A program made the translations under genes and the position numbers. Source: Anthoceros angustus (Eukaryota > Plantae > Anthocerotophyta). Taken from it: a DNA stretch of 64,000 nt. Positions 1-64,000 of this stretch are shown here, piece after piece (position 1 is the first letter of the stretch; each line of letters opens with the position of its first letter). The notes under the pieces were generated by a model. It searched no databases. It worked only from the letters and a program-made list of their open reading frames with translations, and had not been told where the DNA came from. Location: assembly GCA_010909165.1 (NCBI GenBank), contig VJWM01000172.1, positions 1 through 64,000 of the forward strand. The letters are read 5' to 3'.

Positions 1-877
1 GGCGTGTGTGTCGCCGGTAGGTGGTCGTGGCTCTCCTCCTTCGCCTCACCCTCGACCTTGCGCCCGCCTGCTCCCAACCTCGCCTCGCCTTGTCCCCTCC
101 AATGCTTGCGTTGAGAAGACTTCCTCCTTCGCGCCAACGCCGGTGCCACTGCTTTCTCCTTTCCTTCTCCCGCTGGCCACAGGGCTAGGGGTTCTTCCTC
201 CTCCTCAGCTGGCGTGCAATCCCGTCTTCCTTCTCCGAGCTCAGCAGTGATGGCGCTAGCGTCGATGAGGACAACCTTCCTTCTGCACTTACGCTCCAAC
301 TCCAGCTCTAGCTCTTCGCGAAGTGGAGGGAGCGCTGCCCAAAACTGCACTTTGCCCTCTTTGGATGGCTGCCACCTGGAGGCTTCACAACCCTAGATTT
401 GTGTCATCATTCTAAATTACCTAATCCTATCTAAACTGCCTATTTTCCGCTATCCCTAATTAATCGTTTGCTATTCTATATATTTATTCCCCTATTGGTG
501 GGCATATATAGTGGATATTCCCCCTTATTCTAATTCCCCTTGCTGGCCGAGATCCCGTCAGCCTACCATGGTAGTCTGCCAGCCTACCGTGGTAGTCTGC
601 TCCTCCGCTCACCTCACCGCGAGTGTGGTAGCCCTCTGGCGATGATACGACCTACCGCCCTTGGTGCCTTCTTGTCTCACCTAGGGGTTTTTTTGACGCG
701 TTTCTGTCCTGGGATACCCGCCTTGCTTCCCCCACCAATACCTTACAATTCCAGCTTCACAGAATTCAGAAAACTCCCGACATGATCCCCTCCAATCGAT
801 TTTAGCCAAAAAAAATCAAGTTCATTCTTCCTCCATCTCTTTTGGGTTGGTTGCCCAAACTTTTGCATTCCACAAGT

Positions 878-1033
878 CCGTTGCAGGGGACGGTGACCAG
901 CGCCTTGTCCGGACACAGTATAGTCATGCGAGCGGGTGCTTATTCCGATTGCCCTCTTGAAGAAGGACGGGAGGAAACATTGTGAGTATGATGTCTTCCT
1001 TGTTTTCAGGCACATAACCATCCTAGGGCTCCG
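878..1033 (+). pseudogene. Fragment of the orphan gene family seen at 33.5 kb and 48.5 kb (C-terminal exon piece), inverted relative to those copies
   Basis: Reverse complement of 33718-33878 and 48725-48885 (encodes PLQGTVTSALSGHS and RKHCEYDVFLVFRHITILGLR); truncated on both sides. Confidence 0.85.
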
Positions 1034-1848
1034 CCAGCCAGCCATCTTGCTTGCTTGTCTAGAATCTGGAACACTTGATCCTAACTGAATGTTAGGACAG
1101 TTATTTTGATTGTTGATGCAGTTGCTGACCGGAATTGTCGATCATACCATAATTTTCCCCAAGGTCACTACAACATATCGCCCCTCTGGACACCGAAATT
1201 GCAGACATCTGCACCTCAATGTCCCTCAAACTGAGAAAGTTGTATAAATTCATAGCTATCTGGTATGAGGACATGTAACCCAGCCGATGACCCGGATCCG
1301 TGTGAGCCTCCTTGGGTGAAAGCCCTTTTTCCAATCAGTTTAGTCATCAACGGTCATCACCAACGGTCATCAACACTATCACCAGTACTATCACGAGTAT
1401 TTTAGAGTCTCGGGCGAAGACTGTGCGCACGCAAGGTAGATCCGTGGCGCGCCTAGGTAGACTTGGTCATCTTTAGAAGAAACAAAGTTTGCCCGACGGG
1501 GTTGAAAGATTGTGAATGGATCTTATGAGCTTCATGCCTAGTCGAAGGGGCAAGCTTGTGCTTGTGAGAGAGCTGCAAAGGGAGCCCTAGCCTATTAGAG
1601 GAAGCCCTAGCCAAACGCGGGGCTAGCTTAGCCTCTACATACTTCAACCATGGGGCTAACCCTAGCCTGCCTACATACTTCAGCCATGGGGCTAACCCTA
1701 GACCTCTCGATACTTGAGCCACAACTAGGTACTTCAAGCTCCTGGCACGTCGGCCCGTCGACCAAGCTTAAGGAGGAGGGTCTACTCATAAGAGAGGGTT
1801 GCAGCGAGTTGGCGACGAGGTAGGCATGGCGGGATCCATCGCGATTCC
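1034..1848. repeat. Left part of repeat B (host of Copia A); paralog of about 42462-43303
   Basis: Near-identical to the 42.5-43.3 kb copy, including the tandem 'tacatacttcaaccatggggctaaccctag' units; ends in ATTCC at 1844-1848. Confidence 0.9.
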
Positions 1849-2007
1849 TATAAGATTATATGGCATGATGCTCAGACATGAGAAGGGAAAAACAATTGAA
1901 TAATAATCATCATACACTTGGTTACATCTCCTTTTATAGTCTCCCCGAAAGGGTGTGACTCTTGGTGTAGAGGGTTAGCCTAACCTAACTAGACTGATAT
2001 TCTAGTA
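1849..2007 (-). repeat. Copia A 3' LTR (159 bp, TA...TA termini)
   Basis: Direct repeat of 27331-27482; preceded on minus strand by PPT GAGGGGGAG. Confidence 0.95.
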
Positions 2008-2016
2008 CTCCCCCTC
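2008..2016 (-). promoter_or_regulatory. Polypurine tract of Copia A
   Basis: GAGGGGGAG on minus strand directly before the 3' LTR, just after the RNase H stop. Confidence 0.9.
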
Positions 2017-2028
2017 AGGCTGGGTACG

Positions 2029-2373
2029 TTAGGCTAGCTTATTGTCTTGATTAGGAAGACCACTAACTCCTAGCAGGGCTGTACAGACTAAGTGCTTGTC
2101 GCGAGGCAGGCTTTTGGTCAAGATGTCTGCCCCCATAAGCTCTGTTGGGCAGTACTCAAGTCGCACGTCCCCTGATGCACATTTCTCGCGCACATAGTGA
2201 TATTGGAGATCAATATGCTTGGACCTGGAACTGAATTTGGGGTTGCCGGCAAGAGCGAGAGCGGATTGGTTGTCAATCTTGATGACCACTGGCTTCTCCT
2301 GCATCATACCAAGTTCATCAAGGAGCCTGATGTGGTCAACAACGTGCTTGGTGGCAAGGGTCGCAGCCATGTA
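2029..2373 (-). pseudogene. Copia A RNase H C-terminus (continuation of the RT reading frame broken by the 2374-7221 insert)
   Basis: MAATLATKHVV...IKIDNQSALALAGNPKFSSRSKHIDLQYHYVRE...GADILTKSL; joins TESEY at 7224. Confidence 0.95.
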
Positions 2374-5300
2374 TTAGGGAACGGACGCCATGGGGTCACC
2401 GAGAACGGCCGAGGCGCTAGGCCGAGACCGTTAGGCCGTGGCGCACGCGCCCGGTTTCGGCGTAAGGGCCGAGTTCCGAGACAGATACCCCACTGGACCG
2501 CAGACTGAGGCGAGAGCGAGGCGACTAAGAGTCTGTTGCCCTATGCATCCGACAATTCCCTTTTCTCTCTCTTTCAAGTAAAACAACTATCGCTTTTTTT
2601 ACTGCATTAAAGTGTTTGAGTACCGCTTTACCGTAGTACTTTTATAGTTTTACTGGACTCGACATACTTCCTAGGTATATTCTACCGAGGTTGGAGGAGT
2701 GTACACCCGTGATTTGGGATGTACCTGGTCTTCAGTCATATTTCTTCCTCTGCTCATTGTCCAGTCCGGATAGAAAGTTTATCATTTGGAGTATCTTGTC
2801 TAAACGCGAATATTTCTTCAGGCAATTACAATGTAAGAAACTGTGCATCAAGAAAACGGGTTAAATGTCATTTCATTGGTGAACTGAACGGAAAATTCGG
2901 GGTGTTGACTGGATGACGTTTCAAACTGAAACCTTGAGACTGTTGGACTTTGAGCGTATACACTCGACACAAAATTTCGCTTTAGCCTCACCTTGCCGCT
3001 TATCGTAGTCGTGTTTGTTGACGCGATGCAATGCCTGTTTCACGTCCGCCGCAAAACGCGATGATGTTAGAGTACAAACTTTCGATACGTTCTTGATTCT
3101 GGCAAATGCAACTTGGTGTTTAAAGTGTGCAAACAAACTGAAAACGAAGCAAGTGGTCATGGGTTGTATGTTACCGATGCCTTTTCGGCGTGAGTTCAAA
3201 ATGCCTCCAACGAATAAATGCAAGAAGAAACCGTACATGAGGAAAGAACAAAGGAGGGTGTGCACGTTGTCAGGGGTTGTAAAATACATGGCAGAGAAGG
3301 TGAGTTCTTGAAACTCCTGCAGACAGTATGAAATATACGGCGCCATGAGCGAACGGATAAGGAAGGGTGTTGGGAACTGTAAATTTGAGCAAGAACGGAC
3401 ATAGACAAGCAGTCACCTTCACAGGTTGTCCAGTTGCGCTGTAGCTTCAAATCGCAGCCGTCTCCAAGACAACAGGTCCCTCATAAGCAATCACTTGGCT
3501 TGCGAAACTGGGGGCTTCAAAAATCTTTTGCACATTGCCATCAGCTCAATCGGCTGCGCCTCCATGGACCCCTTGGCCCTCACACCGTTTCTTCCGCTTC
3601 CAACACGCTTGAACGCGTGAGTATATCTAGACGACCGATAAACTCGCCACCGGAGATGACGTGAAAAGACATCAAATCTATTGTGCACCAACCGTGGCCC
3701 CTCATGCAAGTCGGCCATCAAGAATCTCTTCCTCCACGTCTCTAGTGAACTCAGGATGCCCTTGAATGCCAAATGTCGTGATCACCAATGGAAAACATCT
3801 CTATGAGTCTTTTGAGACCACGACCTCACATCCGGTGGAACCTTGGACACACATCGAGCATGTTAGACCACTACATGACCGGGAGAAGTTTACACAGCGT
3901 AGTCTGTGTCACAATGTTTACCGTGTCTTGATGCATCTCAGAATTGAGCAGGAGGAAGCCCGTTCCATAAGGCTTCCAGCGAGCATCACTCACGGTTAAT
4001 TTTTTCAAACCAACATCCCATCCCTGGATTCCGGCCGATCCCCGAGTGCTCTACACCGTATGTGAAATTGAGTTATCATCAATCAAAGCAATTAAGACCA
4101 GCAACAGAACATAGCTTACGGCGACATAGTTACGAGAAAGGAGAATCAATAAAACACAGTGCCGAAGCACACTCCAAGAATTTTCTTCCTCTTCTCGTTC
4201 ACCGCTGAAGAATTGAGAGCTTTTCAATCCAAGGCTCGGATCCGTGAGCATCGCGACTTCCACATGTATAAATCCATCGTCAAGTCCGACTCCTCATCCG
4301 CAGGGAATTTTCCTTCAATAATCGGAAGATGTCCCACGTCTCTCCGGATCACGAGCGGACTCACAAACATCTCCCGTATCCGCCATACTTCTTGATCGAA
4401 CCTTGCGGATGGAGCTTGACCGAGGCGGGCGTGGCCAGTGTCTTTGCCGGAAGGATGCGCAGGCGAAGTGAGGAGGGTGCAGCCTGCAACAAGACGGCGA
4501 CATGAGCAACGGATACTGATGTATTCAACTGATGTATTCGTGCAAGGATATACCAAACCTGGCAGAGTTTAGCAAGCCGTTGTTTATTCCTGCAAAACCA
4601 TATGACGACATATCATATGGCGATAAGAGGGCGCTAACGTCAGTGTGCTGGTGAAAAGCAAGAGAAGCTACAGTATTTACCTTAGGAGTCGCAAACCCAG
4701 CTTTCCTGGTGGGGTCCAAGATCTTTTATCGAGACACACTGTGTTCTCGGTCGTTGGAGCGTAACCGAGCGAGCTTTTCAGTGTCCACCACAGGCTGCGT
4801 ATCGTTGCAATCAAGTTGCTGGGCAACAAAAACGAGAAAACACTTAAACTGTGGGGCGGCCGCGCTAACCATATTGCGCAAGAAAGGGCGTTAACGACTC
4901 AATGCCTGCTTGCAACATGAACAAGGGGAAGCTGTTTTTACCTCAGCAGTCGCAGACCCAGCTTTCTTGGTGGGCTCCAGGTTGTTTTTGCTAGACACGC
5001 TGCGTTCTAGGTCGTTGGAGCGTAACCAGAGAACAAGCTTTTGCAGACAGCTATCCACCACCTTGCTGCAGACTCTCCGCTGAAAACAAGTTGTTGGGCC
5101 TGACGGAAAACGAGAAGAGACTCCACCGCGCTCGCGCTCCCGTCACAGATGGAGCCAAATGCTTGACGGCAGGGGGACAACGGTGGGCAGGGACGTGCGA
5201 CAAGACCACAACTCTCCGCCATCGGGTTTATATAGCAGAATGTTAGGGTTCTCGATGTTTCCAGCCGGAAGTGTGCGTGGCACTTTCTGATTTCGGAGGT

Positions 5301-7221
5301 TCGTCTTACGCCCCGGCGGTTGGAGGTTTGGTTTTCGGTTTGGTAGTTCAAGTTTAGGTTTGGCAAAGTCGGGCTAGGTTTGGAAAGGTAGAAGGCGACC
5401 AATCGCGGACTTAGTTAGGTTTGGTCACCAAATCCGGTTCGGAAAATTGAAATGAGGCCTGGTAGAGAGAGAACGGCGGGAGGAGAGAAACCCTAGGGTT
5501 TGGTAGGCTATTTAAGCGCTTTCTCCACATTTCAAGGTCTTTTCCACTTCCCTCCGAGGCCAAGGTTCTGTGTCTTTTGGTTTGTTCTTTGTCTTAGTTT
5601 TGAACGTCCGGGCCCGAGGTCTTCCGTGTTTGCTTCGCTTTTTCTTTCAGATATTGCACGTCCGAAGGCCAAGGTCATCTTGGTTTGCGTCCTTATTGCA
5701 GGAATAGGTATGTCCGAAGGCCAAGGTCTGGTCTAGTTTAGTAGTTGTTGTTCGCTGTGACGGTGATTCGCTTTTTCATCCAAGAGGCCATCCGCCTCTT
5801 CCCGGCCAAGGTTGGTTGGTTTGCTCTAAGTTTCGGAGGTTAAAGGCGAAGATTTGCTTACGTTTGCACCTTTGTTTGATGTCCTTTTTGTCTGCTCGGT
5901 GTTGCGTCACAGCGTTGTTTTTCAGCCGCCTTGATTGTTGTTGATGTTGCGGCTGTCCTTTGTGTGCGGCGCTGCACTTCCTTGTCACGTTTGCTTGTGC
6001 TTGGCTTCTATCTCGGTCCTTCCAGTGCCATTTGTATTTCGTTTCTGAACGTTTTTCATTTCTGAACGTTAAGGTTGTTCGCCTTCGAAGGCCAAGGTTC
6101 TGAGCTTGAAGGCCGGTGTCTTTTCTGGTGTTGTTTTGTGCGGCGCTTTGGGTTCCTTCTCATTTCAAACTGCGCGTTGCATGTGTTTGTCCTCCTAGTT
6201 TTGTAGTGTCCTGCATGTGTCTTGCAGATATACTGTTGTGGTGTTCTTGTAAAGGCCAAGATCATGCTTCTGTTTGCACTTTGTCTGATGTGCTCTTTTG
6301 GTCTCCGGTTTACCGACGAATTGTTTTTCGCCTCGATTGTTGTTGCTATTGTCCTCCGAGCGGCGCTGTACTTCCTGGCCACGTTTGCTTGTGCTCGGTG
6401 TTGTCTCGGTCCTTTCCAGTGCCGTTTTTATATATGTCGTTCGCTCATGCTCTATGCCAGTGCGGTTAGTGTGTTCAAGTTCGTTGCAGTTAGTTTTGTT
6501 GTAAGAAGTCCATTGACGTTCTGAGTTTGCGATTGGCATGGTTTGTTTACCTCTGTGCTCAAGATACAGTGTTCTGTTGTTTGTGTTGTCTGTGACTTTC
6601 TCTCGTTTTCTTTTGTTTCACTGTGCATGGTGTTCTCTGATGCCTACTTTTTGTAGTCTAACGCTCGCCCTTGTTCGTTCAGGAAGCGCTGGTATGGGGT
6701 GACAGTACAGACCATTGGGAGACGTTGTAAGTGCAGTTAACGTTTTAAATTTTTGACACCTGTTTTGTGTTACGAGATCTGATTGTACGCGTGTTTGTTC
6801 TGTTTGTGCATAGTTTGATTCTCGGTCTTACCGTTTCAGGAAGTGCCTTACGTTGGAAGACGTAATGGACTACTGGGAGGTTGTTTGGAAAGCTTTGTTG
6901 TAAGTGCATGAATCCTGGATCCGCATGAATATTACTTGAGAAAATGTTTTGCGGATTAAGCGATTTTGGTGGGATTTCTAAAAGAGCTTCCACTAGAGTA
7001 CACGATGTTCACTTGGTGGTCATTCTTACCCTCTGCTCATTTGTAACATTGGTGGATTCTTTTTACCCCATATGGCATGGTTTTTACTCGATTGTAATGA
7101 AATTTACTATATTGAGTAAAAAAAATGACCAAAAGGTCAATTCTCTCTCTAGAATCTACCTTCAACCCCCCGAAAAAAAACCAACCGGGCGCGTCGAGGC
7201 CCCAGACGAGGCCGCGACTTT
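2374..7221. mobile_element. 4.85-kb non-autonomous insert without TIRs or LTRs, carrying gene fragments
   Basis: Splits the Copia A codons ESEY|MAAT; flanked by GTA/GTA (or ATGTA/ACGTA); 12-bp subterminal inverted pair ACGCGCCCGGTT near 2444 and 7182; hairpin gtcg-a-ggcc...ggcc-g-cgac at about 7193-7218. Confidence 0.8.
3491..4440 (-). pseudogene. GGP: Captured gamma-glutamyl peptidase (class I glutamine amidotransferase, GGP-like), frameshifted, one intron retained
   Basis: Across frameshifts reads KKYGGYGEMF, WDIFPIIEGKFP, YDGFI, DAHGSEPWIEKL, KKILGVCFGH (intron), GWDVGL, EMHQDTV, EMFSIGDH, GIQGHPEF, MCKRFLK: the Cys-His-Glu triad motifs of plant GGPs. Confidence 0.85.
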
Positions 7222-7223
7222 AC

Positions 7224-10200
7224 GTACTCAGATTCGGTGGAAGAGAGTGCTATGGCGGTTTGCCGCTTAGATCCCCAATCAACGGCGGCGTCACAAAGCA
7301 TCAAGGCATAGCCAGAGGTAGATTTCTTTGAATCCACATCTCCCCCCCAATCCGGGTCGGTGTAAGCCGAGAGTTGAGGGAAGGAGGGTGGAACTGTGTT
7401 GCCGGCACTAGGTCCATGGTACTTGAGTCCATAAGCCATAGTCCCCTTGAGGTAACGTAAAGTGCACTTAAGGGCGGACCAATGAGCGGGTCCTGGATTC
7501 GCCATCTGTTGGGAGAGGACACGAACAGCGTGCCCGATGTCAGGGCGCATGGTCGTACAAATCCAGTTAATCCACTCAACGGCTTCTTGATAGGGAATGG
7601 TCTCCATGTACTTGCGCTCCTTGTCGGTCTTGGGTGCCTGGTCAGATGACAAGGGTGCACCAACGGCGAGCGGTGTAGATGCAGGTTTGCATTCTAGCAT
7701 ATTATATCGGGTTAGAGTGTTCTTAATGTATTGCATTTGTGTGAGGTGCAAGGTTCTAAGTGTACGTTCGCGAGTAACCTTCATCCCAATGCAATAATGA
7801 ATATCGCCTAAGTCGGTCATACTAAACTTAGACTTAAGCATGAGGATGGTCTTATTAAGGAGCCCATGCTTGTCATTGCTAGCGAGGATGCAGTCATCCA
7901 CATAGAGTGCGAGGTTGACAAGTGCATCTCCTGACCGAAGGACATAAACATTACCGTCGGATGGGCACTTAGTGAATCCGCACGCCAAGAGGAAGTCGTC
8001 CATGTAGACGTTCCAATTCTTAGCGGACTGTTTAAGGCCATATATGCTGCGCTGAAGCAGACATACAAGATGTTCGCAGCCTTTTTCTTCATAACCTTCA
8101 GGTTGACGCATATATATCTCCTCTTGCAGCTTGCCGTAAAGAAATGCCGTTTTGACATCGAGCTGTACCACCTCCCAATCGTGATATGTAGCACATGCGA
8201 GACTAACGCGCAATGAACTAGTCTGGACAACGGGGGAGAAGAGATTATCTGCATCATAGTCGTCCCCTGCACGTTGAGTGTAGCCTTGTGCAACGAGCCT
8301 CGCCTTGTAGCGGTCTATGGCGCCATCAGCAGTATACTTTATCTTGAAAGTCCACTTGTCACGACCACCGACCGTGGTAGGTCAAAGGTGCCATGTGTTG
8401 TTGGCTCAGAGACTGGAACTGCTCTGTCACCGCCTTCCACCCTGCAGCTGGCCGGAAGGCGGCGTAAGTGTGGCGCTCCCGAGACTTCCGAAGTGGATAG
8501 CAAGACTTGAACGGGAGTAAGTGTGGCCATATTAGTGGCCTGCGTGTTGGGAGGTCCCTGAGAGTGCGCTAGGTTCTCGAGCGCTTTCCTGCTAAGTGTC
8601 CGCTCCCTCGTCGAACGCCGAAGGGCAGGAGGTCCATCAACAAGAGGAGGTATGTCAGGGGGATGAGATACCTCTTCCGCAGCGACGAGGGGAAAGCCAC
8701 CAAGGTCGAGGTTCGAGTCTCCGCTGCTAGATGGCAGGGGAGTGAAAGGAGCTCGAGAGGTGGATGGAGTGGCAGGAGAAGCGGGAGAAGCGGGAGGAGC
8801 CGGCACCAGTGCAAAGGGAACAAGCGCAATCACCGGTGGACGGATAGCAGCTTGAGAAGCATGGGGAGCATATGTAGCTGGCGGTGGTGCGGGCTCCCAT
8901 TCATCCTCCCCCCCTGCACCAGCGTCAGTAGAAACATCCAGGGGAGGGACGGGAGGGCGGGAGGAGAGGAGAGGTACGTCAACATCTCCCCCAGCATCGG
9001 GGGAGAGAAGAAGGGGTTCCTCGTTGAAGATATAGTCGCGAGCAAAGACAAGGCACCGGGAATCCTTCAAATATATCCGGTAGGCCTTGACGGTTTCGCC
9101 ATAGCCAAGGAAGATACCTTATGTAGACTTCGAATCGAGCTTCCGCCTGAGAGCCTTAGGAACATGAACGAAAGCCTGGCAGCCAAAAATACGGAGGTGG
9201 CTGAGATCGGGCTTGCGGCCAGTCCATGCTTCATAAGGCGTTTTACCATCAACAGCCTTTGTGGGAAGGCGATTGATAAGGTAGTTGGCTGTATTCAAAG
9301 CTTCAGCCCAAAAGCGGTTAGAGAGGGAAGCATGGTGTAGCATAGATCGGCCCATCTCCACCTGAGTTCGGTGACGGCGCTCGGCAACCTCAATCTGCTC
9401 GGGAGTGTAAGGAACGGTGGTTTGGCGGATAATACCGTGTTGGCAGCAATGGTCGCCGAACGCAGTGGAGTCGAACTCCCCCCCACCATCGCTCCGAAGG
9501 ATCTTTAGCTTACTGCCAAGTTGATTCTCCACCTCAGATTGCCAAGTGAGGAAGGTGGGGAAGGTATCGGACTTGGCGGCAAGAAAGTAGACCCAACCGA
9601 AGCGGGTATGGTCGTCGATAAAGCTGACTTGATACAGGGACCCCTGGAGAGAAGGTGTCTGCATAGGGCCAAGCAGGTCAGTGTGGACTATACCAAGGGG
9701 GTGAGGACTCCTATGGGAGCCGACAGGGAAGGGCTTGCGCTGCTGTTTGCCGAAGGCACAGCTACGGCAAAAGGAGAGGTGAGCAACGGATTTAAGAGGG
9801 AGACCCAAGACGTAGCTGTCTTGAGCCAACGCCTTCATCCGTTGTGTCCCGGCGTGACCCAACCTAAGGTGCCAAAGATCGGCCAAGGGAGATGACACAT
9901 GAGAGCTGAAGGAACTGTCGGGGTGAGACAGACTCCCCCGCTCAGGCCGGGATAAAACCTCATGGGCGGTATAGGTGGGGCTGGTGCCTAACACAAAGAG
10001 CCGCCCAATCCGTTGGCACACAGTGATGAGTTGGCGAGAAGCGTCGAAGATGGAGCACTTCGTAGGGGCAAAGTTGAAAGTATAGCCAGCTTCGAGCGCT
10101 TGCCCAACGGAAACAAGGTTCTTACTTAGGTGGGGCACATAGAGCACGCGGAGCTCCGACTGAGTATTGGGCAAAGGATAGCAAAGGTCTGGAGCCACGA

Positions 10201-11199
10201 ATGCGCTGCGGGTATCATCACGAGGTAAACAAAGCTCGATGTTGTTCGCTTCAAAAGAAGTAAACCACTCACGCCGGCCGGTCATATGCTAGGTGGCCCC
10301 TGAATCCACAAACCACATATGAGTGTCAAGCATTCACAAACGACGATAGACGGCGTCAAGTGAAGCGGCCGGCCGACGGAGGGCCGAGCGTTGATCGGCG
10401 AGACGCTTGAATCCTACTGTGGTGTCTCAGCAAATGCAATAGAAGCAAGCCCCAAGCTTCCGCTTGTCGTTGGAGGAGCCAAGTCAGGGGTTGCCCTGGG
10501 AATCAGGCCCGGGCTCTTGAAGGGCGCCTCGCCTCCGCCGGTCTCCACCGCGAGTGCGATACCCTTCGGTGTGGAGGTCTCGCCGGCCTTCCGGTGCTGC
10601 TCTTCCTGGCGGAGGAGAGAAATCGTCTCATCAAGGGTTCTGGGGTTAGCTGTCTGAGTCATAACCAAAGCAGACCACGAAGGTGGCATGGATTGCAACA
10701 ACTGCACGGAAGCGTCGTGGTCGGACACTGTGGTGCCCGCCAATTCGACAGAGTCCTTGAGGGTCATAAACTTGTTGACAAACTGCTCGATGGACTCGGT
10801 CTCAGACATGCGGAGGCTGTAAAACTTCCGCGTCATAAAGCCCTTGTTGACGGCGTTATCAAAGACGTACTTTTTCTTCAGACAATCCCAGACCTCTTTG
10901 GAGGTAGGAAAATGTCGGATGACGCTCATCTGGGCGTCCTTCATGTATAGCATCAAATTTGCACGAGCCCGGCGGTCCTTAGAGTCCCACTCGTACTTGC
11001 TGCCGGGTCCACTGACCGGCGTGGAGCGACGTGTGCCGCCTGGGGTAGGGGGTGGAGTGGTAGGGCGCAGATCGGTCCCGTCGACTACGCCAAATAAGTC
11101 TTCTCGGAGGAGAAAAACCTCGATTTTGCGACTCCAAGCCGCGTAATTAGTCCCATCGAAAAAGTTCACGAGCTTACTAGCGGAATCATTAGATGCCAT
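7224..11199 (-). pseudogene. Copia A gag-pol (gag, protease, integrase, RT), few lesions
   Basis: Gag UBN2-like (FFDGTNYAAWSRKIE, LLQSMPPSW); protease WFVDSGAT*HMT with in-frame stop; LWHLRLGH; IVHTDLLGP, LRSDGGGEF, PEQIEVAERR; RT QLDVKTAFLYG, IYGLKQS, LYVDDCIL; RH AYTDPDWGG. Confidence 0.95.
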
Positions 11200-12138
11200 A
11201 ATAGCATAAGAAATAGGAGCAGAAGCCAAAACGTATCACAAAGTGGGTTCCGAGTCCAGGGCACTGGTAAAAGTAGAAGGCGGATCAAGTTCACGAAGGT
11301 GAGCAAAGACGTCAACCAGGTCCAGATTAATCTGCGCCAGGGAATTCCAAAGGGAAGACAGCCGGCCAAATTGATGAGCAAGAGAAATGGTGGACGTGTC
11401 TTGCTCGTTCGGCGGATCTTCGATCTCCTGTTTGATGGTGATGGTCTCGGAAGCAGGAAGCCGCATGGCCAAGCCGCGAGTCAAAGTAGGCAGTGAGTGA
11501 AGAGATCCTGCAGGGGATGGAGTAAAAGAGGGTGGAAAAGTAAAGGTAGGTGTAGGGGTAGGGGATAGATCCTCCCCTAGGGGGAAGAGGGGTAGAGGGG
11601 TCCCAACCGCGCCACGGCCGGTGGACGGGCCGCCGCGCCGTTAAGGGCGGCGCGCCCGGTGACCGGAGGGCTATGGCCGCCAGGGTCACCGATTCGCCCC
11701 GCAACGCCGTGCGCCGAATCGCACCCGGCGCCGAAACTATGGCCGCGCGGCGGGCACTATGCCCGCCAAGCGGCCGCGGGGCGCCTGCGGTCTAGCCACG
11801 CTTACCCGGCGCCTACGCCGGGCGCCTTGCGCCAAGCGTCCGGCCGGGGTCGCGCGATCTTGCCGAGTGTGCTGGCTGACGGGGCTGGCGGTTGCTCCTC
11901 CCTGGATTACCGGGTATGGCACGCAACTCGGTGGAGTGCAAAAATTCAGAAATCTCAGCAAAAGTCCCCGGATTTCTTGCAGAATTCACCAAGGTTTCTT
12001 CAAATTCCGGATCGCAGGCCTCAGACTCCATGTCCTGGCGCCGAACCGCCGCAGATCGCCTTCACCCACTGAGAGGGACATCCAGGGCTTGGGCACCGAC
12101 AATTGTTGTCGAGGGGAATTCCTTGAGGATGTGAGGCC

Positions 12139-12397
12139 TGAAGATTTTATGGACTAATGTAGATCAATTAAACATTATAGAATAATTACATTGTTGGATC
12201 AAGAAAGAAGTAAGTTGCTTATGCATGAAAAGACAACTAAAACTAAATTTAATGAAACGTTGTATCTATTCACTTAGAGACGTAACCCTAATGAAACGAC
12301 ACCATATCTAGTAAACCCTAGCTTATCATATCTTGGTAATATATGGATAACTTAAACCCCTAAACCCTAACTATGATATCAACATTGTATATCATTA
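12139..12397 (-). repeat. Copia C 3' LTR (TA...CA termini)
   Basis: 258/259 identical to 26462-26720 (aaatttaatg vs aaattcaatg). Confidence 0.97.
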
Positions 12398-13019
12398 CTC
12401 CCACTTGTTGTAAATAGTTAGGTACCCCTTCAAATTGTGAAGCTAGATCTGGAGTTGAGCTCCGGTTTTCCAATCTTCGGTTTTGCCATATTGTGTGAAC
12501 ATTTATAATATTCATACCGGCGGAATAAACAGAAGCGGCTTTTGCAATGAATAAACTGGAAACCCAAGGGGAACATAGCAACGCCTGATCCCGCCATTTT
12601 CCAAAAAATGCTTCAAAATTATTGCTTTGTGTGGGAAGCCGGGATAATGTCATGACATAGGCTGGAAAAGGATATACAACCTCGATGGGCACACATTTGC
12701 CTTGAAATAATGCCCATACATGACTTTTTTGGTGGCTAAGAGGGCACGAGAGGCCTCTTGCTATTCATTCAAGACGAAAGGGTATATGATTTTGGAAAAA
12801 CCGCTTTTAATGAGGGAGTAATAACTATTGGAGATGACAATGAAAATTCAACATGCAATGCAAGTCCTGTTTCCATCTTCCAGAAATCAAGACATGCAAT
12901 TGCCGTTTCCATGCCTATGGTGTGTGTTTTGTACCTGTCGAGTCTCACCTGCTTCATGGATGGGTGCTATCAAAGAAAAAACAATCTGGCAAGGGGAACA
13001 AAAGTCTCCAGAAGAGTGA

Positions 13020-13740
13020 GGAGATTGACTTACCTTAGAGAGAACTTTTGGACGCATGGACTCGAGAAATTCCGCCCCTTCTGACAAACATCGAAACATA
13101 TGGATATTGAATGCGGTGAGAGCACGGAGGCGCATGGGCGCCCATCAGATACATCTTCTGCAGACGGTAGAAACAAGTGACTTACCTTGACAACTCGTGG
13201 ACGCATGGACTCGAGAAATTCCGCCTTCCGACAAACGTTGTAACATATGCGGAGTGTGTAAGCGGAGGGGCGCTGCGCGCGCCCACTACACCGCCTAGAA
13301 ACAAGTGACTTACCTTGAAAGAACTAGGGACACATGGACCCGAAATGCCGTCCCATCGACAAACGCGTTGAAACATATGAGGAGCGAATGGCGGGCTAGG
13401 GTATTGTCGGTGGAGGCCGCATGCTGCCTCCACTATCTATATTTTCTACAAAGGTAGAAACAAGTGACTTACCTTGCATAACTCGTGGACGCATGGCCCC
13501 GAAATGCCATCCCTTCAAAACGTTTAAACACATGAGGAGTGAATCAGGCGGTGTGCGAGGCGCGCCGGGCGCCCCACGCTTACCGCTACAACGGTAGAAA
13601 CAAGTGACTAACCTTGGACAGAACTAGGGAACACATGGACCCGAAATGCCATCCCATGTGACAAATGTTCAAACATATTAGGAGTGAACTGCAAGCTAGG
13701 GTATTGTCAATGATGGCGCGGGATGCCGGCGCCCACGGAA
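13020..13740. repeat. Five degenerate tandem units of about 130-160 bp in the Copia C 3' region
   Basis: Core 'tagaaacaagtgacttaccttg...ggacrcatggacccgaaatgcc' near 13025, 13175, 13303, 13463 and 13602. Confidence 0.9.
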
Positions 13741-14879
13741 TTTTTGGAAGACAACACCACGTAAAAGCATGGACCCAGAACGCCTTCATTACATAGCGGC
13801 GTAAAAGCGTCGACCGTGTTGAACCTATCTAGTAATCCGTCCGAGTATGAAACTCGGAAGCCAACATACGCTAACTCTATCGTGAAAACAAAACCCTAAA
13901 ATCTCTAGTCTTGGGACACCGAATTCCTTCACAACCAAAGGACATCCATCATCCACTTCATGGTCATCCCTCCTCTCAGTGCAGATAAGGTCGTGATTCA
14001 TTCTATCTCGAATAGCCTTCTTGTCGGAGCGTAAAGGTGCTTTCTTGCATTGAGGTTGAACCCATAATAGAGAATAATAGTCTTATTCACAAATAGTTTC
14101 GAATGTTTTGGGTAAATTTCTCTTCCCACTCTCTTCCCATTCGCGATCGTCGATTGTCGGTCCTCTAACAAAGAACTCCTCAACATATTTCCCTTCAAAA
14201 GCATCGGTTGCTCTCCTGTATCTGGACCATAAGAAATGGGTTCGCACAATCAAGTCTCGCTTTCCACCTTCCCAATCCGAAGCCACATGTGTATCTCACG
14301 AGCATGGAGTTGCAATGAACATGCCCTTCCTTATCTCTTTGACATCTCCATTCATCCTTTCTATTTCTTGATGTTGTCGACTTGACTCGGTGAGCTCCCA
14401 AATACATATCCTGCTGAGGACCGATGTTTTGTCGCTTTGTCTCTCTCATTGCTTAGTCGCACTGTGATGCCAAAGCTCCTTCAGAAACCTCTCGCAAAAA
14501 TGGAGACGACACAGTATTATATCGTATAAGATTGTTGCACAACCAACACCGTAACATGAACATGGGTGCACCCCTGAGGGGCTGCAGCTGCCCTCCCGCA
14601 TGGCGGAAAAGCTTTGGGGCACTGCCTCCCCCGAGAGCTGAGGGGGCTACCGCGCCACGCATGTACCGACAGGGTGGCCCAAAGACAATGGAAGCACTCT
14701 TCCGCCACCCGCAACCTATGTGAGTCTTGCACATTGGTATCTACATTGCCACACCTCTGCGGGCAGAAGCACGCGGTGGCCCACATATGCATATACACTC
14801 AGACAGATGTAAACAGGCCATGCATCCTTCCGCAAAAATGGTTCTTAGAAACTATGCACATCCCGCAGGATATGAAGAA

Positions 14880-15560
14880 CAAACCTTGGTCCGCTTCCGA
14901 AGTGTTCCGGATGGTGCGCTCACCCTTCACATAAAGAGCAAGTGGAAAACCTATTAGACTTTGGAATCCTAACCTTCGGAAGTTGGTCCTCCGAGGGTCG
15001 AGAAAATAGGGATCGACCAACCGCATACTAGACCGTGTCATATCCCGATCTGGGCCCGGATCTCCAACTTTGAGAACGTGTCCGCGGTGTGGAACACATC
15101 AACGTTTGGCAGCCTTTCCGCCATCACTTGAAAACTGTATCCATCCGTAACGCTCCCGATGTGTAGATGGTTGTCGCGATTCACTCTTGACCCATCCCCA
15201 CGGTGCATTGCATAACACCGCTCTTCAACTCCTCGTACCTCTCGAGCCGATGCGGTATACTCTTGAAAAGCTTGCAAACAACACCGAATGCGCTCGCCCC
15301 ATTATATGCGTGATGACCTTGTCCTTTCCGTGGCCCGTAAGTCCACGACCGTGAGGATCAAGAAATGTCTCTTGTTTCTCCATTCGCAAAACGATAACGT
15401 TGCTCATGGAAATTGGCCTTAGACATTGACCGGACGCATTGCTTGTTGCGGCATGGCTTCCTAAGTCCGTGACAACGTCGGAGTCGCTCTTCGACAAAGG
15501 ACTCCACTTGCCCGCCTTCTACGAACCACGGATTGCATGTCCCGTGGCGCCACAAATGTT
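14880..15560 (-). pseudogene. Frameshifted relic resembling the N-terminal/Cys-rich region of CMC-like (DUF7869-type) DNA transposases
   Basis: Reassembled frames give C..KPCRNKQCV, RCCLQAFQEY, HRGDG, FQVMAERLPNVDVFH, YFSTLWRTNFPKVRIPKSNRFSTCSLCE; no DDE core recognised downstream. Confidence 0.6.
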
Positions 15561-16808
15561 TCGCCGTGGTTTGGGGTGGAATGACCGTGCGCAGGCCGCC
15601 TTCCTGTCACTAAAGGTGCATCGACGAGGGGTTTCGACAACACCCTCCTTTCCTCAATTGGAAACAAACCCGGCGACGACGGTGCGTGGGAACTATTCGG
15701 TTCTTCATGCGCGCGGCCACTAGGACTCGCTCACGGTGAATACAAATTGATGTTCCTTGGTGTTCGAGGAACACCCCGAGGAATCCTTGGTGAGGTCGGA
15801 CCCGCCTCCAACCTTCATGCAAGCGCGGCATTTGGTGACATCGGGGGAACTGGCCTCTTCCGTGTTGGCATGCGTGAGGAGAACTACACGGAATTAACAC
15901 GACCATCTACTACCCACAAGCCATTTGAGATCTGTGGTGTGTTGTGCATCGGACAGAGGATCGGACGATTCAATCTTGCATTGCGTTTCCTTTTTCTTGC
16001 GCTGGCCCTCGGTTGAACTGCGATGACATCAAGTCCTCCCCTTCCTGCAACATGAAAACGCGAAGTTTAGCTGGGAGGAGAACATGAAGGGAACATTATT
16101 GCATGGGGTGCATTGGACACAACAAATATCGCTCACTTCACTGTCCATGCGGCTGTGAGTCTCCTGTAACATTCCTGCAGCAGGCGATGCCACTTCACCC
16201 ACGACACAAACGAAAGTGTGTTCTCCTGCAGGAAAAGGGAAATATAACGCCCAAGCCACCAACTTCAACGCGCCCAACGCACCGAGAAAGGCGCCGGTCC
16301 TACCAATGCACAAGTTGTAGACCTATAACGGCAAACAATCGCACGCCATCGTAATGGCGCCGCCCACCCAAAACGACACCACCATTAAGAGGTGTAGTTA
16401 GGACATTGTCCTAAAATGGAATTTATGCATTATGTACGTCGCGAATCCATGGAGGTTACGAGAACCGGGCAATGAAGGGAACCCTAACTTTTGTCGGGCG
16501 ATAAGGTCTTTAAAACCATTTCCCCCACCGTCTCTGGCACGAAGCGGCTTTACGTCCCCTTCAACTTTGTGATCGTGCGGACTCGCGAGCGAGAAGAGGG
16601 AGTGATTCAACGCTTGCCGGTGGATGCGTGGGGCCTTTGAGGATCATCCCCACGCAAGCAAGGAGGTGTTCTTCTCCCCAATGTTGCTTTCCACCTCGCA
16701 AAGTGAGAACTCTAATACGTGAGAATTCACCGGTTGATGCGCGTCCGCGTTCCTTGTGGCGAAATCATGGCATCGGGAGGGCACTGAGCAAGAAGGACCT
16801 AGCGGCCT

Positions 16809-19690
16809 ATGCTTGAACCACCTTCGAGATTGTGCGAAACCAAGAAGAAGGCGACTCGGTTGAGGCAGACGGAGGAAGTCGCGGATATGGCAGCACCCCA
16901 ATCGCCGCTGACAAGGATCGGTGGCAAAGGCCGCAGAACTGCATCGCGGAGGCGAAAGGATGTGGGTGGGGCGGCGAAGAAATCGAGCTCCGGGAATTCA
17001 GCAAAAGCCAGCACAACACAGGGAGGCGGAGCAGGCCCTGAAAGACAAGGAGGCTTGAAGGGGAAGAAGAAAACGCAACCCGATCCTGTGCCTTTGCCAT
17101 ACAACTTGGAAGAAACTATGCTCATCAGCCGACTAACTCAATCGATGCGAAATTGTCTAGGAAGGAGTGGTTTTGCAACAGTTTTGAGGCGCCGGATGAT
17201 GCGATATGGACACCGTCAAGCCGTGGGTTCTGGTTTGGACCAGCTAAGCCAAATCACCGAGCAAGAGTTGGCTGGGTTGTATGGGCAAGCTGGATTTGTC
17301 GAACGGAACCGAATTCGAGGTCCTCCTTACAACAAAGCCACACCAATCGGATGAAATTCGCCCAAAGGCGAGGAGTTCAAGGTTATCACCGTGGGCCTTG
17401 GGATGTTCAAGCTTAAGAAGTGCTCCCGGATGCCGACAACCGCCTTCCGAGAGGCTAAACAGAATCAACACGTATGGACGGGCTAACATTGTTTTGTGCT
17501 TGAATCAGGCTTATTTCGCTTGTAGCCGCATGTAGCCGTGAGGAGTTGGCTTATGGGTTTTGTGTGTCAGCAGTGGGAGGGCTTTCTATAAGCAACCGTG
17601 CTTTTGTCATGATCGTGGACCACCGGAGAGAAATGAGCATGCGAACTGTGGCAGCCCTCCCAACATCACGACAGAGGACCTCTCAGCATTTGAGGAAGAG
17701 GAGCTGGGCCCAAGATGAGCATGATGGACCATTGCCCGACATCCTTGGACAATCCGGCGAAGATGATGGAAGAAGCGGGGATGACTTGGAAACCGAGGTT
17801 AGAGATGCGAATTAATAATGGATTATGACATGCCTCCCGACTCTATGCTTGTGCCCACCCCTTATAACCCGCCAGAAGAAGCGCCGGTGATGGCGGGACT
17901 CCATTCCAGGTGTGGAGTCCTCCCAACCCCCATGCATGTTTATGGATGTGGCGGGAGCAAGGGAAGAGGAGGGCGATGATGCCTACACGCTGTGGTGGAG
18001 TCCTCCCAACCCCCATGCATGCATGTTTATGGATGTGGTGAGCAAGGGAAGGGTATGGGAGAACGTGGACAAAATTTTTGCAAAGTGGGAGGCTTGTGAC
18101 TTGGAATGAAGAAACATGTACAGGATTGAGCAAAAGAGCAAAGGCAAACGGAAAAGCGGAAGAAACGAAGTTGAGGGTATATTGGTGAAGCCCAAGGAGA
18201 TGCAGACAAAGCCATGGCGTTGCTTTCAAGGTATTCCCGCAGGGAGAGCGGGCAGCAATGTTATTAGTGCCACGAGAAAGTTCTCACCGGCCTTATGGAT
18301 TTGAAGGGAATGTCGATGAAATTATATTGCAAGAAATTGCATATCATCCAAGTGGCCATGGCGAAGCACTTAGGATGTTCATCTTTGAGATGGTGAGGCA
18401 AGAGTACCCACAACATTCCACCGACGAAGTAGTCAGTTCCGATCGCTGAGGGAAAGGTATGTTATCATACTCTCTGTTTCTTAGATCTTTATATGGTATA
18501 GGAGGCGGGAGGAGGAGGAGGGCGCCGATGCCGCGCCTCCTCCTCCTCCCGCCTCGGCTGGGCGCATGCCGCCCCGCATGACGGGCGCGCGGCGCGGTTT
18601 GATGCGCCGCATGCCTCACCCCCAATAGTAGGGGTTGAGGGAGGACGCCGCATGCCGCGCCTTACCCGGTCTAGATGCCCGAGGCCCGTGGAGGGCGCCG
18701 ATGCCGCGCCTCCCAAGATGCCTAATATTGACAAGCATCCTGCTTTTGTGCAGCAACAAAGACATTGAAGTCCTTACCAAGTGCCCGAAAACTTTCAGCT
18801 CATTTATGAGGTCAACACTTGGAAGGGCTTGAGGATGAGCAACTACCGCAGATAGAGACATTGAAGAGGGATTGTTGCACCACGCCCACCGGAGAAAAGT
18901 AAAGACGATTCATGCTCGAGATGTGCTGGATATGCGAGGTTTTGTGAGGAAGAGGAGTTACTCTTTGCTTGTGATGGATGTCCCACGTGGATTCGAGAAG
19001 GGCCCAAAGGATGGAAGGTTTGATATTTGGCAAGTTGGTAATGTTTTGCATTCCTTCCATGACTTGACTGAATGCGAGCAGTTCAGGATGATCATAATGC
19101 ATGGTGTGGAAGATTCACATATTGTGCGGGAGCCTATGCGGAAGTGGTGCCAGAGGGGTGGTCTTGTTTCATTTGTGTGGGACAAGACAAATGTCAACAA
19201 CGACAAGGGTGGGTTTGATACGGTGGAGTATGTCACCGCTGAAAGAAAAGCTCGAGTTGCGGGTCATTATGTTACCTAATGTTTTGCGGCACTTTCAATA
19301 ATGGTCGGTCGGTGATTGCCCACCATACGCTTGTGAAAAAGCGGTTTATCATTCACTTGACAAACTTGTTGTCCGTCCCTACCACGCCTTTAGGTTTGAT
19401 GATGAAGCTTATCAAGACATTCTCCAAGGAAGGGACCGGATATTGGATGCATGTGCGTAGTGGGTCATCTTTAATGGCTGCCTTGTTGTCCGCCGAAATT
19501 GTATTTCTATCGAGGCAAGAGGTGTGCGTAATTCATTCCACGCTGTACATGGATATGAAGTCACGGATGCGGAGGAGGAGCGACATGAGCCGCATCGCCG
19601 TGGTCCATCTCACCTGGGCCAAGGAGGTTTGCGTCGGCGAGAAGGATATTGGGAAGGCTCAAATTGTGCCTCTAGGGTCGAGCGAATGAA
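16809..19690 (+). pseudogene. Antisense cargo gene of Copia C; basic N-terminus, C-terminal beta-class N4/N6 DNA methyltransferase; many small frameshifts
   Basis: Consecutive + strand ORF pieces 16809-17354, 17281-17535, 17546-17815, 17912-18449, 18635-19689; MTase motifs IHARDVLDM..SLLVMDVPRG, FVWDK, P..PLGLMMKLIKTFSKEG-DRILDACA-GSGSSLMAALLS-GRNCISIE. Confidence 0.8.
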
Positions 19691-21199
19691 AGAAAGGACC
19701 TGAGACCGATGAGGGCACAGACACTAGAGGTCAGATGGCACACCGGGTTGACGGAAGGAAGACGACGGCGGCGATGGTCATGGACTCTTCGGAGAGATGA
19801 AGAACGCCCGAGAAACGCCACCGTAGTTCCCGATAGTGAAGCCGGTTTGTGTGCGCTTGAATCTTCGCACCGTGAACTTCCTTAGGTGGCTAGGACGTTT
19901 CTGCTTCGTGAATCAGATGTCGATGGGCCGTTGTCTTTGGAGTGGATGACACGGATCTTCTAGTAGCAAGTTGTTCGTTCCGCCATGAGGCCGCTTTTGA
20001 ATACATCCGAGCGGACGACTTACTTATAATCGAGCATTGCCGCTTGTCCGCAAGCATCTCGCACCCTAGCACCTTCATTGCGCACTTTGAACACGAAATT
20101 CAATGTCAATCACATTGATTGCTTGCACGGCGCATGTGCTTTCAAGAGACGTGTTTGGAGCGAATTAGTAATCGTATGAAAAGTACCAAGCGGCGGCAAT
20201 TTTTCCATAACCGGCGTACATTATTCCGCCGGTATGAATATTATCGTGTTGGTGGTAGAGCTTTACGCCCCATCTTCATGTCTTTTACGGACACTATGGA
20301 GTGCTGTTGTACCAGTGTGAAGCCAGCTGAGTACAGGTTGGCTCCCTTTATAATTCTCCTTCGCTCTTTGCCTCATATGCATCGATCGCCTTGAGAGAAG
20401 GTTACCCCGAGCCATATCGAGATGGCGCCACCGCCTTCGTAGTCCGAGGGTACTTTGCCCAAGAAACCGCAGAGCCTGTAAATGCTCTAGGCTTTGCTAG
20501 AGCAACGTCATGACCAAGAGGAGACTTCAACTTCAGCCGTTAAAGGGGCGTGAAGAGAGAACGTGGGCGCCCCAAAGGAACCACCAAGGAGTTTCTGCAG
20601 CGACGACGCAGAGGCTGCAGCTAAACAAGAGAACATGGGCGGCCCTTCTTCAGCGCGTGTCACTCCTTCTGGGCCAAGAGCGGCGACAAGAGTAAAAGCA
20701 AATCCTGCACATGTTCACCCTGATTTTGGCTTTTCTAAGAACGAAGCTAACCCTTGTGAGGACCTAAGCTTTCCCAAGCCTACAGACCTGTTCAAGGAAA
20801 CCCAAATTGTCTCCTACGGCACCATGAAGCACCCTCGCACCCCTATGTGGTATAGGGTTCATGTGGGCGACTAAACCGTGATGCGCCAGATCAAAGTTGA
20901 AGATTCTGGCGTATCCTCACCATGTTGTTAGCACGTATAGTAAGTCCCAAATTCCATTCCGTTCCTTGAGAGAAGGTTTTGATCCTTCCAAGAGGAGGAA
21001 GATGAGAGTCAAAGCCTGCACGGTGAGTCGAGTCTGTGGGGACTCATACTCTCGTGTCTCGTGATGAGACTCTTTTAATGACTACAGATGATGAACACTC
21101 TTCCTTCGGGCTGTAGTTAGAGTTCTCGCAGATGGATTTTACTTTGTCGCATCGCCAAGGAACTCCGAGGAGTCTCCAAGGCCAAGACTTTTAACATGT

Positions 21200-24100
21200 T
21201 TCTCGTGAAGCTCTTTTCCTAGAGCCTTAGTCAATATGTCTGCTGGATTGTCTTGCGTTGCCACATACTCGAGGTTGATTTTACCCTTGATTAGGTCTCG
21301 ATAAAATGATACTCAACCTCGATATGCTTTGTCCTTGCATGAAATACGGGTTCGAGCAAGTGACATGGAGCCCGGTCAGGTCCTTATGAGCGTACATGTA
21401 GGTAATGGTATACCCATTTCGCTAAGGAGTAGTTTGCACCAAATGATCTCTTTGCAAGCTGTAAGGACTCTATATTCAGCGCCGAGAGAGCAATCAGAGC
21501 TGTTTCTTGCTCATCCAAAGAATCGGTCCACCGCTATGCTCACAACGTAACGAAAGATCTCTGTTGTCCACGTTTCCAGCATAGTCAGAATCGGTGAAGA
21601 CCTCGAGTTCAAGTTGCTGTCCAGGTGTGTGGCAATATTTTATCCCTCGATGTGGTGTCCCCTTCAAGTATCTAAAGACTCTTTTAATGCTTGTCCAGTG
21701 CTCTTGGCCTGGGTTCTCCAGGAACTGTGAGAGAGCGCTAGTTGCAAAGGCAACTTCCATGCGAGTAGTGTTTGCTGCATATATGAGCTTGCCAACAGCC
21801 TGTCTATAAGGTACGGCTAACATCCTTTCCTTCTCTACAGCTGTTTGTGGGGACATTTATGAACTTAGCTTGATTCCACTTGGTAGGGGTGTGGCAGCTG
21901 GCTTTGCATCCTTCAAACCTAGCTGTTCTGCACTTTCGAGTATGTATCTTGGTTGTGAGAGTGTGATAACCCTGCGTTTCCTGTTCAAACATGTATACCA
22001 AGACAACTCAAGATCACCAAGGTGGACATCTTAAACTTAGTTGCAAGGTGTCAAGAATCTTTTGATAAAACCGCATCGTTACTTGACAAGATCGTCATCT
22101 ACATAGATCGCTAGGTAATGTAGACGATGTCACCTTTCTTGTAGATGTACAGCTACCATCCGCTCGGCTTTTGGTGAAACCTAATACTAAAAGCTCAAGA
22201 TCAAGTTCTGCGTTCCAAGCCATTGCATCGCTTCAACCCGCATAAAGTCTTGATAAGTTTACATACATAATCCTCCTTTCCTTTGACTACATAACCGGAG
22301 GTCAGCATGTATATTTCGTCAAGCTTGCCATTCAAGAATCTGTTTGACATCAAACATTTGCGCTCATAGTCCTTGTAGGTCGATATTGCACATAATGCTC
22401 AGATGGTTGGCGCTTCACAACCGGAGCGAATGTCTCCAAATAGTCCACGCTGAACTTGTGAAAATCCACGAGCCACTAGTCTTGCCTTGTACCTATCAAG
22501 GTACCATCAGCCTTGACTTTCAATTTGAAGACCCACTTACAAGACACCATTTTTCCGCCAGAGGTAATTTTGACAACTCCCATGTGCCGCTCTCAATCAA
22601 TGAGTCATATTCTGATTTTATAGCTTTCTCCCACTCCTTGTGATCAGGTCTGCTCAAAGCCTCGGCATAAGACTGTGGTTCTACAGGGTCGAGGTTAGTA
22701 GCAGCATATGCTTTCACATGTGAAGAGGAAATACGATAATCAGGGGCACGATAATAATCAGGAGGTCGACGTTCTCGAGTAGGGTAACGTCGAGCAAGCT
22801 CTGGCTCAGGTTCTTGTTCAAGTTGAGGGTCTAGATCTTGTTCAAGTTCAGGTTCTGAAACATAATCTGCTTCCTCGTCATTCTCGATCACATCGCCACC
22901 GCATCGCAAGTGCTTGATCCGTTGAGGAATGTGATCCTGACATCCGCGCATGTCAAGTGGAATTTCGTGTTCGTGTTCTTCTTCAAACACGCCGATTTTC
23001 CCTCCTGCAGAACATTTTCATCAACAGAGCTCGAGTACCATGATCCGCGATCATAATGAGAAAGCTCAAGACTATCCTCGCCATCGTGAGCATGAACATG
23101 TGCTCCCACCAAGCCCAAGTCTTTGTTTCATCAAGGTAACACTTGAGCATAAATGACCTTGTTAGAAGGAACATCATATAGTTTATATGCTTTTATCCCT
23201 TCCGTATCCCAACATGAGCAGCTCAAGGGGCCTTAGCCGAAAGCTTGGTTCGCTCGCCTGTATGAAGGCATATGCAAGGCAAACGTCCTCAAGTCTTTGG
23301 ATGGATGGTCACTGTGAAAGCTTCATAAGGAGTTTTGCCTTCACTGTGGTGGGTAACCCGTTCAAGAAAGGTTGAGGTCATCAAAGCCTCGCCCGAAGGT
23401 AAGGGCAGTTGAGCATCATGCGAATGAGGAGACCATCTCCTGCAGTGTGAGATTCAAACGCCTCGCCACTCCATTCTGGGGAGTGTATACCACGTGAGTT
23501 GACGCCCAATGCCTTCATCTTCTGAATCGCTGGAATTCATTAGAGGTGAATTCCCGCCATTGTCGATCTTAGTGTCTTGAGCGCTTTCTGTCCAACGCTC
23601 AAATGAACTTGATGTATTCCTTGAAATAGGAGAAACATTCGCTCTTGTTCTTGGGATGTAGGTGGTGACAAATCGCTTTTGTCATCTCAGAACGTTAAGA
23701 AATAACGCCCACCACCAATGGACGCTTGAGATAAGGGTCCACACAAATCAAGATGTACAAGCTCAAGTACATCAAGCACGGTGAGGTGCTTTGTTCTTGA
23801 AGGCTTTTGGTGTTTCTTCGACAAAACACAAGCCTCACATAAGGGTATAGGAGTCAAGGGGCCAATAGGTCCATCTTGATACAGTCACTCATGACCAATT
23901 TTGTAGCTTTGCCATGTGAGGATGACCTAGGCGTGCATGCCACAACCGAGCCTTGCTTTGTTGTGCGATGCAAGGAGACGTCTTGTGTCGTGGGACTCGC
24001 TACTCCATGCAAATGGAGACTAACAGATCATGGTCCAAGACCCATGCGCAAGTACCTTTCTAGGGTCAAATGCATCTATGATTCGCAACTGCTCTTGTGA

Positions 24101-25289
24101 ACACGACATGACGTATTGGTGATTCAATCTTCTAACAGAGATCAGGTTTCTAGTCATCTCGGGCACATGGTAGACATCTTCTAACTTGAGTGTGTTTCCA
24201 GTAGGAACTATTAACTCAAATGTGCCACGACCAGGTGAGACTAGAGACCTATCGTCCCCAAGGTAAACATATTGATCAGAAACTGATCTGTATGTTTTAA
24301 ATTCATTCCTATCAAAGCAGATATGTGCAGTAGCACCAGTATCTAAGAACCATTCTGTTGGTTTGATTCACTTTGGAGGAAAGACAAGTGGAAGCGAATG
24401 GACTAGCAAACTCCCTAGTCCCAAGTAAGAGCGATGGGGTATTAACCTTTTTACCACAACATTTGATTCGCTGGTTCCTCCTTGCGAGGAACTCCACCGC
24501 TTTTATGCACTCTTTTCCCAATGGCAGCGGCTTGCAGTTGCGGGTTCACAGCTTCTTTGTTTCTTCCGGTGAGGATCCGCCAGCTACCTCCCACGAAGAG
24601 TTTCCACCACCTCCTTTGGAGAAGGGCTTCTTCCTCCTCGTCCTTGTTGTGAGGTGTACAGGGCCTGTTGTTTCCCTGCTTTCTTATGGTTGGTCCTGCT
24701 GGCTTCTTCTTGCAGATGGAACTCACGAGTGTGAGAAGCTCATTTCAGGCATCTCTATGCCTTGCTTTTAGCTAACAACGTAGCTTGTGTTTGAGCAAGA
24801 TGAGAAGTCACGAAATGTGACCATGACTGAAGCGAAAGAAGGAGCCTCATCACCATCTCATCATCTCCAATGGCAACTTTGGAGGCACCACAGCCGTGAG
24901 GCTAGGGTCCTGAAGGTACTCACGTGTTTCTCCACCGAGTCACCGTCCTTCATCCTTAGGTTCAAAATTCCTTAGAGTCATTGCGCTTACCATGTTCGCT
25001 GCGTAGAGTTCCTTTAGACGATTCATGATTTCGGCCAAGTATTCACCCTGCGCCTCAACATCTCGGTTGTCGCCACCGCGTATGAGGTATTTGGCTCATC
25101 CTTAGCTAACCATTCTTCCTCTCCAAGATCCTCGTCTGGTTTCACTACTTTTCCAAGAGCATGTTTGAGGAGGCCTCTCATTTCGAGAACGCCTCCATTC
25201 TTATAAGCCGATGTCAAAGTCATTTCATGAACTGTCCTTCTCCTTGAAGGACTCACTTCAAAATTATGTGTAGAGGATGTGTCACCCAT
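21200..25289 (-). pseudogene. Copia C gag-pol, heavily frameshifted
   Basis: WFLDTGATAHIC (about 24320-24360), LWHARLGH (about 23930), integrase remnants, EPQSYAEAL..WEKAIKSEYDSL, PYRQAVGKLIY, FTDSDYAG, HIEVEYHFIRD..NPADILTKAL. Confidence 0.93.
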
Positions 25290-26449
25290 TTTGGGTTCTG
25301 AACTCCTAAGAGTTTGTCCTCTGATTGAAGAAGCTTTCTAATGTGTCTTCTTCCGGTCACTAGCATGAACACTATCATGGGCACTGTAGCCACTATTCTC
25401 ACCATCCATACATTCTACTTACAATGCGTGTTGGTTTTGTGGTTGTGTGTGCGTCTATGGTTTGTTCCCAAAGCGCTATGCGCGACTATCTTAGAGTTTC
25501 TCATCTCAAACTTATTGAATGCGTAAGTGGAGCATGAAGGGCAAGAGTTAGGTGTATCAAACTTCCTTTCATGCTTAGTTTTACTTACGTGCTTGCATCT
25601 TGTGCCTCGAATCTTTGGGTTGGCCAACAACTCGTTTCAACATTACAAGCTTGTAATCTAAGTGTGTTAGCTCTTTCAAATCCTGCATCAATGCTAGCCA
25701 AGCGACATGACACAATCGGCGACATGACTCAATCGACATCTGTTTTCAACATTCCTATTATTAGCCTCAAGACGCTGAACAATTGTGTTTACACCTACAG
25801 ATTGTACAACACCTGTTGTGAGGAAGCCGCGTTGGTGTATGTTCTCAGGAAGTGGCTGATGTTGCACCGCTACTGTCAATTGTGAATGTCAAGTCAAGCT
25901 CTGTTGGGAATAGCAATTCGAGAAGTGTGTTGAAAGCTCCTCGCAATGCGTCTCCTTGTGCTTGATTTCTGGGCAAGTTGCTCCACTGTAGGATGCGCCC
26001 ATGTAATTGATGTGCTGTGGTTTTGTCTCTCGGCATTTTCTCGATCCCCTTGGATTTTGATTGTTCCTCCTAGGATTCACCGGGATTTTGGTAGATGTAA
26101 TTTTCCATGGCTATGTGCCACGATTGTATATACAATGCAATTCTGCATTTTCTGTTTTCTTTATATGATTTTTACATATTTGCCACCAGTCAGTTTAGTG
26201 CCTCCATTGAATTGCTCAAGTAGCAACTCAACTGAAGTGCGCTAGACTATCTCCTGATCTTGCGTAATCTATATGAATTTATCAAAATAAAAATAGAAAT
26301 AAAAACAAGAATACATCCATTCTTTTCTATCTTATGTTTCTTGATTTTAACTTATTTATAAACAAGAAAACAATCAAGAAAGCATTGTGCATATTCTCTG
26401 ATGCACAATTTCAATGTGCATTCATTTGAATGCAACCTACACTAGGTTG

Positions 26450-26461
26450 GCTCTGATACCA
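26450..26461 (-). promoter_or_regulatory. tRNA-iMet primer-binding site of Copia C
   Basis: TGGTATCAGAGC on minus strand abutting the 5' LTR. Confidence 0.95.
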
Positions 26462-26720
26462 TGAAGATTTTATGGACTAATGTAGATCAATTAAACATTA
26501 TAGAATAATTACATTGTTGGATCAAGAAAGAAGTAAGTTGCTTATGCATGAAAAGACAACTAAAACTAAATTCAATGAAACGTTGTATCTATTCACTTAG
26601 AGACGTAACCCTAATGAAACGACACCATATCTAGTAAACCCTAGCTTATCATATCTTGGTAATATATGGATAACTTAAACCCCTAAACCCTAACTATGAT
26701 ATCAACATTGTATATCATTA
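26462..26720 (-). repeat. Copia C 5' LTR
   Basis: Direct repeat of 12139-12397, followed by TSD AGGCC. Confidence 0.97.
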
Positions 26721-27318
26721 AGGCCTGGGCACAAGGCGTGTAGCGTTGCTGAGCAGAATTGTAAGACAGGAATGCAAGGACATCGGGTGGTAAGCTCCGC
26801 ATCCATCTGGGCACCGAAGACAATCCAAAATTCACCAAATTCCTGGTGTCGTTTTTGCGGCGCGCATGTGCGTGGTGTCCCGCATGTGTCCTTTGCCCAC
26901 AGGCTCTAGTACGTGAGCGTCTTGCCATGGGGAAAAGCAGGAGGCTAGGGGGCAAGAGAGGGAAGAGGCAAAATGCCTCTCTACCATACTAGAAGCCATA
27001 AAAAGGGAGGTAGGGCTAGCAACCCATCAAATCTGATTTGAAGAGGGTTGATCTAATTAAAGAGGTAAACCCACCAAAATCTAGAGATTAATCGCGATGG
27101 TTAGTTGCTAGACCTATATGCTAAAGCGACTAAAAAACTATGCCTAGACTCATTTGAGTGCATGGGCAGAAAAGCAGCAATGCTATATTCGGGACGACAT
27201 CGTAGCATCCGAAGGTATTAGTGCGGTGATCGATAGTCTAACGTATGGCTCGTGCTTAGTCCATCTTCTGCCAAGATAGATGAACTCATTAGATCTAGCC
27301 ATCAGGATTAAGCATCCT

Positions 27319-27330
27319 GCTCTGATACCA
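27319..27330 (-). promoter_or_regulatory. tRNA-iMet primer-binding site of Copia A
   Basis: TGGTATCAGAGC on minus strand abutting the 5' LTR. Confidence 0.95.
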
Positions 27331-27518
27331 TATAAGATTATATGGCATGATGCTCAGACATGAGAAGGGAAAAACAATTGAATAATAATCATCATACACT
27401 TGGTTACATCTCCTTTTATAGTCTCCCCGAAAGGGTGTGACTCTTGGTGTAGAGGGTTAGCCTAGCCTAACTAGACTGATATTAGAATCAGTCTAGACTA
27501 ACTAGACTGATTCTAATA
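27331..27518 (-). repeat. Copia A 5' LTR (188 bp, with a terminal inverted duplication)
   Basis: Matches 1849-2007 plus 29 extra nt forming a 17-bp perfect hairpin at 27480-27518. Confidence 0.93.
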
Positions 27519-27775
27519 ATTCCGTGCTCCCATGCGGGCAGACCTGGACAAGATCTTCGACGAGGGAGGTTGGGTGCCGGAGATGCAGAAGATTTGGCAG
27601 AGCCTAAACTCCGAGCTGGTGGAGCGGGTGATGGCCTACCTGCTGGCGACTAATCGAGTGCGATGCTGGGTCCTGGACCAAGCCTTCAAGAGGCTGCTGG
27701 CACCCAAGGCCGGCACGGGCTTCGATGGCATCAAACACTCCCTGGGCGTGGCGCCGGAATCAGAGGTAGAAACTC
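27519..27775. repeat. Right part of repeat B, resuming after Copia A
   Basis: Continues attccgtgctcccatgcggg and matches about 43299-43575. Confidence 0.9.
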
Positions 27776-27789
27776 TGATAGTCCTGATA

Positions 27790-28700
27790 GTCCTGATAAC
27801 TGCCAAATACCTTCCTTCCCTGCTTGAGTTAAGGAACAATATTTTGCTTCTGTCGAACTAAGAACTACAACCTGTTGCCCTTACTATTCCAGCTAGTAGT
27901 TGTGCCCCTAAGCAGGTAGACATAGGTGCTAGTGCTTTTCCTATCATTAAGGTTTCTAGCCCAATCGACGTCAAGCCTACGAGTTGGAGAGGCTCATCCT
28001 ACTTGATGTGTGATTGATATAGAAGTCCCATATTTGAAGTGGCCCTAAGGTATCTAAAAACACGTTTAACAGCCTTCTAGTGGTCCTGTGTGGGATTAGC
28101 TAGGAATTGTGATAAAGCTCCCACAAGATACATAAGGCTCCCTACTACTGAGGAGTAGGGAAGCTCATTGGTATTAGAGTATTGATCCTGTTGCTCATCG
28201 GCTATGCTAAGTTTAAGGTTAACTTCTATTGGAGTAGATATAGGTTTGATTTCTAACATTTTATACTTAGTTAAAATCTCATGAATATATTTTGATTGGT
28301 GGATGAATAGGCTTCTACCATTTCTATATCTAAGGACTTGAATTCCTAGATAGTAAGGAAGGTCCCTGCATGTGATTCTAACAAACCTTTTTGAAAGCAT
28401 TTACCTGGTATCTTCGAATATGTCCTTAGAATGAGGCATGAGTACAATATCATCTACATATATATAGACTCCTAACACAATGAAATGATTATCGGATATT
28501 CTAATGTAGATGTTGCTATCTAAGTCTAGCCTAGTAAAACCTAGGGCCGTAAGACTAGTATCTAATTTAGAGTTCCATTTCATGGCACTTTGTTTGAGTC
28601 CATATAATACCTTTAATAATTTACATGCATTATATTTTACCTTCTTTTTAATATGTATACCCTCGGATGTAGATATCATGATCGAGATCGCCATATAAGA
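27790..28700 (-). mobile_element. Degenerate AT-rich Copia RT/RNase H fragment
   Basis: AFLYGDLDHDIYI, LYGLKQSAMKWN, YVDDIVL, YYLGIQV, LPYSSVVGSLMYL; paralog at 47085-47750. Confidence 0.9.
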
Positions 28701-28855
28701 AAGCAGTTTTTATATATAGCTGGATTAGTTCATAATCATGGTGAGAGGCTAATGCCATAAGAGTTCTTAAGGATGTAATCTTAAGTACCGGTCAAGGTTT
28801 CTTCGTAGTCGGCCGTGTAGTTGAGAGTACCTTTTCACAACTAACCTTACCTTAT

Positions 28856-30100
28856 GTGTATGTGGATGATTTGATTATTGCTAGCAATAACATGGAACTC
28901 TTAGACTCAACAAAGAAAAGCCTTAATGCAAGCTTTAACATGAGAGATTTGGATGAGCTCCACTATTTCCTAGGAATAAAGGTGGAGAGGAATATGGCTA
29001 ACAAATTAGATCTCTTTGAGCCAACAAACGTATGTGGAGACCATACTAGAGCGTTTTGGCATGCAAGATTGCAAACCCATGAAGACGCAAATAATCTTCA
29101 ATGAGAAGCTATCGCAGGAGATGAGCCCTACAAACGAAAAGGAGAAAGAGAAGGTAGATAAGACTCTCTACCAACGTGCCATTGGCTGTCTTACATATTT
29201 GGCAACATGGACAAGGCCCGACATTGCGAGGAGGCGTGGGAGTTGTGAGTCAATTCTTGGCCAACCACGGACAATTACAACATTATCAAGCAATCAAGAG
29301 GATATTCGATACTTATGGCACAAAACATTGGAAGTTGAAATACCAAAACGATAGACAACAAGAGGCCGGTGGTTGGATTTTGCGATCCAAATTGGGCTAG
29401 AGATGTCGATGGCCACAAGTCTACCATGTAATATGTGTTTATGCTATTTGGGGAGCCATTTCATGGAGTAGTAGGCGTCACCCTCGTGGCTCTCTCTGAT
29501 GGAGTACATGGCAATATATGTTGCAACAATGGAAGCAATATGACTATGACGATTGCTCGAGAAATGGGATTTAAGCGAAGGTGCAATAACCATCTTCAAC
29601 GACAATAAGGTTGCATTTACTTAACGAAGAATGCTACTTTTCACACGAGGACGAAACACATTGAAATAAAGCATCACTTCATCAGAGAGAAAGTTCAATC
29701 CAAGGAGCTAGCTCTGAAACACATTGAAATAAAGCATCACTTCATCAGAGAGAAAGTTCAATCCAAGAAGATAGAGCTAGCGTATTGTCCCACTGTGGAC
29801 ACGCCTACAGATATTTTGATCGAAGGTTGACTTTAGAGAAGCACGTTAAGTTTAGCAAGATGTTAGGTTTAAAAGAGTAGTACCGATGTGTTGAGTGGGA
29901 GTGTTAGAAATCTATAGGATTGGTGCAATACATCACATATTAGAGTTATGAGAAATAAGTCCTAGAAGTATATAGGATAATCATAGGATCGAGATAGGGT
30001 TCATACTATGGAGAGTGTGTCAAGGCCAAGGGCTATATATATGTATGCATAGCACACCATTTTTCAATGTACTGAACTTAGAACTTACTGTGTTCTAACA
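28856..30100 (+). mobile_element. Truncated Copia 3' half (RT-RNase H, PPT, 199-bp LTR 29902-30100)
   Basis: YVDDLIIAS, HYFLGIKVER, YQRAIGCLTYL, KHIEIKHHFIREKV (duplicated about 65 bp), GAGTGGGAG then TGTTAG...CTAACA. Confidence 0.9.
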
Positions 30101-30507
30101 TATAACACTATGGGAAAATTGTCCACAGCCACGGTCCCTCGATTCAGCTGAACATCGGAGAGCTTGAAATTGCGCCGGACTCGGATGGGGAGCAATCTCA
30201 AACAAACGAGAGCAAAGGGGATATTTCTAAGTCACAATGGAGCATAGAGTTAAAGCTCTGAATGTCAAAGGGACATTGAGAGCTCCCAGAGACGTGAAGT
30301 TCCCATTCGTTGGAGACGCCAATGGAATACAAAGAATTATCGCACATTTTACGGCCAAGCTGCGGACCAACCAAGATATTGTCAGCCAGTATGCTGCCCC
30401 GTGAGTCAGCATGTGTAGCCGATCACATGGATTACTAAAAGAGTTCTTGCGCGTGCAGGACTAGTCTGTTTGCAGTTTGGTGCAGTCTGGGTCGCGCAGG
30501 CCAGACT

Positions 30508-31973
30508 GTGATGGCAATGTCGAGCCGGCGCTATGTAACGCTTTCGACAGTGCTGGTGCTGGCGATGGCGATGGCTAGAATGGGGTCAAGCCAGCCGGAC
30601 TGTAGCGGAGTGAAGGGCAGCCCAGAATTGTTCATCACGGTGAACAGCGGCACGCCCATGGACTTGATGCAGCATGCTGTCGACGACGTCGGCTCTGGGG
30701 CGAATGATGACATTTCTTTCTTCAAGCCCAAGTCAGGCTACTGGTTCGGCCATACGGCTATAAATGCCTACCGTGACCTAGGGTAAGCCGCAATGATCAT
30801 GCAGTACCAAGCGTTGCAACTCCTTCATCTTCAATTTCTGCAGTGCACCTGTCGTGGTGTAGAGAAGGGTGCGTCACGCCGTGCCCTGCATGGGTTCCCA
30901 CACAACTGGCCAGACTGTCCTAGCTGTAGACCAGACAGTATCGGTAGATATGTTTCAGAAAGATGTATGTATGTGTGATTGGAGCGTCCCGGTGCAGAGC
31001 TGGAGAAGCAGGGTACACGGTGACTTACACAGGCCAGGTGAACAGCAGCATCGGCTCGCCCCTTGCACTACCTGTTGGCTGGCGGCGAATCTGGGGGCTC
31101 CAGGCCTGCGGTCCGTACTTTGTGGGTTTTAACAACGCATATGGGATGCACTGCCCTGTTCCTCCCCCAGGCTACGTGGCGTTAGGATGCATCTTTCGGA
31201 AGACGGATTGCGTCCGCAACCTACCATCCGGCACAGATGTCATCCAGGCCGACTCTTCTTCTCCTCCCCTGCGTCGGAGGTTGAGAACCTGGTGACGCTT
31301 CGCGAGGATCTCGCTGCTCCGGCTTTCTCTACAAAACCACCTGCATTCCGACTGTGGGCGTCTTATGGATCAGGTAAGTACGTAGTACTTGTCGGTCGAC
31401 AGACTGGACTAGCTAGGCCTATCAATCCATTCCTGCGTGTGCTCATGGCCATGGATTTCTCATATTCGAGGAGGAGCTAATTCCAGCTCCCGCTGTTGAG
31501 GGCGCGCCGGTTTCCCATGTGCAAGACCTGCTTTCAGTATTCAGTCACTGACTTGTACATCTGGATCCGCAGGTGCAAACGATCACGGCGCGGTGTATGT
31601 GCTCTATCCCGACACCAGCGCTGGCTGCGGGGTCGGCTTGGGCCTCATGCTTGCACAGGGCGACTTCGACATTTATGATGCCACCGGCTTTGCTGTCCCT
31701 GATTTCACCAAAGTTCCTCCCCTGCTGCTTCTTTACACCCGGACCACCCGGTCCCGTGTGAGGTGAAGTCAAGTTTTGTTGTTCTGTAGATGCTCAAACC
31801 TTTGTTCTCTTCCCACAAAGTGCAAGGGAGGGCGAGCATTCACATTTGAGCTAGCGCCCATTCCTGTGGGCGCCTGCGCAAAGCTCATGATCGTGTATGT
31901 ACTGCGGCGGCAGCCAGAACACCGACATGGGCTGGAACTTCAGCTTTGCCTGCCCCCATCTTCACTACCATAG
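30508..31973 (+). CDS. Secreted Vps62/DUF946-like repeat protein; spliced model has a frameshift near 31260 (pseudogene or assembly error)
   Basis: Signal-peptide-like N-terminus; DDVGSGANDDISFFKPKSGY, IWG..CPVPPPGYVALGC, LWASYGS|GANDHGAVY; in-frame GT-AG joins 30782/30998 and near 31372/31572; last exon uncertain. Confidence 0.65.
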
Positions 31974-32299
31974 GGATCCCGTTGGGATGACCCGTCCACT
32001 TCGGCATCGCCGGCACCCTCTCTTACGCCGCGATGACGCCCAGATGCGGCAGCACCTGGAAACACCATCTTCAAAAGATCACAAATTTAACACATCACAA
32101 ATTCAACAGAACATCAGAAATTGAACACCAGGCTGTTGCTCACGACCAGATCACGTCCAGCCCTCTTTCCTGAATTTCAGCAAGAAGCTGCTACCCTCAC
32201 GTAAAGCTCCGACACTGGCACATAATTTCAGCAGGCAAACAAAGGTGACTTGGTGGTCCTTTCAGTAATGCCCTTCAGTCGCATGCTTGTGTACAGGGA

Positions 32300-32460
32300 C
32301 GTAGCTTCTTCCCCAGCTCACGCTGAGCATAGCCTGCCAGCATGACGTTCCAAGGCACAACATCCCTGGTGGGTAACCTGCCAACACCCATTCGGCCATC
32401 TTCTCATCTCCCATATTTTCCATACAGGTCCACCATGCTTTCGAGAGGCACACGGATTAT
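32300..32460 (-). pseudogene. PPR motif relic
   Basis: Minus strand reads LVDMYGKYG..RDVVPWNVMLAGYAQ. Confidence 0.7.
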
Positions 32461-32719
32461 ATAATGTTGGAGAATCCGCAGCAGCAAAACCCCTTAGTGG
32501 CACCCGTCTGTAGGGAGACGGTGCTTGTTGACCACACAAGACATGGTTCACCGGATGTTGCCCGGTCGTCGCTCCTGATTCTCAGCAGAATGAAGCTGCT
32601 TGCCCTAATACAAAGCTAGAACAGCAGCACTGGCTTTCAGCAAACATATCAAAGGACAGCTCCTGTGCTCTCCTGTTAAGAGCATTCGTGCATAAAGCGC
32701 CAGGGATTATTCCTGACCA

Positions 32720-32810
32720 ACAGGTGTTTGAGGACTTGCCTGAAAACATGTGGTTGCCTGGCATGGAATGCACTCATGGCGGGATACAGCCGTCAAGGAG
32801 ACAGTATCAG
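32720..32810 (+). pseudogene. PPR motif relic (paralog at 54105-54190)
   Basis: VFEDLPE..VVAW..NALMAGYSRQGD across small indels. Confidence 0.65.
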
Positions 32811-32814
32811 GCGC

Positions 32815-33935
32815 AAGTCCAGACACATACAATCAAGTATCAGGCTGTATGATGGTGTGTTCCAGTACACGGACGTTAGTATTCAGACATGCCTCTTTAC
32901 CATCAGCAAGACTGAAAACACAACGATGGAAACTCGAGCACTGACTAGCCAGGTACCTGAGGAGCAGCAATCTTCCAGTAGCTGCATACACACATATATG
33001 AAGACGATACCAACATAATAAAAGAGAAGGTGGGGGGTCGCTTCCTTTCACAGTCTCACTGCACCAAGGGACCCAGGGCTAGAGCCCGTGCATTCCATTG
33101 CCATAGTTGTTACAAGATCAGGGTCGGATGTTATAGCCATCCCTCACTCAAAAGATCAGAGCCTCCTTAAACTTGAGGCCACCTCCCATCTCGAGGTGCC
33201 ATGACTTTCAGAAACATCCCCGCTGATCGGATGCTTCGCTAAATCTAGGAGTGAAGTCAACAAACATCCAGAGCCATGGATTTTATCCTAAGCCAAACCC
33301 CTACCTAACAGTCCATATGCAAATCAAATCAGCCTGGTGTGAGCCCTTTGCCTTCTCTCAGGTTTAGGTACCGGTTGCAAGCTTTAGATACTGGAAAGGA
33401 GGGGAGCACTCAATTGCCATTTGCTTACTGAGCTCCTGTTCTCCAAAAGCCATCCAGATGCTTTGTTCTCTCAAGCTCCGTGCTTCAGTAGATGTCAGAG
33501 ATCACGTGTAAGACCCATTGCTATGAACGTCGAAAAGATCAAGTCACGCACCTCTGGTTTGTTCCCCACATCTAATAAATGGAGCAGTCCAGTCTTGTCC
33601 TTCAGGCTATGCTCGTACAAGGCCAGCACCTCCTCTGTCTCCTCTACGAAACACACATAAAAGGTGAAGACTCTGTCCTTGCTACCCCGCAGACGCAGCC
33701 GTCGGAGTCCCTCACTGCGGAGCCCTAGGATGGTTATGTGCCTGAAAACAAGGAAGACATCATACTCACAATGTTTCCTCCCGTCCTTCTTCAAGAGGGC
33801 AATCAGTAACAAGCTGCCAGCTCGACGCGTGACTATACTGTGTCCGGACAAGGCGCTGGTCACCGTCCCCTGCAACGGACTACAGGAGAAGATGAAGGCT
33901 TTCATCTCCTTGCTGCCTGAAATGTTTTGTTTCCC
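32815..33935. repeat. Local segmental duplication, paralog 47805-48945
   Basis: About 1.1 kb colinear high-identity block covering the 3' exon and downstream region of the orphan gene; part also at 54200-54420. Confidence 0.9.
33495..33935 (-). pseudogene. Orphan family copy with only the C-terminal half, fused to unrelated upstream sequence
   Basis: KQNISGSKEMKAFIFS...VRDLIFSTFIAMGLTRDL nearly identical to the 48503 gene; homology stops at about 33935. Confidence 0.75.
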
Positions 33936-34444
33936 CTCTGGATTGTCGTATGAGCAATCAACCGGGGCCATATGCGTTGATCGTCTATATGTTGGACTGT
34001 CACATGTTGAGAAGCTAAGCCAATGATTGAGCACCGGTTGATTCTGTTCCAGAATGCAAGGGAGTACCAGCTCTGCCAGATCTCTGAGCCCTGCGTGTGT
34101 TTTGCAGGCAAGTACCCCAACTTTGTTGTTCCTTCCACTAGAGCAGGCAACCATGGCCATATGCTTTGCTAGCTTGTGCTCACTTGAACTGTTTGCTGCA
34201 GTCGATCACTTTAATGTTCCTCCCATTTGGACAAGCAATTACTCGCCTCAGGCTGGGCCTGGCGGGACGGGCCTTCAAGTTCAAAGGCCAGCTACATCCG
34301 CTTTGCTGCGGCTTCCAGCAAGAAAAATCTAAATTCAAAGGAGTCTTGAGTTTAAATGTCAAATTGGAGTTTCAACGAACGTTCAACAGTGATCGCGCCT
34401 GCAGATGTTGGGTTTGTCGTCAACTTTTCCTTTCATGCATGTAT

Positions 34445-34974
34445 TGTCTTTGAGAGGCATACATTCGCATAACGTGGTTGTACAGGAATGTGTCCGTCGT
34501 ATATCTCTTCTTGACAAGAACATGAACACGGCGACCCAGCCCCAGACTCTGCTTCATCCCACATCGTCTAAGCACAGCAGAAAGCATAGACCTTGGAATA
34601 GGAGATCTTGTCTGCCCCAGATCCTCCAGAGCTTCCACTGCCTCACTAAGCTTCCCCTGCTGACATAGACTCCTTAAGGGTTCACCAATTTCGTATCCTG
34701 CACTGCTGCGAGGGCCAGGAATACCCGGCAACCTGGGCGTAGATGCATTCGCACCACGACGCTTCTGCTCATCTAGTAGAGCAGCCAGCTCCATATCCAC
34801 CCAAGGTGGCTTGTGCAAGCTCTTCAGCCGCAGAACGTCGCTGGACTCCTTATGACGGAAGTCAGGAGAACCGGACTTCTTGCCATGTTGCCTGTTGTCC
34901 CACCAAAGTGTATGGTCCAGAAAAAACTGTCGCCACAACAGCTCCTGCCGCCCACCCTCGCTCGAAGACAGCAC
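34445..34974 (-). pseudogene. Truncated PDF-motif + PLS-PPR gene (N-terminal part only)
   Basis: WRQFFLDHTLWWDNRQHGKKSGSPDFRHKES...PPWVDMEL then SLCQQGKLSEAVEALE..LRRCGMKQSLGLGRRVH..FLYNHVMRMY; breaks at about 34445. Confidence 0.85.
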
Positions 34975-35309
34975 GACCTCCTAAACGGTCTCTTGGGCTA
35001 CGAACTGAGCTCGTTGTAAGGCTCCTGGCCCTGGGAGCTTCGACGTTTCTTTGTCAAATCCAGGAAAGGTGTTGCCACAACAGGCCTAGCCTCCCTCTGC
35101 GAGAATGAAGTGCAACCCTTCAGGGAGGCCTGATTCGAAGAATCATGCGCTAGAGCTATGGGAGAAATCAAGCCTCCTGGACCCATGTACCCACACCAAT
35201 ATACTGCTCAATACAAATATATGAAAACTGGCAAGCAATTGTGCAGAGAGTCCGTTTCGTGTTCGATGCTTCTATTATGCATGACAAGCTTCCAGGATTG
35301 GTAGGAGTG

Positions 35310-35420
35310 TGATCGCACATTAGAAGGTTTTGGTCACCACCAAAGTTGTGCCATGTGCAGTGTTCAGAAGACCGTATGTAAGAGCAAGTTTCTCAGCGTG
35401 TCCACACAAGGCAGTTATGA
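35310..35420 (-). pseudogene. DYW:KP deaminase-domain relic
   Basis: ALCGHAEKLALTYGLLNTAHGTTLVVTK then a frameshift and lost CxxC. Confidence 0.85.
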
Positions 35421-36619
35421 ATTTTGTACCTGTTCCTCACAACATGGCACCAGGTTTATTTCGCCGCGGCGATGTTGCATATGCTTCGTTTTACCCTTTT
35501 CTATTACTAAAAACTAGTGGTAGCACAGCCCTCCCTTTTGTTGTAGTGAAAATGTGTATCATAAAGTCGTACGTCGTCTAGCTGGATCACTTCATCGCAG
35601 GAGCATGCTGCAATATGGAGAACCACCAACTCATCGAGATCCATTTCACTGGAAATCTTCCTCGTCTGGCCACTCGAATTCCTCCTCTGAATCCAGGAAT
35701 TCGAAGATGGGAAACGGATCCGATATGCCCCACAAAGACCTGGAAGTTGGTTTCCTTTTGAACTTTGTTTTTGGAGCATCATTCAGACAGCTAGGAAGAT
35801 ATAGATTGAAATGGATCTCGATCAGTGGGCGGACCTCAATACGACTGCAGTGCTCCTGCAATGAAGTTCGAGTTAGACGACATGTGTGACAAAAACTCGG
35901 TCCTTGGCTTCCATCTGCTGTCGGCCTCCCACGCTGTCCCTGGCTGCCATCTGCTGTCTGCCTCCGCTATGCATAGATCATCCATGCCTATGCGGAATGT
36001 ATAGAAAAAGTCAAGAAAGAGAATGGCAGCAGGCCTAGGCTTGTGTGACTGCAAAACCTGCTCCCTAATTGATAGAGGTTTTCAGCACCCACGGATGAAG
36101 CCACGCTGTTCTGCCTGAAGACGAATACCAGAAGACTCGAGAGAAAAGGCGATCCTGCAGCCCGGACAGAAAAACACAAACAACGCGGACAAGGAAAAGT
36201 ATATTAGGCCTAGCAAACTCCTAGGACAATAATATTCCGATGGGACGGAAACATATACATCTATCTGGCCTGGCCTGCAAACTCTTGTGCGAAAGTACAA
36301 TTGGCACCTACCTTGAGCCTCTCGGCTCTCTGCAAATTGAACTCTCTGGAAAAGCCCTGACCTATGCTACCAATACTGTAATATGCCAAGGACAGGTTCG
36401 ACAGCCACAGCCAAATTACCTTCTTTTTGTGGGCTCGTGATGAATGTCAACAACCACGTCCTAAGGCTGCTCGTGAGCACTTATGCTTGAAGTGCAGTGG
36501 TGAAGAGATTCTTTCCAATTGCAGGGGGCATGACTTCAGGTGGGCGGTGCTCCCTCCCCCTTGCTTGAGCTCACTGCATCATCAACCAACCACAATCTCG
36601 ATATTATATTGGCAGCAAA

Positions 36620-37140
36620 GCGATTCACACAACTCAGGCTAGGCTTGCAAAGCAGTCCGTCGAGGAGCTGTGGTACATACATCCGCAAGGCTCTCAAGAA
36701 ACAGCCATACCTGATGAGGATGGGGATGGTTGATGACCGTTTTGCAGTGGTGGACCCGATTGAGGTGCGACCTTCATTCCTCCACGTTCCTCATGTCCAG
36801 GCAACCTCCGTCGCAAAGCTCTGCAGTTGTCAAGCAGCTGATCGTCCCTCCCTGGACATGACGTTTCTATCGCAACACGGCTCCACCATCTCGTGATTCA
36901 CGACTCAGGCTAGGGTTGCAATACAGTCATTCGACGAGCTATACATCCATCCGCAACGCTCTCAAGAAACAGCCCTTCCGGTACTGATGAGGATCGGGCG
37001 AGATCCTTGATGGGCGTGTTTGCAGTGGTGCACCCGATCGTCGGTGCCAGCTTCATTCGTCCACATTCCTCATGTCTAACCAAATCTGCCGAAAAGCTCT
37101 AAAGTTTGGACATGACGTGTCTACCGCAACACCATCTCCA
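36620..37140. repeat. Diverged tandem duplication, about 270-bp unit x2
   Basis: 'gattcacac.actcaggctagg.ttgcaa...ctctcaagaaacagcc...ttcctcatgtc...ggacatgacgt' at about 36621 and 36894. Confidence 0.85.
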
Positions 37141-37514
37141 TCGCCGCTCCCGCCATCGGTTCGACACAACCGCAAGTCTCATCTGCCGGAGCGTGGAGTG
37201 GCAGGCCCCCCGGGACGCCCAAGCTATGTAGTAAAACAACTCGCTTTCTGCGAAGTCTTATGTTTGTATCGAGTTAGTTAGTTAGTCAGTTAGGGTTTTG
37301 TTCATGTTTATTAAAATTACTCATCATCTGACCTAGATGATTTGGATAAGTTATTATTTGTATATATCTACTATAAATATTGAATTTCTATTTTAATTTA
37401 TATATTTTAATATTTGAACTTTTAAATAAAATATAGTAGTTATTTTTATATTTCTAAAATTAACTTTTACAAAACATTATGCTCACACTCCATACAGGTT
37501 TTCATGGGCTGGGG

Positions 37515-37582
37515 TTTAGGGTTTAGGGTTTAGGGTTTAGGGTTTAGGGTTTAGGGTTTAGGGTTTAGGGTTTAGGTTTAGG
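37515..37582 (+). repeat. Interstitial plant telomeric tract
   Basis: 8 perfect TTTAGGG units plus 2 TTTAGG. Confidence 0.97.
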
Positions 37583-37589
37583 ACTGAGA

Positions 37590-37930
37590 CCAAGTTTTAG
37601 TTGTAGACGTGGTCGTAACATCTCCTACGAGACACAAGGATGCAAGCATGTTCACAAGTACTCGTCGATGTAGAAAGGCCATGCCTTCATACCCTTTGCC
37701 ATTGAGACTCATGGGGTCATGGGCAAGGATTTCTCCAAGTTCATCAAGGCTTGTGCTAAAGCCTACCACAGCTGCAAGAATGAGGTTGGTTTCTTCCTTT
37801 CTTGTGTGGTGGCTTTCTTTTAGCAATGGGTGTCCATCACCCTACAGATCTGTGCATTGGCCAACATTGCAAGACGACACCTATGGTAAGGAACGTGGCA
37901 TCTTCGACACCAGTGGTAGCTAGGCCCTTT
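37590..37930 (+). mobile_element. 5'-truncated non-LTR retrotransposon end, restriction-like endonuclease (CRE/R2-like) domain
   Basis: VVDVVVTSP..HKYSSM*KGHAFIPFAIETHGVMGKDFSKFIKACAKAYH..FF*QWVSITLQ; paralog 45780-46520. Confidence 0.8.
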
Positions 37931-39924
37931 TTTTTCCCGGGCCATGACATTCTTGGCGCTATAGGTAGCTTCGAGATAAGAGATCACGAGGGCTAGTCCT
38001 CCTTGGCCTGGTGTCCTCTAGAGGGTTGTTCGCCTTCGTCTTAGAGTAGATGGGTTTTTCCATCTTTTTTTTTACATAAAGTATATGTCACGCTGTGAGG
38101 CAACATAGCTGTCCATGGCCACATTAAGTGGTCATGGCTCATGTCAAAGTCTGTGAAGCACTGAGCTTCACGGTTCGGGTAAGTCTCCAAAATAGGCTTA
38201 TCACTTAAACAAGTATTTAACAAGCCTGCAAAATAGGCTTATCGGCTAACTATCAAAGCAGCAAAGTAAGAGAACAAGTAGGCAAAATTCTAATCCGGAC
38301 ATTAAAATCCTAATTGAAACTCTAATTTGACATTTAAACGAACGCGTTCAATAGTGATCGCTACAGATGTTGGGTTTTGTCGTCACCTTTTCCTTTCATG
38401 CATGTATTGTCCGAAACTTGCATCGATCGAAGATTCCGAGGTGCCTTAGGCCCGAGCTGCAAGAAGTTCGAGCATGTGGGAGATGTGGAGGCTCGGTCGT
38501 GGGCCTCTTCCCCTTGATGGAAAGCATCGCCCTTTTCCTCACCAATTCCGATGATTGGACCAGGTGATGGATAGTACCATCTTATATAGAAGCTTGTGGA
38601 GGTAGTTTCTACATGGCCCACTAAAGAAGGAAAGCATCACTTTTCTTCCGAAATCGTGGTTGATCGGGACCCGGATGCTCATGGCCCAGTCCTGCAACGC
38701 CTGGAGGAGGACTCGAGTTGATCACTATGGTTATGGAGGCTTGTTGTAACCTGAATCTCAGTGAGGAGCTGCAAGAACAGGTTAGCACAATCAAGTCTGC
38801 TCTTCTTCTACTTGGCCAGTTGCACACCACGAGCCAAAATAATGCATTCGTTAAAAAGGGTTCATCTGGTAACTAGTATAGAGGCGTTGGAACTTCATGC
38901 TTCCTTCCTTTGAGCCGTGCTTGTGCAGGAACACGAGGTATAGTCCTGATCAGGTGAGATATCGATTTGAAAATTTCTCTCTAGTTCGAAACCTCAAAGA
39001 AAGAATCTTATCAAAAGATCAATTGTGAAGAAGAGAATTGATTTTTAAGCATTTGTGAGAGTGGGTTGTGGTGTGCCTTCACAAGATTTGATCAGAAGAA
39101 ACATTCAAGAAAATCCCCACAACAATATTAATATTTGTGGCAGCTTTCACCGACATGACGATGGCTTGAATGGAATTTGTCTAAGGGTGCCGGTAGAGTT
39201 GCTGCTTTGTTTGAGTCGATTCTGAACACAGACTACAAGCGGCATTATTGGGTCGGGCGTTATGCCCCATTATTAAGTGAACACTGATTCACATTCCTGG
39301 GGAAGATACAAATGGGAAATTTCCAAGCTAATGGTTCAACAACAACCTCCTAAACTAAGACTAGCCTAGATGGTATTGGCGCCCACGCACTAATAGGGGC
39401 AGCATCGACTACAATGCAGAAGTGCGGAAGCAAATCCAGACCCCGCTCTAAAAGCGACACACCAAACCCAGGAGCAAAAGCAAATTCTTGGTCCACCAGC
39501 ATCTGGATGTGCTTGGTGACCGAACAACCTAGGCAGCCAGCTAGAACATCCGTGACAAGAGGACCTGAAGGCTCTTGACAAAGCGAATGAGCTTGTACTC
39601 ATTATGGTCAGCTGCCAGTAACCTCTAAACACCAGGCTCCACGTGGAAAAGAAGCATTACACCTCATAACTACCGACCTTGTTATGATGTAGGCGCTTTT
39701 ACTCCTGTTGTTGATGACCTTTAGTACCTCTCCCCCCCATGAGCACGCTGCCCTACACCTCGTTGGCTTTGGTGTTGAACAACTGGTACAAAGACCTTAC
39801 GCTGGCGCATTTGAGCGCCTGATCCAGAACCAAGCCTCATGCTCATCGTCTGCTGCCAGTCACCAAACTACGTAGGATGAGGAGGGATGATCCAAGGTGC
39901 ATCCAGCTGCCCATAGAAGATCTG

Positions 39925-41180
39925 CTATCCCAAGACAGGGGCAGGATGGTACATGGGCATGCTAGTAGGCACAGCAGGACCAGCAACTCCAACTGGTCTT
40001 CTCATTTCAGCAAATTGTGCCTGCAACCTTGCCCTGCGCACTTCCTTTCGCTCAGCCAAAGCCACATACAGGGGCTTTGTTCCCACCATTCGGCCATTCA
40101 TTTCAGACATCGCACGGGTGGCCTCCTTAGGGGCTGAAAATGCCACAAATCCCGAACCCCTACTCCGACCTTGGGGGTCTCTCATAACCTTGCATGAGGT
40201 TATGGTGCCGAAATCTGCAAACAACTCTCTCAACTTATCGTTATCCGTGGTATCGTCCAGATGCTTAAGGTACAGATTCACACCCCGGTACTTGTGAATC
40301 CTCTCTTGTCGTTCGCGCTCAAACTTAGCACGCAGCTTTGCCTGCCTCTCAGATTTCTTCTGGGCTCTTCCAACATACCACTCCTTATCATCGAACTGCT
40401 TTCCATTCAACTCGGCCAGACTCTCCATCCTGCGTGTTCCAAGTTGACAAACCCAAAGCATTTCGACCTACCATCAACATCCCGCATTACAACCGTGACC
40501 GGTGATGTTGCCATGAGCTCCAAAGATCTTCCTCAAGTCCTCATCGGTTGTGGTGTCCAAGGTTCTTCACATAGACATTGTTGAACTTTGGCGCACCACT
40601 AGCTTGCTCCCTCTCCTCACGGCGGACAAATGGGCCCACAAACACTTGCTTGTCATTCCACATCATGCCGTTCACTTTTTCAATGGCGCTTGGGCATCCT
40701 CGTCCTTCTCGAATTGCACAAACCCATATCCTCTAGATTGGCTGAACCATCGGTGGCCACCTTGCAGAGAGGATTGACCCAAAGTTTGAGAATGTGTCAT
40801 AGAGGGCCCTATTATCAATCTGACTTGTCTAGGTTCTTGATGAAGATGTTGGCAACTCCGCTCATCCGAATACTAGAGTCCCTATTCGAATACATAATCC
40901 GAATAGGTTTCCTTCCACGGTGAAGTTCAAGACGCGTATGCGCGGCGCTAGCTTGGTAGTAGTTCACATATGCGTATCCCAGCGAAAGTCGCGTCATGCC
41001 ATCCCGACACACCCGAATAGAAACAATTGCCCCAACCTGGCGGAAGATCTCGTAGAGATGAGCTTCGGACACACTAGACTCTAGGTCCCCCACGTAGAGA
41101 GGAGGGGCCAGAAACTGAGTAGGAAACGCAGGTCCAAGTTGAGGAAGCGTTTGAGGGCACTGCGCTTGCACCTGCGCCAT
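39925..41180 (-). pseudogene. PABP: Processed (intronless) poly(A)-binding protein retrocopy, RRM1-4, no PABC domain
   Basis: [77 protein letters not shown]; frameshifts; no introns. Confidence 0.92.
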
Positions 41181-42339
41181 GGCTGACTCCTTTGCCCAAT
41201 GAGCACGAAACTAGAAGAAACCCACACTGGAGCTGCTCCTAGATCTATAGACAGATAGCGGAAGTGTATCGGCGGATCCCAAAGTCACAAGTCACAAGTG
41301 GTTAAACTTGTGCCATATGTAGACTAAGATAGGTGTCAAAGTGCGCAAGTAATTAAACTTATGCTCTAACCCCCATATATAGACTCAAGGTAGGTCCTGT
41401 CGAGAAACTCCCCTCCTTTACCGAGAAACTTGGATGAAGTCTTGTATCCGGAGGAGCCAACTCGAAGTCCGCGCTTCCGCTTCGAGCGCACCATGAGGAT
41501 ACCGGAAGCGGAACGAGCCAACGATGCCGCACATCACGCTCTTCTTCGGCCTCGGTTCTACGAGCTGGTCCACGGGTGGTACGGTACCCTCGAGGCCGCA
41601 GACCGAATATGATGTGGGTACTGTTTGAGTGCATTTTGGATTATTTGCTTGTGCAGGAGGAGGAGTCCGGAGATGGAGACGATCCGAATCCGATCGCTTG
41701 GCGGATCATGATCTCGGCTCGCACTTGGAGAGAATCAGCATCCGTCCCTGAGAGCGGCAGACGTTTGGGGACGTGGCCGAGTACATGGAGCTGTTCCGTA
41801 GAAGGGGAGCGTGGCTATGGTAGAGGTTATGCTCGTGAAGGACTTAAATTGTTTATCCAGACACGGGCAGAGACGGTGGTAAAGGCAAGGAGAAGGTTGG
41901 TGAAGAGCTGATCTAGCGGTGTCAAAAGAAGTGCAGAGTACTGGGTTCCTTCAGTGCTTTTGTGGTCGCTGCAAGGCGGGGAGTACGATGAGGTTACCAA
42001 GGAGAAGCTGGTGAGCTACTGGGCTCCGTAAGCGACACTCGCCCAAGCTCGGCCCAGGTCTCGACATTCCGGGGTGTGCACTTCAAATATATGAGCCACG
42101 AGCAGTAGGACATCTTCTGCATGTTGAGCCCCCAAGCGTCTTCTTGTGACACCGTGTTCCACCGTTAAGATGCTACTATTGGACAATGGTTCATCTTTCC
42201 CGGCTCCCAACATCCACCTCCCGAGAAATCACTCTTGAACCAGCGACTGCATCTGACTCTAAAGGCGAATTACAAACCTGTAGCTTTGTAGTAACCCGTC
42301 TCTAGATCGTCTATCCTCATGACTTGCTACCTAATAGTA

Positions 42340-43808
42340 TGTAGAGTCTAGATGGCTGTGCTTTGCTAGACTAATGCTTTGTCACGGTGCCTTGCTAGAG
42401 TCTAGATGGCTGAGTAATTGCTAGACTAGTTAGCTCGTGCTCTCGCTTGCAGGGTTCCGGCCAGCCATCTTGCTTGCTTGTCTGGAATCTGGAACACTTG
42501 ATCCTAACTGAATGTTAGAAACAGTTATTTTGATTGTTGATGCACGATTCTTGGCCGAATTGTCGATCATACCATAATTTTCCCCAATGTCACTACAACA
42601 TATCGCCCCTCTGGACACCGAAATTGCAGACATCTGCACCTCAATGTCCCTCAAACTGAGAAAGTTGTATAAATTCATAGCTATCTGGTATGAGGACATG
42701 TAACCCAGGCTGTCGATGACCCGGATCCTGGTGTGAGCCTCCTTGGGTAAAAGCCCTTTGTCCAATCAGCTGTTTAGTCATCAACGCTCATCACCAACGA
42801 TCATCAACACTATCACCAGTACTATCACGAGTATTTTAGAGTCTCGGGCGAAGACTGTGCGCACGCAAGGTAGATCGGCGGCGCGCCTAGGTAGACTTGG
42901 TCATCTTTAGAAGAAACAAAGTTTGCCCAACGGGGTTGGAAGATTGTGAATGGATCTTATGAGCTTCATGCCTAGTCGAAGGGGCAAGCTTGTGCTTGTG
43001 AGAGAGCTGCAAAGGGAGCCCTAGCCTATTAGAGGAAGCCCTAGCCAGCCAGCCATGGAGCTAGCTTAGCTTCTCTACATACTTCAACCATGGGGCTAAC
43101 CCTAGCCTGTCTACATACTTCAGCCATGGGGCTAACCCTAGACTGTCTCGATACTTGAGCCACAACTAGGTACTTCAAGCTCCTAGCGTGCTCGCGTCCG
43201 CGTCCAGGCAGCTACAACAAGCTTAAGGAGGAGGGTCTACTCATAAGAGAGGGTTGCAGCGAGTTGGCGATGAGGTAGGCATGGCGGGATCCATCGCGAT
43301 TCCGTGCTCCCATGCGGGCTTCTTATAGTGCTACATTCTAGACCTGGACAAGATCTTCGACGAGGGAGGTTGGGTGCCGGAGATGCAGAAGATCTGGCAG
43401 AGCCTAAACTCCGAGCTGGTGTAGCGGATGATGGCCTACCTGCTGACGACCAATCGAGTGCGATGCTGGGTCCTGGACCGAGCCTTCAAGGGGCTGCTGG
43501 CACCCAAGGCCGGCACGAGCTTCGATGGCATCAAACACTCCCTGGGCCTGGCGCCGGGATTAGAGGTAGAAAGCTGGCCATTTGTGCTCACCATGTGGTT
43601 GCCCAGAACCTTGCGGGACCTGAAAATGTTCGATGGTAATTAGTGACATCACTGGATAGATCAGAGAGAGTTGAACGTATGTACAAGCCAAGCATTTTTA
43701 AGAACGAAGGTGAAACGGTGCCTGACGGTAACCATTCGATATGTGTCTATTCGATGCTTAATTCGAAACGTGTGCTAACTAGTGGTCTAGATTGCTACTA
43801 TTCTAACA
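42340..43808 (-). repeat. Repeat B intact copy, probable 1.5-kb 3' LTR of a decayed Copia; holds the empty Copia A site
   Basis: TG...CA ends; purine tract AGTGGGA directly upstream on minus strand; single ATTCC in cgcgATTCCgtgctcc near 43300. Confidence 0.6.
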
Positions 43809-43869
43809 ATCCCACTTAGTAAGCGGACACTCGTTTAAATATTTTGATCTTGATTATTAATTTTTGATA

Positions 43870-44000
43870 ATCTTCTTAAGCCCATTGTGGCAGAATGTTG
43901 TTGATGTTTGGTTGTAGTAAGAGCCTTGGTGAGCACGTCGGCAACCTTTGTTCGATTGGGAAGTAGAGGACTTCAAATTTCCCGTCCTCGACTATTTGCC
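43870..44000 (-). mobile_element. Copia RNase H terminal relic
   Basis: QIVEDGKFEVLYFP..VADVLTKALTTTKHQ. Confidence 0.8.
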
Positions 44001-44059
44001 TCATAAAATGAAATTGAACTTCCCCATGTTTAGTGCGTGCATGGAACTTTGGGTTATAG

Positions 44060-44380
44060 GTAACGAATTCATTCTCTCTACTTGTTCTCTACAGGTTTTT
44101 CTAGAGGACACGTAAATTACCCAAAGGGCGAGACCTAAACCGAAATAGTTCCTCCACACCATGAACTTCAAAATCTCACATTCTTGCAAACATCTTTTAA
44201 TACTCATGTGATCTATGGTTGTTAAGGTTTGTTCAATGAAGATTGATGTTCTCCTTTACAGAGGGATGAGTTTATGCATGTATATTCATGTGTGTGTTAA
44301 CGAATTCATTCTCTCTACTTGTTCCCTACAGGTTTCCCTAGAGGGCACGTAAATTACCCAAAGGCGAGACCTAAACCGAA
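44060..44380. repeat. About 85-bp direct repeat x2
   Basis: taacgaattcattctctctacttgtt...aaattacccaaagg.cgagacctaaaccgaaa at about 44061 and 44298. Confidence 0.85.
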
Positions 44381-44413
44381 AGAAATACTCCTATTTATCA
44401 ATCTTTAAAATTA

Positions 44414-45157
44414 TGGAGTCCACAATGAAAATTGAAGTGAGAATGTTTTAAGAAAGATACATATGTGGAAAATGTATCGGTGAAGGAGGTTTTTCCAAAG
44501 TCTATGAATGCTATGACAAATATGAAAAAATCTAAAGACATAAATGATGCAATATGTAGAGAGATCAACACTCTTCGATCTCTTCCAAAATATTCTCATA
44601 TTATTAACACAAAAAGTGTTCATGAGGATATTGAACATATTTATATTGTGATGGAGCTATGTACCTATGGTACACTAAAGGATGAACTAAAAAAAGGGGG
44701 AGCTTATTGTGAAGAGGATGCAAAAATACTTATGTTTAACCTAATGGAGGCAATCAATTTTTGCCACAGGCATAATGTTATGCATCGCGATTTGAAACCA
44801 GCTAATATATTATTACTTAGCCGTCTCAAAGTCATACTAGCAAACTTAGGTTTGTCTGTTCCATGTCTCCAAAACGAACATGAATTATTGTACAGGGGAG
44901 CTGCAGGAACTCCATGTTACATAGCTCCGGAGGTATTGGACTTGGAAGATGATGTAAACATAAACTATACTTCAAAAGCCGATATTTGGAGCGTAGGAGT
45001 CATTTTGTATGAAGTTTTAACCGGAAACCGTCCTTATATAGGATATGAGTTCGAAAAAGAAGAATGGATAACTCAATTGGACCTAGATGAGTGGCCCAAC
45101 ATGTCACACAGTGAAAGATCTACTACACTCAATGTTACATTTAGAACAAGAGTGTAG
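44414..45157 (+). pseudogene. Intronless, AT-rich Ser/Thr kinase (CAMK/CDPK-like) pseudogene
   Basis: IGEGGFSKVYEC in another frame with stops, VAIK region missing, VMHRDLKPANIL, DFG replaced by NLG, GTPCYIAPEVL, ADIWSVGVILYEVLTG. Confidence 0.85.
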
Positions 45158-45400
45158 ACCGGATCTTGACAAGTTCTAAACCATTCTTGGTTTTGCTCGC
45201 TATCTTATATATGAAAGATAGTAATTTTATTATATAAGAATTTTTATTTGTGTTATATTTTTTATATAATAATTTTTATTTTTACTTTATTCATAATCTC
45301 ATTAAACCACTCTTCAATGCCTCTTGTGAAAAAGTCTTCAAGCCATGTAAGCGGCAGTCATGAAATTGATATAGTGAAGCTGAGATTGGAGTATTTGGCT

Positions 45401-45730
45401 ACGTGTTTAGCTAGTGAGTGCTTTTTTGGTCATTTTCATAGCATGGCATAATAGCATTGTGACAATTTCTTATTATATAGTTACGCAGATTATAGTTACT
45501 AAATCGCATGTTAGAATCTTGACGGGTTCGCAAACCCCGATTCTGGCTCTAAGCGGCGCTCAACGTGTTTAGCTAGTGAGTGCTTTTTTGGTCATTTTCA
45601 TAGCATGGCATAATAGCATTGTGACAATTTCTTATTATATAGTTACGCAGATTATAGTTACTAAATCGCATGTTAGAATCTTGACGGGTTTGCAAACCCT
45701 GATTTCTGCTGGCTCTAAGCAGGCTGCTCA
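45401..45730. repeat. Tandem duplication, 162-bp period x2
   Basis: acgtgtttagctagtgagtgc... starts at 45401 and 45563. Confidence 0.92.
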
Positions 45731-45779
45731 ACGTGCTTGTGGGACGACCACACCAGGGGTGTGCGAATATTTTGAATCA

Positions 45780-46520
45780 TGAGCCGGAGCAAGGTTGAAT
45801 GTGGCTTGAGGTGGAGTGTGAAGATGGCGACGTGCGAGAAGGAAAATTGGCATTTAGGGCTGGAAACGGCTTTTGTTGAAGTCCCACCTTGCAGCGCTGT
45901 CCACAAGAGAGAACTCCTAGCCTGTAGGGCAATGGACGCGCATTGCCTGAAAAAAGCCATCACACAAGAAAAGGGGGAGACCAACCGCATTCCTGCGGCT
46001 GTGGTAGGCTTTAGCACAGGCCTTGATGAACCTGGAGAAATCCTTGCCCATGGCCCCGTGAGTCTCGGTGGCAAGGGGGATGAAGGCCTGGCCCTTCTTG
46101 CATGGGCGAGTACTTGTGAACCTTCGTTGTCGCGCATCTCTCTGCCACTCAACCTGGAGGGTTGATGATGATGTGCTTGCAGATGGTGTCCCAGGCAAGG
46201 TCTATTATGACCACATCCACAATAGAAACCTGATCCCTCCTTCGCCATCGAGAACATGACGTCGGGGATGGCGTGATGCGTAGTAATGCGCTGCCCGCCA
46301 GCTGGAGAGCGAGGGGCTACGGCGGCAGGTCTAAACAGAGCAGGCCAAAGGTTGGACTAAACCCAGGCAGAACCTCATCGCGGTAGAAAAAGAAGCCTGT
46401 GCGACTCAAAATACCTTGATACAAGGTCGCGCTAGAAGCCATGAACCTGCTCCCTTCCCCGAGCAAGAGCGGAGGCGAGCTTGAGCTGGTTACTAATTTG
46501 GGATGCCTTCCGAATGCAGT
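45780..46520 (-). mobile_element. RLE-clade LINE 3' fragment (post-RT region, zinc-knuckle remnant, endonuclease)
   Basis: GKGAGSWLLARP..FSTAMRFCLGL, THHAIPDVMF, IVDVVIID, HKYS..GQAFIPLATETHGAMGKDFSRFIKACAKAYH. Confidence 0.8.
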
Positions 46521-47084
46521 AAAAGACTGACATGGCTTTGCACTACCACCCAATTCGGCCCACCTTTTGGCGTGGGCTTCTGGCCTCCCTCCATGAGAAG
46601 CACTATGGGCATGTGCAGCTGGCTCTGCTCTTGGATTCCTCCATTCCTTGACAGCCCGTCCGCTGAGAACGAGGACGAATGCGGCATGACCGCCCTAGCC
46701 TCAGAGGATAGGACACCCCTAGCCAATCTTAACCAGGCAGTGCAGGGGGATACCTAGGTTTTCTACACTGAGACTCAGGTTGTGCAAGGGGACACCCAGC
46801 TTGTGCATGCTGATGAAACTCTGGCTGTCAAGAATGACAGCATGCGGGGGACCGCACTGTAGACTTGTGCTGTGCATGTGTACCTAACCACGGACGTAAC
46901 TAGAAGATGTGGTGGAAGTGCCTAGCAAGGATGGTGAGGAAGTGACCACTATGGCAGTGGCTTTGCAGAGTGGTATGGATGTGGCCACTTGTGCTGGTGT
47001 TGCAATGGCTGATTATGGCTGCCTGATTATCACAGTAGAGAGGCCTAGGTATTTGTTGTTGTTCCCCCAACTCCAATAGTTATA

Positions 47085-47750
47085 GTAACTGCCAAATACC
47101 TTCCTTCCCTGCTTGAGTTAAGGAACAATATTCTACTTCTGTCGAGCTAAGAGCTACAACCTGTTGCCCTTGCTGTTCCAGCTAGTAGTTGTGCCCCTAA
47201 GCAGGTAGACATAGGTGCTAGTGCTTTTCCTATCATTAAGGTTTCCGGCCCGATCGGCGTCACTGAAACCTACGAGCTGGAGAGGCTCGTCCTACTTGAT
47301 GTGTGATTGATATAAAAGTCCCATATCTGAAGTGGCCCTAAGGTATCTAAACACACGTTTAACAACCTTCTAATGGTCCTGTATGGGATTAGCCAGGAAT
47401 TGAGATAAAGCTCCCACAAGATATATAAGGCTTCCTACGGCTGAGGAGCAAAGCTCCCACAAGATATATAAGGCTTCCTACGGCTGAGGAGCAAAGCTCC
47501 CACAAGCTATATAAGGCTTCCTACGGCTGAGGAGCAGGGAAACTCATTGGTATTGGAGTATTAATCATGTAGCTCCTCGGCTACGCTAAGTTTCTAATAT
47601 TTTGTACTTAGTTAAAATCTATTTTTGATTGGTGGATGAATAGGCTTCTTTCTACCATTTCTCTGTCTAAGGTCTCCAATTCCTAGATAGTAAGGTAGGT
47701 CCTTGCATGTGATTCTAACAAACCTTTTTGAAAGCATTTACCTGGTATAT
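47085..47750 (-). mobile_element. Copia RT/RH fragment (paralog of 27790-28430) with a 43-bp triplication at 47407-47535
   Basis: Colinear with 27800-28430; aaagctcccacaag.tatataaggcttcctacggctgaggagc x3. Confidence 0.9.
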
Positions 47751-48502
47751 TCGAATATGTCCTTCGACTATGTCCTTCGACAATATCAGGCGCAACAGTA
47801 CTCAGTCCAGACACATACAATCAAGTATCAGGCTGATGGGTGGCCTGGCCTGGCCTATGATGGTATGTTCCAGTACACGGACGTCAGTATTCAGACATGC
47901 CTCTCTACCATCAGCAAGACTGTACAACAAACACAACGATGCAAACTCGAGCACTGACTAGCCAGGTACCTGAGGAGCAGCAATCTTCCAGTAGCTGCAT
48001 ACACACATATATGAAGACGATACGAACACAGTAAAAGAGAAGTTGGGGGGTCGCTTCCTTTCACAGTCTCACTGCACCAAGGGACCCAGGGCTAGAGCCC
48101 GTGCAGTCCATTGCCATAGTTGTTACAAGATCGGGGTCGGATGTTATAGCCATCCCTCACTCAAAAGATCAGAGCCTTCTTAAACTTGAGGCCACCTCCC
48201 ATCTCGAGGTGCCGTGACTTTCAGAAACATCCCGTCTGATCGGATGCTTCGCTAAATCTAGGAGTGAAGTCAACAAACATCCAGAGCCATGGATTTTATC
48301 CTAAGCCAAACCCCTACCTAACAGTCCATATGCAAATCAGCCTGGTGTGAGCCCTTTACCTTCTCTCAGATTTAGGTGCCGGTTGCAAGCTTTAGATACT
48401 GGAAAGGAGAGAAGCACTCAATTGCCATTTGCTTACTGAGCTCCTGCTCTCCAAAAACCATCCAGATGCTTTGTTCTCTCAAGCTCCGTGCTTCAGTAGA
48501 TG

Positions 48503-49805
48503 TCAGAGATCACGTGTAAGACCCATTGCTATGAACGTCGAAAAGATCAAGTCACGCACCTCTGGTTTGTTCCCCACACCTACTAAATGGAGCAGTCCAG
48601 TCTTGTCCTTCCGGCTGTGCTCGTACAAGGCCAGCACCTCCTCTGTCTCCTCTACGAAACATACATAAGTGGTGAAGACTCTGTCCTTTCTACCCCGCAG
48701 ACGCAGCCGTCCGACTCCCTCACTGCGGAGCCCTAGGATGGTTATGTGCCTGAAAACAAGGAAGACATCATACTCACAATGTTTCCTCCCGTCCTTCTTC
48801 AAGTGGTCAATCAGTAACAAGCTGCCAGCTCGACGCGTGTCTACACTGTGTCCGGTCAAGGCGCTGGTCACCGTCCCCTGCAAGGAACTACCGGAGAAGA
48901 TGAAGGCGTTCATCTCCTTGCTGCCTGAAATGTTTTGCTTCTCGTCTGGATGGCGGATATCATATGTTCCTCCCATTGCGTTTTCTAAGCTCGCCGACAT
49001 CCTTGTTTCTTTGCCGGACTTTGGATCGTTGAGCCATGTATTCACAGTGTATACCCGCCTCTGGCTGGAGTCTGAGACGGTGAACGAAACCTCTTTCCCT
49101 TTCCTGATTTTGGATTCCAGGTTTCCGCGCGCCACCAGTTCCAGCTTGTTCACCCCAGCCGACGAATCTCGCAAAAACTCCGACTCCTGAATATGCTGCT
49201 GCGACGACCCTGTACCCTGCCGCTGAAAACGGAAAGACCCATTTCAGCTACCAGCTCATTAGGGCTGCCAAGGGAGATGAGCAACACGTACATACCCGCA
49301 GGAAGGTGGAAAGATCATCTGCCATCTTCTTCGTCTCGTCTGAAATGCGTTGCACGCTCTGTGCGCGCAGTGCGGACAGAAGTCGGATTCCATGACACCG
49401 CAACAGGCAGTTCATGAGTGTCATTGTGAATCCTCTGTATGGCCCCTTAGCGGAAAAAGCAACCGCCGAGGAGAACGTTTTGGATGCAGATATCCTGGCC
49501 CTGAGCAGCAGCCGCTCCCTCTCCGCGTCATCGTTGGAATGGCTCTGCAAGTTACAAGCTTAGCAAGCGCTTGGTGCTCCAGAAAGCAAGCTAATTCCAA
49601 TTTGTGATCTGGACGGTTTCACAGCCTTCACCTTGCAGAGGTTGAGTTGATCACGCAGGTGCAAAATCGATTCGTTGAAGGCTACATAGCTTGGCCGCAC
49701 GTATTCTTCGCCGGAGTCTATCAAAGTGCTCAGGAATGGAAGAGCTTCCGACAATGTGGAAAGGATATCTGCCACATGCGTCTCGGCAACCACTTGCATT
49801 GCCAT
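48503..49805 (-). CDS. Uncharacterised 368-aa protein, three exons (49805-49632, 49544-49296, 49186-48503)
   Basis: Phase-0 GT-AG introns of 87 and 109 nt give an open frame MAMQVVAETH...QLNLCK|SHSND...LSTFLR|ESEFL...GLTRDL*; the same splice sites occur in the 54.7-55.2 kb paralog. Confidence 0.75.
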
Positions 49806-50559
49806 CTTCGACGGAGATGGGCACCATGCCCTCACGATGGCCAGAGCACTTTCATTCTGAAGGTTTCTCCCGTGGATAAAGCTTTCCTGTAGCTTTGTCA
49901 GTCAGGCTTTGACGGGGTCTTCCTTTTTTGCCCGCAAGTGACGCACGATGTGGACAGCCTGAGAATTATGCGCTTGGGATAGGGCTCCGCATGCAGCTGG
50001 AGCAGAGACTGACAGGATTCATGCCTTCAAAACTCACACTCTCTCCTTTCGAGGACTCACTCCCTCTCGAGGAGAGGTCTTTTAAGGACTCACTAACAGA
50101 GTCCCTGCTCTTTTAAGATCTGACTCTCCTATCCTCATCGAGCAAGGCCAGTCCGAGCAGTCGCATGGGAACCAGGAAGGGTTGCAGAGGGTCCGGGCAC
50201 CCATCATCCACATCAGCATGGGTGTGCGTTATGAAGCCATGTCTGTCTCTGAACTCGCTTCACATTTAAGCAACCGTGCGCGGGGTTGCTGCTGTTGCCC
50301 AGGGCGTTTTCCCTTTAAAAGCAACTTATTTTGTTTCAACATAAGGCCTGCAGCGCACACTTGTCTGCCAAGGAGTAAGTCTAACTTGTCCCTTGCTCTA
50401 GCCCTTATATATCCCGCAGCTTGATCTCAACTAGACAATTATTAAATCTAAGATTCTTAAATACCACTAGGAATTCTTACAGACGACATCACTAAGAGTC
50501 CTCTTTAGGCAGCTCTTCATTTGTGGCTGTAGCAATTCTTCTAAGAAGAGATTGCATGA

Positions 50560-51120
50560 AGAAGAAGAAGAATTTTATTTAAGTCCACTAAGGACGATTT
50601 CCGTTATGGGACTTGGTACTTAACAACTTGTACCATGGTGTGCTAAGCTACTTGCACCAAGGGCATCTACTCCCTTTATGACCCCATCTAAGTACCAATC
50701 TAAGTTCAGGATACTTAATCACAGCGTTCTTATAAATGTGTGTCACACATGAAACATGCAACACATGCATCTTCTCAACAGGCTACTAATTTAACTTTTT
50801 ATCTTTCAATCTTTCATCTGTCTACCTTATTTCACCAATCCCATTACTAGAACTGTGGAAAGGGTTTCACATTCCAACAGCAATTTTATTTCACTTAATC
50901 AAGTTCTCCCTTTCCTAATTTCCTAAGGCCATTTGGACACATTTATAAGAACACTGTGATTAAGCATCATGAGCTTGGATCGGTACTTAGATGGGGTGCC
51001 TAAAGGAAGTGGATGCCCTTGTGCAAGAAACTTAGGCACACCATGATACAAGTTGTTAAGTACCAAGTCCCATGACGGAAATCCGTCCTTAGTGGACTTA
51101 AATAAAATTCTTCTTCTTCA
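50560..51120. mobile_element. Foldback / MITE-like element with about 185-bp inverted arms
   Basis: 50560-50742 is the imperfect reverse complement of 50936-51120, spacer about 190 bp; no TSD identified. Confidence 0.8.
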
Positions 51121-51294
51121 TCATCGTTAAATAAAATTCTTCTTCTTCATCGTTCATATGTACACGTTTTACTTTGAAACTGCTCTTGTACGGCAGGACC
51201 GTTTGGGGAAGAAGGATGGCAGGTGCGGGCAGTCCAGTAGTCGGTCACTAAAGTTCGTGGTTCGGACGGGCTTTAGGATTTAGGGTTAGCTCCA

Positions 51295-51425
51295 GCTAAC
51301 CATGTCACCTCTGTGCAAGCACAGGAGCCCTGAAACCAGGTACTAAGATGCTTCATTCTCAGGATGGGGGTAAGCGTGGAGGTGCCCATTGGCAGCAGCC
51401 TGATGGACATGTACGCCAAGAGCGA
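51295..51425 (+). pseudogene. PPR L/S motif relic
   Basis: NHVT..CASTGALKPG..QDGVSVEVPIGSSLMDMYAKS. Confidence 0.7.
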
Positions 51426-53201
51426 TCATGTAGGCCTGCTGCCTGCGGTTTCATCATGCCAACTCCTGCTTTGTGACTTGGTGGCATTTCCTCCTGCAAT
51501 GCCGTTGTATACGGATAGAGCCTGGGCCATCATACTTGCTGGACCTGACGCATTGGTTGGAAGAAGCATTGTTGTACCCTGAGACGAAACAAGAACATAT
51601 AAAAAATGCCGCCTCACAGATGTCCAAGGCAGCGTATCACCGGTGTCCAAGCAAGCGGCAGCGCAGGTAGAGGGATTCCAGGAACGTGTGCCGACAAAAA
51701 TTAACACATACCTCTTGGGCAATTTTACCACAGGCGAGCAGGTATTGCTCTGCGATTCTCAAGTATGCAGCCTGTTATAAAACACACATCAGTTCCTACA
51801 CACTGTGAGCCAAATGTCATGCCATATACATGCTTCAATCGATCCTGTGACGATCATTGCTGCGCTCTTCAACACAAAACACACTCAGTTCAAAAATTGA
51901 ACACACTCCCAGTTCAAGAATTGGTTTATGGTTTAGAGTTCAATTCAACCTCAGCACCACCATCGGCTCTGGTAGGAAGAGATAGCTCCTTTAAACCCTT
52001 TGCTGTTGCCTCAGCTTTTGCAAAAATAGCTTCAGCCCTCCCCTGCAATTCATGCAATAACAATGTCTCCTAATATGAATTCAAGTTCAAACATGCATAC
52101 ATCCTTCCATTGTGTGCAATATGTCCTCACCTCGAGCTTGGTTGACTTGATCTGTCATGGCAGTTTCAGATTCCAAGATGATAGAGTTCTTTGATGCATG
52201 AGCTCGATTTATTTGTGCTTGCCTCTCTCCTGTTTGCAGGTATGTCACTACGTAAATTTGCTGACCATCTAAGGCTGAAAACAGTACTGGGACCAAAATG
52301 AGGACCACATACCCTCAGACTCCAGCACCTGAGCTCGCTTTCGTCATTCTGCTTCAGCCTGCATCTCCATAGCTGCTCGTATTCCAGGAGGGGCCGATAA
52401 GTCCCCTGCAGGCAGAACTTCCTATGAATGGCACATCCACCTGCTTGTCATGCTCATGTGAGGCTGAAACGTAAAAAAACCACTGTCAATCATCATGCCT
52501 CATGTGGAGTCAATTATCTTATGAATTTCATATCGAAGACACGTGAGGCCCCAGTCGGTGGCTGCTTCATTGATTGATGTTTGCACAGGACAATACCCAA
52601 TCAGAGCTGCATAAGGTAATAGCTGGAAAACCATCACTGAGCCAAGTGTCCTCTGCAATTCAAGGCCAACCCAATGCCTTGATTCAACATCTCTCTCTCC
52701 TCAAACATCTTATCAGCGTGATCTTCCCAAGTTCACTCCTCATGATGGTTTCTGCGAGCTGTATGATTGCGTACTTAGGATTTTCCACTCCATATGCTGC
52801 CTTTATTGGGTCAACAACCTGATAACATCCACATCAGTCTCTACCTCTTTCACAGGAGTCCCAATCCAAGTACTGATCTTGCTCACTCGTACTATCAGGA
52901 ACCAGCAAGTCTCAAAACGCATCCAGCTATGCCTGGTTCTAGAAAGCCAGAAAGCAATAACGACTAAAGGCAGTACCTTTACATAAAGAACACCACCGAT
53001 GGATATGCTGACATTGTCTTTCGTAATGGCTGTCTGATCATGAATAGGGATGCCTTCTTTCTTCAGGGAATGTACGTAGGCAATTCTATCCACGATGGGA
53101 ATCAAGAAATGTATGCCCGATCCGAGGGTCGTCAAGTATTTCCCAAATCGCTCCACAACCAAGGCCCCCTTCTCTGGCACTATCCGAATCCCCCAGCTCA
53201 A
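51426..53201 (-). pseudogene. SLP: Stomatin-like (SPFH, SLP1/SLP2-type) multi-exon pseudogene
   Basis: [72 protein letters not shown] (stop), GERQAQINRA, GTTMLLPTNA; frameshift in the second exon. Confidence 0.9.
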
Positions 53202-53479
53202 CGGAGTTCTCTCTTTACGCCTTCAAGGAAACCAGGAATTTAGACAACACTCCTTACAATTCCACCATCAGTGCAGCTAACAATGCCCTTTCTTCACAAG
53301 TCAACCCCCAAACCACGAGACTACGTGATGAACCAGACCCGGACCCGATATACAACCCACAAATCAGATGATAGTATGAAATCAGATCCCCGTTGCAGGC
53401 TCAAGGAATTGCTCAGTTCCATAACCTGCCCTTCCCACTCAGAGCATAACGATATCACCCAGAACCTAAGCTCACCAGT

Positions 53480-53912
53480 AGGTGTAGGTGTAGCGCTCCG
53501 GATCTCGGCGGAACGACCGAACTCCCCCCAACGCTGTCCCCAGCACAAGCTGGACGAACTGCTGGCAGCAGATTCGTGCAGAACAAGCCCCCAATCCATG
53601 CGGCCCGGTTCTTCTTCCTCATCGGCGAGCTCTGCAGCCACTGATTTTCAGTCCTTCCCGCCAAGCTGCAGAGTCGTGATACGGATTAGGGTTTGGGTGC
53701 GTTTTCAGCACTCCTTGACACCGGTAATCGGTCCCCGGCAACCGCACGAGCGCAATGGCCAAGGAGCCAGCGGCCGCGGCCTTCACGACTGCGGCTGCTG
53801 TGTGAAGCGTGAATCGCGAAGCGTGAGACGTTAAGCCTGAAGCGAGAGCGGAGCGTGAAGCTGGGATCCTCCCTCCGCCCACGTAACGGGTAGCACTCGT
53901 TTGGAGAGACAT
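53480..53912 (-). pseudogene. Frameshifted 5' gene fragment with a transit-peptide-like start; product unknown
   Basis: MSLQTSATRYV..AAAVVKAAAAGS (Ala/Ser/Arg-rich) continuing in another frame to ..ATPTPTG followed by a GTGAG donor-like site. Confidence 0.3.
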
Positions 53913-54469
53913 GGTGCTTCTTGACCAAGCCCACACAAGACTTGTCTCACACGAAGTTGCCCAGCCGTCGCTCCTGAATCTCAGCAGATTGAAGCTGCTT
54001 GCCCTGATGCAAAGCTACAACAGCAGCACTGGCTTCAGCACAGCTCCCTGCTGCTGTTCTGTTAACAGCATTCGTGCACTAAGCGCGAGGGATTCCTGAC
54101 CAACAGGTTGAGGTGTTTGAGGGATTGCCTGAAAAGAGGTGGTTGCCTGGAATGCACTCATGGCGGGATACACCCGTCAAGGAGACGTAGCACGCGCAAC
54201 AGCACTCAGTCCAGTCACATACAACCATGTGCCAGGCTGATGGGTGGCCTGGCCTGGCCTAGGATGGTCTGTTCCAGTAAACAGACATCAGTTACCATCA
54301 GCTACACTGTACAACAAACACAACGATGGAAACTCAAGCACTGATTAGCCAGGTAGCTGAGGAGCAGCAATCTTCCAGTAGCTGCATACAGAGACGAAGA
54401 CGATACCAACACAGCAAAGGAGAAGGTGGAGTAAATTTGGCAGGTCACGACTCCACTTATACCATCAGC

Positions 54470-55390
54470 TCAGCTTGGCGTTGGCGCAAAGGTTGAGCTG
54501 ATTGCACAGGTGCAAAATCAATTCTCTTAGGACTAAATGGAGGCCGCATGTAGGCCTCGTCGGAGTCGATCCAAGATCTCAGGGCGCGTCTCGGCAACCT
54601 CTACGACTGCCGATGGCCCTTCCCTGGATCAAGCTTCCCTAGAGCTTTGTGCGTCAGTCTTTGACGCGGGGCCATTTTTTTTGGCCTCAAGTAACGCCTT
54701 GCCGCTAACCATGGAAAAAACAACACTTCAGCTACCAGCTTATTAGGGCTGCCAAGGGAGACTAGCAACAGGCACGTACCCGGAGGAAGGTGGAAAAATC
54801 ATGTGCCAGTCCGTGTGGACTGTTATGGAGATTGTAAACCAGGGAGAAGGTTTTGGATGCAGATATCCTTGCCCTGAGCAACAGCCGCTGCCTGTCCGCT
54901 TCATCGTCGACATGGTTCTGCAAGTTACAAGCTTAGCAAGCCAGAGTAGCAAACCCTTGTTGCTCCAGATAGCAAGCCACTTCAAACTTGTAATCTGGAA
55001 GCTTTGCTCAGCCTTCACCTTGCAAAGGTTGAGTTGATTGCACAGGTGTAAGATCGATTCCCGTAGGACTACATAGCTGGACCGCATGTATGCCTCGCCG
55101 GAGTTGATCGAAAGGCTCAGGCAAGGAAGAGCTTCCGAAAACGTGGAGAATACGTCTGGCACATTCGTCCTGGCAACCACTAGGATTGGCGTCCTGCAGA
55201 GCTTCAAAGGAGATGTGCTGCAGAGCTTCACTTGTGTTACGATGAGCTGCAGAGCTTCACCTATGTTACGATGTGGTGATCATGCTCTCACCATGGCGCT
55301 TCCGTGGCTAAAGCTTCCCTGTAGCTTTGTGCGTCAGGCTTTGACGGGAGGCTTTCCCTTTGACGGGGGTCTATCTCTTTGGCCTTGAGT
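54470..55390 (-). pseudogene. Two partial copies of the orphan gene N-terminus (about 54990-55390 with exon 2 to 54780; about 54470-54690)
   Basis: SILHLCNQLNLCK|NHVDDEADRQRLLLRARISASKTFS..HDFSTFLR| parallels the 49.2-49.8 kb exons; third exon absent. Confidence 0.8.
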
Positions 55391-55731
55391 AACGTAACAT
55401 GTGGATCACTGGATATGGCGTACCACATCGGTCTCTTCAGAAGCCTCCCAGAAACCAAAACGAGGTCTTTCGCTTTGGCCTCAAGTAACGTGAAACGTGG
55501 ATATGGTCCACAACATCAGCCTCTTGAGCACTGGTAGATACATGTAAGGTCAGGGTGCGTAGAGTGTCCATGTGCGTGTGTAGAAGAAGACGAAGAAGAA
55601 GAAGATCCCAAAGGCCTGTGGGCCCCATGGTACATTACTAATTGTATATGCAGTATGTTCATATCCTGCTTGCCGTTTGCACTTGCAATTGCCCTACGCC
55701 CTGTCAGTTTTCGCTCCAGGCTCATCAGGCG

Positions 55732-58471
55732 ATGCGACGGCGGGGACTGTTGTGGACCCAACAAATTGGTGTGTGGACAGGGATTCTACGAGGAGCTCCC
55801 GCTCACCTCACCTCAGGGGCTCATCTCCCGGCAAACAAGCAAGCCTCCAGGTGCAGCAGTGTAAGGAGCCGAGCATTTCCACTTCCGAGAGAATATGTGG
55901 GTGGGGACGGGTTATCCAACGATGGCCGTCGCCAGGAGCAGGAGGACTTGCGGCAACAATTTTTTCTGGACCCTACCAGGTGGTGGGACAATAGACGAGA
56001 GAAGAAGAGCTCCCGATCGCCTGACTTCCGGCGTAAGGGGCCCGGGGAAATGCTGTGGGTAAACAGGTTTAAGCCAGGTTGGGTTGATGAGCAGCTCGTT
56101 TTCTTGGATATGCAGATGGGTCATGGTACCTCTTCTTCCGAGTCCAGGTCTCCGGATGAGCCTGAACCTGGCAGGCGTAAAGGATCGGAAATGGGCGACG
56201 TCACTGCTGTAACCGTGAGCACGTTATGTCAGCAGGGGAAGCTTTCTGAGGCCGTTAGAGCCCTGGAGTCTCTGGCGCATACAGACTCTGCTATTTCTCG
56301 GTCTCTGGTTTACACTGTGCTGAAACTGTGTACAGCTAAGAAGGACCTTGTTTTAGGGCGACGAGTTCATGACCTCACTGTTAACCTCGGGTACGAATCG
56401 GATGCGTACTTGGGGAACCATATCTTGCGCATGTATGCACGTGGAGGTAAGCTAGAGGAGGCCATGGATGTGTTCACCAGGGTGGGCAAACCAGATGCCT
56501 TCATGTGGTTCTCCATAATCTCTGCATACTCCAAGCATGGGAAGCCTGGTGAGGCCATACAACTGTACCATGAGATGCGTAGGTTAGGAGTGAAGGCGGA
56601 CGCTCACGTCTTCATAGCAGCCCTTCAAGCTTGTGCATTTGCCGCTGACTTGGAGTCTGGCAGGAAGGTGCACTTTGATGTATCGAACAGTGGCATTCCT
56701 CTTAATTTGTTCGTTGGTACCTGCCTGGTGGACATGTATGCGAAATGTGGCGAACTGAAAGATGCGCGCGATGTTTTTGACAGCATGAACACAAAGGATG
56801 TGGTGACATGGAATGCTTTGATTGCTGGGTATGTAAGATGTGGTGAACTGGAAGATGCACGCCAGGTATTTGACAGCATGGCCACAAAGAATGTGGTGAC
56901 TTGGACGGCACTGATTGCTGGGTATGCCCAGCAAGGTCTTGGACATGAGGCGCTTGGTCTGTACGGACAAATGGAGAAGGAGGGCCTGATTCTGCCTGAC
57001 CATTTTACTTTTGCTTGCCTTCTGAAGGTGCACTTTGATGTATCACAGTGGCATTCCTCTTAATTTGTTCGTTGGTACCTGCCTGGTGGACATGTATGCA
57101 AAATGTGGCGAACTGAAAGATGCATGCGATGTTTTTGACAGCATGAACACAAAGGATGTGGTGACATGGAATGCTTTGATTGCTGGGTATGTAAGATGTG
57201 GTGAACTGGAAGATGCACGCCAGGTATTTGACAGCATGGCCACAAAGAATGTGGTGACTTGGACGGCACTGATTGCTGGGTATGCCCAGCAAGGTCTTGG
57301 ACATGAGGCGCTTGGTCTGTACGGACAAATGGAGAAGGAGGGCCTGATTCTGCCTGACCATTTTACTTTTGCTTGCCTTCTGAAGGCCTGTGCAAGCACT
57401 GGTGCCTTACAGAAGGGCAAGCAGGTGCACTCACAGATTGTTGAGAGAGGACTGCTAGATGACGTAGTGTTGGGTAACTGCCTTGTGGACATGTATGCGA
57501 AATGTGGCGAACTGAAAGATGCACGCCAGGTTTTTGACAGCCTGAACACCAAGGATGTGGTCACATGGAATGCCCTGATATCTGGGTATGGTACTTGTGA
57601 CGATGGTCAGACTGCACTAGCTTGTTTTGAGGAGATGTTAGTCGATGGTATTCAGCCTGATGGTGCTACTTTTACTTGTCTTCTAGCTGCATGCAGTCAT
57701 GAGGGACTGGTCCAGGAGGGTCGCAAGCACTTCGATTCCATGGCTGAACAGCATGGCATCAAACCTACTACTGAGCATTACAATTGCATGATTGATCTTC
57801 TTGGGCGTGCGGGCCATTTAGATGAGGCTGAGAAGATGCTATTGTTCTGCGAGGGCCAAAGTAATGTTGTGGGCTTGAGGTCTTTGTTGAATGCCTGCAA
57901 AAGTCACGGGGATTTAGAGAGGGCGATGTGGTGTTTTGAAAGCATTGTTAGGCTGGACCCTCAGCGGGCGTCTGCATATGTGCTCATGGCCAACGCCTAT
58001 GCAGATGCAGGTATGTGGACTGATGTAGACAGGATTGAAACACAAAGAATGGTAGCAGGAGCTAGCAAGAAACCTGCTGTGGCGACCATTGAGGTGAATA
58101 AGCAGGTACATAGATTTCTGGTGGGAGAAAGGAATGAGCATATTGCACAACAGGTAGAGAGCACGAATGTACGTCTGAAGCAGGATGGAGGCCACGTCCC
58201 TCACACCAAGTTGGTGTTGAAGGCACTGTGTGAGACGGAAAAGGAAGATTTGCTTTGTGGGCATGCTGAGAAACTAGCTCTGGCGTTTGGTCTCCTGAAC
58301 ACTCCGAGTGGGACACCTCTGGTGGTAACAAAGAATCTACGTATGTGTAGTGACTGCCACAGTTCTACGGAGATCATGTCGAGGCTTGAACAGAGAGACA
58401 TTGTTGTGAGGGATGGGTACCGTGTGCATCGATTCGCAGCTGGTTGTTGCAGTTGTAAGGGTCGACCATGA
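55732..58471 (+). CDS. Organelle-targeted PLS-class PPR protein with N-terminal PDF motif and C-terminal E + DYW:KP (GRP-ending) domain; split by a frameshift near 57045
   Basis: Targeting-peptide-like MRRRGLLW..; PDF motif FFLDPTRWWDNR..SPDFRRK..LW..PGWV; P/L/S repeats; SKKPAVATIEV, CGHAEKLAL, NLRMCSDCH, HRFAAGCCSCKGRP*. Confidence 0.93.
56665..57386. repeat. Internal 360-bp tandem duplication in the PPR gene; second copy lacks 2 bp
   Basis: aaggtgcactttgatgtatc at 56665 and 57025; junction microhomology gaagg; tcgaac to tcac deletion. Confidence 0.95.
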
Positions 58472-59195
58472 GAACAACGAAGACTATTCAGTGCTCAAGT
58501 GTGAAAAGCAGAAAAAGGTGCTTTTTGTTCTTAGGGTCAATGTTCTTGCTTAACTTCATCCTACGATCTGGGTTTTGCAACATACTCAGTATACGGTGCC
58601 CTGTAGCAAGAAAGCCTAACCCATTCGTTCATATCAGATAGGTTCCTGGGCGAGCAGCCCGCTTTCGTTATCCGGCATATCCTTTCTGTAAGTTGTCAGC
58701 GAGGTCGTCTTGTTCCCCTTTTTCTTCTTGGGTGGGTGCGTGGACGGCACATTTTACACATTTGTGCATGACGGGTCCTTGACGTAACTGTCTGCTGTAC
58801 TCTATGCGTAACAGTACGTGATGGAAATTTCTGTAGAACAACTATCTGCCTAAAATACATCATGTGGATCATGTGTAGTAGAAGCCCACAATGTCCAACA
58901 GCTGCGGATAACCCGTTACCAGGTTTGCATCTACATAACATACAGTATCAGCCCAAGGCTTGAGTGACGAGTAGATGATGGGCGCAAATATTGAGAAGCT
59001 GCTTGATCCTTGTGCCTGCTCCCCCATCAAATCTCATACAGGAAGAGTACAAAAGCAATACCATAAATTATTCAACACAGATACAGTACAGTATTAAAAC
59101 AAGGTTTGCAGGATTGCAGCTTTCGATGGCAACTACGATGGTCAGCCATAGTGAGGCAATGGCTTACAAGGAGACAATCAGCAGCCACCTCCTCC

Positions 59196-62100
59196 TCACC
59201 CTCCACACCCACCTCCTCCACACCCACCTCCTCCACACCCGCCTCCTCCACATCCACCACCACATCCCCCACCACCACAGCCACCGCCGCCAGCACCACA
59301 TCCTCCACCACAACCACCACCGCAAGCTCCACAACCTCCTCCACCGTACCATATTGGAGGAGTGAAAAACCACCACTGGTAGAATAGCAGATTACTGGCC
59401 ATAATATCTCCTCTGCTTGCATACGTATAGTTATCTCTGGGATCCCGGAACCCTCCATTGACTGTCACAGCTCCTGCAAACGTTGTGTCCACAGTTCAGA
59501 TCACAAGCTGGAAGCACAAGGTTGACGAATCGGACAACTCAGGCCAAGTCCAAGAGCTATACCCCACTGGTTGTCAATGGACTGCTTTCGGTGCTTTTTC
59601 CGACGTTGTGTTAGAAAACGCTCTGAATACATGTCAAACAGAGATGTCCCGATTGCTGTGGAAACCAGCAACACCAGCACCACATTCTCATCCGGCTGGA
59701 TCTGCACGACCAGTGCAGCTATCGCTTATGCACTAGATTTCGGTTGGGGCAATTCGGTACTTGGTCAGAAAAGAAACCCGCGGGCATTCTTACCTCCATA
59801 GTTCCAGACTTCCAGTTGAAGAGAGCAGTAGCCTTGCCATGAGGGTGTTCACCACTGTAACGAATAAGAGTCACAAAGCCTTCTTCGTCTGCTGATGGGG
59901 CACCCTCAATCTCATACTGCAGCTTTCTTCCTGGCAACAAGATGGCCTGAGACACGCAGCTCATCATTATTCCTGAATCTCATGGTTTCTCTGCCGCCAG
60001 ATTTGGCATCAGGTCTAGAGCGTAGTTGCAATGGAACGATGAATGGTCAGAGTTATACTGTGCTCCCATACCACACCAGGAACCAGCAGAGAAGAGAGCA
60101 GCTCACCGGGCTACCGACATTGCCCGTGAGTTCGAGTTTGGGAACAATGACATCAAATACACCGCTTTCAGGCATTGTTATTTCGAGGTGTGCTCTGTTC
60201 CCAGGTAAGTACCACCTTCTTCGGAACCGGCGGTTCTCCACTGGGGCGAAGTCGTGCTCGGCAGACCCAGCAATCTCATCTGCATCGCACAGAGAAACAG
60301 GTGAAGACCCACCACAGTTTTTGCTTGCTGCCTTTCTTGAGGCAACTACAAGATAACAAAGATTAGTCAGAGATGCAAGCTCACCTGGGGCTTTACTACA
60401 GTTCTTGTGACGCATCTCCGGCATTGTAGACTTGTACCATGCCCCCTTATGTACATGAATCACCTTTTGCCAATCGTCCACAGGGAGAGGCTTCTCTCTT
60501 GGCACTCTTGCGGCAGCCCCTGTTGCAGCCCTAAAGGAATTGTTGATCACACAGGATGGGTCTTGTGAAACATTCAGATAACAGAGCAAGCTTTTCAAAC
60601 ACACATACTGATAGCGGAAAACTTACAAGATTCGCACAGCGTACACCTCGACGTTAGAATGATCGACTACGGTTCTGGATATCCATCGACCCTTTTGAGG
60701 AATTCCTGATGATGGATGGCCGGAAATGACAGTAAGCCCATTATCATCCGTGGCATGCCTCAGAGCTTCCGTTCGAAGAAGGTATGGCCCTTTCGTAGGT
60801 GGTGTGACAGAGACTGAAAGACGCAGAGCAGCAGGTTTCGAGTCTCCTCTGCCTGGTCTAGGTGACAAAAGTGGAAAATACTTGTCAAGTGATAAGGTTG
60901 GAGAAGCCAGCAGCTCCTTCCACGAGATAGGCACTGCGCCAATTTGCTTGGAGGCCGTGAGCTTGCCGAGCATGCCGTCCTTCTTCTTGAGCAGCCCGAA
61001 AACCAGCCCATGTGTGGATGTTTCACACTCAATACTCCAAACATGCCTCCACTCAGGATCTTGGGAGTACGGCACTTTCGGAGTATCAAGCTTGAAGTCT
61101 TTGAACCTGTTGGACACCTTGAGGCGCACAAAGAGCTTGGACTTGAGGCTAGCTGGTACATTCCTGGCTCCCAGCACAGCTATATGGGCCTGCGCAAACA
61201 CACAGGCAGGCTCCCTCAATCCGACATCCAGAGCTGCCATCGACACCCGACACCCGACACGCGGATGCTTCCTGTAGAGAAAAGAAGCGTACCTCGAGCA
61301 CTTCCCGAGTGCCCAAGTGCGCCTGTAGATGACGGAATTCTGGAGCTCCTATAGAGTCTCCACTTTGCTGTGACAGAGCTGGCCCCGGAACAGGTGTTGG
61401 TGCCTCACCACGGTAGAATACTCCTGCGCGCAAGTACTCAAACCCGTATACCTGTCCCCACAGCTCACATGTTGCCGAGAACCCTACATTAAGCTTCTGC
61501 CCGGAGCTTCTGTCACTATCAGTGTCATCGTGGTTGAAGATTCCTCCCAGAAGCTCCGTCGTGTCAGCCTGATAAGCCACAGGACTCAGTTGATGCGCGT
61601 GCCAGAAGAGATCGATGTCGTAGGTGGGCACCAGAAACACCTCGCCTGCCTGGCTGGATTGTTTCACACGAGCCAGATACAGGAAGGCTTTGTACCGCAT
61701 CAAGGAGACTTCCAGAAACCTTGCGTCCGTCATGTAAGCACGAGACACCTGAAGCCCAAGATCGGGGCGTCCATGGCCAGACGAAGGTGCGTCAGAAATC
61801 ATAGACCTGCTTCAAAAGCAACAGCTGGGACGCGGGAGTGCAGCTTCGTGAGAGACCCACCTGGTAGAAGAAGGATCTCTGCCTGGCCACTGCCGCAGCC
61901 AAATCGTAGCTGCCATCACCGGTTTGCGGTTGCGGAGTTCCCGCAGGTTGTCCCACAGGCTGTCCCACGACCATCCCGCTGCTGTTTGCGAAAACACTAA
62001 GGTCAAGGACGTATGGCTCATCCGCATACCGCTGTCTCCACAGCTCCGCCGTCCTCTGCCTCGCCAGCTCCTGCCTTGCCCCGGCCAGCAGAGGAGCATC

Positions 62101-62586
62101 GATGATCTTCCCGTACAGTGCCTTGCAGTCCTTTGCATACTGGACCTGCGTCAGCAGACAGTGCTGAGCAACTGGCACAAATGCTCAAGACAACAAATCC
62201 ATGGACAAAAGTCGCAAGGCTGCGTCACTTACGGGGCTAAGGCGATGGCAATGCCAGATCCAGGCACAGTCTAAAGGAGGAACGAGATGCTGCCCATCTG
62301 CCTCAGCTGCCAGAGGTAGCCAGCAGGACTTATACCTGAATCACAGCACAAGTTAGAGTCTCCATTCTCCATAAAGACAGTTCCATGTGACCCAGAAAAT
62401 GCACACAACACTGCACTACCTCTTGATGGCTCGTGTGATGGCTTCGTCGTCCCAATACAGACATGGATTTCGTTCCACCTGAGAAAGGAAATCTAACAAG
62501 ATGTTGGCAGCTTCAATCAAATTCACGCTAATTTTTATTGTTTGAGCAGACCCCCATTCGGCCTCTGGACTCCTCGAGCTCGCCAT
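59196..62586 (-). CDS. GRDP1: Glycine-rich domain-containing protein (GRDP1/2-like, DUF1399), multi-exon
   Basis: MASSRSPEAEWGSAQTIKISVNL.., LVPPLDCAWIWHCHRLSP|VQYAKDC, LAAAVARQRSFFYQ|, RYKAFL..LVPTYDIDLFWHAHQL..NHDDTDSDR, PGRKLQYE..HPHGKATAL, terminal GGCGGGCG tail; canonical splice sites. Confidence 0.92.
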
Positions 62587-64000
62587 TCGGTCGGCTCTGG
62601 CTCAAATGAGAACTCTACTGGATCCTACTCAACCGGTGCCCCTCGGTGACCGTTGTGTGAGTTGTGCAACCTCAGGGCCCTGCACAAACCACCCTTCCCC
62701 TGCAAGCAGAGCCAAGCTTGGCTCCTTCAAATAGATTGGGACAGGATAGTTACTACCTCTGGGAACTGTACACACGGACATCTTTGAGCAGAAGGCTGAG
62801 CCCTTCGCCTCTGCTTCAAGCTGAAGTCTTTTTCTCTTTCCGGGAACCTTCAAGGTTGGCCGGATGGCACCTCTTCTGCGAATATCTCCTATCCTGTATG
62901 CTTTCCGATCGCGTGCAGCGTTCTGCTAACTAACGGATTTCAAGTTCAATCACGTTCATGTTTCAAGAGCATTTCAAGAACAACTTCTTTCAAGAGCATT
63001 TGAAGTATACGAGAACCGAACGGGATATGAAGGAGCCAAAGGTAATGTTTATTTGGACTTGGTAAAATATATTTTTCACAGATTACTATCAGAAGAAGAA
63101 GTCTATTAGGCATAGACTTGGTCTCTTTTGGACGGATTTCTGTAGATTTTTTTGTTTCGGAAATGTGGAAAATACATTCAGCTGATCAAAATCGTGAATT
63201 TTCCTTTTCATGGGATTGGGTGCATAAAAACTTGTATCATGGTGTGTGCTGAACCCGAGAATGACGATCGTCTCAAATTGGGACTTTGAGGTATGTTCTC
63301 GGGCTCTTACGAAAAAACATGGCGCTGATAAATCTATGGAATACCGATCTGGTCACTCGGATTCATGAGTGTGACTTTGTATGTATGCTGCAGAAATATG
63401 CCACGGCATCTTTCAGATACTTGCATACAATACACGTATAATACCTGCCACATCAGCTTCGGTAGGTTCGTACGCGGGGCAAAAACTTTCAATGACACAA
63501 TGTTAGCCTGGTGTTCCGATTGTGTCATGCACATGTTTTCTTGTTTAGGGTTCTAGGGTTCCAATCACCACACATACATGTTAAACAAGCAGCCAAGACA
63601 TTGTACAGGGAGTGCAGGAGCAGGGGGGAGGCATTGCCTGAGTACCTGCAGCAATGGAAGCAGGCTGAAGCCACGCCGTGGGCATGGACAGGGATCAACC
63701 TGTTGCGTTATGTGGTCCAGTAGGCCCTTTGAACTTTACACTTGTGTACTGCAGGCTTTTTTGGGTGCAAGCCTTGTATGTGTGCGATTGTTTTCATGAA
63801 AGCCCTTCTTGTGTTGGTCCTTGTGATACAAACTTGTTTCAGAGTACTTAGTGCCATGTGAAACTGCACCTCCATAGGGAGCAGGAAACCTTGCAGCCCT
63901 TTATGCAGCAGTGCCAAACACTGCAGCCCTACACGCAAGGGCAAACGCACTCAGCCGCACCGCAAACACAAACGATGAGTGCAGCGCAAACGCAAATGTA

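Follow-up and report, generated by a model that had tools for sequence, protein, structure and literature searches.

Genes that modify chromatin or DNA are carried by DNA transposons such as fungal KDZ and Plavaka (TET/JBP dioxygenases), VANDAL (VANC), and Harbinger or MuDR (SET) (PMC12730594). Red-algal Plavaka and other DNA transposons contain a PF01555 methylase and a ParB-like gene beside inverted-repeat arrays (bioRxiv 10.1101/2025.02.11.637652). The PAG2/PAG3 cassette of this Bostrychia moritziana preprint was found in Plavaka, Mutator, Zisupton, and Fanzor elements and shifts between transposon superfamilies (10.1101/2025.02.11.637652). DNA transposons with a PF01555 methyltransferase (MTase) and a ParB-like gene have been reported from red algae before. 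We analyzed a 64,000-nucleotide stretch of the Anthoceros angustus genome (contig VJWM01000172.1, positions 1 to 64,000; hereafter, the window), which the initial annotation had described as holding a Copia retrotransposon with a beta-class MTase gene as its antisense cargo. Our results indicate that this MTase pseudogene is most likely a piece of a decayed DNA transposon, with ParB-like and MTase genes, lying inside a defective Copia.

The Copia is a 14.6-kb Ty1/Copia element with a broken pol, located on the minus strand at 12139–26720. Its 259-bp 3′ LTR (12139–12397, minus strand) is a direct repeat of the 5′ LTR (26462–26720, minus strand) with one mismatch at 12250, the two being identical at 258/259 positions. 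The target-site duplication AGGCC (12134–12138, second copy 26721–26725), the polypurine tract AAGTGGGAG adjoining the 3′ LTR (12398–12410, minus strand), and the primer-binding site TGGTATCAGAGCC (26449–26461, minus strand) were read from the sequence. We take this primer-binding site to be of the initiator tRNA-Met type, as established for Ty1/Copia elements. The broken pol (21497–24367, minus strand) comprises a Pol_BBD domain (24023–24367; Pfam E 3e-23), an integrase-like region (23552–24325), and RT/RNase H (21500–22538) distributed over three frames; tblastn with the proteins of the neighboring Copia also matched this pol. Each frame of pol contains 67–90 stop codons. The assignment to Ty1/Copia follows from two LTRs, a 5-bp target-site duplication, a primer-binding site, a polypurine tract, and integrase (24.3–23.5 kb) placed upstream of RT (22.5–21.5 kb) on the minus strand. 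The LTR end plus primer-binding site gave no match in a metagenome scan. Consistent with the initial annotation, the MTase region lies between this pair of LTRs and is antisense to pol.

The half of the MTase-like pseudogene that comprises the N-terminus and the catalytic region (18839–19276, plus strand) is open from stop to stop, with the listed ORF starting from a TTG at 18872. This 135-aa ORF (18872–19276, plus strand) contains KTIHARDVLDMRGFVRKRSYSLLVMDVPRG, in which the D of DVPRG lies at 18977; DVPRG (18977–18991) is the equivalent of motif IV and is followed by FVWDK and VEYV. A TAA at 19277 ends the ORF, and another frame change comes after it. The C-terminal SAM-binding half (19338–19598, plus strand) carries motif I (..LDACA/GSGSS..), and its pieces PLGLMMKLIKTFSKEG, DRILDACA, SGSSLMAALLS, and RNCISIE appear in alternating frames from 19387 to 19514. 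All of the peptides quoted initially were found at their annotated places. The C-terminal part is indeed frame-broken, with four breaks (at about 19386, 19434, 19458, and 19492) rather than the three counted before, and an in-frame TAG is present at 19458. The annotated extent of 18872–19560 was too narrow, as the homologous unit reaches from about 17891, in a ParB-like remnant, to about 19600. Assembly errors were considered as the source of the frame breaks and not adopted, because the transposase and ParB-like genes described below show decay as well and the sequence contains a stop codon. With the MTase interrupted by five or more frame changes and two stop codons, and with the core of the accompanying transposase probably lost, the earlier suggestion that the copy may be dead is borne out. 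We concluded that the window copy of the MTase is inactive, a relic without consequence for the host.

To this pseudogene, a phmmer search with the 135-aa ORF among 1.84 billion proteins assigned six true relatives (E 4e-9 to 4e-4, 30–39% identity), all of them N6_N4_Mtase proteins. When MTase relatives were used as tblastn queries, a single place in the window matched, namely the MTase site (E 1e-11 to 1e-15). Across the four frame breaks, 19338–19514 aligned with the relatives' C-terminal SAM-binding part. A frameshift-aware alignment of the P0006 C-terminus with 19277–19720 scored 85 versus 27 ± 4 for shuffled DNA (z 13.5). Pfam analysis of the two intact ORF pieces alone returned noise, with no match for the N-terminal ORF. 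The C-terminal peptide, written with X at the breaks, matched positions 167–211 of PF01555 (E 9.5e-5) at 22.9 bits, below the gathering cut-off of 26.7 bits. The intact relatives P0001, P0004, P0005, and P0006 matched N6_N4_Mtase at 30–50 bits, above the cut-off. A resemblance produced by chance through the choice of frames would agree with the window pieces alone staying below the cut-off. This explanation has a negligible probability and was ruled out by the phmmer E value of 4e-9 in a search of that size, the z of 13.5 for the frame-broken C-terminus, and the colinear remnants of two partner genes.

The profile of the MTase family, which numbers about 40 homologues, none annotated, matched M.RsrI (4e-9), MboIIA, CcrM, and 8urk across the whole domain. 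In the alignment, the D-L-P-R-G column of the family corresponds to the DPPYG of 8urk, and its motif I column to that of M.RsrI. The motif order is that of the beta class, DVPRG (18977) being N-terminal to ..LDACA/GSGSS.. (19443–19470). The window sequence is therefore a homologue of a beta-class amino-MTase; on this point, the motif positions and the alignments to 8urk and M.RsrI support the initial annotation. When the window was compared with the related loci at the DNA level, no similarity emerged, and they therefore represent different genomes or old lineages. A search of the whole window against Rfam gave no match.

The canonical (D/N/S)-P-P-(Y/F/W) tetrapeptide is absent from this family, which has D-V-P-R in the window, D-L-P-R in its clade, and D-[IV]-P-Y in the sister clade. 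In the tree, the window sequence groups with the DLPRG clade (support 100/99), and the clade with D[IV]PYG is sister to it. DVPRG had been regarded as a departure from DPPY acquired by this particular copy. This view was abandoned, because all five members of the window's clade that are intact or nearly so have conserved D[LV]PRG; DVPRG is a trait of the clade and not a product of decay. As the D[LV]PRG clade retains the SAM-binding motif and lacks the aromatic residue of DPPY, its members may have changed their target or serve as non-catalytic partners.

The gene neighborhood was surveyed in nine fetched loci with MTase relatives. In five of the nine (L002, L003, L006, L007, and L008), the gene immediately upstream of the MTase, on the same strand, is ParB/Noc-like, and in six (L002, L004, L006, L007, L008, and L009) a DUF7869 gene lies beside the MTase. 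Reverse transcriptase was found in none of the nine. L007–L009 contain ParB-like, MTase, and transposase genes together with many intergenic palindromes, such as CGATACCGGTATCG in L007. Sample SRR33208241 contains several diverged MTase copies, three of five adjoining a ParB-like gene or a DUF7869 transposase. These neighborhoods, with the loop sequence, bear on the proposal that the window sequence derives from a host gene, for example a DN4MT1-like N4-cytosine MTase, by capture or decay of a fragment, with no tie to a transposon. Beta-class MTase genes are possible in land plants, Marchantia DN4MT1 being an example; however, DN4MT1 has TSPPY and not D.PRG, the neighbors of the window MTase are transposase and ParB-like remnants, and the relatives in SRR33208241 are diverged multiple copies beside the same partners. 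We therefore consider a host-gene origin highly improbable.

Foldseek analysis of the ParB-like family returned ParB, Noc, Spo0J, or KorB for all of the top 22 matches (best E 6e-4), which supports a predicted ParB/Noc-like fold. The DUF7869 protein occurs in multiple copies in Riccia, Ceratopteris, Adiantum, Chara, and many marine animals, and has the invariant motifs DGMDQ, QLDN, and HTH..IDQ. Its Foldseek matches were weak and to RNase H folds, none reaching E 1e-3. A PDB sequence search with the DUF7869 protein gave nothing useful, Pfam analysis of the long DUF7869 proteins detected no KDZ, Plavaka, or other transposase model, and the name 'DUF7869' did not occur in the literature searched. 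The assignment of the protein as a probable RNase-H-fold DDE transposase draws on its copy number, its conserved acidic motifs, and the fold matches; because the RNase H-fold matches are weak, we keep it at probable.

Remnants of both partner genes accompany the MTase pseudogene in the window. The ParB/Noc-like gene is represented by its C-terminal half, in several frames, at 17891–18446 on the plus strand (hmmsearch E 2.5e-5 and 1.1e-3; tblastn with P0008 and P0009, E 1e-8), the best hmmsearch match (E 2.5e-5) spanning 17891–18301. This remnant (plus strand) precedes the MTase (18839–19600, plus strand), in the same order as in L002, L003, L006, L007, and L008. On the minus strand, an N-terminal part of a DUF7869-type transposase was identified at 14923–15301 (hmmsearch E 3.7e-6 and 2.3e-4; tblastx to L002, L007, L008, and L009) and a C-terminal part of the same transposase at 14170–14509 (tblastn with P0081 and P0087, residues 368–487, E 4e-4); the 'big' ORF corresponds to the N-terminus of full-length DUF7869 proteins. 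A further weak profile match covers 14001–14249. The catalytic DUF7869 core, expected between the 14923–15301 piece and 14509, was not detectable in the window and has probably been deleted from this copy.

The transposase, ParB-like, and MTase remnants are all enclosed by a perfect 24-nt inverted repeat, whose left arm ATAATATTCATACCGGCGGAATAA (12505–12528) is unique in the window and whose right arm lies at 20221–20244. This pair is a candidate for the terminal inverted repeats of a nested DNA transposon. We estimated the chance expectation of such a 24-nt inverted pair within 9.4 kb at about 1e-7. No target-site duplication is visible beside the repeat; a palindromic 2-nt duplication (TA or AT) would be masked, as it would fall within the repeat. 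Within the insert, a subterminal array of about five tandem units of about 150 nt, 68–73% alike, occupies 13000–13760. The 24-nt repeat gave no match in the metagenome scan and was not found in the nine related loci, whose contigs are too short to show the ends of the family. The window contains no further copy of the insert or of the Copia.

These observations bear directly on whether the MTase is a gene of the Copia. If it were true cargo, the Copia lineage would have acquired the MTase region and would propagate it, and an MTase transcribed from the antisense strand would perhaps mark DNA. The region is indeed flanked by LTRs matching at 258/259 positions, and pol is already broken, so the composite may have been copied in its present state, and LTR and DIRS retroelements with MTases exist (bioRxiv 10.64898/2026.05.21.726589). 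Cargo should be free of hallmarks of another mobile element nearby; here, the gene is antisense to pol, transposase and ParB-like remnants flank it, and the 24-nt inverted repeat brackets the set. Moreover, its relatives sit in DNA-transposon contexts free of reverse transcriptase, the window copy is a pseudogene, and the MTases known from LTR elements are Dam-like or C5, sense-encoded in Ty3/Gypsy or DIRS elements. The cargo proposal is therefore unlikely. The initial annotation had itself named a nested insertion as the outcome that would count against cargo, and it is this outcome that the window most likely presents.

The best explanation, to which we assign a probability of roughly 0.75, is a decayed non-autonomous DNA transposon nested in a pol-defective Copia, with the MTase pseudogene as a part of the transposon. 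Because it most likely belongs to this nested element, the MTase probably did not evolve as a cargo gene of the Copia. According to this explanation, the 3′ untranslated region of the Copia would hold an insert of about 7.7 kb (12505–20244), bounded by the perfect 24-nt inverted repeat and representing a DNA transposon copy that has decayed and is non-autonomous. Related transposons that are intact would encode the DUF7869 protein and a ParB/Noc-like DNA-binding protein, with a beta-class N6_N4-type MTase directly downstream of the latter. In such elements, the ParB-like protein may bind repeated sites within the element and bring the MTase to the element's own DNA, and the mark so placed could work against host silencing or set the timing of transposition. 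The latter would resemble the situation in bacteria, where Dam methylation times the transposition of IS10 and Tn5. The Copia itself was mobilized in trans, because its pol was broken already when the near-identical LTRs arose.

This removes the striking claim that a Copia carries a beta-class MTase as its cargo. The picture that replaces it is more ordinary but useful: about 40 beta-class MTase homologues appear to travel with a ParB-like gene in transposons built on DUF7869. A self-marking type of DNA transposon, until now described from red algae, would extend to a land-plant genome, and a transposase function becomes likely for DUF7869. The conserved D[IV]PYG and D[LV]PRG loops offer specific starting points for the question of whether transposons place 6mA or 4mC on their own DNA. 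A bolder proposal, which we advance tentatively and with the odds against it, is that DUF7869 elements constitute a superfamily of eukaryotic DNA transposons not described before, with members in streptophytes and in many marine animals. Their ParB-like and beta-class MTase module, in plants and other eukaryotes, would write 6mA or 4mC on the DNA of the element itself, or the D[LV]PRG clade would act through a remodeled or non-catalytic site, and decayed copies would spread inside non-autonomous Copia elements.

Compared with known systems, the window family shares the placement of motif IV before motif I with bacterial and phage beta-class MTases (M.RsrI, M.MboIIA, CcrM, and DpnA), and the pairing of an MTase with a ParB-like partner with phage ParB-MTase modules. 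Unlike these bacterial and phage enzymes, the predicted enzymes of the family have D[IV]PYG or D[LV]PRG in place of (D/N/S)PP(Y/F/W) and are eukaryotic and transposon-borne. Marchantia DN4MT1 and bdelloid N4CMT, which are N4-cytosine MTases of bacterial origin, are likewise beta-class N6_N4-type enzymes in eukaryotes, but they are host genes with (T)SPPY and not transposon passengers.

Like the window family, DAM-LTR and DIRS retrotransposons and C5-MTase retroelements are mobile elements encoding a DNA methyltransferase. Their enzymes are Dam-like (alpha-class) or C5 and are sense-encoded in Ty3/Gypsy or DIRS polyproteins or ORFs, with no beta-class enzyme and no Copia among them. In the window, the association with a retroelement looks like nesting. 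With the fungal TET/JBP, VANDAL VANC, and Harbinger/MuDR SET elements, the family has an accessory modifier in common, while the enzyme class and the transposase differ.

The red-algal PAG2/PAG3 elements differ from the window family in several respects. The MTase of the window family has no SET domain, and no 2OG-oxygenase part was detected in its ParB-like protein (Pfam and Foldseek gave ParB-family matches only). Its DUF7869 transposase has no Pfam match to KDZ or Plavaka models, and the window comes from a land plant. The likeness is one of gene content: both are DNA transposons with a PF01555 MTase and a ParB-like gene, and L007–L009 are also rich in palindromes between their genes.

A 135-amino-acid open reading frame (ORF) with similarity to methyltransferases (MTases) lies on the + strand at 18872–19276, open from 18839, and encodes DVPRG from 18977, followed by FVWDK and VEYV. 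Downstream, PLGLMMKLIKTFSKEG, DRILDACA, SGSSLMAALLS and RNCISIE were found in two alternating frames (19387–19514), and the peptides quoted in the initial annotation are thus present. A Pfam scan of the two intact ORF pieces alone gave no match. A phmmer search of 1.84 billion cluster representatives with the 135-amino-acid ORF retrieved six genuine relatives (proteins P0001 and P0003–P0007; E 4e-9 to 4e-4, 30–39% identity), four of which exceeded the Pfam gathering cut-off for N6_N4_Mtase, and tblastn with the relatives matched this locus as the sole site in the window (E 1e-11 to 1e-15). Using a frameshift-aware aligner written for this analysis, the C-terminus of P0006 was aligned to 19338–19514 with a score of 85 vs 27 ± 4 for shuffled DNA (z 13.5); alignments with P0001, P0004 and P0005 were similar. 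The C-terminal peptide, with X at the breaks, matched PF01555 positions 167–211 (E 9.5e-5) at 22.9 bits, slightly short of the 26.7-bit cut-off. The proposed frame-broken C-terminal half is therefore real, but it contains four breaks (~19386, ~19434, ~19458 and ~19492) rather than three, together with a TAG at 19458, and the ORF itself ends at a TAA (19277) followed by one more frame change. The MTase-like gene, spanning 18839–19600 (+), is a pseudogene, a relic without a mechanism of its own.

A profile built from the MTase relatives matched solved beta-class amino-MTases, namely M.RsrI (4e-9), M.MboIIA, CcrM, DpnA and an N4-cytosine MTase. It also matched 8urk across the whole domain, with the D-L-P-R-G column of the family aligned to D-P-P-Y-G of 8urk. 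When 5.8 billion proteins were searched with a profile, 43 relatives were recovered; almost all contain PF01555, and no name among them is informative. These fall into two clades: the majority carry A-D-[IV]-P-Y-G and D-L-C-C-G-T-G, and a minority of five (P0001, P0003/P0009, P0004, P0006 and P0007), all from the single sequencing run SRR33208241, carry [LV]-D-L-P-R-G and D-x-C-S-G-S-G. The corresponding window motifs are M-D-V-P-R-G and L-D-A-C-A/G-S-G, and the tree placed the window MTase in the D-L-P-R-G clade on a long branch, with support of 100/99. Therefore DVPRG, previously read as a deviation from DPPY that may mark a catalytically dead copy, is a conserved trait of its clade and no product of decay in this copy. 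The D[IV]PYG clade has kept Asp, Tyr and a single Pro from motif IV and is likely active. The D[LV]PRG clade retains the SAM-binding motif and lacks the aromatic residue, which suggests that its proteins may have changed target or may serve as non-catalytic partners. Marchantia DN4MT1, with the motif TSPPY, is a different kind of enzyme.

Nine contigs encoding MTase relatives (L001–L009) were examined; none carried a reverse transcriptase. A DUF7869 (PF25273) gene adjoins the MTase gene in six of them (L002, L004 and L006–L009). In five (L002, L003 and L006–L008), the gene immediately upstream, in the same orientation, is uncharacterised; in P0009 it is fused to the MTase. The predicted structure of the upstream product is ParB/Noc-like (pLDDT 70): its 22 best PDB matches were all ParB, Noc, Spo0J, KorB or PadC (best E 6e-4, probability 1.00), in agreement with weak sequence matches to HTH_ParB and Spo0J. 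The AlphaFold model of DUF7869 (pLDDT 77) weakly matched RNase H, TnsB, IstA and integrases (E about 3e-3), and DGMDQ, QLDN..ENKN and GHTH..IDQ are near-invariant in the alignment; the protein is probably a DDE transposase. The named proteins closest to it come from the liverwort Riccia sorocarpa, which has dozens of paralogues, and others occur in the ferns Ceratopteris and Adiantum, in Chara and Cymbomonas, and in sea urchin, oysters, corals and amphioxus. In L007, the large ORF next to the DUF7869 gene encodes that protein's N-terminal part (BLASTP 9e-27 against Ceratopteris P0093). Besides its D[LV]PRG-type element, contig L002 contains a RecQ-type helicase gene split by introns (13573–15960, +) and a Peptidase_C48 (ULP-like) ORF (11921–12982, −), indicating that SRR33208241 represents a eukaryotic nuclear genome. 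In D[IV]PYG-type elements, the intergenic palindrome CGATACCGGTATCG occurs at 22 sites in L007 and 9 in L009, and a different one, CGATCAAAACATCG, at 12 sites in L008; these may be binding sites of the ParB-like protein or targets of the MTase.

Remnants of the same gene set are present in the window. The transposase is represented on the − strand by an N-terminal part at 14923–15301 (E 3.7e-6 and 2.3e-4) and a C-terminal part at 14170–14509 (E 4e-4), separated by ~420 nt vs the >1 kb expected. No DUF7869 core was detectable between them, and the catalytic core has been deleted or has decayed past recognition. The C-terminal half of the ParB-like gene follows at 17891–18446 on the + strand (E 2.5e-5 and 1.1e-3; E 1e-8), upstream of the MTase pseudogene, and this divergent order matches L002 and L006. 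Between these two remnants lies a low-complexity inverted repeat of 20 nt (18502–18555), rich in GGAGG/CCTCC and with its arms 14 nt apart. All three remnants are enclosed by a perfect 24-nt inverted repeat (12505–12528/20221–20244), which has no further occurrence within the window; by our own estimate, chance would yield about 1e-7 such pairs. No clear target-site duplication (TSD) was seen beside it; a palindromic 2-nt one would hide inside the repeat. The region 13000–13760, immediately within the left arm, holds about five tandem units of ~150 nt (68–73% alike), which may be the subterminal array of a nested transposon.

The surrounding Ty1/Copia element (12139–26720, −) has 259-bp LTRs that are 99.6% identical, with one difference at 12250, an AGGCC TSD, a primer-binding site (TGGTATCAGAGCC) and a polypurine tract. 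Its pol, with Pol_BBD and an integrase-like part upstream of RT/RNase H, is scattered across three frames and has numerous stops; given the near-identical LTRs, pol was already broken at the last retrotransposition, and the element was therefore mobilised in trans. The insert lies between the pol end (about 21497) and the polypurine tract. The initial annotation had the MTase as antisense cargo of this Copia; that reading is partly supported, in that a beta-class MTase homologue does lie inside the element. With transposase and ParB-like remnants beside it within one inverted repeat, however, it probably belongs to a defunct DNA transposon nested in the Copia and is not Copia cargo.

A second Copia (6198–11235, −), unrelated to the first at the DNA level, is much better preserved, with long ORFs containing RVT_2, rve, gag-pre-integrase and Pol_BBD; further RT fragments lie at 27880–29446 and 47128–47468. 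Exons of host genes encode an RRM protein (39928–41210, −; the frame at 40818–41210 is RRM-like by eye only), a protein kinase (44441–45154, +) and an SPFH/Band 7 protein (52806–53222, −), so the Copia and its insert reside in gene-bearing DNA. A PPR-E-DYW gene of the organellar RNA-editing type (55642–58468, +) is split into two reading frames by a 358-nt internal tandem duplication (56687–56986/57045–57344, 99% identical), which is not a multiple of three and is either a very recent disabling event or an assembly artefact. The presence of this gene marks the host as a land plant that edits organellar RNA.

In intact elements, the ParB-like protein would bind repeated sites inside the element, such as the 9–22 palindrome copies of L007–L009, and could direct the MTase onto the element's own DNA. 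The resulting mark might counter silencing or couple transposition to replication. Dam methylation controls IS10 and Tn5, and coupling modelled on these elements is speculative here.

The closest precedent comes from a preprint on Bostrychia moritziana (10.1101/2025.02.11.637652), in which red-algal Plavaka, Mutator, Zisupton and Fanzor-type DNA transposons carry two accessory genes beside inverted-repeat arrays: PAG2, in which a PF01555 methylase is joined to SET, and PAG3, which combines a ParB-like domain and a 2OG oxygenase. The palindromes of L007–L009 recall the arrays beside PAG3 in Plavaka. The MTases known from retrotransposons are of the Dam-like or C5 type and occur in DIRS and Ty3/Gypsy elements (10.64898/2026.05.21.726589), unlike a beta-class enzyme in a Copia, and fungal DNA transposons carry TET/JBP genes (PMC12730594). 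No such clade appears in a survey of adenine MTases across eukaryotes from 2015, which records few N6A-MTases for land plants. Thus, DNA transposons with such accessory genes are of a kind already known, and the present family varies from it in new ways, namely in the type of transposase, in host lineage and in its altered catalytic loop.
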